Below, piece by piece: positions 1 to 64,000 of a stretch of DNA of 64,000 bases. The DNA is from Spizellomyces punctatus DAOM BR117 (lineage: Eukaryota). Location: assembly GCA_000182565.2 (NCBI GenBank), contig KQ257450.1; one strand, given 5' to 3'. The position numbers and the translations under genes are program-made. The notes beneath the pieces were generated by a model. The model ran no database searches, had not been told where the DNA came from, and saw only the letters and a program-made list of their open reading frames with translations. How positions within the stretch are numbered: the stretch's first letter is position 1; the number at the start of each line of letters is the position of its first letter.

Positions 1-254
1 CAGGGTTGGGTTCTACTCATATCTCTCAGCCGTGACATGCTACGTATGGTTATTTCAAATATCCACTCATTTTTTTTGATGATCAAAATCCGACTTTTTT
101 CTATTACTTGGAGCTTTTTGTCCATCAAACGATCGGTCTTTGTGTTATGTAATGCTTACCACGGGAGCGCGAAGCTCAACGTCATGACTTTCGAATGTTC
201 TAAAGCGGGAGACGAACATTGTCCATCTCCCAATTCACTGTGGACTTGTTCAGC

Positions 255-881
255 ATGGCTCAAGCAGACAGTAGGAAAACCGTTCCTGGTCAGGTCACCA
301 TTGTGATGGGGACAGCAGGGAGCGGAAAGAGTACCATTGCAAAAGCACTCGCCGACGCACTTGCTCCCAATGCGGCATACCTTGATGCTGACGATTTCCA
401 TTCTGAAGAGAACAAGCAAAAGATGGCAAGAGGTGAGGTAAGGTCTAGGGAGGCAATATGCGGAGTTTGTAAAAACCTCTGTATCTCATTTTATTGTCGT
501 GTCTAGCCACTGACGGATGAGGACCGTTGGCCATGGCTCAGACGGTGTGTGGAAGAAATCAAAAAGCAGTTATCACAAACACCATCTGCCTACATTTTCT
601 TTGCATGCTCCGCATTGAAGAAAGCGTACAGAGATTTTCTTCGTCAAGCGGGGTCTCCAGAACATCCTATCCGATTCTTGTATCTCAAAGGGTCCAAAGA
701 ACTCCTCGCGAAACGGGTCGCATCCCGTCCTCACCATTTCTTTAAAATGCAATTATTAGATAGCCAATTTGCGACTCTTGAAGAGCCGGATCCCAAGTCA
801 GAGCCTGATGTTGTGGTAGTCAGTGTGGATGGGACTGTACAAGAAGTTCTGCAGCGAGCCAAGGAGGCTCTTGGTCTATGA
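255..881 (+). CDS. Gluconokinase (GntK/IdnK family), 2 exons (255-437, 507-881)
   Basis: P-loop MGTAGSGKST, LDADDFH, spliced junction RGE|PLTDEDRWPWL, ACSALKKAYR, LLDSQFATLE; GT-AG intron 438-506. Confidence 0.93.
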
Positions 882-1132
882 TTTGCAGCATCAACCGTTT
901 GTAGTTTTAAGGCCTTTGCTACATTTTGTATAGGGTCCATAGTCATCTGTAGTGCTGCATATTATCTTTCAGGTTATATTATTTTCTGTATCTGAGGGTA
1001 TAATGAGATTTATTGGTGAGGTGCTCTGGCGACCGCGCGGAGACGAACGGCGAGTTCCATGGATATTTTCCATCATCATTCAGCTGTCGACCAGTCAAGC
1101 TATGGCAAAGCATTAGTTGTTTGTTCACCGCT

Positions 1133-2291
1133 CTACCATGAAACAGGACGGGAGCTACGACGAGAGCGGATGCCCTCCTTCAACTCGAGGCGCTCCTAAA
1201 ACAGCCTTTCAGGTTGATATGTTTGTCAATGGAACAGCAGTGGTACGGCGAGATGCGAAAATGGAGGTGTTCTCATTCGTATGCACAATATCGGACTACA
1301 TATCGTGCTCACAGGTGTGGAGATCGTATATTAAGTTAACCTGCTAGCAACCGATCTACACGTACACGGTCTTCATCGGTATACATATCCTTGGGAATAT
1401 CGATGGTTTTATGTGGTCGTAAGGCAAGATATTCTTTGAGTCTGATGGCATCAATAGAGTTCCGCTGGCCCTCAACAAGAAACTGGAGCTCCATTTCCTG
1501 GGAAGTGAGAAAACCTGACGTGAAAAACCGAATGCTGGAAACGCAAGGTTACCACAGCGACAACTTACTCTAAATGCCAAAGCCTTGTTCAGCTTCTTTC
1601 TCATTCGTTCTCGCGCTCGTCGAGCCATCTCCTCTCCAGCATCTTCCCTTTCTTTTCCGTTTCCCCATTTCATTCTCGCTGCTTCAATTTGTTGCCTAAC
1701 GAGGCGCTTTTCGTCCCGTAATCGTGCCTTTGCACGTTGCCCACTCCGCTCAATCATTTGTGCCACTGGAGCTGGTGGTGCGGTATATGCTTCGTATTTC
1801 GCTACCGTTTGAGGTGCTAATGACCGGAGCTTGCCTTTTGGGATTGAGGCGGGGGAAAAACTAGAGGTCTCTGACAGGGGGAAAGGTTTGTAGGGAGTAG
1901 CGGGTGGTAGGTTCGGTGCTTGTGAGTTTTTCCGACGAATATTCGAAGGTCGGTCGGGTGTGGGTGAATCAAGAGCATTGGAGGTAGCCGCGGGATGGGA
2001 TGAGCCAGCATTCCCTATGCCCCGCTCTGAAGAGGCAGAGCTTTCTGAGTGCCTGGTATTACGATGAGATATAGGTGGTAATCGCGGTTTGTGTGGTTCG
2101 CCGTGCGGCTTTACCAGGGTCTCCTCAGTAACGTCTTCTCCTGATTTATTGAGTGCTCCGAGTAAGCCTGCTGCTCTTTGAAAACGTCGAGAGAGGATCA
2201 AGGGAATCTGGTTTCGCGAAACGCTCATGGGCGACGGTTGGGAATGTCCTGGTGCGGGCAATGCCGTTCTCATATCAATATGTGCTGGCAT
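1133..2291 (-). CDS. LKAAEAR-motif-like protein (putative ciliary/testis-associated family); 3' end uncertain
   Basis: Splicing at GTAAGT (1568) to the cccAG acceptor gives KYEAY...ARRARERMRKKLNKALAFR|EMELQFLVEGQRNSIDAIRLKEYL. This aligns ungapped with the remembered LKAAEAR1 motif AEARxRxR...RAEEIxxLIxxQxSAxxAIRLExFL. Confidence 0.5.
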
Positions 2292-2604
2292 GATCGTAGT
2301 CAGCTTTCAGAAGATTATTGGTGTTAAATTGCTTTGATCTATGATGAGGGTTGAATTATGTCTCATGGTCCTTTTTATATAGTCACAAGGATTACCCCCC
2401 AATCCTCCGAAAAATCACCGATTTCTATTCAAAGTTCGGGCTTTTTATTTTTAAAGATTCAAGGACCAGAGTCGTTTACAAGTCAACCAGCAGTTATATT
2501 ATTCCTGGTAGCTGCGCAACTAGCCTGTGAGCATCTACTTGACTTTTATATCTTTTCTACACGAGCATGGCCTCGGGTTTAGAACGGGTAACTTGGTGCT
2601 CCAC

Positions 2605-3092
2605 CTATACCACACTCTCTGGTCTCTCCTTTCCAACTTGACGATCAATAACTCTGGCCAACTCTACATCCCGAATACTTAGACCGCTGCAGTCGTGAGT
2701 TGAAAGCGTTATGTCGACCTTGTTGTAAACGTTGAACCACTGTGAAAATATCGGTAAGTACGAGGAAGGCGCGGACTGTTTTCCAGTGTGCGTTCACTTG
2801 CCTCTGGATGATGGTCCATTTTTTCTGCTTGCATCGCTACTCTTGTCATGAACCCAAACGCTTCATTAAAGTCTTCGAACCGGAATGACTTTTGAATTGT
2901 GTCCCGCTTGCCATCGTTTACAAGTTTCCATCCTTGCAGAACTGAGAGATGTTCGGTGCGTTCTTTGACAGTCAGCGGGGTCACAGGTAATGGGGCGTTT
3001 TGAGTACTGCTGGTGGTTGTTCGGACGGACATTGTAGACATTGTGGGTTGCAGTAAGGTTCGTTTGGGGAGGGATGCAACCAAACGAATCAT
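2605..3092 (-). CDS. Pterin-4-alpha-carbinolamine dehydratase with probable mitochondrial presequence, 2 exons
   Basis: [47 protein letters not shown]; the intron 2740-2801 is GC-AG. Confidence 0.93.
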
Positions 3093-3931
3093 GGCCAAAT
3101 GGAGAGAGGGAGAGAAGGAGGACACCCAAAGGCGTGTGTGAGTCAGGTCGCGCGACATTTCGAACTTCAACTTTTCAACTTGCGATTTCGTTGTGTGCGG
3201 TTTTTATTCCAAACAGAATCTGCTGTTCCTTTGTTGGCTACGAGTCTGTTCTACACGAGAGGAATGCCTGAACCTCGCGGCCGTATGCAAGGTCGGCCAT
3301 GCGATGGTTCTGCACATATGATTGTGGCCGTTGAACAAGCAGAAGCACTGGATAAATGGACTTTTGATGCAAACAGAGTAGCCATCCTTTGCCTAACAGA
3401 AACGGCATCTCTTTGCGCATATTTGGATAGATTTCCCAGAGGTGTTCAAAAGAACTGAGGATGACTAGCTCAAAGGCTATCAGGTGTCGCATATTCCAAC
3501 TGTCCTGGTTTGCTACCTGGACGAAATGAATCGGGGACGTCCAATGCTCAGAGTCGTTAGGTGATAGAAACAATATTAGATACGGTCTCGGCGAAAGAAA
3601 TATGATACTGCTGTATGAGTATCTAATTGAACAGTGATATCTCGGCTCAAGTTGCCCAAGTGTCATCCAGGCGTTAATGCTCAAAACAGTGATCTTTATC
3701 CGTCCTACGGATCGGAATCAAAAGGCATTGAACCATCAGCTTCCTGTAAGCTTTACAGCCCACCGTCGTCAACCTAAAAGCCTGTCGTTAACGGCCTTTT
3801 GCTGGACTGAACGACGGAATGTCCTCCCGTGGGTGACATGCCCTCTCGGTTTGTGACTCACACCAGGAAACCCAAGAATTTTTGGCAATCTCCAACTTTT
3901 TCAAAGGATTTGAACGAGTAACTTGCGGGCG

Positions 3932-5236
3932 ATGAGCGCTACTACGAACTTGCGTCTAGCCAATGTATTGCTCTGCCATGGACGAATACCGCCATTATAT
4001 CGCACGACAAAGGTGGTCGTAAAGGGACCCCTTGCAACAAGATCCACCATTGCCAGTTTACATTCCGCCATCTGCATAAAGCATTTCTCAACCCCGCGTA
4101 CGATTGTTAATGGTTCAGGTGTCGTGAATATCCTGGCAAAGCGAGTAGCGCTCGGCGTACAACGAGTGCAGGTGACGCAAGGTCTCTTGCGGTCAAGCGT
4201 CCGCTACTCAACGGGCTCCAATGACGACAAAAACTCAACACCTGTTCCAAAAGTACGCTTGCCTTCTATTCCATTGATGTCTAGCTCTTTCTGGTTTTGT
4301 CCCCTGCCCTGCTTTAACCCCATTGTCTTCAAAAACAGCCTTCTTCCAAGGAGAACATTTACACAATCCCCAACGCGCTGACAGTCGGGCGACTTGTGCT
4401 GTCCCCCGTCATTGGATACCTTATTGTCAGCGAACAGTTCACATGGGCCTTGGGTACCCTATTTGTAGCAGGACTGTCTGATCTTGTTGACGGCTTTATT
4501 GCACGACGATATAATATGAAAACTTTCCTGGGATCGGCGTTGGATCCTGCGGCGGACAAGGTGCTGATGACGGTTTTGACAGTGTCGCTGGCGAGAGCTG
4601 ACTTGCTCCCACGTGAGTACTGGTACTGACGCTGTTATAAACGAAGCCTTCATATGCAGATATTTTGAAGGTGGTTGCTAACCTCGGGTTTCATATACTT
4701 TCTTCTAGTACCCCTCGCAGTACTGATTTTGGGTCGAGATGTTGGGTTAATAGCGGGGACAGCTTATTACCGATATAAATCCTTACCTTCTCCGGTATGA
4801 CTTTATTGCCAAAGTTTTACACATTCAATATGAACGATTAATCAAATGCAACTGTAGAAAACTGTGTCCCGATACTTTGATCTCTCCCTTCCTTCTGCAG
4901 AAGTCCATCCTCCAATGATCAGCAAGGTGAGTATGAACAACGTTCGTCCGCGTTATGCTGACAAACTGACCCATACGCAACCTTGTAGATTAACACGCTT
5001 TTGCAACTTACATTGATGTCGGTATCCCTTGCTGCTCCAGTTTTTGGTTTTACCGACTGGGTTGGATTAGAAGCGCTGAGGTATTTCACTTTCAATCAAC
5101 CCTTTCACGGAGGTGTCGTAATGTATTGATCACGCTGATTTGATGCAGATGGGTCGTGGGGATAACTACCATCTGGTCGGGAGCGCAATATGCACTAGAC
5201 AAAAGCGTAATCAAGATACTACCGCAGCCGAAATAA
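3932..5236 (+). CDS. CRD1: Cardiolipin synthase (CDP-alcohol phosphatidyltransferase), multi-exon
   Basis: [38 protein letters not shown] motif; N-terminal Arg/Ser-rich presequence. Confidence 0.9.
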
Positions 5237-5420
5237 TATAGGAGATAATAATTAAATTTTCTGAAGATGTCCACACGCATGGCATCCTCGGAACCAGTTC
5301 CCTTTGGGCCCAAATACCGGCACTCTATCGAACAAACAAAGTGACTAAAATACTTCTGTAGAATACTAACGACTGTACATGATATATACATTGCTTTGGG
5401 GAGCTTCCACTTGCAAATAT

Positions 5421-6528
5421 TCAGACATTCGTAGGAATGCTTTTTAAACCGTTGTCTGCAAAGCACTCAAAGAACGTGTCGAGGTCGTATCGCAAAAGAT
5501 CTTTAGCCCCCTTACGTTTTGGCGGATCCACGCCAATGAAAACCCATTTTGTGCCATTCGCCTCCTCGACAAATGCCAAGCCCTCTTGTCCGCGAATATC
5601 AAAGGACATCTGCGAGACGGCCTGTAATGTCGCTGCCTCAATTTGCATTTCCGCCCCCTCCTTTGGTAGTATGCTGACGGACTTCAATGCCAGTAGTTGG
5701 TAAGCTTTGTCATACAGCAACCAGAGGTGGTTCCGCCAGAGAGTCATTGCTGAGAGGTCGTATCCGGGACCTGGCGGCTGAATCCATCCCCTGAATCGTA
5801 GCTCACTTTGAATCATTAATGCCTGTTCCGAAACCGGGAGTTCGAAAACGAACACACGCGCATCCTCTTGTCGGCCGACGTAAAAGTATCCACCCCAATC
5901 TGAAGCTGACGATGGAACAAATACTAGTGACTCCAGACCACTGTTTGTGTCTACTTGACTCGGATCTGAATCTGGATCCGCTGGAACCGGGTGCTGGTCG
6001 AAATATGATTGCAGCGGCCATTCACGAACGATGGACGAGGAGTTGAGGTTGTACTCTAACACCGCTGCAGGGTATTCAACCCCAAGATAAATGGTATCTG
6101 CTCTAAATAGAAAAGTGAGCTATAAAATCCCCATAGTCAGAAGATGGTTTCACATACCGTCCGGGTACAAGCGTACATCCTTCCAAGTCAAACTGTTTTC
6201 CCAGCTTCCATACTTGAGCCGCATCCTCACTGTCAGTCCCAACATTGTCCAGCGCTGCAACGCGCCCGTTATCGCTGACTACATATAACAGCTGTTTGGA
6301 AGGATCCCAGACCAAATCTGAGGGTTCGAATTTGCGAGGCAGTCGGGAATACAATGACGTTCCAGTACAATTTGGCTCACTGGTGGAGAAGGTCGTTGAG
6401 GGAAAGGGATGCAGCATGCGAGCCTGAACAGGCCTCGAGAGGAGGAGCAGCGCAATAGAAGTCAGTAAAACGCCTAAAGGAATGATTGTCTTGAGCAAGG
6501 TTGGCAGTCGATGTCGTCTTGAAGCCAT
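5421..6528 (-). CDS. Secreted beta-propeller-like protein, SdiA-regulated/YjiK-like; intron 6103-6157
   Basis: Signal-peptide-like N-terminus; repeated blades FEPSDLVWD..LYVVSDNG, FDLEGCT, NSGLESLVFVP, DLSAMT, GQEGLAF. Confidence 0.55.
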
Positions 6529-6686
6529 CCCCCTCGGTTTTCTTGGGTTGCGAGGAAAGCCCTTCTGGAAGTCGTTTTTGCTGGAAAGCGCCCGACAGCT
6601 TCATTTAGCCAAAAATGGGTTAATGAAATCCAACGACTTTATCAAAGCGTTTGGAGGATCCAGTCCATCCTCCATAGATCTTTGGC

Positions 6687-9326
6687 ATGTCCCAACGAGA
6701 CATGCAGCAAGTGAATGTTCCGACGCCGTATCCGCCTCCAGTTCTTGGGAACGAGCAAGTTGCTCTTGATTCTCCAATTTCTCAACCATATGAGGTGTTA
6801 TGGGCGCTGGCAGAATATTACCTGAAAACCGCCACGTCCCTCGTCGCTGCCAATTACCCTGAGAAAGAAGAAACCACAACGTCCATTTATACCCACGTTG
6901 TAGCGGCTGTCCGCTGCCTCGAAGCCGTCTTGGTATCTGGTGTGCTTCCCCTGAAAGTCGAAGTAAAGACCCGGTATCGGCTTGCACAGATTCTGTTGGC
7001 CCACACGTTCAATTTGCCGGAAGCCGATACACATTTGCAGAAAGCGGTTTGTACCCTAGTCTAGAACTCTGTGCTTGCAATGAATGCGCAGGACTCATTC
7101 CAAATTTGTGTTCTGTAGATCTTGCTAATACAGAAGGTGGGCACCGTATAATCCGGCAGTGTACTATATCATTTTAGTTCCCAGATCTGATATCCTCGTT
7201 GCAGACTAGCGATGAGCAAATGCTCGAGTTCCGATTTATTATTAAAGACTTGCAATGTGAAATTTACCAAGCTGATCCAAGTGGCTCGGGTGGGAAAACT
7301 GTGAAAAATGTGTTAAAACAGGCAGCCGCTGACGCTTTACGGTTCGTCACGTCTTTCATGGTTTCAACAAAAGCTTTAGCTCAGTTCTGATGACAGCTTT
7401 TGGTTTTCCCTCTTGGCATTTTTTATCTCAGGTTGGGTATGCCACGATGGTATTACCATTTCATTCAACGACGAGCGGAATTACACGCTAGAGAAGGCGA
7501 TATCAAACTTTGCTTTTCTGTTTTAATGTCAGGAGCCGAGGAAGCAGGAAAACGGGGTGACGTTGACATGAAAGTACGTCTCCTGGCGAAGCTGGGGGTT
7601 GCGGACACGTTGACCATCTCACAAAACCCATATCTAGGCCGTTTTGCTACTGTTCCTTGCTCACCACACGTTAATGGCTCGCCACGATATGCTCACTCAA
7701 GATGCGATTTCACAGCTGCAGCAGCTTGTCGAACCACAGGTGCCTGCCGATATCGGTTACAGCAACGATACATCTATGCCACCTGTCACAGATAACGGCA
7801 CGGCACTTGTCTCGCATGGGCACCTCCGTTTATACTATTCCCTTATCCTTATCATCCATCTCATCCACCTCGGAAAAGCGAAGGACGCTTTGAACCGATT
7901 AACAGCACTGCATGCTCTCGTCGAGCATCCTAGCATGTCAGCAAACGTGGAAATTGATAAGGGATTAGCCACTGTTACAGTTCGAAGAGGAGATAGCTTT
8001 GATACAGTACCAGTTACATTGCATTCACGAAACAAACTTTATGCGCTGGTATTCTTGGTTTCTGGCATCGCCCACAAACTGAACGATAACTTTAAAGCAA
8101 AGAAGCACTTTCTGGAAGGGATAAAGACAATAGAGAGTGAGTAATATTCCCATTCTACTGGCCATCTATATGCCTGCTGACCATCCGCCTGTCTTGGTTG
8201 TAGAGGAACTAGGAAACATTTCCAGTGAGTTCCATAGGTTCTTTGTCTGCCATTTCATACATCTAATACAGCAGTGCCTTTGCTGTGTGCAGCTGAAACT
8301 GGAAGCGTGCAAGAAATGGTGGAAGCACGACAATGGCTTGCGGAAACCAAGGTCGTCCTTCTGCGACATTTTGCCGAGGTTGGAATTGTGAGGGGCGAAT
8401 TCTGCGATGTTTTTCGCGTAAGGAGCTTGTCGCCACTGCTGGTACTTTGTGTTCCATCTAACAGCTATCTCTAGTTTATGACCAAGTTGGTCGAATGGTG
8501 CTCAGCAGATGCTGTGCTATGGCGAAAGTACCAGCCCATCGTATCGCTGGATTGGGGAATGTTCTATCAAGCAATCGGGCAGTACGCAAGGGCTGAATGG
8601 TGGTTGAAGAGCGCCGCGGAGGGCAACGATGCGAATGTGCGTCACATTGCCAAGATTCATCTCATTTTGTTGTACTTTACGGAAACCATTGGCGATCGCT
8701 CTATGGTTGGTATCTCGCTTTCCAGGAGCAAGGATGCATGAAGAACTCATCTCATTTCATTTCCATCATACCTCAAGGGAGCTGCGATGCTGGAGGATTT
8801 GGACCGTGAGCAGGAGAGCGGCCAAAGTCTCTCGGATGGACAGCGAGCCTTGCTTGGGACGGTCAAAGGTGTTAGCCATATGATCAATAAAGACATTCGA
8901 CAAACCAAGTGAGTCACATCTGTATTAGTACCATCGCCATCCAAACCTCACCAAGATCCTAGGCTACATCTGTTAGAATCGATCAAAATCTGCGAAACCC
9001 TTTCCTGTACCCAACTCCGATTTATCAATGTCGCACTTCTTGGCGAGCTATTCTCCAATGTCGACTCAATGCAAGCTGAAAAGATGGTAGCGACCGCCTA
9101 CATTATGGCAAAAAAGTCCCATTGCGAGTCCTTTGCACTGGTTTGTGCTCGCGTGCTAATCGAAATATATCAACGCAGAGGTGACAAGGAGAAAGAAGAG
9201 AAGTATAGAACAATGGCTGAGGGACACAAAGAAAAGGTAGAAAAAGCCTATATGGATGTATGGAAGATGGTGGAGGATGCCGAGCGGGCCTCGGCAGCGG
9301 CTACTGTAACGTCGCAGGCGACGTGA
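6687..9326 (+). CDS. MAU2: Cohesin loader subunit Scc4/MAU2 (TPR-like), multi-exon
   Basis: LWALAEYY, AVRCLEAVL, EVKTRYRLAQILLAHTFNLPEADTHLQKA match the MAU2 N-terminus; includes an 18-nt exon 7119-7136. Confidence 0.8.
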
Positions 9327-9402
9327 TTGGCAACAGCGGATAGGCACTATCTTCCTTTTATATTTTTAATGTACCCATGTAAATACAATTGTGCATTATA
9401 CC

Positions 9403-10442
<1,040 letters not shown>

Positions 10443-10578
10443 TCATTGTTCTTGAGCAAGGGTTAAGATCTGAACGAAGGCGGGTTCATGTTGATTACGA
10501 AAGCAGGCCAAGCCACGTTGCCGTGAGTGTTAAGCGACTTCGATCAAATTCGCTCTTGTCTTGGGCTACGAAGACGAG

Positions 10579-11257
10579 ATGGCTGCATCCAAATTGGCAG
10601 CAGAACCAGCAAAACAGTATTATTCATATAACCAGATTCATGCGCTCATACAGTCTTCCATTCCCTCCTTCAAAGACGTCCCAGATGCCTTGGTACTACC
10701 TGAAGCTCACTACGACATAACATCTCCTTACTAATAGTTTTGCCTAAGGTAGCCATAAGTGGCGGTGGGCTTATACCGGCCCGAATTCTTCGCACTCTCC
10801 TTAAAGCACGATACAAGAAAACTGTTCCAATCCGTGTAATTGGTCTCCAACTCTACGATGACGATGCAGAACATATTGGCGCCACAGGTGTAAAACGGAC
10901 CCAATGGCCTTGTGCTGATGAATGGGGTGATGTGCGGAATGTGCTTTTGGTGGATGAGGTTGATGATACGAGGTAACGTTCGCTCCTTTTTCATGGAGTA
11001 TTCTTGGATGTGGGTCTTAAGTCTGACGTGCTAGGACAACACTGGAATATGCGGTTGAGAATTTGCGTCGGGACTTGGGAAAAGGTGTGTCAATAGGGGT
11101 ATTTGTTGTTCATAACAAGCTGAAGGAAAAGAGAGGGACACTACCCAAGGAAGTGGAGTATATTGCTGCATTGGATGTGGAGGATCTTTGGGTCGTGTAT
11201 CCATGGGATGCCGTGGATATTGAAGAGCATCAACAAAAGTGTGATGAGCAGCGATAG
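10579..11257 (+). CDS. Hypoxanthine/xanthine phosphoribosyltransferase (fungal HPT1/XPT1 type), 3 exons
   Basis: YYSYNQIH, AISGGGLIPARILR, PRPP motif VLLVDEVDDTRTTL, WVVYPWD. Confidence 0.92.
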
Positions 11258-11487
11258 GTGATATTGGCAATATAGCAGGGAATTACAATAATGTTGCACC
11301 TTGCTTTCTATCAACGGTTCAAGACAGGCCGTGGTTTTGAGAACCTGCGATATCAAGTACAATTGATGACCACGCGCGATCAGATCTAACATCTCTTTAT
11401 TGGCGTCTACATAACACAATAAATTGTGACATCAGCCATCTATCCCTTGCCCCTTCAATAATGTATCCATTGAACTCGTTCATCTCT

Positions 11488-12166
11488 TTACATCTTTGCT
11501 TTCGGGACCTCTTTCCCTAGGAACCATGCGACATGATCCAACCGATCACTTCCAAAGAACACCTCAGCTTTCCCGTCACCCCGATCAACCAACATCGTTG
11601 GTGCACCAAACACACCCTTTTCCACTACTTCCTTGCTGAGTGCAACAAGACTATCCTTTACCTGTTGCGTTTCCATGGCCTTCAAATACTCTTCTCCTTC
11701 CACGCAGGAAGCAAGGACCTGAGGAGACGCGATGTCCTCTCCTTTGGTCCAATATGAAGCAAATAATTTTACGGTAGCGTCCTCCAAAACTTCCGCCGAG
11801 CCCTGCAGTTTGATAGCGTGGAGTAGGCGCATGGCCTTTAGTGTATTGGCTGGAAACGGGTTCGGGAACACGTTCATCTCAATATTGTGGATGGTCTTGA
11901 TCCTTCCAATATCTTTGCGCATGTATTCGACTTTGACGGGGTTAAAAGCTGGTGGTGGTGTTCCTACGTTCTGCAATAATGTGAGAATCCTTGCGTTCGT
12001 GCAAAGTGTTATGAACATTTACCTTTAGGGTGAAACCAAGGAACATGGGCACTAGAACGAGGTCAAAGTTCCAAGTTGGGCGGTACCTCCTCAGGAGATG
12101 GAAGGCAATGTACGAGTAAGGCGAGACAACATCATAGTAGAACTTGATGGAAGGTCGGACGGGCAT
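11488..12166 (-). CDS. Glutathione S-transferase kappa / HCCA isomerase (DsbA-like)
   Basis: FYYDVVSPYSY, LVPMFLG, GVFGAPTM, FFGSDRL. Confidence 0.9.
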
Positions 12167-12360
12167 TTCTCTTTTCCAGTGTCGGTGGGATGCGATGAAG
12201 GCGATTGTGGAAGAGTTTCCTTCAAACGATGCGGGAGCGGTAAAAATCATAGATCGTTCCTGTGACAAAGCTGCTTACGTGATAGGGACCGCGGTGATCG
12301 TCCGACCATTTCGCTGCATCACCTTATTGCCTTTAAACCACTTTCTTTTTTCAATCTACC

Positions 12361-13557
12361 ATGAACGATGGCATCCTACCCGAAATTCCGAGCCGCTCTA
12401 CGACACCTACTCTCTCGGCCCGCTTTGCAATACCGACGTCCCTCCAAGACACGGTTAATAAAGTCGAGAGGGCAAGGGAGCTAGAACGAAGCGAAATTCA
12501 GCGTAATGCAAATGAATTACAAAAGAAGGATGCTTTAACCGGAATGGTACCGCTCATGTCCGTCACGGGGAGTGGGTCGGGGGAACAGGCGAGGCTTGCG
12601 CTTCTTGATAAGCGAAAAGGACGTGCAAGTTTAGTTGGATCACCCAGAGGACGAGAGTCACCAGTGTTAATGTCAAGACCGGGCTCTATTGTCCTTCGAC
12701 CTAGTTCTACTGCAAATTTGGACTCTGCACCTAGCACCGCCCTTTCCTCCCGTCCCCAGTCGGCAAAGCCCGCCTCATCATCAGAACCAGAACCAGAACA
12801 GGCTGAAGATCAAACCCCCACCTCGTTGATAGAAGAGTACATATCACAGTTAACCGCAAGATCCATACTGGTGGTTGAGAAGCTCCCCCACATCCGATGG
12901 GAAAAGAACGGGATGCTGGATCTGAAAGAAAAGGGGCGTTTAGTGAATAGAATTCTGGAATTGGAAACAAAGATTGGGGAGACGTCGGTGGAGATCACAA
13001 AGACCTCGGGGGTGAAGGCAGAATTGTTGAAAGAGTTGGATGGATGGAGAAAGAAAAAGGAAGGGGTAAGGCTTTTATACTTTTTTTTGGGTAGGTTAAC
13101 GCTCAGAGTCGAGCTCCTCTAAATTCATGTCCTGCAGATGGACGCCATTTTAACCGATCTCCTCCTTCTTCATCGGGACTTGATCGCCCGTCGATCCCAA
13201 TACTTTGAACAAATGATGACCAACTTATCCCAAAACACCCTAGACTCGAACGTCAGCCTGTCGAGCACAGCTACAACAACCCGACGCACCCGTAGACGAG
13301 ATTTGCGATCCCACATTGGACTTCAACAACAACGATCACATCTGGGGTTGAATGCAAATATGGCGGATCCGGGTAGATCACATTTGACGTTGGAGCGGCT
13401 CGGGGAAGGTGGATTGCGGTCTCATTTCAACAATAGTGCTATGTATCATCTGGAACAGGGGATGGTGCCGCAGCGGGGTTTAGACAGTAGCAGTTCGTTA
13501 GGTAGTACGGCTGGTATAGAGGGTGGTTTTACAATAGTCATTGAGCCAAGTGCCTAA
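12361..13557 (+). CDS. Hypothetical low-complexity/coiled-coil protein, 2 exons (intron 13066-13137)
   Basis: 253-aa and 139-aa ORFs joined by a GTAAGG...CAG intron; no family recognised. Confidence 0.65.
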
Positions 13558-13704
13558 AAAGATGGCAAGTTTCCAGAATCTTGACATGTTGAGCCAACAC
13601 TCACATTAATTCAAGAGAAAATTGCAGCACAGTTTCCAAAAGTAAAAAAATTCAAAATTGTATTTCACATAATAGAATAATATGTAAGGTGCAATGTGGT
13701 CAAT

Positions 13705-16700
13705 TTATGTAACATCGGCTGAGGAAACTCGTGGGTGTGATGCAGGTGGTGGATTTGGCGGGTCGGCTTGGAACGCATCCACGGCTTTTGCAACAAGAGC
13801 TTCCAGGTCCTAAAGCAAAACTGATTAGGGCTAGAACAATAGTATAATCAGAAGAGACAAAGCTTACCGCTTGCATTGTGTTCAGCATCTGCTCGACCTC
13901 CTTGTATTTTTCCAACACAATTGCACTGTCATCAGCAATGTCCTCTCGTGATGATTCTGGATCATGACTTGATGAAGTATTTGCTATTTGCGGCGTTCCT
14001 AAACGCCCCTCTGATGGGTTTCCTACATCCGGTACGGCCGGTACGGCCGGTTCTGCTGGTGATGCATCTGCAGGCTCGTCTGGTACGCCTTCCGAGGCGC
14101 TTGTGAACGAGTCAAAGGAGCTTTGTGAGGTGTTGGCAGACTCCTCCGGTTGTTTTGAGTCAACAGCTGGTTGGCGGCGGGTGCTTTGGAGGGATTCTTC
14201 TAGGTCGGCCTGTAATGTGTTGTAAACGTCGCTCAGGGACACGCTCGCTGTTGATCCTTTCCGAACATTCTTTCGTGCTGTGGTAGAGTCCATTGAGACG
14301 GTTCGTGGACGGAGTATCTCATTCAGTCCACAGTCATCGTACGGTCTTGGTAACACGGCGAGCTCTGGCACGGCTGCTTTAGAAGACCCTCGTGGAGGAA
14401 TTGGGATTGTCTCTCGCAAACGCGCCTCCAGACTCCGCAACTTTTGTACATCAGCTCCTTTCAGTATCTCTTCCAGATATTCCTCCATTGTTTCAAAGTT
14501 GGCTCGACTTGATCGGACAGGGTTGACTGTAATGCTGGCCCGGCTGGCTTTGGTTGTACCGTTTCCTTGTATCGCAGAATTAACAGCCTCGCCGTCCAGC
14601 GGAGAGACTGTGCCGTTAGTGGTAGGCTTACCAGCAGCAGTAGCAGCGGTGCCGGTTGGTGACATTGACTTTACGCTAGACGATTGTGTTTGTAGCTGGA
14701 CGTTTTCTAGTATTGGTACCGCTTGTCGAGTCTGGGGTTCTCCTTGTCGTAGAGCATCAGGTGGCGATAGATCGGGTGGGGATGAATACGTCGACTTGGA
14801 ATTTATCGTCGTTTCAATTGAAGGATTGTCTTTTGCAGGAGGAGTGGGCGGTGTCTCCCTGACACTATGCAAAGTCGAATTCTTCTTCGAAGGCGGTGGT
14901 TCCGAAAAGCTTGCATTGCTGTCCAGTCTCATCAGCGTTGCCTGCGCAATGACACCCGGGTCATAGCGTAAGGAACTCGCACGGGCGTTGACCCGTGGTG
15001 GTGGGGTTGCCTTGCTTGGTAGGACCGAAGGCGGTTGAGGAGCTTCATTCAAAATTCGACCTATCAAGCTGGTAGTATCATAGAAGTCTGAGTGAGTGAT
15101 TTCTTTGACGATCATCTGGTCGCTCGTTTCCTTTCGTAGCGGTGAGAGCTGTCGTTGTTCTACCGACAGACTATCTGAGCTGTCATTTCGTGATCGCATG
15201 GGGGAGTTGCTGGATGTTACGCTACTGGTGTCAATACTGTCAGTAGAGAGCTGCGGAGATACTCGCAAATCTGGCATTCCACCAGCAGCAGGCAACTCCT
15301 CCAGAAAGGCGGGCTTCGAACTCAGAATGCTCTGAATGTCGTCCAACAAGGAAGTTCCAAGGTTTGTGTCCACCGAAGAAGCCAGAGAAGGAGCGGGTGC
15401 AGTGCCTTGCCCGGTCCATTCTTTCCGTAGAACAAAATCAATTTCTTCTGCAGTGCCTTCTGCCATCATCAGGATCGGATAGACGCGCTCTGTATCTTCT
15501 CGCATTATTTCTTAACAACAAATTTGCTGTCAGACCGGCTAAGGTTTCAGAAGGAGGAGGATACAGATAGCAGATACGAACCTTGTCCTTTGAAGATAGA
15601 GTGCAGGGTGTACTTGTAGGAAGAGCTTGATCGTATCTTAAACTTTTTCAAGGCCATGTCAATAATTTCGCCGACTGTGACATTGCTATTCACGCCAATG
15701 GTCTTGTAGGTGCGCATCTTTCCAGTTGGGTCCGACTCGTCGTACATAAAGATACGAATCAAGTGATAATTCTTCTCAAAGAGGTTGAGCTTCTTGTTAA
15801 TTATCACTTTGATAATGTTGTCGTCCGTCATACGAACACTGCTGATACCACCAGTGCTATTGACGACATGAGAGACGGAGGCAGAGTCCCCAACACCAGG
15901 TAAACCCTTATGGCGGAGCTCCTCCAGTACATTGAAGACATTATCATTTTCTCCCAGCCGTTTCTCCTCTGTAACACAGAAGTCTTAGAAAGGGCCACGG
16001 CTTCATCGCATACTATTTGATACGTACGTGAATCCATGTGAAGCACGCTCACATAATATTCGTTCGGAGTCGCTCCAGGTACGCGAAATCGCCGCAAAGC
16101 TACCGCAAGCAATTCCGATGCCGTCAACGATTTCGTCAGATTCACGGTTTTGAAGGTTGCTTTCAGGTCAACATTTCCGGCGTAAATTCGGAGTACATTA
16201 ATTGGCTCCTACGAGATGGTTATACATTAGCTGATTTTAACACAATCTAAAGCGTTGTTATCTCACCTTATTCAGCTCCTCATTCGATGGTGCTCTTCGG
16301 GTCTCCACCACCACGGGCCGCTCTAGTGAGCGAGCGGCATTTGCTACTTCCTTGGCCTTCTTGCTACCCGTGCGCGATAGCAATTTCTATTCGAGAGATG
16401 AACAATGTTCAGACCACGAAATGGCACACTCTGCATTCAATCCAACATTTTCAACATATAAACTGCCCCATCTGCATACCGTCAAGAAATTGCGACTAAG
16501 AGAGTTGTGATTTGACTTTTGTTGTCGAGGAATAGTGCCCATTTCTGGAGCGTCAAACTCATCAGACAGGTCATCATCGTCACTAGCATCGATGTATTCT
16601 ACAAAGTCTTCCGGAAAGACGATATTCCGTCGCTTTCCAGTTTGGGACGGCGGTGGCGGTTCTAGATCCTCTTCCTGTACAGTGGTGACGGACACGTTTC

Positions 16701-17150
16701 GCATTTTATTCAGACGAGCCAGGCGCTCAAATGGAGTCTAACGGAATGATGTTGCTTTTTCGTAAGAAGACAAGCGGAATCAGTTGTAAGAGAAGACTAC
16801 ACAAATGTACCTCGACATTCTCCGCGGGTATATAGCCAATCTATTGGATGTTGGAATAAGGTAAGAACGTAGGCAAACTCTGGTTCAGATTGCTCTCTTG
16901 ATATGGTTCCAGCACGTACCTCATCTGTTTTGATGCATTTCACCAGCCACCAATACGAATTTGAGTCGTCCAACAGCTCCAACGAGTCTCCTTTAAGGAC
17001 GCATACTTGGCCCTCCAAATTCGCAACAAAGGTATGAAGTGCATAGACCAATCCAAAGTCTATCGGTTCGTCTGGGTCTATTATATCTGGTGATTCAATG
17101 TCATATTCGTCGTCCGTGTCCCCGTCCGAACCCTGTCCATTGAACCCCAT
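13705..17150 (-). CDS. SH3 and Ras-association domain polarity protein, Tea4/Bud14-like
   Basis: IDFGLVYALHTFVANLEGQV..LLDDSNSYWWLVK..IGYIPAENV, TPFERLARLNKMRN, RVxF-like RRNIVF, two RA-like segments, long disordered tail. Confidence 0.85.
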
Positions 17151-17302
17151 TGTGCGCGGCCCGGCTCGACACCGCGCTTGTTTACAGGGCGAATTCTTTT
17201 ATTTTCTGGCAGGATGAGTGAAAGATACGGCAGTGACTCGTGCCTCTGCTTTCTTCCGTGTGCTGGCTACCTTGAGGCTAGACGAGGATTGTGCGGACGC
17301 AA

Positions 17303-17457
17303 GTGTCCTAGCGAGAAACTATTGAAACCACAGTGTTGTCTTTGCAGAACCCGAATTTGCAAGTGTACAATATGTGTAAAGGCGTCAAGTGTACTGGTAG
17401 CGAGCGTGTCCTAAGGCTATTGCTGGTCCTTGCAGAACCCGGAATTTGCAAAAGTGT
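17303..17457. repeat. Imperfect direct repeat, two units (17303-17366, 17405-17457), each ending in the mini-palindrome TTGCAGAACCC(G)GAATTTGCAA
   Basis: Direct sequence comparison; lies in the divergent Tea4-like/RAD2 intergenic region. Confidence 0.7.
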
Positions 17458-17641
17458 TAAAATGTCGTTGCGGACCTTTTGGCGGGGTTTTTGGGTGTTT
17501 TCGTGTGGTAAAGGCAGAGAATCAAGCGAGTGTTTAAAGACGACCTTGACCAACAATGGTCACAGGTCGCTCGTATGTGAAGCAAGCACACGAGGGCGCG
17601 AAGCAGCGATAGCGTAAAGATCTCCAGCTGAAATGATTTCC

Positions 17642-17714
17642 TTGGGCGGCGGAGAGCCCGACGGAAAGGTGTAGCGCCGTGCTGGCCGGGGAGTTGGTTC
17701 AAACCGCCGCCCAA
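17642..17714. repeat. Perfect 11-bp inverted repeat TTGGGCGGCGG...CCGCCGCCCAA enclosing 51 nt
   Basis: Arms at 17642-17652 and 17704-17714. Confidence 0.85.
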
Positions 17715-18046
17715 ATATGGATAAATGAGACGCGCAGAACGAGATTTGAAAAGAAATGAGATGGAGATGGAAATGACAGCAAGAAGTCATGTTCAAAAGG
17801 TGTGCTACGGGGGCTACGGGAGCAAACGACGTTGTTGTGTTGCCAAGTTGACGACGACCTCCAAAAAGGATTTTGGAAAATGCAGCACATGGAGGAAGGT
17901 CGAAATCGGCCTACGATCACGTGCACATGATTGCAAAGCCAAGCGCTTGGCGGCCTTTTTGAACTGTTGACAATCTCTTTTCGTTTGCTTGGCCTGCTCG
18001 ATTGCGCAGCGCGGGCAAGTTCTTTTACGGACTTTGCAGCCCAAAC

Positions 18047-21000
18047 ATGGGTGTAAAAAGCCTATGGAAGCTGTTGGAACCAGCGGCAAAACCGAGGAGA
18101 CTCGAGACGCTTGCTGGCCAGAAACTGGCGATTGATGCAAGCATCTGGCTGCACCAGTTCCTCAAAGCCATGCGAGATAAAGAAGGCAATCTCCTAAAAG
18201 GGGCGCACATTGTCGGATTTTATCGCAGAATCTGCAAGCTGCTTTATTTCGGTATACGACCAGTGTTTGTGTTTGATGGTGACACTCCGGCGATGAAGAG
18301 GGTTGCATTGGTACACTTTGTTCCTTGTGATGATCTTGTAGTTTCAATTAGAGTTATCTGAACTATATCCATCTTCAGACTGAAAGGCGAAGGCGAAAAA
18401 CCACAGCAAAGAGCAATTTGGCACGGACGGCGCACAAAATCCTCTACAAGCGTCTCCAACTACAAGCACTACAAAAGTCAAAGGCCGATGAGACAACCAG
18501 GTTCGGTGAATTGCCCTTGGTGGAGACTATTGTTCTCAATTAATAAACATTAATTGTCATGTCAAAAAGTGCACCAGCGGCTCTTGAAAGCACTTTGCTG
18601 CGTTCAGACGCGTTGCAAGAGCTTCCCCAAGACGTTCGATACGTAGATCAGACGGAAGATGCACATGTCACGCCACCTGCACCTGCCCCACAAAGCAATA
18701 ATCCTCGAAGCTCTAATCGCAAGGGGAAACGGGATGAATACGAACTTCCAGAGGAAGTCGAAGAGTGGGTACTGTTCGTGCTTGAAAGTATGAAGGTTTC
18801 CCTGCGTGCAATGTCTCATGTCCTGTAAATTTAGAGTGAGCACTGCCGCGTTCGTTGATCATCGGTTTGTTACCGAGGAGGAAATGCGAGATTTTATCAA
18901 TAATCATAAGAACGATGTGGACCTCTCGTCTGTTAATCTCGATGCTCAAGCTTTCAAAGACCTTCCTATTGAAACCCAACATGATATCGTAACTGAACTC
19001 AAAAATAGGTCACGGCAAGCGGACCACAGACGACTGGCGGGGCTGGTGAATGCTGCTCCCAATCCTATGGCTTTTTCTGCACTTCAGATAAAGCATCTCG
19101 TGAAACGCAATGATTTGACGGAGCGCCTACAGAACTTGGCAAAGAACGCTGGTGTCACGAGCAATCCCGGATTGAAAAAGTGGAAAGCAAAGAACGCGCG
19201 GCGCCCACAGCGTGTTGCAAGCGAGAGAGCTCGGGAATACATGCTAGTTAAGAATGCTGACACAGGTGGACATACCATCAAGCTGAATGCTCAACTAGAG
19301 AGAGGAGGGGCAGGGGGCTTTCAAAATGAGCCTAGTATAGCCCCCACTGTGATTAATCTAGTTGATGAGGATGGTGAGGTATCCGAGGAGACATCGGGTG
19401 AGGAAATTGAGCCCGATGTCGATGCTCGTATGGCATCCGTCAGGAGATTGCCCGCAAAGAAACAGTTGAAAAGAATCACTGCCAAGCAGCATCATACTAT
19501 CACTGCCGAGCATCATCATACTACCCCAGCAACCGAGGTAGACAGCGACGATGATGAAGAATTTGAGGAGATAACAGGTGAACTAGTGTATTGCGTAAAA
19601 GTTTAATTCGATGACCTGACATAGCCCGGTGATGCATCAGACATTCCAACCCCACCTTATACGGCATCCGCAGTATCGGGAATGGAGCAGGATACTAATG
19701 TGGATATGACAAGTCACGAAAAGGACCAGGACAAGTCTCTCCTTGCCAATTTTCAGGCATACCTTCCAGACAACCTCCCAATTGAAAAAATAATGGAGTA
19801 TTTCGCCACAGGACCACCGGAGGGCCCAACAGAAGATGGACCTTCTACCGACATGTACGAGGACGTACCACCACAGCCTGGGTGGGGTGGGCACCGTTCA
19901 TCTCCAGTGCCTGCCTGGCCTGACTCTGGTTTTCAACCTGAATCCTATGTTGGCAGAAGGGAGGTAGCCACTGAAGGTGGGTGGGACGCTCAACCAGCAA
20001 TGGATCCTGGTTGGACTGGTGAGAATACATGGGAAGAGAACAAATCTAATGCGTGGGGAAAGGATGTTGCGCTTGGGTGGAGTACAGAAGTGGAGAAAGA
20101 GGTTACTACGCTGCAGCTAGAAGAGAAACATTCATGGACGAAATCGGGCAATGACGATGAACAGGAGGGTGCATTTGTAGTTGAGGATGAAGCCCGCCAG
20201 CTGAGGGTCGAAGACGAGAATGTAGATGGGTGGGCTCGTTCACCCTTACGGAACACCCCTGACCCACTTGAAGACGGCCAGGTTACCTATCCAGAAACCA
20301 GCGTTGAAGAACAAAAACTTTTGACATANNNNNNNNNNNNNNNNNNNNNNNNNNNNNNNNNNNNNNNNNNNNNNNNNNNNNNNNNNNNNNNNNNNNNNNN
20401 NNNNNNNNNNNNNNNNNNNNNNNNNNNNCAGCGACGATGATGAAGAATTTGAGGAGATAACAGGTGAACTAGTGTATTGCGTAAAAGTTTAATTCGATGA
20501 CCTGACATAGCCCGGTGATGCATCAGACATTCCAACCCCACCTTATACGGCATCCGCAGTATCGGGAATGGAGCAGGATACTAATGTGGATATGACAAGT
20601 CACGAAAAGGACCAGGACAAGTCTCTCCTTGCCAATTTTCAGGCATACCTTCCAGACAACCTCCCAATTGAAAAAATAATGGAGTATTTCGCCACAGGAC
20701 CACCGGAGGGCCCAACAGAAGATGGACCTTCTACCGACATGTACGAGGACGTACCACCACAGCCTGGGTGGGGTGGGCACCGTTCATCTCCAGTGCCTGC
20801 CTGGCCTGACTCTGGTTTTCAACCTGAATCCTATGTTGGCAGAAGGGAGGTAGCCACTGAAGGTGGGTGGGACGCTCAACCAGCAATGGATCCTGGTTGG
20901 ACTGGTGAGAATACATGGGAAGAGAACAAATCTAATGCGTGGGGAAAGGATGTTGCGCTTGGGTGGAGTACAGAAGTGGAGAAAGAGGTTACTACGCTGC

Positions 21001-23334
21001 AGCTAGAAGAGAAACATTCATGGACGAAATCGGGCAATGACGATGAACAGGAGGGTGCATTTGTAGTTGAGGATGAAGCCCGCCAGCTGAGGGTCGAAGA
21101 CGAGAATGTAGATGGGTGGGCTCGTTCACCCTTACGGAACACCCCTGACCCACTTGAAGACGGCCAGGTTACCTATCCAGAAACCAGCGTTGAAGAACAA
21201 AAACTTTTGACATATGGCGAGCTTGAAATGAATGAGGCCGCGCAACACCGGGACGCTTCAAATACTCGCCTGAACGACGCAGTCCTCAAAGTTTTGACAG
21301 GCGCAATAACACCAGACGAAGCCTACAACGCTTGGCAGGATATTCTATCCGATGCCTTCACATCGGTATATCCGGACCACGAAAACATGCTCCGTTTAGC
21401 AGTATATGGATGGTCCGAAGAGGAAGTACAGGAAGAGCTGACCCATGTGAAGAAGCGACATGATAAAGCAGTTGAGGGAAGTATCTCTGCGCAGGCGCAT
21501 GAGTTGTGGACAAAAATTTTGGAGTATACACTGATTTGGCGGGAGGAGCGGAGCTCGAAGAATGAGACTGTTACGGTGGCACCAGCTGAAGCAGCCGGTT
21601 CAGACCATCTTTCGCCAATCGCGGAGAAATCGGTGATAGTGGCTGATCCAGATCACCCTCGACCAGATGATCGAGCGTCAACGACGGACATTCAAGTGCC
21701 CATAGATTTCTCGAAACTGCTACCACCTCGATCCCCCGAGCCGATCATTACAGATCGAATCGGGTTTCTGGCTAGAACGTCGCCGATGAAGCGTACTTTG
21801 ACCAGTAATGTGGCCAATGTCATCCAAAGCCCGAAAAGGTCCAGTGCAGATGTTCTCGGCTTTGCGTCGGATTCAGAGGACGAGGAGTTTCATTCACCTG
21901 CGATAAAGAAGCATAAAAGGCCGGATATAGTGGAAGGAATTATGGAAGCAGAAGTTGAGATGACGGAGGTTACGTCCGGGCTCTTGGCTGCGACAAAGGA
22001 GGCAGATGGAACGGCACCCGTCACCCCACCTCATACCAAGCCTATTGTCGAGCACGTGAATACACCGCCTAGCGAAGAAGAGCCCTCAAGGGTATCAGCT
22101 TATTCAACCACGCCGACAGAAACTGCATCTGTCAACCCTGCCATCCAACCTGGTCCCACCGCAGCGCAAGCCACAATCGATCTGAATGATGGATCTGATC
22201 TTTTTGAAGACGACGTTTACTTGAACAATGAAGATGAAGAGGTGGGCATTGACGTTCCAACTGAACTCAACGAAGAAAACGAAGAATATACTCGTTTCGT
22301 GTCTTCTCTATCAAACCAAACACCTGATGACGTTGCACGACGGCTAGAAAGCGAAATGATCAGCCTGAACAAGCAGAAACGAAAAGAAGAGGCTAGTGCA
22401 GTTGATATTGAAACTCAGCTCATTAGGGAAATTCAGGAGCTTCTTCGCATTTTTGGTCTTCCTTATATCGCTGCTCCAATGGAGGCTGAGTCTCAATGCG
22501 CCTGGCTGGTTCAAAACTCCCTTGTAGACGGCATCGTGACTGATGACTCTGACGTGTTCCTCTTTGGCGGCACGATGATTTACAAGAACATGTTTAATCA
22601 GCAAAAATACGTGGAGGAGTATACCATGGACCGCCTGGAAGAGACCATGCTTTTGACTAGAGAAAAGTTGGTTCAGCTGGCCTATCTGTTGGGAAGTGAC
22701 TATACGGAAGGAATTGAAGGAATTGGACCTACGAGTGCCATGGAAATATTAACAATGTGGCGAGGGGAAGGGCTGGAGCCACTCCAAGGGTTTCGGGAGT
22801 GGTGGGAACGCGTTTTGAGAGGCGAAACTGATGTGGATGAGGAACCGATTCTGAGAAGACTGGTAAGTAACCTATACCATTTGCGAGCAGTTCTTCAGTT
22901 AACATCTTTACATTAATTTTTAGCGCAAACACTGCCAAAAGCTTGCCATCCCGTCGTCATTTCCAGACCCTCGAGTTCTGGACGCCTACTTTCATCCACA
23001 ACTCGATACTAACCCTACGGCCTTTACCTGGGGCCGGCCCGACTTGAATGCCCTTCGAGATTTCATGGAAGACAAACTGGATTGGAAGCAGCATCAAGTT
23101 GATCACATTATGATACCACTCATCAAGGAAATGGATCGAAATTTGAATGCAAAGAATCGACAAGCGCGTTTGGACAAGTTTTTCTCGGTGACGAGTACCA
23201 ACGTCCATGCTAGTGAGCGTGTTAGAGAGGTAGTGGAGGGATGGAAGGAAGGAGGTGGGAAGAGGAGAAAGGTGGAGAGTAAAAGAGGGAAGAAGACGGT
23301 CTCAAAGAGAGGCCGAGGCCGAGGCAGGAAATGA
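18047..23334 (+). CDS. RAD2: XPG/Rad2 nucleotide excision repair endonuclease, multi-exon, interrupted by an assembly gap
   Basis: MGVKSLW..LAIDASIWLHQF..RPVFVFDG (XPG-N); UBM-like FKDLPIETQHDIV; APMEAESQCA, TDDSDVFLFGG, LLGSDYTEGIEGIG (XPG-I, H3TH); PIP-like QARLDKFF; basic C-terminal NLS. Confidence 0.95.
19543..21214. repeat. Apparently identical 786-bp duplication (19543-20328 and 20429-21214) flanking a 100-N gap; probable assembly artifact
   Basis: Constant 886-nt offset; copy 1 ends and copy 2 begins exactly at the gap edges. Confidence 0.9.
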
Positions 23335-23428
23335 TACCTGTTTTTACACACCGTATATAGCACTTTTGTACATATGTGGGTAGTTCAAGTCTACCCTCAC
23401 CCTGCATGCATATTCATATTATCGCAAT

Positions 23429-24992
23429 TTAACTCCGGTAATCCGCATTAATACTAATATATCCATGACTAAAATCACAAGTGTACATTTTGGCTTCTTC
23501 GGATCCCAACCCAAGTTCAATCCTGACAATAATATCCTCGTTTTCCAAGATCGCCGCCGCCTTTTCTTCATCAACATCAAATGGCGCCCCGTCTTTGAAC
23601 AAATGGAGGAAATCGGATGTGGGGGACCCAACATACAAGTTGACTTTATTTGGTGTGATGGGGATACCGCTGTACCCGACAGCACACACAATGCGGCCCC
23701 AATTTGCATCTTTACCGTAGATGGCGGTTTTGACGAGCGGGGAAGTGGCAATGGTTGAGGCAATGGTTTTAGCTTCTGCAAAGCTCCGGGCAGACTGTTT
23801 CGGTTGTCGAGTTAGTCTTTTAGTATAAGGTGCGCGGGTATAAGAAACCCTTACCTTGACTTGAATTTCAACAAACTTTGTCGCTCCTTCACCGTCTCGC
23901 ACAATCAACTTTGCCAGTTCAGCAGCAAACGCAGTCAAGTTATCCCTAAACTCTACAAACTCTTTTGAATCCAGTTTATCAATCACGACACCAGATGCGC
24001 CATTCGCTAGGACGGTAAAGGTATCGTTCGTGCTCGTATCGCCATCGATACTGATGGCGTTGAAAGACCGATCGGCGGCGTATTTGGTGGCAGAGTCTAG
24101 GCAGGGTTTGCTGATTTTAACGTCAGTGAAGATGGCGCTGAGCATTGTGGCCATGTTGGGGTGAACTAGAGAAATGAGATGCGTTATTGTGGTACGCAAG
24201 AGAAATAGGAGAGCAATAATGTAACGCACTCATTCCAGCGCCTTTCGACCATCCAGCCATGCGGTAAGATCCACCTTTGGTTGTGAATTCCTGACTACGG
24301 AGTTTTGGGAATGTGTCGGTCGTCATGATACCTTCCGCAGCACCCAACCATGCATTGTGCGTGTCCTCGACGTGCTGGGACAAGTCTGTAATTCCAGCCA
24401 GGATCCGATCCATTTGAAGATGTTGGCCAATAACACCGGTGGACATGACAACTGTGCCAGCCTTGGAATCGTTTCCGGTTATCCCGACCACTTTATCCAC
24501 TGCCCGTGACATTTCCCATGCGTCTTTCAGTCCTTGGTCACCTGTACATGCGTTCGCACAGCCAGAGTTGACAACAAGGGCTTTAATGCTGCCCTTGTCC
24601 GCAGATCCACGGGAAGATACAATCTCACGGGACACTTGCACAGGGGCAGCAGCAAAGCTGTTTGTGGTGAAAACTGCTGAAGCCGTACATGCATGTTGGG
24701 GCGACACAATGAGCGTCAAGTCCTTCAACCCTTCTTTGCGTTTGACCCCAGTTGCCCATCCCCCAGCTTTCCATCCACGCGGGTATGTTCCCTCATATGG
24801 AATCAGATCCTGTCGCGGCCATGGGTTTCGGTTTCCAAGTGCAGGGTTTCCTGTCGTTGCATGTCGCTCTTTGTGGGCTTGGTAGAGCACACTGGGGAGT
24901 TGTCGAAAGAACGATATGCCGTCCCGGAGCGCGCTGGTCCCGGAGGAGATGGCTTGGGAAAGACCCCGTAAGCCTGGTGCTGCCACTATCAT
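23429..24992 (-). CDS. ARG7: Ornithine acetyltransferase / ArgJ (mitochondrial), multi-exon
   Basis: VVNSGCANACTG, MSTGVIG, IMTTDTFPK, SKGAGMI|HPNMATML (autocleavage Thr), DGDTSTND, RDGEGATK, DANWGRI, INADYRS. Confidence 0.96.
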
Positions 24993-25266
24993 GGGGAGTG
25001 GTTTCCAGTAAGAAAAAAGGTATGAATGGAAAAGCGAAATCGATTTGAAGGGCGTTTGGAGAGACGACGAAAGCGCGAACGGCAAAAGATCCGCCGGCAA
25101 GATCATCGGAGTCTGGATGACTCATTCAGCACGTTTTGTTTTTTGGCAACTCCAACGAAATTTAAAGAGATTTCTAAAAGAAAAACGAGCATCAAGAGTA
25201 GGGGGGGATATTAGAGCGCGGCGAGTCCAAGAAAGAGCATTACGGGCAAGCAGACGGTTATCGGAC

Positions 25267-26449
25267 ATGGAGGACGACGGGTTTACCCTGGTCAGCCATC
25301 GAAAAAAAGCGAGCCGCCCAAACCATCCTCACACATCTCACAAGCAACCACATTTGTCACCCTCTCCTTCCGGTTTTGCTTACAGACGTCAAAAGCAGCG
25401 GCATGCCATTACAAGAAAGCCAGAACCTTCAGTTTCGAGTGTAATGGGTGATTTGGAAACAAAGAGGTTCGTGTGGGCCTTGTCAAGTTCAGACAGGAGA
25501 ACTTATCGATATCGGGTTCCAAATTGATAGGGAGGCTATAAAGAAGAGCAAGTTCTATACCAAGCTTTGCGGTGGGTTTATATTCTTTCCAACATTGTCA
25601 CCATCATCGATGTACGTTCTAAAGTAGTCATGTCTTTCAGAGGCGCTTTTGCAACCCATCAATACTCTATCTTCTGGCTCATCCATTCGACCGCGAAACG
25701 TAGACTGCGTGTGTTATGGTGTCGGATCACCGGTTCGGTCAGCCACCTCCCAATACCAGCTTATGCTCTTGTTACTTCTCCGGGACGTGTTTGAGGTAAA
25801 AGACTCGACAAGAGAGGCCTGAATGTCGATTCAAGTAACTTGATGTTGTAAAGTGCTGTTGATGCTTACATTTCAATGCGCAAAGTAGCTTGAGGGAAGC
25901 TTGCATATATTCGATCCAGTGATGACAGAGTTGGACAAGCAAGTTGTAAAGTTGTTGGGATTTACCGTTATTGAACGGAATGAGGTATGGTTATTCATTC
26001 AGTTGTTGAACACGACCTTATTTTCGTTGTGAAATCACACTCAAATCATATTGACCACATCATCCGCCAACCAAAAGCGCGGTCTCCGACCAATAAAAAA
26101 CCCCACTGTCTTCTTCATGCCCCACTGTGGCCATACCCTCTACAGCAATGTTCTCCGATCCAATTGGACACAAGCCAAACTCTCCCGACTCATGATCATC
26201 GGAAATAGCTTTGAGGCGTACTCAATGATACAACTTTCGTCCGCACTGGAACGAAAAGCGCCGTTTCTCTGCAGGTCCTTGCAGGTCCTGGAGGAGTTAC
26301 CCTTCCCGCATCCTTTCTTGACTGGGGACGTGTTCAACAATACTAGTGCACATGTTTTTGATGTTGGAAAGATGGGTGTCGAAGAGAGGTTTTGGGAGGT
26401 GTCGTTGGACATGGAGAATGAAGACGCTGGGGACCCAGAAGTAGTGTAG
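25267..26449 (+). CDS. SRR1-like protein, multi-exon
   Basis: MEDDGFTLVS..KK N-terminus, CVCYGVGS, YQL, FDPV, PTVFFMPHC..LYSNVLRSNW, IIGNSF, VFNNTSAH. Confidence 0.88.
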
Positions 26450-26605
26450 ATAAATCTGCGACAGACAATTGGGGAATATTCGGGCCAGATGACAGTTAAC
26501 TAGATAGAATCATTATTTATGGAAGAATATATACATCAATATTACATGTTCAAACGTCCAAAGGCTATGCCTTTGGGAGGTTTTCTGCTTCCGACATGTC
26601 TGTCA

Positions 26606-27590
26606 TCATGTTGCGGAAAGCCATGGGCCACCCGACGTTATCATCTGCTTAAACATGGATGTCCACGAACCATCTGAATTGGACGATATCACAATCTACG
26701 AGCGATAGATCAGCGTCTCATTCATATCGTCCAAAAGGAAGCCATACATACCTGAAATGGGAATGGATCATTGTTGACGATCGGCGGAATGTGATCTTTT
26801 TGCTCGTTTGTCATCTGGGAGATGCTGGTCAATGCTGTCACAAGATCTTTTTGGAGTGCCCGACGTGCATCGATATGTTCACGCTCAGTTCGGGATTCTC
26901 GTATGGTTATGGTAATGACCCATTGCTAAGAAAAATGAGATGCCATAAATACTTGAATTTTATATGCACTCTGCACAGCCTTTGACCAACCTCCCAACAA
27001 ACTTCTTCTTCGGTTTTCGTAAACCATGACTTTTTAGCCCGTCGTTCAAAAAACATGACAGCAATCTATTTAAAAAAAAACATGAATTACTGACTCTTGA
27101 TTCTCAGACCTCCATTCGCCTACCTTTCAAGCAAGAGCCCTCACCTGTCCTTTATTTCGTCCAGAAAGAGGCTCCAACGCTTTATCAAACATTCGGACCT
27201 TTTCATCAACGGCTCGTTCCAGTTCGGGATCTTCTAGACGGGCCTGTATTAACATTGGTCAGGTTATGGTTGCCACATGTGCCTAGACACCTTTATTGGC
27301 GACCTACATAGGTGACGTTCAGTGCATCGAGGTCAATTTCCATGGGCCGTTCTGAAGTGAAGCGTCTATGAAAGAGTATAGAGTGAAGGAGAGCTATTCG
27401 AGTCCGGTAAGCATATTCCTTTGCAATGTATAGTCCTGTGCGGCACTTGTTACTGTACCCTTCATCACCGCTGCCAAATAGTATCGGTCGACCACGAGCT
27501 CCAGGGGCATGACTGCCAAAGAACACTTGTCAGCTCAAACTTGAAGGACAAAAGACCGCTGAACTTACCAACTGGCGATATGGGAGCCAT
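26606..27590 (-). CDS. ATG101: Autophagy protein Atg101 (HORMA), multi-exon; mostly missed by the ORF track
   Basis: Spliced: MAPISPV|VMPLELVVDR..|ALLHSILFHRRF..LNVTY|..|IAVMFFERRAKKSWFTKTEEEVCWE (WF finger)..KDHIPPI..PFPFQ|I. Confidence 0.88.
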
Positions 27591-27724
27591 AATGTGAATT
27601 ATCCAGAACAAAGGGGAAAAAACAGGCGATCCGCTGGAGGGATCTACAAAACAGCGCAAGTTTATGTCACAAGCTCTTCCCAAAATCCCGACGCGCGACG
27701 CTTTGACTTTTGTCTCAACCTCTA

Positions 27725-28466
27725 ATGGACAATCCATTTTCTTTTGAAGACTTTGAAGCATTTCCACCACTCGAAGCCTTTGACCAACCGCCGAATCTCA
27801 CGGGCATACCTGACACCGACTTCTTTCCATACAACACCTTGCCAGATGCATCACAACTGCCCCCCGAACTTCCACCACCAGAACCAGTCCAGCAGCCTAT
27901 CGTGGTGGTTGAAGAAGAGCCGACATTTAGCCAACAAATAGACACATCAAGAGGATCGCTGCAAGAACAAATTGAAAATGTGAACGTTTTGCTGAGTCTG
28001 AATGATGAATTGAAAGATGCGTACACAGAGTTTTTTGGGAAAATGTGAGTGCCATGGAGTAGATTGCCAAACGTTCTTTCCTTTATCTTGTTTACAGAAT
28101 CGTAATGTTTACCCTGTCTCTCTTTGCTATTACCATAGCCAGAACGCACTCACCCATCCCTATCCATACCTAGCTGCTCAGAGTAAGTTTACACCCAAAT
28201 GCGCGCATCCGGAAAGGCCAGACTAACCATCGGACATTGTAGGAGACGCTCAAAACCTCAAACGCATCATCGCCAATTTCCAGGATCGTGCAAGAGAAAC
28301 CCATCTTCTCGCTCTTCCTGTTGCGACGGGAGTACAAATGACAACTCCAGACATACGAACCATGTCTATCGATTTGCAAGTGGAAATACAACGAACCGGG
28401 GTTGCTGCAAAAAGATTGGGGGAGGTTGTTGCGGCTGCTGCAGAGGCCGCACGGCCAAATACTTGA
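27725..28466 (+). CDS. Hypothetical protein of about 195 aa (acidic Phe/Pro-rich N-terminus, helical C-terminus), 3 exons
   Basis: Exons 27725-28044, 28139-28182 and 28243-28466 join in frame via GT-AG introns; no family recognised. Confidence 0.55.
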
Positions 28467-28819
28467 AACTGGAAGAGCAGTGATGAGTGTTTGTATATAA
28501 TAGATATTGGGCAAAAGGCTGTCTTGGAGGATGACGACCTTGTTTTATTGTTAAATGTTACATACGAATAGATTGACGACACACACCGGATCTGCAGTGA
28601 TGGGGACCCATTCGTCACCTTTGAATATCTGATGAGAGCCCGCTTTTGGACTCGACTCATTGCAACAATGTCCAAGACGACAAAAAGTTCAAAAGCCAAA
28701 GCTGAAAGTTCAAAAGATGTAGACACGTGCCACGAGCAAACGATACGAGCTCGCAAGTCATCTTGCAGTGATTCACCACAATTATCCCATTGGGGGCGGG
28801 GATGGTAGGCACTCTGAAA

Positions 28820-31800
28820 ATGGACCAAACTGTCCTACAAAACCTTTCAGCATGCCTCTCTCACGACCCAAATACTCGCATGGCCGCCGAGTTGCGCGCA
28901 AAGGAATTGCAACGATTACAGCCTGGTATGTCCACACGTCAAGATCATCACCAATTGTGAAAGTTGGATATCAAATGGGGTACAGCCATTCAGTCTTCTC
29001 TCTCTCTCGTTATTGCTTTAGATTATGCCCAGTATCTCACGCAAATTGCGGTGGGACCGAATTTCCCTCCTTCCGAACGCCAGTTGGCCGCTGTCTCGTT
29101 GAAAAACTATGTGGATACCCATTGGTCACGAAAAGCGGACGATAAGTTTGTTGGACCTGAGCCCCCAACAGAGGTTGCTATACTGCTGATCGCACATTCA
29201 ACATTGTCGGCTCATGAGCACGCTGACCCTGGAACGTATGCATTTGCGCGTAGGTCAAGGCAGCTGTCAAGTCAATGATATTACCAGGAATAAAAGACTC
29301 GAATAAGCGGATACGAGTTTTGATTGTATGTGCTCATCCATGCTTGCATAATGCTATATCAAGGGGTTCTGATCCTTTGGGTTATCTTTATTCACAGGCG
29401 TATGTCGTCTCCCGCATCGCGCATTTCGACTGGCCAGAGTCGTGGCCGGATCTATTTGACTCTCTTCTTGCGGATATTCGAGGCGGAAATGCAGACCACG
29501 TTCATGGCGCCATGCGGGTGTTGGCTGAATTCGTGAGGGATGACTTGACAGATCAGCATTTTCCGTACTTTGCGCCGGCGTTACTTCCCGAATTACATCG
29601 GATATTTGGCACCGAGGATGTAGGTTCATCTACATAGCTCTGAGCAGCAGAAATGGCATTTATTCACATGACGAAACCAGTCATACAGCCCTCGAGATCG
29701 TGCAAGGGCACTCGGAATGTTCAGGGACTTTGCGGATATCGCATACATGGTGTCCGACGAGCATCCTGAAGTCATCCGAAACTATGTCGAACCTCTATTA
29801 CCGACATGGATGGAGTCTTTCAAAAAGACTCTGGCAAATATAAACACCACGCCAGAATCACTCCCTGTAAAACATGAGGTGTTACGGGTACGTGCGGAAT
29901 GCGTCCCGTTTACCTCTGCGACAATGCTTATCATCCGTTTTCATGCCGTATAGACCCTCTGTAAGCTTGTCAAACAGTTCCCCAAACCAATGTCTCAGTA
30001 TACCCTTCAATTCCTTGAACCCGTCTGGAATCATCTCGTAGCACTACAAACACAGTACAGAGACGAACGAGTTACTCCCGCCGATGAGCTCCATGAAACA
30101 GTCGATGTTGATTCGGATGGGGAGGTTCTCGGATTTGAATCATTGCTTTATTCGCTGCTAGAATATGTGCAGTTGGTGGCAAGGAAGAAGGGTTTAAGGC
30201 ACATGTTTACCGTACCGATATCTGGGACACAAGGGCCGAAGCAGGCGGGGGATTTCTTGAGACATTTAATTGGAGTGGTTCTGACGTATTTGCAGATCAC
30301 AGCTGAAATGGTAATTCGAAAAGACGCGCTGCTGTGATGGGGCCCATCTAATACCAAAGTTTATAGGAAGAGACTTGGACGAATGATATGAACCAGTTCA
30401 TTCAGGATGATGAGGAAGAGGCTATGAGCTACAATGTTCGGATTGCCGTGGAGGAATTAATACTGGTATACATCAGGGATGCGTCCGTCCGTCAAAGTTT
30501 GGACATTCAATGTCTACATTTCTCTTGAACAGGCTCTGGTAGAATCGTTTCCAATTGAGACACTTCAAGCGCTTTCTCAAGCGGTGCAGAGCCAGTTTCA
30601 GGAATCGACAAAGACACGCGAGAATGGAAATAAAGCGTGGTGGAAAGTCCACGAAGCATGCCTATTGGCACTTGGACGTCTGAACGGAGAATTGATCGAT
30701 CACATACGGAGTCAGCGTCTGACGTTTGATCTGGAAGGCTTATTCAATCATGTGGTTTTGAGCGACATGAAATGCATTGGTAAGGAGCTCTCTATTGTTC
30801 AAATGGAACCACATACATGCAACTGACATTGCGCTTTGATGGCATAGAACATCCCTTTTTGCAGGGACGTGCATTGTGGTTTTCCAGCCAATTTGCTGAG
30901 GTCCTACCATCCCATTTGGTGTCCCAGTACATGGGAGCCGCGGTGGAAGCTTTGGGTCCCAATATCACCAGTGCAGCGGTGAAGGTATCTGCGCTCAAAG
31001 CTCTGCGGGGGTGAGAATGGCCGATGCAAACGTCTTGCTGTTATCCACACTCATACCCTACAGATTTTGTTTCCAGGTGGACGCAACACAGTTGGTACCG
31101 TTCCAGGCCCCAATCATTGAAGGGATTCTGCAGTTGTCAGAGTCTGCTTCTGAGGAAGCCCTGGCATTGTTGCTCGAGACTTTGGGAACAGTAGCCAAGG
31201 TGTGCTTTCATCGGTTGAATCAGCCGCAATGGATGGTGATTGATGTTTGGCTTTTTTAAAAAGGTGAATGAAGAAGTTACTGCCCGGTACGAGAGCATGA
31301 TTTCGAGGCTTGTGCTGAATGTGTGGGTCCGGGGTGCCGAGGGTAGGCCGTGCATCGCAACCATGACATACCTGAACTTTACCAGATTAAACTGCTCTCA
31401 ACTTTACAGACTTCCTTTTGACGGAGATTATCGTGGATCTTTTTAATGTGCTGGCAGCAAACAAATCCATGGCGGTGCCGTTTCAAGAGCATATGGTCCC
31501 AGCTGTTCGCGATGTCCTGCGGTTAGAAAATGTGGAAAAGATGCCTTGGGCGGTTGCTGTAAGTTTTATCGTTGCAATCCGCCGGCCGATATCTGTTAAT
31601 CAGCGTATTCCGATACATAGACTGCTTTAACCTTAATGACGGCGCTGATCAAGCACATACCAGAACCCTTCCCACCTGTCTACACGAACCAAGTGTTCCC
31701 CGACTTGATCCGAATGTTATTGGTCGTGGACGATCATAGCATTCTACAAAATGGCCAGGACACAGTGAAAGAACTCGTGCAAAGGGACGTGGCTGGCATC

Positions 31801-33264
31801 GCGAGGTGGACAGATGGGCAGAAAACCGGGCTGGATTACGTGATTCAGTTTATTGCCAAACTGTTGCATCCCTCGCAGTCGGAATCGGCGTCTATATTTG
31901 TTGGGGATTTGGTCACAAGATTGATTCAAAAGGTGGGCTTTGGATGGTTGAGGTTTCTGTGTGGAAACTTTTTAGCTGATCAAACAGTTATGGTAGGGCG
32001 GAAATGAGCTCACGCCGGTATTGCCCGAGCTTTTGACGGCTGTTGCACGGCGCTTACAGGCAGCCAAGACGTCATCCTTTATACAGGTACGAACTACTCA
32101 TTGTCAGGTAGGTGTAGGCACGTCCAACTCAGCCTGAATGCCTACCATTGTGCAGCAACTGGTGATGGTCTTCGCCCATCTCATCCTGAACCACCCGGAA
32201 ACCGTGATCGACTTTCTCAGCCAACTCGACCTTAATGGTAAAAACGGCCTAGAGCTGATCATTGAGCTGTGGTGTGAACATTTTGGTGATTTCCAGGGAT
32301 TTTATAGTATTAAAGTCAGGTGGGTGCTGCACCATCATTGGTCTCGTAGTTTGCCCCATGCATACGTAGTAATTGATGTCGTTCCTTTTCAGTGCTTTGG
32401 CAATGAGTAAGCTACTACTGAGTGGTGATACGCGGCTACAGGCTTTGCAGGTCAAGGGTGACGAGATTGTGGTGTCAAACAGTATGTGGGGAGATTTGAT
32501 AGAGTTGGAGGATCACGATACTGATTCTTTTGACCTCTTTTTGATGTGTAGAGATCATTACGCGTTCCATGACAAGACAACGTGAGAACAGTTATTTTTA
32601 TCAGCATGGAGTCATTGACACAGATTGTTAACTGTCTGTACGGTGTAAACAGGTCCAGCGCAATATAGTGTCATCCCGTTTCCAGCTAAAGCTATCAAGC
32701 TCTTGCTTGTTGAGCTACAGCATCAGACTGAGAGTCAGATGGGAAGGGTATCCCGACGGGGAATTCCGGACGATGAGGAGGAGACCACTGAGGGTGTGGA
32801 TTCTGACGAAGTAGGTTTTTGCTGTTTGATACATTTAGTTTTTTTTCTCTTAATGATGTATCTAGGATTGGGAGGATGTGGATCCCATCCAGAGTGACGA
32901 CTTTTTGGCTGGTGAGGCTGTCGTGCATGTCTATATCCTTTTTCAAGCACCTAACAAATTCAATGTATTCAGATTTGCTCAGTAAGGGCGGAGTCGTTGA
33001 CGTGGATGCAACCGACTATGAGGGAGCCGATGAAGAGCTTTGGAGTAATCCCATTTATCAAATGGATTTAAAGGTGTCGTTTCTGATTCTTTTTTATACC
33101 ATTTTACAAATACTCTTGCAATAACACACAAAAACATTCAACAGGCGTACCTAGCCGAATTCTTTCAAACCTCTGCAAGAGAAAACACGCACGGATTTTT
33201 GCAACTCTGCGACCGGTTTCTGAACGAAGCGGAAAAGGAACGGTTGAGAGGAATTGTAGGGTGA
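28820..33264 (+). CDS. IPO9: Importin-9 / Kap114 (HEAT repeats), many exons
   Basis: RQLAAVSLKNYVDTHW, IAHFDWPESWPDLF, VHGAMRVLAEF, PFLQGRALWF, ESASIFVGDLV, IITRSMT, PFPAKAIKLL, acidic loop. Confidence 0.92.
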
Positions 33265-33381
33265 AAATATATAATTTTTTTTGTATTTATGTTCTTTATT
33301 TTTTGAGAGATGCTATTGTGCAATTGGGGAGAATAGATTTTATGGCAAGTGTGTTGTTTTTTCGCAATTTGCATAATAACT

Positions 33382-34138
33382 TTACAAGAGACTTTCCAAC
33401 CCTTTAACCAACCTCTTTACGAAACGCGGACCCAAGAAAGCTTCAAGCGTATGCTGTTTCTCTAGAGTTGTTTTTGGTGGAGTGGGTGCGAGATAAACTG
33501 TCAACAGTTCAATGCATTTATGTCTGGAGATTTATCGCAATTGAAGCAAATAAAACCCGACAATGCATTTTACACAAAGGTAGAAAACTTACCGTAACCT
33601 TTCCTCCGTTCTCGAATCCACCAAGATGTGACATACTTTTTCTAAAGCTCCCTGTTCAAATACCTTAACAACCAAAAAAAGGTCACCAATCAACATTCAT
33701 CATCATCCCATATCTTTTTCAAAAAACTACAACATACCTCACACCCCTCACAATAATCCACCAAAAAAGCCTGCAAAGCCTCAAGGGCCTCCATCCCACA
33801 CTTGTTCTCAATACAATTCACAAGGGCATCTAGGACCCCTTTTCGCAACGCCATGGATTTCGTTGGAGGGTGTAGAATGAATAATGGGGTGAGGAGGGAG
33901 ATGTGGGGTGGAGAGTCGAGGTGCGTGAGTAGGGTTTGGAGGATTTGGGGGATGTGGGGTTTGAGGTGGGGTGGGAGGGTGGGTTGGGATGTAAAGAGGT
34001 GAGTTAGATGGGGGATCTATTTTAAATAATGTGTGTGTGTGTGCGTGAGGGGTAGGTGCAAAAGTAGAGTGATTTGGACTTTCTTACAGTGAGGTTTAGA
34101 GAGTTGGGATGGGATTGGGTGGTGGGTGTGTGGAGCAT
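33382..34138 (-). CDS. Septation initiation network Cdc14-like protein (S. pombe-type, not the phosphatase); absent from the ORF track
   Basis: Spliced product contains LFILHPPTK, ALEALQAFLVD, VFEQGALEKV, KCIELLTVYL and TTLEKQHTLEAFLG, matching remembered SIN Cdc14 motifs LHPPS / KxxEFLxFYL / TxEKQ. Confidence 0.6.
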
Positions 34139-34350
34139 GGTCGCTCTTGTTTCTTATACAAGTGCAGCTGAACAATCTTGAAAACGAGAGCGGAACGATT
34201 ACGTTGGACGCGTCAGTCTTCTTGACAATGCATCAAAAAACCTTGAGTTTACGACACTTTTTTTTTTTTTCTTGCCAATAAGATATATTTCGCAAACATA
34301 AAAGGAAGATATCCTTTATAAAAAATATAAACCAAACGAAAACCCAACAT

Positions 34351-37300
34351 CTATCCCAAAACCGACACCAAACCTCCAACCCGTCCCCGCCAACTCTCAA
34401 CCTCAACCACATCCCCCCCAACAGAAACAAGAGCATAAGCCTGATTCTTTAAACTCTCCTCAAAAACAATCTGATCCATACGAAATGCAACAAGAGCGTT
34501 ACCACCAAGTGCAAACGCATGGGCCCGGCAAATGGCGTACATTTCCACTAGGAAGGTGTGTGTGAAGCCTCCCATGCCTGTATTGCCCGTCCCGAGTTCA
34601 AAGACCATGGCGGCTTCTTTTACGAAATGGAGGGAGATGCGGCCTAGAAAGCGAGTGAGGCGGGTGTTGGGAATGTACCATAGGGGTGTAATGTCAATAA
34701 AAGGGTTGTCGGTAAGGGTAAGCGAGAGGTGGAGGGCGGTAGGTGTGCTTGGACGGGTGGGAGGGTCATTCACGGAGGGGGGTGTGCTGTGTGATGTGTG
34801 GGAAGAGGGGCGGTTCGGATCCGTATCGGTCTCCTGGTCGTCTTCAAGAGAAAACACCATACCGTCCTCGAGGGAATGCGTCGAGGACTGAGAGACGAGA
34901 GAGACCTTGGTCGGCGCCCGAGCAGGTCCAGGGACTTTTTTAAGCGAATCACCCAATGCAAAGCTCTCGTTCGATGCCTGGACATCGACGGGGTCACCTT
35001 GCTGAACAATCTGCCCAAGCGCAATCCCTGTCAGCGCAATCTGGATCTCATTGTCCTTGATGAGCTGGACATCGTAATTTAAACCTCCGACAATGCAAGG
35101 TTTGAAATAGGCCAATTGGAAGACCAGTTCCTGGTAAAGGTTTTTGAAAATATCAGCTAGTTGACGATTAGGGTGGTGAGACACCACACTAATGGCAGCG
35201 TGTTTGACAATGGACACCATTTGAATGTGGTAGAGGTTGTGAGGTTGAAAGAGGGTATCGGACTTAGGTGCCACGCCGGTATTACACATTTGGAAATCGT
35301 CTGGGAAACTCGGGTCCTGCATCAACACCAAATCTTCATCTTGTTCATCGTCGATTTGAACCACGACGCTACGATGTCGTCGAAATTCCTGCTCATCCTC
35401 TGAATCGCTGTCCGACTCGCTTCCGGAATCCGTCTCGCTTTTTGCAACTTGGTCCGACTCGCCAGCTTGTTGTGCACCACAATCATCATTCAAATCCAAC
35501 TGCGATAAAGCCTGTTCAATCATCTTGCGATTGCTTTCGCTTCGCAACATGATTTTTCGTTGAATCTCCAAAAGTTTTTTGTCCTCTTCGTCTACAACGT
35601 CCAAATTTCGAAAGACTTTCATGGCAGGCGGGGGTGGCAAGGCGCGAACAAAGACCGCCGTACCCGTCGCAACGGCCGTCATGAGCGACTCGCCCACACT
35701 ATACTGGATTTTCAATCCAAAGACAGCGTTGAGGCCATATATCCGGAGTTTGTACATTAATTGTCGGTGAATGTCGTACTGCGCGAACGGAATGGATTCA
35801 CTAACGACAGAAGGACGGGAGTCTCCGTGGGTTTTGCGGTACCGGCAGACTAGATATCAAGAGTCACAATAACGTCCAAAAACGATGCAGCACGCATATA
35901 GCACGCACCATGCGCTTCCAACAAAATTCCGTTCCCAACCGTATCCAATTCAGAAGGCGGTTCAATTGTCGTCAACAAGACTTCTGGAACATGTTTCTTT
36001 TTACATACACCACATTTCGCATACGACATGGGAAAGGGTGATTCTTCGCGTCTGTAGGTTATATGACAGGCTTGACAGCCTAAGAGTACCCGTCAGGTGT
36101 TGCACAATCAATCGGAAAGTTCCAAAAAACCGACCTTTGGCACGTTTGCGCTTCCGCTTCCGTCTCGCAAAAGCTTCTAAAAAGCTCTCACGATATTCGC
36201 TCCCACTAATGGACGTCCTATGGACAGGTGCACTTTGCGTAACCGATCCCACTGCCTCATCCCCTCTTGGCTCCCATCCAGTTACCGAATTCATCCTTGA
36301 AGAATGAGCAGTACCGGAAAAGGAATTCATAACCGACAGATCCAATATAGCTGCAGTACCACTACAATGCAATACAGCCAATTCATCACTGATGGACGTG
36401 TTTTCGCTGTACCCAATGACAAAAGGACACCCCAGCGCCCGCGCATGGGATTTTATTTCATCGCGAAGCTCTGTCCACCAGGCCTCGCGTATGTCCTTGG
36501 AGTCGTTTTCAATCACTTTGACGGATGTGGCGGATATGAGGCCACCAATGCCCAGGATGGCGCCAGTGGGAAAATTATGGAGGGTAAGTGTCATGTGTTC
36601 GGCGGATTTGTATCCCGTTGCTGCCGAGGCGACAAGGAGAGCAGAGGGTTGTTCTTCGAGAAACGAGGATCCGTTCTCAGAGAGCTCTTCAGGTGTCAGT
36701 GTCGCTTTGGCTGTTGTGGCCATTCCAGATGCGAGGGGGGAGACGGACGGAAGGTGTTCAGAAAAGGGGGTATTCAAAGGGGAGGCACCTGGAGTTTGCA
36801 TGGATGACCATGACTGTCCTCGGTCGAGAGATACTTGATCTGGCACGGAGAGGCGAACAGCGGTTCCAATCGCTCGAGCGGTAATGGCTCTCTCCTCGCT
36901 CTCTATATCAAAACACTGTTTAAACCCAACGACGGCATTACCGTTGAGTTCGAGCACTTTTTTGCCAAGCTGTCGACGTAATTGTCCGCTGAGGCGGTAC
37001 ATGACGCGTGTGCGCGACTCGTTTGATGTACGGGGAGTACGGAAATTATCGCTCCAGTGCTGCAAAATGTGTGTCAGTTTCTGGACATTCTAGAGGCGTA
37101 AGATGGTTGCCTTACATATTCCGGATCATCTTCATTGTCTAGCGCGGAAACGAATCCGAGAACAGCCACCACGTTGACATTGGGTGGTAGAGATGTCATG
37201 GTATAGAATTGCACACCCGCCGAACTATCTAATCGCAAGGACGCATGTCAGTTCTTGTACGAGTACGCCAGTACACTGGCGGACTTTTACCTTTAAAAGG

Positions 37301-38007
37301 GTTCACATCTCCAAAGAATTGCAAGCGAACCTGGACATTCAATTCACCCCTCGCTCCCCGCAGAGTATCAAATCTGCCCAAAAATGATCGTCAAGCGGCT
37401 TTCAAAGATATGCATTTTGGATAGGAATCCATTTCCCAGAACGCAAAACTCACATGGGTATCCAGCCTGAAATCTGCGCCATAGAATCCCACGTCAAAAG
37501 CGGATTCAAATCAATAAAAACTGTTCCAATCGAATCATTGTATGTGATTTGATCATAGTCCATGACTTTGAGTTCTAGGGGTTCGTTTTGAAGGTCTGCG
37601 TCGTTGCTGACTTCCTGACGATGGATGTTAGTAAAAGACGAAAGAATGGATCGTGTTTTGAAAACACAGAGAGAGACTGAGGAAAAAGAGTTGCACGTAC
37701 AAAACGGAAATCCTCGTTCCAGATGGGATTAAGACTTCGTCGGTAAATTTGCGTCCGGTATTCTTCGTAATCTGCAAACTTGACCTCGACAAATGCATCT
37801 ATACGGTGCGTTAACAAGGTTCATGAGGATTCAAAGAAACCCATGTTGGTACCTGTCAGCTCGGTTGCCCTGTCCATGACGGGGAGATTCCTCGCCGCAA
37901 CAATGCGGACTTTGAGTATACATGGCTATAACAAAAAGACGCATAATCATCATCAACAAACCAGAACGCATTATTCAAACAGTCACAAAAAGCCAAGAAC
38001 ATACCAT
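34351..38007 (-). CDS. C2CD5: C2 domain-containing protein 5-like (N-terminal C2 plus YbjQ-like repeats)
   Basis: M|PCILKVRIVAARNLPVMDRATELT|DAFVEVKF; WSDNFRTPRTSNESR; GKKVLELNGNAVVGF; REAWWTELRDEIKSHARALGC; ALGGNALV. Confidence 0.9.
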
Positions 38008-38239
38008 ATCGTAAAATAAAGCCCTTTCACACTCGCTTCATCAAAAGAAAATCGTCGTGAAATGATGACAATTTCCAATATCTTTTTACAAAGCGAATGA
38101 AATATTCCCACGCGTCTTGACTCAAACGCCTCAGTCGTCAATCACGCAAGCAGTGTTGATCACGCGCACTTTCTTTGGGCTTGTTGCTTTTGGGGGAGAG
38201 TTTTCCATCGCAGTTTTCATCTTTCTTCCAAAGCAAACG

Positions 38240-38293
38240 ACAGCAGCAGCAGCAGCAGAAAGGAACAAACGAACGAACGACGACGACGACGAC
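38240..38293 (+). repeat. (GCA)n and (GAC)n microsatellites upstream of the ATG8 start
   Basis: acagcagcagcagcagcag; gacgacgacgacgac. Confidence 0.75.
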
Positions 38294-38358
38294 AAGTTTC
38301 TATACAATTCTCCAATTACAGGTTTTCCCTTTGTGACACTCCCACTCTATTAAAAGCC

Positions 38359-38907
<549 letters not shown>

Positions 38908-39985
38908 TGGTCAAGTCAAATGCGTCCGCGTATGAAAGTTGCACCCCGTTTTTTTTTTTATGTAAATATCGGCAGTTGTGAGGGTTTGTTCTGGGTAGGA
39001 AAAAGCTGTTCTGGTACATGTTGAGCTCCTTGTTTTCTGTTTGTGCTATTCTTGTTGTCTTTTTTTTTTTTTTTTGTATTGCGACACACAAATGAGTGAG
39101 GTGGATAGGATATCTGCAAAAAACATGTAGTTGTTTATGTTCTATACTGCGTATCCTTTTTTGCTTTGGAACGAAGTGCAAGGTCTTGGTTTTTTGTGGA
39201 GAAACTCTGAACCCTCCGACTAGTCGTGGCATGACCTACTTTCTACTGGCGTGACTCTGTGCAGGTGACAGCCAAGTTGACAGCCTACGCTCCAAAGCAA
39301 ATGAACCTACAGGACTGTTCGAATAGACGATGGACTTTGACCATGAGTGTCCTCAACTATAAAGTTTGCAACATGCCAGTTTTCGTATGCTATCATTCAT
39401 CAAATCTGTGTTGCACTACTGCCAGGATATCTCCAACCCTCAATAATACGAGACGCTTTTCACTGTAGTAAACTAGACGGTATGGACAAAACGCTGGGGA
39501 CGTTGGCATGGGTTACTTTTGAAGCTTTCATATCAGAGCGTTGCGCATACATGCCATTGCCCAAATCATGATAAAAGGACATGCGCAAATGTTCATTTAC
39601 ACAAAAGGCCCATCCCAGTGAATACATGATTTCACATTGATGAAACACCACAGGATATTAATCGAGAACCTCCCAGGAAGGTTCACTCTCAAAGCAGTTT
39701 GCAGTAGAATATTGGTCAAGGAAAGTACGATATTCCTACGATTGTTTGACAATTTGTTCAGGCATTTGTCTCGCTTGTACATGTTATGGGTATTAGGCAT
39801 ACTGGGATCCAAGCATCATCAGTAGGTCATAAATACACAAGGTTGATGTCGATCATGAAAAGACGGTCTATCCAAACCAAGCTACAGATAGTAGAGGAAA
39901 CGTAAAGCTTGTGATCCTCTTGCATGGCTTGTAGATCCATGGACCTATGATAATTTAGATAAGAGTACAGTTTGATGAATGGTTT

Positions 39986-40105
39986 NNNNNNNNNNNNNNN
40001 NNNNNNNNNNNNNNNNNNNNNNNNNNNNNNNNNNNNNNNNNNNNNNNNNNNNNNNNNNNNNNNNNNNNNNNNNNNNNNNNNNNNNNNNNNNNNNNNNNNN
40101 NNNNN
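39986..40105. other. Assembly gap (N run) within a roughly 3 kb region lacking a recognisable gene
   Basis: Run of N bases. Confidence 0.95.
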
Positions 40106-41970
40106 ATTCGCATAGGAGTGCATTGAGTTCCCCACTGTCTTTCATCTGAAGCACCTAACTCCTGCGAGATAAAAGGAGCGAATTTGTTGTCCGCGGCAGT
40201 TGCAGTCTCGCAGCCAGGTGCCATGACCTACACTCGACACATTGCATGCAAAAGTGTGCAACCGTCTTTGTGATTGTACTGAATGCATAGTCTTGGATGA
40301 TCAGCGTCTACTCCTGCAGCTTCCATCTCCGTATTTTGTTTCCGTTGACTTGCGCCAACAACTTGCTGTCTACAGCAGGGGACAGCTATACTGCCTTATC
40401 CCTATACACACACAGCAGGTAATCACCACCGGGTAGCGCTTCTTGATGGTCGATTTCTGAACGTTTGGTTGAAAGGCTTGGCCCCAACCTGTAACGAACT
40501 GAGGAAAGGATACATTTTTAGTAGTAACAAATGAACCATGTCCCCCAAGTATTGCTAATCAGGTACGTATGGGGCGAGTAGTTCACGTTGGAAACCAAAG
40601 ACTTTTCACCTCCCGGGATGAACTCTATGATCCAGGACGTTATAACCATCCTCGCCTCGCCCGGATGTCTTGCTGAGGTGCAATGGCGGTTGCACCTCTA
40701 TTCCGATGGATGAGTGTCCACCCCCCTTCCAATGGGAGAGAGCAGTCGGTCAGAGGCCATCTCCTCCAATTATTAGATGCATTCTAGGATTTAGCACATT
40801 ATTTCAACTACTAGCTGCAATCCAGCCCATCATCCGGCAAGTACTTTTTCCGGTAAGCTGAGCGATTGTAACTACTGGTGGTACTTCCGAAAACCTTTGC
40901 TTAAAGGCCCCGCCTACGGATACCATGCTCAAAATGTTATTCCTTATTGATGAATCCCCATCCACAGCTTCAAGATGTGAGCTTTGTCATGGAAATGTTC
41001 CATCATATCGAAGATTGACAAAGGCTTCTACCGAAGAGCTTCGTTATTTGCAGTATGCTGAACATGGCTTTCCACCACTGTAGTTGTGCATCGTGGCTTC
41101 TAAGCTTTTGAGGGTAGACTGCTGATAACTGCTGATACAGGTTGAGAGAGCCCAAGGAATGCAACTGAATATTTAACCAGCTTTTCAGTTATCATGGTGT
41201 ATCAACGCTTGTTATGCCTGAGGTGCAGAATTTGCCAAGCGAAGCGTAATGGTAAGTAGAACGACCACACAAGAGGCCGGGCGAACGTGGTCTCAATACA
41301 GGACAACGGGGGGACAGTAGGGAAGAGGTGGAATCCAAGACCACACGCCAACAAGTTGCTCGGTCGATGCCCAAAAAAACGAGACCAACTCTATACGGAC
41401 TCAAGAGCTCTCATTCCTCTTCTTGGTTTTCTCCATGGTCCCATCATCCCCCAGTGCGGTGACAATAATATACACATCACTTTGCACACTACAAGTAACA
41501 CATTTCAATCACCGTATCGTTTACACGCCCGATGTTACGGATATGCATGATATGCCTCTCACGTATTGCTCCGCACCCAGCAAGATACACTTTGAGTCTC
41601 TTGAAGCGTTCACTTTAAATATAATACATGTAGAGAGCACAAATGGTTTTCAGTTCGTGGCCCTTCACCGTACGCTATCCTGCCTCAACTAGAGTCGTTG
41701 GGATCCCATCAAATACATGATGCAAACGACGGAATAGAACTCTTTTCCACAGCAAACCTTCCTTCTACCTCCCCCCATCTACACTACTCTACATTGCTTT
41801 ACAAATATCTTCTGCTGCTGGTCCGCCAGGCAGCAACCTTCAACCTTGAAGGTCCCAAAAGAAACCAAACAAGCCATCCCTATAACCACACTAATGTGAC
41901 TCCAACCGTCCAAGACGTCGTTTGCGATCGTCGTCCTGCTGGCCATTTGCTTCTTGTTGACCAAAAGATC

Positions 41971-43092
41971 ATGACGATATACTCGGCAGCACCGGGAAAT
42001 GTAACGCCGCTCAAGTCACCCATCCCATCAATGCACTGGTCTCGCGTCCCAATGCGAGGGACACACATTCCCCCTCCTCTCCGCGCCCACACAACTACAG
42101 CCCTCCATTCCAAACTCTACGTATTCGGTGGGTGCGACGCCAAATCATGTTTCAACCAGCTCTGGGTATTCGATACGGAATCCTTATGGTGGACCCGGCC
42201 AGTGGTGAGGGGGTCTGTTCCGCGTACCGTGCGAGCGCATGCGGCATGTGTCATAGCGGACCGGTATATCGTTTATTTTGGCGGTGGGGACGGCCCGGTG
42301 TATTATGATGGAGTGTATGTGTTGGATACGGTTGAGATGGCTTGGCATACGCCGAGGGTCAGTGGGGTGGCGCCTTCTGCGAGGCGGGCGCATACAATGT
42401 GGGTTTGGGAGGGGGATGTATATGTGTATGCGGGTGGGGATGGTGTGAGGGCTTTGAATGATGTGTTTGTATTGAGGATGGGCAAGAGTGGGTTTGGGGA
42501 TTCAAAGCGGGGGGATCCGAGAGGTTTGAATGATGCGGGGCCAGATGCGAGACATGGGGAGACTCTAGAAGACAGTCTTGTTGTTGAATGGCAAGTGGTG
42601 GAAACGCGGGGACCTGTCCCATCTCATCGGGGTTACCACACCTCGACACGCATCGGCCACACACCTCATGTCCTCGTGTACGGCGGGTCAGACGGCCACG
42701 AATGTTTTTCCGACGTGTCCCTCCTCGACATGCAAACCCTCACCTGGAAATCCATCTCCCTCGACCGAGCCTTCCCGCGCCTCTCCCACACTGCGACCCA
42801 AGTGGGATCCTACCTCTTTGTTCTAGGCGGACACGACGGAACACGATACGGCAACGAAGCACTATTGTTGAATCTTGTGACCATGAATTGGGAGACGAGG
42901 AATGTGTGTGGGAGTGGGCCTGAAGGAAGGGGGTATCATTCTGCATGTTTGGTGGATTCGCGGGTATGGGTGTTTGGAGGGTATGATGGGACGAGAGTGT
43001 ATGGGGATATGTGGGTGCTCGAGTTGAGTGCGAGTGCGTATTTGCCTCAGATTACTGCTTTTGAGGTGGGATGTGGAGATGACGTCCTGTGA
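41971..43092 (+). CDS. Kelch-repeat beta-propeller protein, intronless
   Basis: Six repeats of RxH..VFGG..W (LRAHT..VFGG, VRAHA..FGGG, RRAHT..AGGD, RGYHT..YGGS, RLSHT..LGGH, RGYHS..FGGY). Confidence 0.92.
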   Translation: MTIYSAAPGNVTPLKSPIPSMHWSRVPMRGTHIPPPLRAHTTTALHSKLYVFGGCDAKSCFNQLWVFDTESLWWTRPVVRGSVPRTVRAHAACVIADRYIVYFGGGDGPVYYDGVYVLDTVEMAWHTPRVSGVAPSARRAHTMWVWEGDVYVYAGGDGVRALNDVFVLRMGKSGFGDSKRGDPRGLNDAGPDARHGETLEDSLVVEWQVVETRGPVPSHRGYHTSTRIGHTPHVLVYGGSDGHECFSDVSLLDMQTLTWKSISLDRAFPRLSHTATQVGSYLFVLGGHDGTRYGNEALLLNLVTMNWETRNVCGSGPEGRGYHSACLVDSRVWVFGGYDGTRVYGDMWVLELSASAYLPQITAFEVGCGDDVL

Positions 43093-43500
43093 TGTGCAGT
43101 GTGCAATGACGTCCGGTGAGGTGTGGTATCCACATACATGCAGAACATGTGCACAGGCACAAAATGCGCACACAAGTGTAAGTGATTGGGATGTATCTAT
43201 AGAATAGAGAATGGTTTCCTCGAGTTCACAGTCGGCAAGGGATTCATCCTCCCTGATAGCACAACTTCCCTTCCTTCTTTCTCCATATACAATAAAGGAT
43301 CAGACACATCTCTAGGACGAATGTCTAATCTTGTAGTTGCGTTCATGGAGGAGGTGTGCAAAGGCAACGGAATAGCAAGTCATTGGCAGTGGAAAGAAAA
43401 GTCGGAGATGCAAAGAGTCCAAGCCCCATTAGATGACTGTGCCACACACAAATGCTCGCTTGCTGCAAGTTGCTCTTGCTTTGTTTCCATCCAGACGATC

Positions 43501-46500
43501 ATGTTGGGAGGCTCGCAGGTATTTTTATTCGTCATTACACTACATGACACACCTTTTCACATTTGCTTTGTTACGTTCAGGATGCCCCTGCGCACTCTCA
43601 TCAACGCGCACAAAACGAACGCTTACGCCTATTACTCGCCCGCGCAAGCATCTACTCTTCTTTCCTCGCAGACAACCTCGCACAACGACAACTCTCATGT
43701 GCCCAGGGCAACCGCATGTCCCTCTCTACATCTTCAGAGAATGTCGTAGCAGAATTCTCTGACCCTGACCCAGAACCTCCTGCCCGCGTCACACGGCGAA
43801 AGGGTGCCAGACCAAAGAGGCATCCACGCGTTCAACCAGATCGACCCGACAAGGTGCAAGAGGATCGCGTGCATGAGGTGCTCAGTGAGGGGCGGACAAA
43901 GAGACAACCGAGTCTTGTCACGGGTGGTGAAATGAGAGAGTATCAGTTGGTGGGCATGGAATGGTTGATTAGTTTGTATGAGAATGGGTTGAGTGGGATC
44001 CTTGCCGATGAAATGGGTTTGGGAAAGGTATGTTGCCGATCCACGCCAAAGGGTGGGATTTTTACAAAAGAAAGAGGAGTGGATTGCCATTCACGTCGAG
44101 CATTTGGGAGCCAATGTGGTGATAACCAACGAGGTGTGATACCGTACTTTTTTATTAAGAAAAGAGATGGGCCGGGGATCCGCGCGTTAGCCTGGCGATC
44201 GCCAATGGTGAAAGGATGACTATAGACTTTTTTAGCGATCAAGCATCTCCTTGACGTCCAGCATGGATCACAGTGCTGATTAGAATTACAGAGGAATGCC
44301 GAGCTAGGGATCCGAAGCGATCATGTATGATTGAATGCAAACGCTCAACGTGACCTTATGCAAACAGAGAGGGATGGCGCCGTTTCGAGGGTTATGCCGA
44401 TCGGGATCTAAAGTAATGGCTTTCGCCTGCATTATCGTTTGATCATTCCTCTCTTAGTGTCTCCCTCGACTCGGCAGCACGCCCTCTCAATTCACTTATC
44501 CCCACTCTAACGTACATATCCCCCCGACACATACAGACCCTTCAATGTATAGCGTTCCTCGCCCACCTCTACGAAGTCGGCACAAAGGGCCCCTTCCTCA
44601 TTGTCGCCCCTCTCTCCACCATCACCAACTGGGTCGCAGAGTTTAAGCATTGGGCGCCTAGTATTCCCGTCGTGTTGTATCATGGGGATAAAGTCGAGAG
44701 AGGGTGGTTGAGGAAGAACAAATTTGGGGTTGGGGTTGTTGTTACGACTTTTGAGGTTGTTTTGAGGGATCGAACATGGCTTCAGGTGGGTTATTTTTTT
44801 GAACACTGCTGTGAGCGGTGGGTGGGCCGGTGGGGAATCGTCGCGAGGGGAAAAATAAAGAAACGCTTGAAAAAAGCATCAAACGGAAATGAGCATGGGC
44901 CGGTGGGTGAGGAACAGAGTGCTCTTGCGGTAGAGGGGCATTGGGAGAAAGCAGTACCGCGTATCTGCACGATTGTGGTATTGTGTGCGCATACAATAGT
45001 GCTGAGTGGGGAGTGCACTATACCCGTCTTGCGACACAGTCTAATACTCACATGTTGATTAGAACTACACGTGGACATACATTATCATTGACGAAGGACA
45101 CCGACTCAAAAACCTAGACTGCAAACTCATTCGGGAATTGAAGCGGTATCCGGCTGCCAATCGGTTACTACTCACTGGAACACCGTTACAGGTAAACTTG
45201 TCCGCGTACCATTGTGCAAAAGAAGAAGTGTACAAACAACGCAGCCATCTGGTTTTTTCCTAGAACAATTTAGAGGAACTTTGGTCCCTACTTAATTTCG
45301 TCATGCCTGAAGTCTTTCATGATCGGTCATTGTTTACGTCCCTATTTTCCACCCCTACCGACACACCCGACACACCCAACAAAGACACACCCGACACGGA
45401 CACACCCACAGAGAATACAACCGACACAACAAGCCTCCCAACCCTCCACGCCATCCTAAAACCCTTTTTGCTCCGTCGCATCAAATCCGAAGTTGACCTC
45501 TCCATCCCACCTAAACGCGAGTGGATCATTTACTGCCCGTTAACGACCATGCAAAAAGAATTGTATGATGCGGTTCGGGAGGGGAGGTTACGTGAAAAGG
45601 TTGTGGAGCTGTTGATGGGGCGTGATGATCTTGGTATGTACTGGTGTTGCTTGTTTGTTTTATGCGGCGTGATGGGACTCGAAAATTTGAATGTGTTTTT
45701 CTTGTGTTTGTATAGATGAGAAAGACTTTGTGGATTTGTCAGATGATGTGGATCAGGATGTCGTTTTAGCGGCGGACCTTGATTTTGAGCAGACTGATGG
45801 TACGTGTCCGCGGTTTGTGTGGATTTGTGTGCATGCGTTTTTTTTAATGTGATCGTGTAGGTGTACGGCGGGTAGTGAAACGGTTTCGAGAAGAAGATGA
45901 GGATGCGGATATCGAAAAAGCGCATGCCGTTCGTGTGTATTTCTATTGTGGTTTCTTTTTTTTTGAGTATGCTGATGATGGATATGGTTCTAGAGGTTAC
46001 AGTCAAGTCCCAAAAGCTCCAAAGCCCCATCATGCAATTCCGTAAAGTATGTAACCACCCCTTCCTATTCTTTGGTCACCAAGACGAGACTCCAGTTCCC
46101 ACCAGCACCAGCACCTACCTCCCCTTCGACCCAACCCACTCCACTCAGCCCCTCATTACCCTCTCTGGTAAATTCCTCACCCTCGACCGCCTCCTCCCTC
46201 ACCTCCTCCCCACCCACAAAATCCTCCTCTTTTCCCAAATGACACGCACACTTTCCCTCCTCTCGACATACCTCTCACTCCGTCATATCCCCCATTGCAG
46301 GCTAGACGGCTCCACACCTCTCGAAGTCCGTCAAACTGAAATCCACCGTTTCACCCATACAGATACCCCAATCTTTTTATTATCGACGCGCGCGGGAGGG
46401 TTAGGACTCAACCTCACTGCAGCGGATACAGTCATCTTGTTTGATTCCGACTGGAACCCGCAATGTGACCTTCAAGCCATGGACCGTGTCCACCGGATTG

Positions 46501-46894
46501 GACAAACGAAACATGTGTTGGTTTTACGGTTTATTTGTAAAGGAACCGTTGAGGAACGGGTTGTTGAGTGTGCCAATCGTAAAAGGAAATTGGAACGGGT
46601 GGTTGTTCATGAACGTATGTTATGTTTGTGCTTTTGTGTTTTTCAGACGCTTTGTATAACCTTTATTATTTTGTAGGGCTGTTCAAGGGCACACATCAAG
46701 ATTTTGTGTCGAATACGAGTGTACCGGATTCAGAGGTGTTGGGGATTTTAAGGGAGCGGGTTGTGGTTGATGCTGTTGGGGAGGGCTTGGTGACGGACGA
46801 GGAGGTTCAGAGGGTTTTGTGTCGGGATTTCAGTCAGAAAGCAACGTCCAGTGGGGATGGAGGGCATGATGGGGGGAGGGTGAGGATGGTCTAA
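43501..46894 (+). CDS. HELLS: HELLS/LSH/DDM1 (Irc5)-like SNF2 chromatin remodeler, multi-exon
   Basis: [16 protein letters not shown] (HELLS N-terminus), [87 protein letters not shown]. Confidence 0.9.
45356..45430 (+). repeat. Coding GACACACCC-type micro-repeat (DTP repeats) in the HELLS-like gene
   Basis: [20 protein letters not shown]. Confidence 0.7.
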
Positions 46895-47121
46895 GTGTTT
46901 TTTCTTGGTGGTATTGTTTTTATGTACTTTGCTTATTGGTGTATCGGTCACTTTTGCTGTTGCTCTTTTGGCGTACTTGTAAAACAAAATGAATGTGCAA
47001 GTCTAAACAGTTTTATTCGTACTCGTTTCTATCAAACATCTATGTGCTGTGCTAGTGACGTTGCGCATAGTGTGGCCGTCTTCTAAAAAACTCTACAGCG
47101 TTCCCAGCGGGCGCACCACTC

Positions 47122-47607
47122 TCACCACCCACCTTGCTCACGCACAACTCGCACGACCTCTTCCAACCCTACCCGATCCTCCTCAGTAAATCCCCCAACA
47201 TCCCTACAATCCACATCCAAAACCCCCACCAAAACCCCGTCAACAACAACCGGGACAACAATCTCACTCTGACTGGCGGAATCACATGCAATATGTCCCG
47301 GAAATGCATGCACGTCGGGAACAACCACTGTTGCCTTTTCTCTCGCCGCTTTACCGCACACACCCTTTGAGAATGGGATTAACGTACATGCGACTTGCCC
47401 GTGAAAAGGGCCTAGGTAGAGTGTATCGGGTTTTGCGGCCTTGTGTGTGCCCGTCAGATAAAAACCGACCCAGTTGATGTTGCGGGTGGGAGGGTAGGCA
47501 TGGTAGAGGAGAGCAGCGGTGTTGGCGAGGTTGGAGGTAATGGGGAGGGAAGGGTCGAGGAGGGAGACGAGTTGGGTAACGAGGTTTGTGTAGAATGGAG
47601 TGGTCAT
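47122..47607 (-). CDS. Free methionine-R-sulfoxide reductase (GAF domain, fRMsr/MsrC), intronless
   Basis: NLANTAALL, NWVGFYL, LGPFHGQVAC, GVCG, DVHAFPGHIACDSASQSEIVVP, GVLDVD. Confidence 0.94.
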   Translation of the reverse strand: MTTPFYTNLVTQLVSLLDPSLPITSNLANTAALLYHAYPPTRNINWVGFYLTGTHKAAKPDTLYLGPFHGQVACTLIPFSKGVCGKAAREKATVVVPDVHAFPGHIACDSASQSEIVVPVVVDGVLVGVLDVDCRDVGGFTEEDRVGLEEVVRVVREQGGW

Positions 47608-47841
47608 GATGAAAAAGTTACGGACGTTGTTACTGGTAGGCGAAAACAAGTCTCTGGTCAACTCTGTAAATGACAATTGCTTGACGAAGAGGATTGGGGG
47701 AAAGCAACGTTGGAAAGAAAATGTTTGAAATGAGGAATCTTGAGCTTTTTATAAACTGTTTGCGTGCGGTGGGCAACAAATCGCGCGAGATCTTGACTGG
47801 ACTCGGTAGATCACATTTTGGGCCATCAACCATCTTGCACC

Positions 47842-50595
47842 ATGTCGTCGTCGTCGTCGTCGTCTTCGTCCATTGCATCACTCCTCACACCCCTCACGGC
47901 AAACCTCCACATTCCACCCACCCTCCACCACCTCAAAACATTCATTCCATCAAGCACCCGCGGAGACCTCACCCGAATCTTTCACGTAAACTCTCAATGA
48001 ATTGCATTGCATGGTTTTTGCGTTATGTTCTCATTTCTTCAAAAAAAACTAGTAGTGGTGCATATCCCACTACGCCCGCACAAACACCACAGACGCATTC
48101 TCGACATGCATCCCAAAAAACCTAGTTCAAACGCATCCCGCCGTCAACGAGATTTATGTATTGACATTATCGGCCAGTCTTGCTCACGAGGGACTCACAA
48201 AAGTATTCTTCAAGGTAACGTTTTTACACTTTTGCCATCTACAGTTTTGATCATAAGGTTTATTTGGGAAAAAAAGCTCCTCGTAGAAGGCCCTCCGAAA
48301 TTCATTTGGCTCGTACCTTACGCACTCTCAACAACCGAGACGTTGATTGCATTTCATACGTACATGATGGAATCCTACAACAAACGAAATACTATTTTGG
48401 AAAACCTTGATAAAGCATTGTAAGTTGCCCCTTCCTCCAACGCTTGCATACATGAATATGCAAGACGGTACACTAACAATGTTGCGTGTAGTGTTTTGGG
48501 ACCACTGGATACGCTGTTAAATCATATATTCAGTTACCTCCTGACGAGGTGGTCGCCAAAAGTTTTGGAGAGTTTGAAAGAGTGTTTGGATGTGTATGCG
48601 GCTAGGAGGGGTAGGTTCACCGTTGTAAAATGCTTTTTTTTTCTGCTCAATGCGTTTGTCAAAATAGATGAAATGTTAATGGATATTTTGATTTTGTAGA
48701 AAAGTATGTGGTGGGGTACTTGGTGACGCTCACGGTGATTTGCCCCACGTTTCTTGAGCGTATGTGTTTTGTCATGTTGTTTGCTTTCATATCTGATGGT
48801 CGTTCCTAATGTTGTCGCTGATGGTTCAGAATTTGGAAATGAATTGGTGGAGATGGTTGGGATGTATGTTGAAGGTATGTGCGGGGGTGGGCAAGTAAAG
48901 GGTGCTGGGTAAGTTTTTAGTGTGTCTCCAAAAAGGTGTTTGGTTGTGATGAATCTCGTCTTTTCTCACTATTCCGTATTCATCAATATCCGCCATACTA
49001 CGTTGAAGTCCACCCGCATTCCTCGACGACATCCTCCCCCCCTACATCCACTACCTCCTCACCAAACACCCAACCCTCACACCTCCCATCACTCTCCTTC
49101 TCTCCCGAGCATCTAATTCCCCCTCTTCCTCACCCCTGGCCCAAACCCTCCTCTACAACACTCTCCAAACCATTCTAAAAGACCTAACCCAAAACGGCGC
49201 ATCCCCCCTTCTCCCCGCTTTTCGCACCCATTTCACCCGTCTAACCCAATCAGCATCCCAAAACTATCTCTGCGAAGCATTATGGATCCTGTGCATCATA
49301 ACATTTGGGCACGAAGCGATTATACGGGACGCTCACCTCCTTACACCCTCCCTGTTGGGATTACTTGATGAGACAAACCTCTTGAAGTATGTATTCCTGA
49401 CATTGGATTTAAGACCTATTTTACTCGCATTTAAACTTTTTGCTGACCTTTAAACAGTCAGACAATAACGTCGGTTCTTGTCTCACTTGACACATACCCT
49501 CCCAAAACACGTACACACATTCTCGAATCCCTTCGCCGCTTTACGCACGTCCTACGTCCCAATTACCGTTTACTTGAACCACATGTTCGCGACCCAGTTA
49601 CGCGACACGCGGCATTGGCATTGTGGGTCGGTGGGCCGGCGGAGGTGATTGAGACGGTGTTGGGCATTTGGATGCAAGTACGTGAGGAACGAGGGATTTG
49701 TGAAGAAGTTGTAAAGAGTATGGAGGGTGAGAAAGTTGTGTACGGGGTTTTGGAGTGGGTTCGACGGGCGGAGTTGACGAGTGAGGAGTGGAGTGTGTTG
49801 GCGGGTTTGGCAGGTATGCTCATCAGGTTTTTCTTTACCACTCTATATAAAACTGTTTAATTCATCGCACTTTTATTGACAAGGTCCATCGCATCGACCG
49901 CTCTTGGCTCGCCTTTTTTCCAAATCCCTCACACATCACCCTCCGACGCCCCTTGGATGCTACACCCTCCCAGCCATGCCAACCACCCCTCGCGACAAGA
50001 CCCTCGTCCACATTTTTCAAACACATAGAGGATTATGGGGCGTATTGGACGTAATTGGCCAGGGTACGGTCATCATGAATCACAAACCAGACGTTATACT
50101 GAAATTCTTGTTTTGTCGTAGACTATGAAGCGACTGTATACGCAGTAGACGTGTTTCGGCCCCTCCTGGCATACAGCATCGCATTCTGGTCTCAATCCCA
50201 TCGAAGTCCTTCTCAACACCCCTACGAGTTCGACAGCGCAGTTCGAGTGATCACATTACTGAGCAAGGTAATTTTTCATTTCATTCTATTCGTCATGATA
50301 TTCGTAAACGATGCTCGTTACGATCACCTTCTCACGAGACATTCCTTTACAGTCCCAGATCCTGCCTGCTCCACTTGCACATGCTCATCTGATGGTGACG
50401 GATCTTTCACCCAAGGACCTGACAAGCATCCTCGGTATCTGCTGGGACATCTTCGCGCTCTACACCATCCCACCCCCTCCAAAGCCCCTCTCACCGTCCG
50501 ACATACCCAACTGGAAACAACACTTGAAAACAGTGCAAGGCATCGTGAAGCGCCATGTACACCTGACGGCACCCTACATGGGCCTGTTTTTCTGA
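47842..50595 (+). CDS. Integrator complex subunit 5-like protein, multi-exon
   Basis: C-terminal exons RDKTLVHIFQTHRGLWGVLDVIG..VFRPLLAYSIAFW..PYEFDSAVRVITLL|SQILPAPL..LSPKDLTSILGICWD..HLKTVQGIVKRHV..GLFF are colinear with the remembered INTS5 C-terminus. Confidence 0.6.
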
Positions 50596-50598
50596 GCG

Positions 50599-52130
50599 TT
50601 AATGGGATGTCTTTTTGGGAAGGATTTTGGTCACCCATCGAATTAAATCCAGAGTAATCCCAACTGTGACGAAAATGCCTAGATTTTGTGTCAATCATTG
50701 AAGAGTGTCATATCAATGGCAAAAGCACGTACCTCCAATAATTCCACAAAGTCTCGTTAAGAAATGGAGAAAGCCCTGCCGAGACTCTGTAATCCGTACC
50801 AAAATCGGCTCAATCTCGTACTTTATAAATACACCTACTCAAATCATTCAACAACTCTCCCATATGCACTAGAAACCAAACAGGTTGCGCTGACCTGGTA
50901 ACCCTCCTTGCTTATTATCCACCGTCAAGGACCGCGTATAATCCGTCACGGCATATTGACTCGTCAACAGCGCCCGTTTCCCAAACGCTCGATTTCGGTC
51001 AATGTAGACGGTTGGGACCTGCCGAAAACACGTTAGCGTATATGTATCACCAAATAAACAATATCGTACGTACAATGGCAATAAAATATTGAAACATGTC
51101 CATTTCTATAATACGTTAGTTGAGTTACTAATGTGGAATGCATCCGTGTACGTACTCGTTGACGCCATTTCGAGGGTCCGGTCCAAAGGATTTCGTAAAC
51201 CGGGGTAATTGGGTCCAAACGACAAGCGATCAATGCGGTGTGTGAAGTTCATGGCTATCAGAAAAAGATGCTCGTTACGATGTGACATGACGTATTGTAC
51301 GTTTATTTGCGTTTAGGTGCGTCTGGAGGTACCTTCATGTGGTGTATGTCCGCCAAAATACCCGTGTCCCAATGCAGTGAAATGTAGCATTCCCGAGACT
51401 TTATTGACGTTAATGGATCCTGTTATACGGCAGGCTTCTGTTTCCTCTCCTACTGCGAATGTGAGTATACATTTGGATATTTGTCATCTCTGAGATTCAC
51501 CACCTCGCGTTGTGGATCCCCCATCATTCTCCCGATTCCGCATCGCTTGCCCGACGAGTTTGTGAATATCCATTTTGGGCTTATCGGACGTGTACCTTGT
51601 GTTGGTGGTTTGTCGGTTAGAGATTTCGTCAAGACGATTTGTGACTTTCCTCTATTCTCTTACCCTAACCGCCTCGTCCCCCGCGTTGCGAAAACTACCT
51701 GTGTAATAGATATAAGTACCAATATAAAATACTATACCAATACAACTAACCAACCTTTTCAACATTTAATGACTTTGAGACGGGTAACGACACCCCGGCC
51801 ACATCCAACACATCTGCCCTCAAATCTAGAGGCCATTCCAATGACGTTAGCACCAGCCAAAGCTACACCAACCCATACTAGACATAACTCACAAGAACAC
51901 GGCATTGCAATCGTTAAATCCATATTGATCTGCAAAGCATGCTCAGCACTTCTCGTCTCATCCACCACAAACTCATAATCTTGTCGAATGTCTCTGTACG
52001 CTTTGAATTCGCTAACGGCGAGATAGGCGAGTAAACCAGCTACGAGGAGAGTGACGAGACCGCCGGTATGCGTCGCATGTTGGATATTGCGTTGGACTTT
52101 TGGAAATGCGTCAAGGTTCGAGAGGCGCAT
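50599..52130 (-). CDS. ER-Golgi intermediate compartment protein ERGIC2/Erv41-like, multi-exon
   Basis: LDAFPKV..GGLVTL, LQINMDLTIAMPC, ACRITGSINVNKVSGMLHFTALGHGY, NFTHRIDRLSFG, NPLD, VPTVY, QYAVT, FLTRLCGIIG|GIFV. Confidence 0.92.
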
Positions 52131-52304
52131 GGCAGCATGACGATGGAAAGCAAAGAAATCATCAGTTGGGCAACTCCTCCAGACCAAGAGTCACGTGAGC
52201 AAGACAGGTTGTAGCTTTAATTTAATTAATGAGTTGCTGAGTCATACAGCAGGAAGTGGTCGCTTTGGGGCTTTTTGAACCATTGGAGATCTTGTTTAAT
52301 TTTC

Positions 52305-53724
52305 ATGAGCACGACGGCATCGCTTGACAATGTGCCGTTGACCGCCAGAGATGGAGCAGCACCAGCTCTTTCCGTCGAGTCAGCAACGTCTCCACTCCGC
52401 ACATCCCCTCAAGTCTTTTTCGTAAAGCAACTCACGGTCCAATTCTTTTTCTCTCGGAATACACTGCTCTCCATCTCGCTGGATGCCGTATCGGTAGCCA
52501 CCCAACCAGAAGAATGGAATGTATCCTCCAAACAGGCAGTATTGGACGAGGAGGATTTACCTCCCGGAACGGAGTTCGAGGCCCTAGACACTGTGGACGA
52601 GATTATTTATTTTGATATCGGGAAACTGCTAGGTAAGGTTGAACACTTTTGGTGTATGAGCGGGATGGCTAAACAGAGCTCACAAAAAAACCCCAATAGA
52701 AGACCAAGTGGAGGATGCCTCGCTTATTTTTCAGTTCAATACTCGAACCGGGGTGCATGTCTTTCAGGCGTTATCTGAAGAGCAAAAGGCCGAGATTGCC
52801 GCGTGTGTGAGGAAGGCAACGTCAGAAAAACATGCAATGCCGCTGGAAGTTGAAGGTATGTAATGGGTGTGCTAAGAAAGTGGTTTCTAGCCACATCATT
52901 TACGCTTTCTTCACTCGATAGCAAATGACCAGGACGAGGAGACTGTCAGCAGGTCAGTGCCGTACCTCACTGACTTGAATCTCCCTCCCCACCAACCCAT
53001 ACACATCTCCACTAGTATTGAACACTCTCTCGAACATTATACAACACTATGCGATACCTACGAAGTCCAACTCCAGTCAATCAAGGTCCGTTCTCAATTG
53101 ACCATGCATTATGTCCATGCCCACGTCCGGAATCTGGCTCATTGAAAACTTAGACTGAACTCGAAGAAAAACCGAACTCTTGAAGTCTCTCGAGTCTAAA
53201 TGGACTGAAGTCCACGAAACAAATACCGTATGTATATTCAACACTATTGTAGTGATTTTTCACACTAATATATCGCAATAGACACTTGTCGAAATGCTCG
53301 AAGAAATGCAACACCGAAACGAAATGCTGGCGGCGCGATTAGAGGATGCAAATAGATCAAGTCAAGATGCTGCCGATAAAATTGCAACAATGCAGAGACG
53401 AATGGATGAAAAGCGGAGATTGTTGAAGGAAAAGGGCGAGCTGGTAAGATGTTGGAATTATAATAAGATTGACTTTTTCTCATTTCGTTATGCACAGTTA
53501 CAGAGAATTGGAGAGCGAATCACTAAACCCGATGATGGGATACGGCTGCAATGGCGACATGTAGCCGCAGGAGGTGACAATTTCTTGAACATTTCCACAA
53601 GAAAAACAAAATCCATTGACCTAACCGTCTGGACCAACACACAGCTGGCGCCCTCCTTTTCACAGCATTCGTCGCCCATTATATATGGCTCGTACTCGTC
53701 TTCACGCGTACAATGCGAGGTTGA
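52305..53724 (+). CDS. Hypothetical coiled-coil protein with a C-terminal transmembrane anchor, multi-exon
   Basis: Coiled-coil exons (LEEMQHRNEMLAARLEDANR..); final spliced exon AGALLFTAFVAHYIWLVLVFTRTMRG*; internal exon structure partly uncertain. Confidence 0.55.
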
Positions 53725-53843
53725 TACCAGATTGTATATCTATTAGATATCTTGTACATGTAACAGATTCGAACCATGCGTATATACATAATGTTTGAAG
53801 AATATGAACAGTTGGTTGGGATAAATAAAACTAATAGAATTGC

Positions 53844-56800
53844 TCAAGAGGCTTGCGTCCTGGATTGCCCGATGCTCCGCATTCGCATCTCTGCAAGCTG
53901 TTGTGCAAATGACTTTGCGCTTCGCACCAGCTAGAAAGCATAACATTTCAATCTTGGATGAACGCAAAGCTTCACATGCGATTGCAAAGGTAAAAGTACC
54001 TCTTCTTCCAGAGCCTTAACTCGGGCTTCTGCTCGCTCGGCTCGTGCCGACATTATGCTCAACTCGTGTCGATTCGCCTTGATTGATATATGAGCTTCCG
54101 ATAAAATGAGAGACCGTTATGAGTGAAGAATACCTTTCTCGATTCATCTTCTTGTTCGGGGTTCCTGCATAAATGCCAACAGTACCATTAGATACTGGAA
54201 GTCAACAGAATGCACCGTACTGTAACGTACCGTGTCTCTTCATTTTCAGCTCCCGGTTGAGAAGTTTCTGTATCTCGCTTCCCGCTTTGCTGCTACATAG
54301 CTCTTTCAACACTTTAAATCTAAACAATCTACAAAATATCGAAACGTCTACCTTTTCCAATTTCAGTATCCGCTCTGATAGCGCGACATTTTCCTCTGCC
54401 AGTAGTTTACAAACTCCACTCTCAAATGTTTCGGGATCACGACATGCAGACTGGACAAATGCCGATAAACGGGTCTGCCCGCCTTGCACATCAGCTTGCA
54501 ACGCCTCTTTTAGCAACTCTTCCAGCTTTTTGATGACTACTTCCTGTTTTTGCATGGCGAGTTTGAACTTTGATGCTTTTTCGAGCTTGTCCTATTGAAT
54601 GAATCAGTCACACTTGTTTCCTTTTATAGCCGTACAAAGGTGCAGTCCTTACTTGTAGCTTTTGGAGATAGGCTTGTTGAGCTGTGTGTGCCTCCCGAAT
54701 CTCCAAAAAACGTTTCTCAAGTTCGTTTCTCTTTAAAGAAGGGTAAGTACAATTTAATGTCCACCGTTACCGACTCAGCAAGATCATATGAACCTCAATA
54801 GTGGATCGATGAGCTTCTTCCAATTCATTTTGAAGTCTTTGATTGGCATGGACTTCTTTCTGAAGCTTGTGCACAAGGAGGGGTGAGTGGCGCAAAAGAA
54901 AAAGTCAAGGATGTCGAATGAATTGCGTATATCCCAAAAACACTAGCATAACACCACGAAGGATATAATATCGCCGGCGGAGTTCGTCAGATGACAGTAC
55001 GTCTAGGTCGGATGTGTTCAAGAGTCGTGCAGTTCGCATGTCTGCATCGTCTAGCTTGTTTTCCAGTGTTCTTATTTTTGCCTGGTTGGATTTAACTTAC
55101 AACCTGTTTTCGTCCAAAAGGAGTAGAGTGGGTAAACAAACCTCCAATCTCGCATTAATCTCCCTGACACGCAAAAGATCCTGCCCAACTTTCTTAACCG
55201 CTTCTGTCCTCGCATCCATTTCCTTGGTCAGCCGATCAATAAGCTGCTGGCGTTGTTCGATGTCCCGATACGTAAATGTAAGCTGCTTCACGTCCAGCTT
55301 CTGATCCCTGCCAAGGCAAAATAGTGTTACATTTTTTCGTTTGAATGAATTCAATGATTTAAGTCAAAGTCTAACGTTTCAAAGGACGCAGGTTTGACTT
55401 GTTCCGCCCCTCCGCGGTGAGCTCTGACCGTTTTCAGCAAACTGTCAAATCCCATAAAGTGCAAGGGACCAGTTCCAAATTGTTTGCTTTTGGAAGACGG
55501 CACCGGTTTCTATAAGAGTTCATCAGCACCCAGCAAGATTGAAAACAATTGTGAAGAGGAATCTCACCCAATCTTCTGGACAGTCTATTTCCAAGCTGAT
55601 CTCTGCGTTGCGTGTCACAGGATGTTTGGAATACGGCGAAAAATATCGCACTTTGACAGCATCCAGAACAATAGGTTGACCTCCTTTGACCAAGTTGGAC
55701 TGAAATAGTTCATCCAACGGAATGATAGAGTAGCCAAAGCAATGGTCGTTGCTCTGAGTGTATGGTCGTTGCTCCTCCAGTATCTCAAAAGCTTCTTGAG
55801 GTGGTGGTGCTTCACGATAGAATTCAATGCAGAGACACGTTCGGTCGGTGATATCTTCCTTATGGATGCGGGAATTGATTACATGCTCTCATTTTTTTTG
55901 GCAAAATGTCAATGATAGTGGCCATACATGATCCAATACGAAAGTAAATGGCTGTCTCCAGACTGGGTTCATGCTTGACTCGCAAGAGGGCGTTATCTGA
56001 TAGTACTGATCACGCGTGCTTCGACTGCGATATTGGTTTTGATATACCAAGTGAGGAATGGACATGTCCTCCATGGGATTACCAGAGAGTAGCTGTCCAT
56101 GAGAGTCAAACTCTAATTGGAGATGGGGCTGTAGTTGTTGCTGCAGGATGTCTTCCTGAAAAGCTGCATCAGCAAGTCTGTCTGTACATTCAAAATTTAA
56201 CACGAACTGCTGTCGACTTACCCGCTCAAGCAAGTACTTCGGATCATCGATTTTCAGCACAGCATATACCCGCATGGGTGACGGTAAAGTTTCACTGACA
56301 AACTCTCTCAGCACACCGCCAACAACAACTACTGGCTTGTCATACTCTCGCCGTAGATCAATGGTGCGCGTAAAGCCAGGATTCAGATTTGTCAAGCTCA
56401 CTAATAGGTGGGGCGACGGATCATTGTCTTCCATGTTGGACTTTAAGAGGAGAGTCACCTGTCGATGAGATGGCAGCCATACCCGGGAGATGGGCAGAAT
56501 GTAGCGGGCAAAAATGCGCCTGGTTCCTCCGTCTGCTACCGTGAGCTGAAGTTCAAAGCCATGGGACACGTCGTACGGCTCTGAAAGCTCCATAATGAGA
56601 TGTACTCCAAAGGACGGCTCACTGTGCGAATACAACTGTGCTTAACTCAAGCTTCTCTCCACATGTCATTGCAACCTCTCAACTCACCGACAAGGGGGAG
56701 CAAGAGGTGTAGCGGCCTTCTGCTTTGGTCCACTCTTTCTCGTCTTGGCAATAACGAATGCTCTTGGTAACATCCGCTTCCCAGTTCCTGGATCCAGTAC

Positions 56801-57532
56801 GAATGGAATATTCCACACCTTGTGTACAATAATGACCAGCCGTTGTCCCCCTGGGTTCGGCGGATGGTCTTTATGTGATGACGAACGAGAAGTTGGATGC
56901 TCAGCCTTCTTTTTTACAACTTTGGCTGGGAGTGGTGGCATCTGCTCATCTGCAATACGTTCCCACTCCTGGGAGACTTTATGCGACCCATTGGAAGGAT
57001 TACGTTGTCTTGGCTCCTTTGCACTTTCATCACCTCTGGCCTCCTTTGACGGTTCCGCACTATCTACAGGTTTGCCAGGTTCTACAAGCAGCTGGATTCG
57101 CGCCCTTCCAATAGGCTCATCATCATCTGTACGAGCCATAAATCCATATGACGATACATGCCGCTCGCCGCCCAAAAGCCGTTCGAGGACGGTTTGGGCT
57201 GGTATGATAATATCCCCAACCACTTCCACAGTCCCTTTCTCTCGACGGATTCTGCATGCTGTGCATACCAATTCAAATGAATCTTCCTGTCCACCAGATT
57301 TGAGCCAGCGGAAACTCTGCTTGCGTTTATCGACAGCTGATGCCGGTAGCTCAAAATGGAAGGTGGTTTCTTTAAAATCAGGACTGGAGGATGTGGGCGA
57401 CACGTCTGTGCGGTGTGTTGTCTCACCAAATCCCTTTGGACCCCGCAAGGATATCCAGATAAAATAGTTTGCTGGACTGTAAAACGAGACTTTGGATATT
57501 GTAACGACCAGATGCGTAGATTCCTTTCGCAT
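53844..57532 (-). CDS. CCDC33-like protein (C2-like domains plus C-terminal coiled coil), multi-exon
   Basis: C2-like segments (HRTDVS..PDFKETTFHF; NPVWRQPFTF); coiled coil EAVKKVGQDLLRVREINARLE, QKQEVVIKKLEELL, ALEEE|LVRSAKSFAQQL. Confidence 0.6.
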
Positions 57533-58073
57533 TTTTGCCAATTCCTGAGGGCGGAAGTTGAACGGCTTACTCGATCATTACGCCTGGAAATCCGCATGAA
57601 TTCACGTGTCAGGCCCTCAACGAGAACAACGAAGCCGTTCGCGTTTTTTGGTGACTTTCTTACTGCCCGATGGTCGTTTTTCTTTGACGACGATTTCGTT
57701 TTTCTTTGTTGAAAACTGCCTTCTCATTCCCTGCTGGTTATAAGCCCTGACGGAGGTACCCGGCTGAGCGACTCATTGTCGAATTCCAGTCATCGCGTCA
57801 ACCCGGACAAGAGAGAGTGTGAAACCCCGGACGTCATCCTTCCAAATTGAGTTGCCATCTCACGACTTGTAACTCTTACAGTACGTTGGGAGTGTACACT
57901 TGAACGCAACATTCAGGAACTTTTTTGTAATCCTCTGTAACGCGCATGTCCTTTTGGAAAAAGGAAACGAGCTGTCATCATACCCTTCGTGTTCCGTATA
58001 TCCTCGCCACTGTTGGTGGCGGACTACAACCTCACACCCCCATACCCCGACCATCCGCTCGTTTCCTTGAAAT

Positions 58074-60234
58074 ATGTCGTCGTATATTGATCCCGAGGAA
58101 CTATATACCAAGCAAGGTAGAACACTGTGTGCTTGTGCTTGTAGCTGAGCGCAGAGATGCCTAGAGTCATTTTTTTCTTTCTGGATACAACAGATCGCAT
58201 TGGGAAGGGTTCTTTTGGCGAAGTGAGTATCAGGGTATATTGGACGGGTGCAATGCAGCTCTCCGTCTTGTTGGGGCGGGGAAATTTTGCAAAAGGGCAA
58301 TTGTTTTCAGAGAGATTTGCAACGTTTCCTGATATCATGAACCATTCTTTTTCATATCCTAGGTGTACAAGGGCATTGACAAACGAACCGGAGAACCCGT
58401 TGCGATAAAGATTATCGATCTAGAAGGTGGTGCAGCCCTCCTCGCTTCGATCCGAACGATCTCAGCACTGAATGTCTAAATTCTGCTAGATGCCGAGGAT
58501 GAGATAGAGGATATCCAACAGGAGATCAGTATTCTGTCCCAGTTAGATTCCTCTCATATCACGAAATACCATGGATCGTTTACAAAAGGATCAAGTCTGT
58601 GGATCGTAATGGAGTATTGTCAGGGAGGATCTTGTTTGGATTTGGTAGGTGTACTGGGATCCGGGAAACGTGGACTTTGGGCAGTTGCTAGAGGGCCATG
58701 TCAGGTCCATTACAGATCCATTCATAGCAACCGCTCACAAAGCTCCCATAAGTAGATGCGAGCAGGAACTTTCGAAGAGGTCTTCATTGCGATTATTTTG
58801 CGAGAATTGTTGAAGGGTTTGGAATATTTGCATGGGGAGGGCAAACTGCATCGCGACATCAAGGCTGCGAATATACTGCTTGCGGCAGATGGAAGTGTGA
58901 AGCTTGCCGACTTTGGGGTATCTGGTCAACTGACCGCTACGATGACCAAGAAGAATACCTTTGTCGGTACCCCGTTTTGGATGGCACCAGGTGCGGCTCG
59001 AAATGAGTTCTTTTAATTTGAGGCTTGCTATCTAAAACTTCTTTTTCCAGAGGTATGCAGAGGCGGCTTTTAGCAATAGTATTACTAGGAACACGTCTCA
59101 TATGTGGGTCTGTCTTGACCGCAGGTGATAAAACAATCGGGTTATAACGATAAGGCGGATATTTGGAGTCTGGGGATCACAGCCATTGAACTCGCAAAAG
59201 GAGAACCACCATACGCAGATCTGCACCCGATGCGGGTACTGTTCCTCATCCCCAAAAATGATCCACCCCAATTGGAGGGTAATTACTCGAAGGCGTTCAA
59301 AGAGTTCGTTGCATTGTGTCTCCACAAGGAGATAGATCAGGTTGGCTGTTTTAAATTACCAAAGATGCTCGCATTGCTGTCTTCTGACACTCCACCTATC
59401 GCCAGCGACCACCGGCAAAGGAGCTGCTTAAGCATCGATTCATTAAGGCAGCTAAAAAGACATCATTCCTCACCGAGCTAATCGAGCGCCACGAACAATG
59501 GTTGGCAGAGGGAGGAAATGACAAGGACGGCTCATCCGATGAAGAGGACGAAGACTCTAGGTTGGTGGACGAGGTCTCATGATTCTTTGCCTCGCCGACA
59601 TCATTTTTTTTAACCTGTTGCGCGTTGCACACAGTTTGGATGAGGACGATTCCGAGGGAGGATGGAATTTTGGTACTGTTAGAGGAGGAGGAGGGACGGT
59701 CGGCAAGGCTGCAACTAGACTACAGGCGGCCAATCTGCTACCGCCACTCAACCGTCCGGTGGTGGCGGGAGGGGGACCACAAGTGCAAGTGACACATGTA
59801 GAAGGGGAGGGCTCTTCCTCCCAATTACCAGGGGGCACTGTGCGATCAAAAATTTCGCCCGCAGCCTCTTCCAAAGATCCAGTAAGCAAATATCACAGGT
59901 AGCGTTGATATAGGCCAGTAACTAATGCAGCTACTGCATAGAATCGATCAAGAGACTCGAGTTTCGGCAATGGAACTGTGCGCGGAGCATCTCCAAGTGT
60001 GGATTTCGTAGAGAAGGTTGTGACTCCTGCCATTGCAAAAGTAGCAAAAGGCTCCCAGGGATCTTCTCTCACCTCATTGAAAAAAGCCTTTGAACTTGCG
60101 GAACAGGTATGTTGACAACTGTACGCATAGACAACATGAGTCGGTCTAATGCATACTTTGACACCTTTCAGGAACACCCAGGGATAGTGCAGCAATTGTT
60201 GGTGGAAATGATGGACAAATTGGAAATACGATAA
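58074..60234 (+). CDS. STE20/GCK-III Ser/Thr kinase (STK24/STK25/MST4-like) with C-terminal CCM3-type dimerisation helix; includes a 2-nt micro-exon
   Basis: [81 protein letters not shown]. Confidence 0.93.
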
Positions 60235-60390
60235 GTGGGGATTCATTTTGGGAAAAGACAAAAGAAAGATGCTTTAGGGACCTATGGGGGCTCTCCATTT
60301 TTCAATTTGCTGTTTATTTTGTAATTTACCCTCATGATATATAGTCAGTCTCAGTGGGTTTGGTTTCTACCCATTTTTCGCCTAAATGGG

Positions 60391-61682
60391 TCACTCGTTT
60401 TCCCAGTCTGCTATTGGAGAGATGAGATACTCAACAAACTCAATGTCCTTCTCATTGACGTTTATCATGAACTTTTTCCACGTAGCGACAAGAATTAGCA
60501 TGCAGCGCGTGGGCATTCTCCAAGATAGCATTCTGTACTTACTTGCATGCTCAAAAATCCCGCTTCATTAACACGAATCGACGTTTTTGAAGAAAGGCTC
60601 AAGGCTTTCAGACATGACTGTAGTAGAGTATGCTGATAGTGGTTTTCGATAGGATGGAGACAATGAAAAGACTCTATCACATCTGTGTCTTTCGGATAAT
60701 CCATTTGAGCATCACCTGCTAAACTGGAAGCAGAGAGACGGAAGTAGGGTGCATCTGGAGAAATGTGGAGCGTGATCGTGTCTGATGTGCCGTCCAGTTC
60801 TGAAAAGGCGTCTCTGAGCCAATCTGACTGGAAATCATTTAATGAAGCTACGAGCATATTTTTGCATCAAGAAGAACGTGATCGAGCCCAACCTACCTTC
60901 ATAATCAGTTTGCTGACCATGCGCTGCTCTGCGAATGTTGAAAAAAGATCCGTGAGCGCTTCAGGATTGTATGTCGTCAAACGACATTCTGTTACTACGC
61001 CGCGTTCTTCCAACCTTCGTAAGAGAAGAGTGAGATGATGCAAAAGCGCTCCCACAATTAATGATGGGATTTCTTACATGAGGGAAAGATGATCGCCATC
61101 CAACGGGCATATTACTCGCACCGCAACTCGATCCCTATCCTTCCCCAACCCGCCGGTTTGGGTATCTTGAATTTGACTCGCGCCAAAAAAGCCTCCGTGA
61201 CCCCGCTGCCCGCCGTCATTCCCACCCGTCGATAAAGAATATGGAATAGCACTGGTACCGCCAAAAATCGTTAAGCAGTCCAGTAGGGTAGGGAGCTCGA
61301 TGCAAAAGCATATTTCACTATCAATGTCACCACTGTCATCACCGTTTGGCGACCCGAGGCGGCTGCGTGGGAAGAGAAATTCGCGGAAATGCGACTCTCT
61401 GATCTGCGTCCGCGCTTGGGAGGCCTTTGACTCTTCGACAATGAATTGAATGCCTTGTCTATTTATAACGCAGTTGGCTTTCTACATGTTATGAAAATAT
61501 GTAATGTCCAATGTGAGGGGACTCCTCTTGAAAGGGGCCGGCATATGATCAACGAAACGTACTTCCTTGAAGGAGATGGCCTTGAGGATCGTGACTAGAG
61601 ACCGAACGTTGTCAAGCTTGCCCTTAAAGTGGCTCGATGCATTTGCTGTGCTTCGTCCGGATAAAAAAGCATCTTGAGCCAT
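60391..61682 (-). CDS. RAD1: 9-1-1 checkpoint clamp subunit Rad1/Rec1, multi-exon
   Basis: LDNVRSLVTILKAISFK, GIQFIVEESK, LLDCLTIFG, EERGVVTECRLTTY, SDWLRDAFSELD, KALSLSSKTSIRVNEAGFLSMQ. Confidence 0.92.
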
Positions 61683-64000
61683 GCGACGGTCCGGGGAGGG
61701 ACAGCGGCACAATCAGTCAGATCACCAAATGTGCGATTTTGTACGAATTGAGGGCACAGCAGTGTAGGAGCGACAATAATAATGCTATTGAAGGGGGGTC
61801 AATGAATTTCCAACTCTTCGACGGTTGGCCAGCAAAATGTCTAGTCGTGAATTCGAGACTTGCTCTGTCCTGATTTCTGCAGATTCCACGCGTTAAACCA
61901 TCCAACTGCAACCAGCGAAATGTCGACTAGTGAATACGATGTATCATCTACCATGTTTATCGAAAACAACTCTCAGCAAAAGGTTTGAAAGGAATAACAC
62001 TCATATACCATCAATCTCTTCTTGTTCGGTTGATGGCCATACTGGATGTGATTAGGGTACGACCTTACGACAAACCCAATTGAACAACAGCGAAATGGAA
62101 AATGGTCCTTACTTCACGTATTTGAGAAGAAGAACATATCAAATGCTATGGAACAATGTCAGCAGATCGACTACAAATCAAACTCTATTCTGAATTGAAA
62201 TGGTCCGGGGGGTTTTTTTCCTCATCTAAATGGACAATAGAAAGGAGTGGAAGGCAACTGCTGACATCACTGGCAATGGTATCGTCGCCTGCATCGGAGA
62301 TTGATCTCGTTTTCAATTTTGCTGTGACGTACCATGGGCAGCAAGAAGGAAACCTTACAAAAGGTAATAGCGACGAGTATCCTGAGAATTGTTGCACGTT
62401 ATTGGGGCAAGGTTTGGTCTTCAGATGGAGGAAAATGATTCTGAACCGCAAAGCGCAAGTACGAAATCGATCATCTTGTGCCAGCAGTTATTCGCGATAT
62501 CAGATCCCTCTTCATCATCTATTGCACACATTTGAAATTCGTGTCGTTGCGAGAAAGCATCCGGCGGCCAACGTGGGATTACGACACACGCAATAGCATT
62601 TTCGATAGCTCCCGAACAGACGACTTTGGCAAAAACGTCCCTCAGGTGGCGTGGCGTGGCATCGATGTGGCGCGGTTCACTTAACACTGTGCCACATGCG
62701 CGTTTCTCCGGTCGCCGCGAGATCAGGTTGCACCTCTGGGCATCTAATGGTTAAGAAAGAGCAGTAAGTGTCATATAGCGCGCTGGTAAAGTGTGCCCCT
62801 CCGCGGCAAATGAATCGCCGTCTTTTAGCTGTTGGTCGCATGTTTCCATCCTAAAGATAAAATATTAAATAGCAGTGGATGTATCGCCGGTCACCATTGT
62901 AGTGTGCTCGATCTTAGATTGCAACTGCATACGACTGGTTGTTTATCTTGGCATTGCGTCAACGCCCCAACTCTACATGGAAATAACTCATACGTGCTGA
63001 ACTTCCGGTTGTTCATATTCCAATCAACGGCCACAACTAAAAAGGGGCCAGCTTTCCCCCTCTTAGCTACTCGGTACCTACGAAATGTACTTGTTCTCCG
63101 CAGCACACTTCTCGCCCTATCAATGACAAGATATCTCTACTTTGCTGTTTGTCCCGTCCCTGATGCTTTCTCCCAACCTTCGCATTGATCTTTCTACGAA
63201 GCGTCGTCATGGGTCTTAGCATTTCAGTCGAATGTCGGACGGTAAAGGACATAATAAGTGGTTAAGCAACGACTCAAGTCGTTTTCAGAATGTGGATATG
63301 GCAGAGGTTTTTAGAACGACCCGTGGCTGCAATCGACACTACCTCCTGTAGACTGCTGTTCTCACCACAGCGATGGCACTGAGGCACGTGCTCTGGATTC
63401 CCTTACTGACACTGTTTACGAATTTGAAGCATATTCAGGTATCGAACTTTTCCACACAAATATGCGCTATAGCCAAAATAGTAGGAATGCCAAAATCCAC
63501 CACCTGTTGAGAGATCAGATGAGATTTCTTATTCGCGACATTCTCCTTTAGCACACCGCCATCTTCTTTATTACGAAACATCATCCAGGTGAGGCAGTAT
63601 CGTGCAAATGTACTCGGCGGCCACCATTCACCTGCTAGTCGAGTTCGCATATCAATTTAAAATCAGCGAATGGGAGAATATTTGCAAAAACTTGCTCCAG
63701 CTGAAGAAAAATGTGAACCGGTACACATTTGAAAGAAGGCAGTAGCAATTCCATTAAATACTATGGTATAATGGAAGGAGTGGTGTTATTGTTCCCGCCA
63801 ATGTCGATCTGCTACCAGATCAGATCCCACTTACCTTCTATCTGGAGACCGCTTGCTGGCTTCTCTTTGGGATAGTGTAGGACACAATGACAGGTATGAC
63901 AGCAATGTAGCGGTTCTAAAGGACTAGGTGACCTAGCTAAAGACATGTAGTGGACTGTCGTCGCTCGTTGTAGTTGATCGATTACGTAATGATCGTAGGC

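What the first reader, a model, noticed from the sequence alone, without database searches (positions are those of the whole stretch)
41700..50020. Kilobase-scale oscillation of C-rich and G-rich blocks that overrides gene structure
Seen, with boundaries estimated by eye: the + strand alternates C-rich and G/T-rich blocks. C 41700-42170, G 42190-42610, C 42615-42860, G 42870-43130, C 43540-43850, G 43860-44030, C 44440-44630, G 44640-45020, C 45330-45545, GT 45560-46000, C 46010-46380, GT 46510-46980, C 47085-47370, G 47410-47640, C 47830-48140, GT 48480-48950, C 48960-49360, G 49610-49820, C 49880-50020. Switches are sharp and occur in mid-exon (inside the intronless kelch and GAF genes). The pattern covers introns and synonymous sites and runs through both + and - strand genes. 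It changes amino-acid usage in conserved proteins: H/P/T/L-rich in C blocks ([16 protein letters not shown]) and G/V/E-rich in G blocks (VVVDGVLVGVLDVD). The first 33 kb show it only weakly. Inference: a regional strand-asymmetric mutation or repair process with fixed switch points, such as repair or resection patches, chromatin phasing or R-loops. Selection for G4 or fold-back structure is an alternative. I do not know of a described mechanism at this scale.
Basis: partly seen in the sequence, partly recalled or inferred. Interest (0 to 1): 0.8.

Follow-up and report, generated by a model that had tools for sequence, protein, structure and literature searches.

The report
Regular 0.9-kb strand-skew waves across genes
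In a chytrid fungus, about 10 kb of ordinary genes flips roughly every 450 bases between C-rich and G-rich DNA on the same strand, even at silent codon positions and in introns, which points to a regularly spaced strand-specific mutation or repair process rather than to protein needs.

Summary
All 19 blocks have the stated sign (binomial p 1e-3 to 7e-20). GC skew in 200-bp windows swings from +0.67 to -0.77. The switches are regularly spaced: about 0.9 kb, CV 0.16-0.19, with an FFT peak 108x the mean against at most 9.5x in codon shuffles. Contigs from four public runs reproduce the sequence, so it is not an assembly artefact.

The skew is strongest at 4-fold sites (G .49/C .09 flipping to C .58/G .04) and is present in introns. 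C and A fall together on one strand, and G-rich blocks are compositional mirror images of C-rich blocks.

The pattern does not override gene structure. Genes start C-rich and end G-rich on the sense strand. C-to-G switches lie inside open frames, and G-to-C resets lie in intergenic DNA or introns.

It is derived in this lineage. It is an extreme, multi-cycle variant of the known fungal 5'-C/3'-G gene skew.

The mechanism is inferred. My preferred reading is strand-specific single-strand exposure or repair around fixed sites in the non-coding gaps (about 0.3). No G4 or fold-back signal was found.

The parts
41700..50030 (.). Main oscillation domain: 9 full cycles of C/A-rich (M) then G/T-rich (K) sequence on the + strand, mean period about 0.9 kb
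33242..34815 (.). K 33242-33371, M 33372-33446, K 33447-33546, M 33547-33853, K 33854-34141, M 34293-34508, K 34653-34815. Shorter period, about 0.7 kb
41703..41913 (.). M block (C .34, G .11), upstream of the kelch ATG. The weaker C-rich state continues to about 42170
42263..42601 (.). K block (G .42, C .12) inside the kelch exon
42615..42860 (.). Weaker C-rich block inside the kelch exon (GC skew -0.27 overall, -0.64 at codon position 3)
42863..43129 (.). K block at the kelch 3' end, running past the stop codon
43540..43850 (.). Weaker C-rich block at the 5' end of the SNF2 gene (GC skew -0.33)
43922..44035 (.). K block
44478..44629 (.). M block. It starts in the last 60 nt of the 509-nt intron and runs into the exon
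44630..44835 (.). K block: rest of that exon plus the first 50 nt of the next intron
45340..45557 (.). M block
45558..45998 (.). K block spanning three short introns and the short exons between them
45999..46373 (.). M block (C .43, G .10), starting 5 nt after a 3' splice site. Encodes [16 protein letters not shown]
46514..46971 (.). K block: exon, intron 46615-46676, last exon, and 77 nt beyond the stop codon
47114..47269 (.). M block on the + strand, which is the G-rich 3' part of the minus-strand GAF gene (VVVDGVLVGVLDVD)
47473..47640 (.). K block on the + strand, which is the C-rich 5' part of the minus-strand GAF gene
47876..47997 (.). M block at the 5' end of gene D
48562..48964 (.). K block over three exons and introns of gene D. 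It ends inside intron 48909-49008
48965..49270 (.). M block (C .46, G .07), starting inside the same intron
49615..49836 (.). K block, ending at the inferred intron 49814-49883
49837..50027 (.). M block
51556..51980 (.). K 51556-51643 then M 51644-51980 in the minus-strand ERGIC-domain gene. The switch lies in intron 51596-51663
41971..43092 (+). Intronless kelch-repeat gene (373 aa) holding two cycles
43581..46894 (+). SNF2-family helicase gene holding four cycles. Exons: 43581-44027, 44537-44785, 45063-45191, 45264-45633, 45716-45799, 45861-45932, 45994-46614, 46677-46894. A short first exon lies upstream. The label 'DDM1/Lsh-like' is my recollection, not a tool result
47125..47607 (-). Intronless GAF-domain gene holding one cycle
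47842..50655 (+). Gene D, no Pfam family in the two exon translations tested. At least 9 introns (8 confirmed by spliced contigs), about three cycles. Its 3' end is not G-rich

Best explanation
What it is (confidence about 0.9). This is a real, evolved, lineage-specific compositional pattern. The sequence alternates between two mirror-image states. In the K state the + strand has lost C and A and gained G and T. The M state is the reverse complement of K. The states alternate as a regular array with a period of about 0.9 kb. The array is in register with genes. K-to-M resets lie in intergenic DNA and in some introns. M-to-K switches lie inside coding exons. Every unit therefore reads C-rich then G-rich on the sense strand, whichever strand the gene is on. 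The pattern acts on DNA irrespective of coding, and it drags codon choice and amino-acid usage along with it.

How it most likely arises (inferred, confidence about 0.3; the confidence figure of this field refers to this mechanism). I propose recurrent strand-specific single-strand exposure on either side of fixed sites in the non-coding gaps. The best candidates are DNA breaks followed by 5'-to-3' resection, meiotic or mitotic. That geometry leaves the + strand single-stranded to the left of a break and the - strand single-stranded to the right. Damage, translesion synthesis or biased repair of the exposed strand removes C and A (C>T, C>G, A>G). Over long times at stable sites, this writes K to the left and M to the right of each site. 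The tract length sets the block size of about 450 bp.

Shown: the pattern, its site classes, its symmetry, its register with genes and its derived state. Inferred: single-strand exposure, breaks, and their location.
For: Real sequence. Contigs of four public runs from four coded organisms and samples match the blocks with 0-2 differing letters per piece. Examples: X1 42028-43299, X2 44948-45916 (unspliced), X9 45994-46317.

Not protein selection. At 4-fold sites the K state has G .49, T .28, A .13, C .09 (n=268). The M state has C .58, A .23, T .15, G .04 (n=246). Unskewed sequence has A .30, C .32, G .22, T .16. In introns the K state has C .12, A .16, T .47 (n=466) and the M state has G .06, C .36 (n=138). 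Kelch codon position 3 has skew +0.71 and +0.79 in K and -0.64 in M.

Strand symmetry independent of transcription direction. K blocks (3641 nt) have A .199, C .097, G .369, T .335. Reverse-complemented M blocks (2990 nt) have A .211, C .096, G .382, T .311. The minus-strand GAF gene shows the same pattern.

C and A fall together, and GC and AT skews are inversely correlated: -0.39 at 44-48 kb and -0.52 at 32-36 kb. McLean and Tirosh note that this inverse relation is the expected mark of C-to-T deamination, and that it is absent from their yeasts (PMC3315797, Discussion).

Geometry. [quoted passage not shown] They implicate translesion synthesis (REV1 for C>G; A>G) (PMC7615360, passages seen). 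Placed at the K-to-M resets, this predicts the observed order.

The resets sit in non-coding gaps: three intergenic gaps, and 6 of 7 intragenic resets overlap introns against 2 of 10 M-to-K switches (Fisher p = 0.015). Open frames centre on M-to-K switches window-wide (0 of 2000 shifted controls reach the observed value).

No base context. CpG observed/expected is 0.99, TpC 1.01 and CpA 1.14 in pooled blocks. This argues against methyl-CpG decay or a motif-specific deaminase.

Derived state. The SNF2 protein and a close relative (P0121, 82-98% identical per aligned segment) share block-wise shifts in amino-acid usage that 7-16 distant orthologues lack. For example, the score is -0.51 against +0.27 (sd 0.13) at 45339, and +0.49 against -0.06 (sd 0.12) at 44675.
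Against: No breaks, resection or recombination were measured. The location of the proposed sites is inferred only from the sign of the skew.

A point source at the resets predicts a sawtooth: a sharp reset and then a gradual decay. The two switch types are equally sharp (median width 114 bp for K-to-M and 150 bp for M-to-K, Mann-Whitney p = 0.97; the skewness of increments is about -0.1 in the main domain and +0.5 to +0.65 in the 33-35 kb cluster). Some M-to-K switches are abrupt (44629, 45548).

One reset (42613) lies in the middle of the kelch exon with no intron.

Only about 5 of 22 introns are resets. Most short introns sit inside a block with no change of sign.

Introns in the K state gain T but not G (G .25 against .24), so the neutral-site spectra of the two states are not perfect mirrors. 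The M-state intron sample is small (n=138).

A 5-14-fold G:C ratio at silent sites requires the asymmetric process to dominate all other mutation. No known break-associated process has been shown to do that.

Sex has not, to my recollection, been observed in these chytrids.

The regular 0.9-kb spacing is not predicted by the break model itself.
Confidence: 0.3

Rival explanations
1. Transcription-coupled asymmetry with self-reinforcement. The sense-G-rich parts form R-loops with the sense transcript, which exposes the sense strand. The sense-C-rich parts do the same with antisense transcripts. Each state promotes further loss of C and A from its exposed strand. Domains therefore sharpen into a two-state pattern, seeded by C/T-rich 5' regions and 3' splice-site tracts and by G/T-rich 5' splice sites and 3' ends.
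For: Units begin C-rich and end G-rich on the sense strand of kelch, the SNF2 gene and the GAF gene, and gene D begins C-rich. This matches the gene-level fungal pattern that McLean and Tirosh attribute to phases of transcription (PMC3315797). Both switch types are equally sharp, as positive feedback would give. Resets fall at introns and gene ends. The region is transcribed and spliced.
Against: The two states are near-exact compositional mirror images although one is at the 5' end and the other at the 3' end of transcripts. A directional process gives no reason for that. The model needs antisense transcription confined to the 5' halves of units, for which I have no data. Most introns do not reset the pattern. 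G-run and G4 motifs are not enriched beyond composition.
Confidence: 0.25
2. A chromatin-array signature. A positioned, dyad-symmetric chromatin unit larger than a nucleosome (about five nucleosomes, or a gene-scale unit bounded by nucleosome-depleted gaps) imposes strand-polar damage or repair. This would be analogous to the palindromic nucleosomal signatures of yeasts.
For: Palindromic strand asymmetry that is seen in coding and non-coding DNA and that shapes codon and amino-acid usage is published for nucleosomal DNA of four yeasts (PMC4422121; abstract and Results read). Here the symmetry is the same and the spacing is regular (CV 0.16-0.19; broken-stick P <= 0.0016 even with a 400-bp minimum spacing).
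Against: The period is about six times a nucleosome, and no 150-200-bp component stands out in the spectrum (top periods 900, 1000, 818, 450 bp). The amplitude is visible at single loci rather than only in averages of tens of thousands of nucleosomes. I know of no 0.9-kb chromatin unit.
Confidence: 0.12
3. Selection on the nucleic acid itself. Local depletion of G or of C keeps the RNA or single-stranded DNA unstructured. Alternatively it tunes polymerase speed (the C-avoidance idea of McLean and Tirosh), or it aids recognition of exons.
For: A block lacking G or lacking C cannot form G-C pairs with itself. McLean and Tirosh propose an adaptive reading for the gene-level skew (PMC3315797). The phase is tied to open frames.
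Against: The pattern covers introns, sequence past stop codons and sequence upstream of start codons. It is strong in about 12 kb and nearly absent in 44 kb of similar genes in the same window. Distant orthologues do not share it. Predicted folding energies of five units equal those of local shuffles (z from -1.2 to +0.6). G4 motifs number 4 against 4.65 +/- 1.9 expected. Only 15 of 22 exon ends before a 5' splice site are G-skewed, and 11 of 22 exon starts after a 3' splice site are C-skewed.
Confidence: 0.1
4. Replication-type skew. The M-to-K switches would be origin-like sites where the + strand to the right is the lagging-strand template, as in bacterial chromosomes or human skew N-domains.
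For: The sign convention fits (G and T rich to the right of an upward jump). This rests on my knowledge of bacterial and human replication skews, not on a call.
Against: Known replication skews span 10 kb to megabases, against 0.45-kb half-periods here. The upward switches lie inside coding exons.
Confidence: 0.03
5. Artefact of sequencing or assembly, or hypermutation of a repeat (RIP-like, or editing copied back into DNA).
For: Two scaffold gaps lie in the window (20329-20428, 39986-40105).
Against: Four runs from 2011, 2020, 2024 and 2025 give contigs identical or nearly identical over the blocks. Open frames of 373 aa and 729 codons stay intact. G+C is not lowered (0.47 in blocks against 0.476 outside). 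There is no CpA or TpC context. There are no repeats beyond short low-complexity matches.
Confidence: 0.01

Closest known systems
[quoted passage not shown]
   Same: The coding strand is C-biased at the 5' end and G-biased at the 3' end. The skew reaches 4-fold sites, promoters and 3' UTRs. It shifts amino-acid usage. Spizellomyces punctatus, a chytrid of the order that the window's kelch protein points to, is in their data set.
   Different: Theirs is one gradient per gene, seen mainly as a species average (a significant 5'/3' change in 7.5-33% of genes). AT skew there is flat and positively correlated with GC skew. Here there are 1-4 full cycles per gene at a regular 0.9 kb. Skew reaches about +/-0.6 at single loci. 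AT skew flips with the opposite sign. The effect is concentrated in two clusters, 33.2-34.8 kb and 41.7-52 kb.
Strand-asymmetric mutagenesis flanking meiotic double-strand-break hotspots (Hinch et al. 2023, PMC7615360)
   Same: C and A are the bases lost from one strand on one side, and G and T on the other side. The sign changes at a point. The scale is set by single-stranded tracts (passages). The composition here shows the same pairing of bases.
   Different: That work counts new mutations at short-lived PRDM9 hotspots with 1-2-kb flanks. The passages I read report no equilibrium compositional skew. Here there is a saturated compositional state with 0.2-0.45-kb flanks, no break data, and no sawtooth shape.
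Species-specific palindromic nucleosomal signatures (Quintales et al. 2015, PMC4422121)
   Same: A mirror-symmetric strand asymmetry of bases is present in coding and non-coding DNA. It imposes a periodic codon and amino-acid distribution along proteins.
   Different: The period there is one nucleosome (150 bp), and the signal is seen in aggregate profiles of about 38,000 nucleosomes, strongest for A/T. Here the period is 0.9 kb, the signal is strongest for G/C, and it is visible by eye at one locus.
Replication-associated skew domains (bacterial chromosomes, human N-domains); recalled, not read here
   Same: Keto (G+T) excess on one strand that changes sign at fixed points.
   Different: The scale is 10 to 1000 times larger, and the switch points are origins and termini rather than exon interiors and introns.

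Membership tests
Fungal intragenic 5'-C / 3'-G GC skew (PMC3315797) | Coding strand C-biased at the 5' end and G-biased at the 3' end of genes | tested here: met
   Met for kelch, the SNF2 gene and the GAF gene. Gene D starts C-rich but does not end G-rich.
Fungal intragenic 5'-C / 3'-G GC skew (PMC3315797) | Skew present at 4-fold degenerate sites and beyond the coding region | tested here: met
   4-fold sites have G .49/C .09 in K against C .58/G .04 in M. Blocks extend 77 nt past the SNF2 stop codon and about 270 nt upstream of the kelch ATG.
Fungal intragenic 5'-C / 3'-G GC skew (PMC3315797) | A single gradient per gene (C-biased start, intermediate middle, G-biased end) | tested here: not met
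   Two cycles in kelch, four in the SNF2 gene, about three in gene D. Spacing is 902-926 bp.
Fungal intragenic 5'-C / 3'-G GC skew (PMC3315797) | AT skew roughly uniform along genes and positively correlated with GC skew | tested here: not met
   The correlation of 100-bp GC and AT skew is -0.21 to -0.52 in the four affected 4-kb bins. AT skew is -0.26 to -0.31 in the three GT blocks.
Break-flank strand-asymmetric mutagenesis (PMC7615360) | C>N and A>N on the forward strand on one side, and the complement on the other side | tested here: inconclusive
   The composition fits (C and A are depleted together, and the states are mirror images). Composition is not a mutation spectrum, however. The 31 amino-acid differences to the close relative could not be polarised.
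Break-flank strand-asymmetric mutagenesis (PMC7615360) | Sign change centred on mapped break sites | not testable with these tools
   No break, ssDNA or recombination data are available. No genome is held.
Break-flank strand-asymmetric mutagenesis (PMC7615360) | Effect greatest near the break and decaying with distance | tested here: not met
   K-to-M and M-to-K transitions are equally sharp (median 114 against 150 bp, p = 0.97).
Nucleosomal signature (PMC4422121) | Palindromic strand asymmetry of base composition | tested here: met
   K and reverse-complemented M blocks differ by at most 0.024 in any base frequency.
Nucleosomal signature (PMC4422121) | Period of one nucleosome, centred on dyads | tested here: not met
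   The period is 900 bp with no 150-200-bp peak among the top eight. Dyad positions are unknown.
RIP-like or deaminase hypermutation | Loss of G+C, a preferred dinucleotide context, stop codons, and repeated target sequence | tested here: not met
   G+C is 0.47 in blocks against 0.476 outside. CpA observed/expected is 1.14, TpC 1.01 and CpG 0.99. Frames are intact. There are no repeats.
   G4 motifs number 4 against 4.65 +/- 1.9. Runs of four or more G number 69 against 88 +/- 7.6. Fold z-scores are -1.2 to +0.6. The 25 longest of 36 inverted-repeat pairs shown are 16-34-nt arms, only I5 lies within one unit, and all are composition-driven.

The most novel reading that the evidence does not exclude
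The blocks are the accumulated footprint of an evolutionarily stable, regularly spaced (about 0.9 kb) array of DNA-break or single-strand-exposure sites in the gaps between coding segments. If so, sites of recombination initiation or repair can be read directly from base composition in this lineage. The same process, at lower intensity, would then be the unexplained cause of the 5'-C/3'-G skew of fungal genes in general. It may also favour intron presence or growth at those sites: within the SNF2 gene and gene D, the three longest introns (509, 277 and 100 nt) all lie at resets.
Probability: 0.2. Interest if true: 0.85.

Novelty: new variant of a known kind. Interest (0 to 1): 0.62.

Why it matters
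Silent sites in one exon flip from about 50% G to about 58% C every 450 bases. This means that a strand-specific process outweighs all other mutational input and codon preference here. It is strong enough to rewrite conserved helicase and kelch proteins.

The pattern is regular, mirror-symmetric and locked to gene structure. It therefore offers a rare natural record of where one DNA strand is repeatedly exposed or repaired.

If the cause is break- or R-loop-linked, it would turn a long-standing puzzle into something testable at single loci in a transformable chytrid. That puzzle is why fungal genes are C-rich at the start and G-rich at the end.

It also matters in practice. Such regions violate the stationarity assumed by codon models, gene finders and dN/dS tests.

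Tried and rejected
Whole-genome test. No genome is held for this window, so genome-wide frequency, links to chromosome position and comparison with recombination could not be examined.

DNA of relatives. The one metagenome scan returned 18 loci at only 30-52% protein identity. They served as controls but not for polarising substitutions or testing conservation of phase.

Sequencing runs. No RNA holder is listed on record. Nothing about expression level is claimed from depth.

Polarising the 31 amino-acid differences between the window and P0121 with distant orthologues. The sites were too few and too variable, and no direction emerged.

Trinucleotide ratios against reverse complements. These were confounded by flanking composition and were not used.

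Sawtooth test. Negative, although the 46-50 kb part looks like a ramp by eye.

Per-intron reset. Rejected, because most of the 22 introns lie inside a block.

Repeats or inverted repeats as the cause. Rejected.

G4 and specific fold-back. Rejected.

Methyl-CpG decay, APOBEC-like or RIP-like context. Rejected.

Literature. Eight searches were run. Six looked for a kilobase-scale intragenic skew oscillation in chytrids or other fungi and found none. One search looked for strand asymmetry at recombination hotspots and found PMC7615360. A recollection that Tilletiaria anomala shows something similar found no support (0 papers). Supplementary files, for example the per-species figures of PMC3315797, were not seen and might show the chytrid profile.

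Full report
ORGANISM AND GENES

The window has 47% G+C and short GT..AG introns. Its kelch protein is closest to proteins of Spizellomycetales chytrids. The best named hit is Phlyctochytrium arcticum at 59% identity, followed by Thoreauomyces, Borealophlyctis, Gaertneriomyces, Fimicolochytrium, Geranomyces and Powellomyces (1021 proteins with E <= 0.001 among 3217 candidates).

The stretch in question holds four genes:
- an intronless kelch gene (41971-43092, +);
- an SNF2-family helicase gene with eight mapped coding exons (43581-46894, +). Pfam gives SNF2-rel_dom and Helicase_C. 'DDM1/Lsh-like' is my recollection;
- an intronless GAF-domain gene (47125-47607, -);
- a gene without Pfam family, gene D (47842-50655, +).

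An ERGIC-domain gene on the minus strand follows. The exon models rest on a tblastn alignment to a close relative's protein (P0121) and on spliced contigs of public runs.

GC skew in 200-bp windows runs from +0.67 to -0.77.

A three-state HMM finds G/T-rich 'K' blocks (C .03-.12) and C/A-rich 'M' blocks (G .06-.12) of 75-458 bp. They cover 1.8% of the first 33 kb and none of the last 11 kb. Eighteen eukaryote-like metagenome loci carrying the same kelch family have 0-23% coverage.

The oscillation is regular:
- autocorrelation peaks at 900 and 1800 bp (0.45 and 0.39);
- the Fourier peak at 900 bp is 108 times the mean power, against at most 9.5 in 200 codon shuffles;
- M-to-K switches are spaced 926 +/- 173 bp and K-to-M switches 902 +/- 143 bp;
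- the coefficient of variation is 0.16-0.19, and a broken-stick model reaches this with P <= 0.0016 even when a 400-bp minimum spacing is imposed.

IT IS NOT AN ARTEFACT

Contigs from four public runs were laid on the region. The runs carry four coded organisms and samples, dated 2011, 2020, 2024 and 2025. The contigs lie on the blocks with 0-2 differing letters per piece.

One run gives unspliced contigs across three introns (X2, 44948-45916). Three runs give contigs that skip GT..AG introns, so they derive from spliced RNA whatever the record says. The best holder may be the sample the assembly came from, but the others are separate.

WHAT KIND OF SITES CARRY THE SKEW

In the + strand genes, 4-fold degenerate sites read as follows:
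- K blocks: G .49, T .28, A .13, C .09;
- M blocks: C .58, A .23, T .15, G .04;
- unskewed sequence: A .30, C .32, G .22, T .16.

Intron sites, excluding six bases at each end, read C .12, A .16, T .47 in K and G .06, C .36 in M. In kelch, the skew at codon position 3 (+0.71, +0.79, -0.64) exceeds that at positions 1 and 2. The minus-strand GAF gene behaves the same way.

Blocks run past stop codons and upstream of start codons. So the cause acts on DNA, or on fixation of DNA changes, and not through protein function.

Proteins are carried along. In the SNF2 protein, a score of G-rich against C-rich codon families departs from 7-16 distant orthologues by 4-6 standard deviations in several blocks. 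It always departs in the direction of the local DNA skew. The shifts are shared with the close relative P0121. Kelch shows the same in its first K block. The state is therefore derived in this lineage and older than the split from P0121's organism.

SYMMETRY AND SPECTRUM

Pooled K blocks and reverse-complemented M blocks have nearly the same composition: A .199/.211, C .097/.096, G .369/.382, T .335/.311. G+C is unchanged relative to the rest of the window (.47 against .476).

C and A fall together and G and T rise together. GC and AT skews are therefore inversely correlated (-0.21 to -0.52 in the affected bins). There is no dinucleotide context (CpG 0.99, TpC 1.01, CpA 1.14 observed/expected).

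This rules out methyl-CpG decay and motif-specific deaminases of the APOBEC or RIP type. It also sets the pattern apart from the yeast skews of McLean and Tirosh, where AT skew is flat and positively correlated with GC skew (PMC3315797, Results part 1 and Discussion read).

REGISTER WITH GENES

The 'M then K' order is unchanged by reverse complementation, so gene strand cannot matter. What matters is where the switches lie.

Kelch, the SNF2 gene and the GAF gene each begin with an M block and end with a K block in + coordinates. That is C-rich at the sense 5' end and G-rich at the sense 3' end for both orientations. Gene D begins C-rich, but its 3' end is not G-rich.

Across the whole window I took 67 non-overlapping open frames of at least 110 aa as an orientation-free proxy for long exons. 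They show + strand skew rising from left to right (mean +0.206, 46 of 67 positive). None of 2000 circularly shifted controls reached that value. Outside the strong clusters the effect is weaker but still present (+0.143, 36 of 55, 0 of 2000).

Within genes of known structure, K-to-M resets overlap introns in 6 of 7 cases and M-to-K switches in 2 of 10 (Fisher p = 0.015). Introns make up 34% of the SNF2 gene span and 24% of the gene D span. Wide transitions overlap introns more easily, so this is suggestive rather than strong.

The exception is a reset in the middle of the kelch exon (about 42613). It lies next to a G-rich loop of about 25-35 residues that most relatives lack or replace with a shorter T/P/Q/S-rich loop.

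Introns as such do not reset the pattern. Of 22 introns, only about five separate a G-rich exon end from a C-rich exon start. Most short introns sit inside a block and share its skew.

The title claim that the oscillation overrides gene structure is therefore wrong. It overrides coding constraints, but it is in phase with gene and open-frame boundaries.

G4 motifs in pooled K-oriented blocks number 4 against 4.65 +/- 1.9 in composition-preserving shuffles. Runs of four or more G are fewer than expected (69 against 88 +/- 7.6).

Minimum free energies of five M+K units equal those of 60-nt local shuffles (z from -1.2 to +0.6). Direct and inverted repeats are only short, composition-driven matches.

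MECHANISM

The data require a process with these properties. It is strand-specific. It is symmetric about fixed points. It is independent of base context. It removes C and A from one strand. It acts on neutral sites. It is strong enough to give G:C ratios of 5-14 at silent sites.

The published process with this base pairing and geometry is mutagenesis of the single-stranded tails left by resection at double-strand breaks. [quoted passage not shown] They implicate translesion polymerases (REV1 for C>G; A>G) (PMC7615360, passages seen).

Placing recurrent breaks at the K-to-M resets reproduces the order of states. Those resets are the intergenic gaps and some introns, which are plausible nucleosome-depleted sites. 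I prefer this reading, at about 0.3.

Four observations count against it:
- both kinds of switch are equally sharp, so there is no sawtooth;
- one reset is in an exon;
- introns in K blocks gain T but not G;
- the model does not explain the regular spacing.

A strand-dependent bias in heteroduplex repair around the same sites would give the same geometry and could be stronger than mutation. This is my inference.

The main rival (0.25) is a transcription-linked, self-reinforcing exposure such as R-loops on sense-G-rich parts and on antisense-G-rich parts. It explains sharp walls and the link to transcript ends. It does not explain the mirror symmetry of states that sit at opposite ends of transcripts.

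A supra-nucleosomal chromatin signature (0.12) shares the symmetry and the periodic effect on proteins with the yeast nucleosomal signatures (PMC4422121; abstract and Results read), but not the period.

Selection on RNA or DNA structure (0.1), replication skew (0.03) and artefact (0.01) are unlikely, for the reasons given with each rival.

NOVELTY

The gene-level 5'-C/3'-G skew of unicellular fungi is known, including its reach into 4-fold sites and amino-acid usage, and Spizellomyces punctatus is in that data set (PMC3315797).

I found the following described nowhere in six full-text searches:
- several full cycles inside single genes;
- a regular 0.9-kb array running through four genes;
- near-saturated skew at single loci;
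- the inverse AT skew;
- the concentration in two clusters (33.2-34.8 kb and 41.7-52 kb).

I file it as a new variant of a known kind. One locus without its genome cannot show how general it is. That, and the lack of any direct evidence on mechanism, keeps the interest score at 0.62.

Noticed in passing
window 33242-34815: A second cluster of seven alternating K/M blocks with a shorter period (autocorrelation peak near 700 bp). It covers an unannotated minus-strand open frame (33690-34016, no Pfam hit) and the 3' end of a C2CD5-like gene (YbjQ-like domains). The rest of that long gene (34.8-37.1 kb) is hardly skewed.
   Followed up: partly
window 45360-45427: A 15-nt imperfect tandem repeat (four copies at 69-100% identity) encodes a T/D/P-rich stretch inside a C-rich block of the SNF2 gene. 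The close relative P0121 is five residues shorter here, so the repeat varies in length between relatives.
   Followed up: partly
window 42466-42600: The kelch protein has a G/D/R-rich loop about 25-35 residues longer than in most relatives. In relatives the loop is short and T/P/Q/S-rich. It lies just before the only skew reset found in the middle of an exon. Whether it is a former intron was not tested.
   Followed up: no
window 46865: Run X9 reads G where the window has C. This turns His into Asp, which is the residue of the relative P0121 at that position. The site is polymorphic among close strains.
   Followed up: no
window 40200-52200 (run X1): Run X1 is listed as 'DNA?', but its contigs skip at least 15 GT..AG or CT..AC introns, so it behaves as spliced RNA or cDNA. 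One contig runs from 46995 to 50677 across the GAF gene and gene D.
   Followed up: no
window 47845-47871: Gene D opens with nine serine codons in a (TCG)n run directly after the ATG.
   Followed up: no
window 38403-38699: An Atg8-family open frame (Pfam ATG8, E 1.7e-19) lies between the two skewed clusters, in a stretch with little skew.
   Followed up: no
window 20329-20428 and 39986-40105: Two runs of N (100 and 120 bases) mark scaffold gaps. The second lies 1.6 kb upstream of the main skewed domain.
   Followed up: no
L014 1-181 and 1537-1770; L017 1-596: Two metagenome contigs with kelch relatives (43-49% identity) also carry adjacent K and M blocks (block coverage 0.23 and 0.11). Milder forms may therefore exist in other uncultured eukaryotes.
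   Followed up: no
window 44028-44536, 44786-45062, 48909-49008: Within the SNF2 gene and gene D, the three longest introns (509, 277 and 100 nt, against 58-89 nt for the other 13) all lie at G-to-C resets of the skew.
   Followed up: partly

What the first reader, a model, noticed from the sequence alone, without database searches (positions are those of the whole stretch)
58991..59124. Two-nucleotide micro-exon required to form the kinase APE motif
Seen: the upstream exon ends ..TGG ATG GCA CCA G|gtgcgg (58990) and the downstream exon starts gcag|GTG ATA AAA CAA (59125). Joining them directly causes a frameshift. Between them lies tttttccag|AG|gtatgc, giving a 60-nt intron (58991-59050), exon AG (59051-59052) and a 72-nt intron (59053-59124). 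Including it restores WMAP-E-VIKQ. Established: the APE glutamate of kinase subdomain VIII is near-invariant. No AG acceptor at the right position allows a single intron. Inference: a genuine 2-nt exon, probably spliced by intron definition or sequentially. Skipping it would be a frameshift off-switch.
Basis: partly seen in the sequence, partly recalled or inferred. Interest (0 to 1): 0.7.

Follow-up and report, generated by a model that had tools for sequence, protein, structure and literature searches.

The report
Two-base exon in chytrid kinase gene
A kinase gene of the chytrid fungus Spizellomyces punctatus very probably has a real exon only two bases long (AG) between two ordinary short introns; it supplies part of an essential glutamate codon, and it is one more case of a rare but already described gene structure.

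Summary
The sequence reads ...CCAG(58990)|gtgcgg...ttccag(59050)|AG|gtatgc...ccgcag(59124)|GTGATA. No single GT/GC/AT..AG/AC intron gives the APE-V-I-K-Q reading.

A spliced 585-nt contig of run X3 has 0 mismatches and two other GT..AG joints in the same gene. It joins 58990 to 59123, so the mRNA is CCAG+AG+GTGATA, in frame. The aligner reports this as one GT..GC skip and cannot place a 2-nt exon.

I read it as a 2-nt exon at 59051-59052 between introns of 60 and 72 nt (confidence 0.85):
- Both introns have GT..YAG ends and sizes typical of this gene's ten introns.
- The internal YAG-AG-GTRNG signal is expected about 0.003 times per 132 nt by chance.

The gene is a GCK-III/YSK STE20 kinase of Spizellomyces punctatus, and the reference protein already reads WMAPEVIKQ. 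Models of relatives are garbled at exactly this junction.

Two-base exons are in print for fungi (57 in Coprinopsis cinerea, PMC12230235), so this is a new member of a known kind. Sequential splicing is inferred. The "off-switch" idea is untested. This scan has noted similar micro-exons at kinase APE motifs on other DNA.

The parts
58074..60234 (+). GCK-III / YSK-type STE20 protein kinase gene. Homology-guided model of 11 exons and 457 aa.
   Evidence: Model built. 100% identical over the 78-aa exon to the S. punctatus DAOM BR117 'STE/STE20/YSK protein kinase' P0003. Pkinase domain.
58756..58990 (+). Exon 5. Encodes MRAG...TPFWMAP plus the first base (G) of the APE glutamate codon.
   Evidence: Covered without mismatch by the spliced X3 contig.
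58991..59050 (+). Upstream flanking intron, 60 nt, phase 1. It runs GTGCGG...CAG, with a pyrimidine-rich tail (11 of the last 15 bases before the CAG) and a CTAAA-type candidate branch site.
   Evidence: The same intron position is inferred in relatives P0012, P0034, P0121 and P0146.
59051..59052 (+). Two-nucleotide exon AG: second and third bases of the Glu codon of the kinase APE motif.
   Evidence: The mRNA contig carries the two extra bases AG between 58990 and 59125. This is the only internal AG that lies between a YAG acceptor and a GT donor with G at +5.
59053..59124 (+). Downstream flanking intron, 72 nt, phase 0. It runs GTATGC...CAG. Its last 34 bases before the final AG hold no other AG.
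   Evidence: Its 3' 62 nt are homologous to the 22-aa insertion in the palustris model P0004 (13 of the first 18 residues identical, then a frame-changing indel).
59125..59340 (+). Exon 7. Encodes [17 protein letters not shown]...CLHKEIDQ.
   Evidence: Covered from 59123 to 59253 by the spliced X3 contig.

Best explanation
The bases AG at 59051-59052 are a constitutive two-nucleotide coding exon of a Spizellomyces punctatus GCK-III (YSK/MST3/MST4-like) STE20 kinase gene. It lies between a 60-nt phase-1 intron (58991-59050) and a 72-nt phase-0 intron (59053-59124), both with ordinary GT..YAG ends. Removing both introns joins G + AG + GTG, which forms the Glu codon of the APE motif and keeps the kinase in frame.

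Shown: the genomic layout, the in-frame mRNA sequence, and the lack of any single canonical intron.

Inferred:
- The two introns are each recognised across the intron (intron definition, usual for short fungal introns).
- They are removed one after the other. The donor of the second intron (positions -3 to +6) overlaps the acceptor of the first, so two spliceosomes can hardly sit there at once.
- Either order regenerates a usable site: CAGAG|gtatgc after the first intron goes, or ttccag|AGGTG after the second goes.

The layout is best seen as two intron positions, each found alone in other eukaryotes, lying 2 nt apart in this lineage.
For: Sequence.

No single canonical intron.

mRNA: the X3 contig (585 nt, depth 6.46, 0 other letters) has three joints. 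They are 58424>58488 GT..AG, 58643>58755 GT..AG, and 58990>59123 'skips 132, GT..GC, both=0'. So the mRNA holds exactly two extra bases, AG.

Reference protein P0003 reads WMAPEVIKQ.

All ten introns of the model are GT..YAG and measure 77, 140, 63, 111, 60, 72, 65, 74, 60 and 65 nt. Eight of ten, including both flanking introns, have G at +5.

The chance rate of YAG-AG-GTRNG is about 0.003 per 132 nt.

The Glu is needed:
- 114 of 120 homologues have P-E followed by V/T/L then I/M. The six exceptions are model or read-through artefacts.
- One Pkinase profile position is missing between the exons.

Relatives:
- The palustris model P0004 carries a 22-aa insertion homologous to intron 2.
- P0015 and P0016 read E-V and then junk, as expected if a predictor ran from the AG into the second intron.

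In print: 57 two-nt exons in C. cinerea (PMC12230235, passages read).
Against: No read or contig shows a partly spliced intermediate or a lariat, so two separate excisions are not shown directly. The aligner's own description is a single GT..GC skip.

Run X3 is not on record as RNA. Its contig is taken as cDNA only because it is spliced.

The close relative behind P0012 seems to have only one 63-nt intron here, so the layout is not fixed among relatives.

No DNA of any chytrid relative could be read. All statements about relatives rest on protein translations.

Branch sites are only plausible matches by eye.
Confidence: 0.85

Rival explanations
1. One 132-nt intron (58991-59122) with a non-canonical GT..GC pair of ends. 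The AG at 59123-59124 stays in the mRNA, and the internal cag|AG|gtatgc is a coincidence.
For: This is how the aligner laid the X3 contig: 'skips 132, GT..GC, both=0'. Introns of 111 and 140 nt exist in the same gene.
Against: All ten modelled introns of the gene end in YAG. The internal acceptor-AG-donor signal with a pyrimidine tract is expected only about 0.003 times per 132 nt. From general knowledge, not tested here: a 3' end other than AG (or AC in AT-AC introns) is almost unknown for spliceosomal introns, and short-read aligners routinely report ultra-short exons as false non-canonical introns.
Confidence: 0.05
2. The two-base exon is the other AG, at 59061-59062. It would lie after the acceptor ...atgcag (59060) and before a GC donor (GCGGCT, 59063), giving introns of 70 and 62 nt.
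For: The mRNA sequence would be the same. The palustris gene model P0004 uses the equivalent acceptor.
Against: GCGGCT lacks G at +5 and is not a GT donor, whereas all ten introns of the model start with GT. The palustris model is an unsupported read-through that inserts 22 residues into the kinase core.
Confidence: 0.04
3. The micro-exon is a regulated switch. Skipping it (58990 joined to 59125) yields a frameshifted, truncated kinase or an NMD target, and the cell uses this to turn the kinase down.
For: Skipping uses two canonical sites (GT at 58991, AG at 59124). It gives a stop seven codons after the junction.
Against: No skipped form was seen. The only RNA evidence is one assembled contig with inclusion, although contigs drop rare variants. 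Constitutive inclusion is what has been reported for the 1-nt exons of Arabidopsis APC11 and Fusarium CYP621A (abstracts read).
Confidence: 0.08

Closest known systems
Exons of 3 nt or less in the long-read annotation of Coprinopsis cinerea (PMC12230235; passages read). It lists 13 exons of 1 nt, 57 of 2 nt and 27 of 3 nt.
   Same: Fungal nuclear genes. Internal coding exons of 2 nt between short canonical introns. Omission creates a premature stop. Gene predictors miss them.
   Different: That is a basidiomycete, not a chytrid, and a genome-wide catalogue from long reads. No kinase APE case is named in the passages I read. Here the support is one short-read contig plus the reference protein.
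One-nucleotide exon of Fusarium CYP621A P450 genes (Nelson and Syed 2026, PMC12940212; abstract and passages read).
   Same: A fungal ultra-short exon completes a codon in a conserved motif. It was noticed because the apparent intron is about twice the usual length. It was confirmed from public RNA data and is missed by automatic annotation.
   Different: It is 1 nt, not 2, in an ascomycete P450, and is conserved in 20 orthologues. Conservation here is only inferred.
Single-nucleotide exon of Arabidopsis APC11 (Guo and Liu 2015, PMC4674806; abstract and outline read).
   Same: A constitutive exon far below the size thought necessary for exon recognition, flanked by canonical introns.
   Different: It is a plant gene and was tested with reporter constructs. 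No such test exists here.
Recursive splice sites / zero-length exons (only the search listing of PMC6224609 was seen; the rest is recalled).
   Same: An acceptor and a donor lie almost back to back inside what looks like one intron, and removal is stepwise.
   Different: At a recursive site nothing is kept in the mRNA, and the introns are very long. Here two bases are kept and the introns are 60 and 72 nt.

Membership tests
Ultra-short (3 nt or less) coding micro-exon between two spliceosomal introns | The mature mRNA holds bases that no single canonical intron can leave behind | tested here: met
   The X3 contig joins 58990 to 59123. The enumeration of single introns found none that fits.
Ultra-short (3 nt or less) coding micro-exon between two spliceosomal introns | Both flanking introns have canonical ends and a size normal for the organism | tested here: met
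   GTGCGG..CAG of 60 nt and GTATGC..CAG of 72 nt. The gene's other eight introns measure 60-140 nt and are all GT..YAG.
Ultra-short (3 nt or less) coding micro-exon between two spliceosomal introns | Each intron has its own pyrimidine tract and branch site | tested here: inconclusive
   11 of the 15 bases before the first acceptor are pyrimidines. Candidate branch motifs (CTAAA; CTCAT or TTGAC) were seen by eye output. No species-specific branch model was built.
Ultra-short (3 nt or less) coding micro-exon between two spliceosomal introns | Two separate excision events (partly spliced intermediates or two lariats) | not testable with these tools
   The only raw-read RNA run (X7) gave 13 reads and no joint.
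Ultra-short (3 nt or less) coding micro-exon between two spliceosomal introns | Conservation of the layout in orthologues | tested here: inconclusive
   The palustris model holds a homologue of intron 2. P0015 and P0016 are garbled just after E-V. P0012 indicates a single 63-nt intron. No relative's DNA was available.
GCK-III (YSK1/MST3/MST4) subfamily of STE20 kinases | N-terminal protein kinase domain, with closest named relatives in this subfamily | tested here: met
   Pkinase E = 4.9e-67 for P0003. Sources name the hits 'STE/STE20/YSK' and 'serine/threonine-protein kinase 24/25/MST4'.
GCK-III (YSK1/MST3/MST4) subfamily of STE20 kinases | C-terminal dimerisation region related to PDCD10_N (PF20929) | tested here: inconclusive
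   PF20929 hits the palustris orthologue P0004 at 338-388. The window's own C-terminal exons encode a near-identical tail in the model but were not scanned as a joined protein. The reference protein P0003 lacks this tail.
Stwintron (spliceosomal twin intron) | An internal intron interrupts a splice signal of an outer intron, so the outer site exists only after the first excision | tested here: not met
   Both introns are complete on their own. The mRNA needs four cut sites: 58990|58991, 59050|59051, 59052|59053 and 59124|59125. The definition is recalled, not read here.
Recursive splice site (zero-length exon) | Acceptor and donor directly abut, and nothing is retained | tested here: not met
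   Two bases are retained in the mRNA.

The most novel reading that the evidence does not exclude
The two-base exon is old and shared by several chytrid orders. It was made by keeping two ancient intron positions that lie 2 nt apart: phase 1 inside the APE Glu codon, and phase 0 just after it. Each is seen alone in other eukaryotes. On this reading, regulated skipping of the exon (frameshift, stop after seven codons) serves as an unproductive-splicing control of a GCK-III kinase.
Probability: 0.08. Interest if true: 0.55.

Novelty: new member of a known kind. Interest (0 to 1): 0.3.

Why it matters
It is a clean case, backed by a spliced transcript contig, of an exon far below any size that exon recognition could use, and it sits in a codon the kinase cannot do without.

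In practice it marks a spot where automatic gene models of related chytrids are wrong. The palustris, Phlyctochytrium arcticum, P. planicorne and one Rhizophlyctis rosea model are all garbled at this junction.

S. punctatus can be transformed (titles of PMC7213984 and PMC10267658 in the listing), so the order and requirements of splicing two introns 2 nt apart could be tested there.

It does not open a new kind of biology. Two-base and one-base exons are already in print for fungi and plants.

Tried and rejected
- **Whole genome.** None is held, so no genome-wide count of such exons and no species splice-site model could be made.
- **RNA runs.** No listed holder is on record as RNA. The raw-read RNA run X7 gave 13 reads and no joints, and X8 gave nothing. 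So there is no quantification, no intermediates and no view of a skipped form.
- **Metagenome scan for relatives' DNA.** It returned 80 loci, the best 83% identical, and none is a close chytrid relative. 79 of the 80 run straight from WMAP into GAR GTN; L047 did not match my pattern. Many may be cDNA, so this says only that the introns are not general.
- **Second protein search, with the downstream exon.** It found no close relative. Of 120 fragments, 95 have P-E before V, 19 did not match my pattern, 4 read Q|V (fits a phase-0 acceptor) and 2 read (L/V)E|V (fits a phase-1 acceptor). All of this is inferred from translations only.
- **Single GC..AG intron 58993-59124 (A-P-G-V).** Rejected, because the contig sequence differs.
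- **Duplication origin of the two introns.** Their local alignment score of 6 is no better than shuffles (474 of 500 shuffles reach it).
- **RNA structure bringing the sites together.** z = -1.06, which is nothing.
- **Rfam.** Nothing lies in the introns. The one hit is a sub-threshold sR45 match elsewhere.
- **Other 2-nt exon candidates in the window.** Of 20 loose YAG-NN-GTRNG matches, the one at 29398 is an ordinary acceptor followed by a long exon. The one at 15140 is unresolved.
- **Literature.** Searches for a chytrid or Spizellomyces micro-exon listed no such paper in this library.

Full report
**The observation.** The upstream exon ends ...TGGATGGCACCAG at 58990 and is followed by gtgcgg. 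At 59040-59058 the text reads tctttttccag|AG|gtatgc, with AG at 59051-59052. The stretch ends ...ccgcag at 59124 and is followed by GTGATAAAACAA.

In one search I listed every single intron with a GT, GC or AT start between 58950 and 59059 and an AG or AC end that leaves an open frame. None gives P-E-V-I-K-Q. The nearest canonical one, GC..AG 58993-59124, gives A-P-G-V-I-K-Q. Joining 58990 straight to 59125 shifts the frame and stops after WMAPGDKTIGL. Pfam's Pkinase profile ends at position 166 in the upstream exon and resumes at 169 on the second residue of the downstream exon. Exactly one residue is missing.

**What the gene is.** The 78-aa upstream exon is 100% identical to 'STE/STE20/YSK protein kinase [Spizellomyces punctatus DAOM BR117]' (P0003) and to a protein of Spizellomyces sp. 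'palustris' (P0004). It is 95-97% identical to proteins of other Spizellomycetales. More distant hits are named serine/threonine-protein kinase 24/25/MST4.

A homology-guided model has 11 exons (58074-60234) and 457 aa. Its ten introns measure 77, 140, 63, 111, 60, 72, 65, 74, 60 and 65 nt. All are GT..YAG, and eight of ten have G at +5. The two introns that flank the AG are therefore ordinary in size and signals. A single 132-134-nt intron would sit at the long end of this range.

**RNA evidence.** No run is on record as an RNA holder of the stretch. When four runs were laid on 58300-59700, run X3 gave one 585-nt contig with depth 6.46 and no differing letters. Its library kind is not on record. 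The contig is spliced three times:
- 58424>58488 (GT..AG)
- 58643>58755 (GT..AG)
- 58990>59123 ('skips 132, GT..GC', no ambiguity in placement)

The mRNA therefore reads ...CCAG, then AG, then GTGATA. An aligner cannot place a 2-nt exon, so it uses the AG at 59123-59124 and reports a false-looking GT..GC intron. The contig alone does not tell the two readings apart.

The contig also rules out the GC..AG alternative, whose mRNA would differ. Contigs of X1 reproduce the unspliced genomic text from 59030 to 59322, but X1 may be the source sample, so it is not independent. The raw-read RNA run X7 gave only 13 reads and no joints, so no partly spliced forms and no skipped form could be looked for.

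**Why a 2-nt exon and not a GT..GC intron.**
- All ten introns of the gene end in YAG. A GC end would be the only exception.
- The internal signal is complete. It has a pyrimidine-rich tail (11 of 15 bases), then CAG, then the needed AG, then GTATGC with G at +5.
- The pattern YAG-AG-GTRNG occurs 3 times in the 128,000 nt of both strands of the window, this site included. That is about 0.003 per 132 nt.
- Both sub-introns have AG-free tails and plausible branch motifs. This last point is by eye only.
- A second AG at 59061-59062 follows another acceptor but precedes GCGGCT, a poor GC donor. I rate that variant low.

A stwintron reading fails because the mRNA needs four cut sites and both introns are complete on their own. 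A recursive site fails because two bases are kept.

**How it most likely works.** The layout and the mRNA are shown. The mechanism is inferred. Short fungal introns are recognised across the intron. The donor region of the second intron (-3 to +6) overlaps the acceptor of the first, so the two introns are probably removed one after the other. Either order leaves a usable site: CAGAG|gtatgc after the first goes, or ttccag|AGGTG after the second goes.

I found no RNA structure (z = -1.06) and no Rfam family in the introns. The two introns are not copies of each other.

**Relatives.** The Glu is essentially fixed. Of the 120 best homologues, 114 have P-E followed by V/T/L then I/M (111 matched my first pattern and 9 carry the WMPPE variant). 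The six exceptions are artefacts at this very junction:
- P0004 (palustris) inserts 22 residues after E. These are homologous to the window's second intron, with 13 of the first 18 identical and then a frame-changing indel. This is the behaviour of non-coding sequence.
- P0012, an unnamed ORF 96% identical in the exon, reads WMAP, then 21 residues, then EVIKQ. This fits one in-frame 63-nt phase-1 intron and no second intron.
- P0034 stops after WMAPGKLEFMR, which fits a G|GTAAG phase-1 donor.
- P0016 (one Rhizophlyctis rosea record) reads APEVFFISVIKQ.
- P0023 is garbled in another way.
- P0001 is an unrelated fish mis-model.

P0015 (Phlyctochytrium arcticum) passes my pattern but reads APEV and then 17 unrelated residues, and it lacks [10 protein letters not shown] predictor that cannot make a 2-nt exon, and so runs from the AG into the second intron, would produce models like P0015 and P0016. 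These species may therefore share the layout.

Among 120 short ORF fragments of more distant eukaryotes, 4 read Q|V (fits a phase-0 intron after the Glu codon) and 2 read (L/V)E|V (fits a phase-1 intron inside it). So each position seems to occur alone elsewhere.

All of this is inferred from translations. No relative's DNA could be read. In 79 of 80 metagenome loci of more distant relatives the codons run on without a break; L047 did not match my pattern.

**What is known.**
- The long-read annotation of Coprinopsis cinerea lists 13 exons of 1 nt, 57 of 2 nt and 27 of 3 nt (PMC12230235, passages read).
- A 1-nt exon is described in Fusarium CYP621A genes, supported by public RNA data (PMC12940212, abstract and passages).
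- A 1-nt exon is described in Arabidopsis APC11 (PMC4674806, abstract).
- My searches listed no paper on micro-exons in chytrids in this library.
- The reference protein of S. punctatus already carries the Glu, so its annotators solved the junction in some way that I could not inspect.
- Earlier notes of this scan report a 2-nt exon in a fungal GCN2 gene, and 1-nt and 6-nt exons at kinase APE motifs in a diatom and in Naegleria. I did not test these.

**Verdict.** Sequential splicing is a reasonable inference. The off-switch idea is untested. This is a new member of a known kind. Its interest is modest: it corrects annotation in chytrids and offers a tractable case for studying how two introns 2 nt apart are removed.

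Noticed in passing
window 58223-58362 and 59882-59941: The reference protein P0003 (392 aa) differs from the homology-guided 457-aa model. It has three extra residues ([10 protein letters not shown]), as if a downstream donor in the second intron had been used. It ends ...DPVSKYHR, which reads into the ninth intron, so it lacks the C-terminal tail that in the palustris orthologue P0004 matches PF20929 (PDCD10_N). It looks like a model built on a partly spliced transcript.
   Followed up: partly
window 59258: Three reads of RNA run X7 end at 59258, inside exon 7, and go on with a run of at least 12 A that the genome lacks (it has 5 A there). X7 depth is highest just upstream. This could be premature polyadenylation or internal priming.
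   Followed up: no
proteins P0004, P0015, P0016, P0023 (relatives, no DNA held): Public gene models of Spizellomyces sp. 'palustris', Phlyctochytrium arcticum, one Rhizophlyctis rosea record and Phlyctochytrium planicorne are all garbled at the APE junction. They are likely mis-annotations and possible further carriers of the micro-exon.
   Followed up: partly
window 59005-59051: X7 shows depth 0.4 in this bin, which lies in the first flanking intron, and none in the bins on either side. It may be a partly laid read of pre-mRNA or of an intermediate. The signal is too thin to use.
   Followed up: no
window 59535-59600 (+): Sub-threshold Rfam match to the archaeal C/D-box snoRNA family sR45 (26.1 bits against a gathering score of 40, E = 0.0033). 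It spans the end of exon 8 and the next intron and is most likely chance.
   Followed up: no
window 15140 (+) and 29398 (+): Two other acceptor-NN-donor look-alikes with pyrimidine-rich tails. At 29398 the acceptor is followed by a long open exon (AYVVSRIAHFDWPESWPDLF...), so it is not a micro-exon. The one at 15140 lies in a region whose coding strand I did not resolve.
   Followed up: partly
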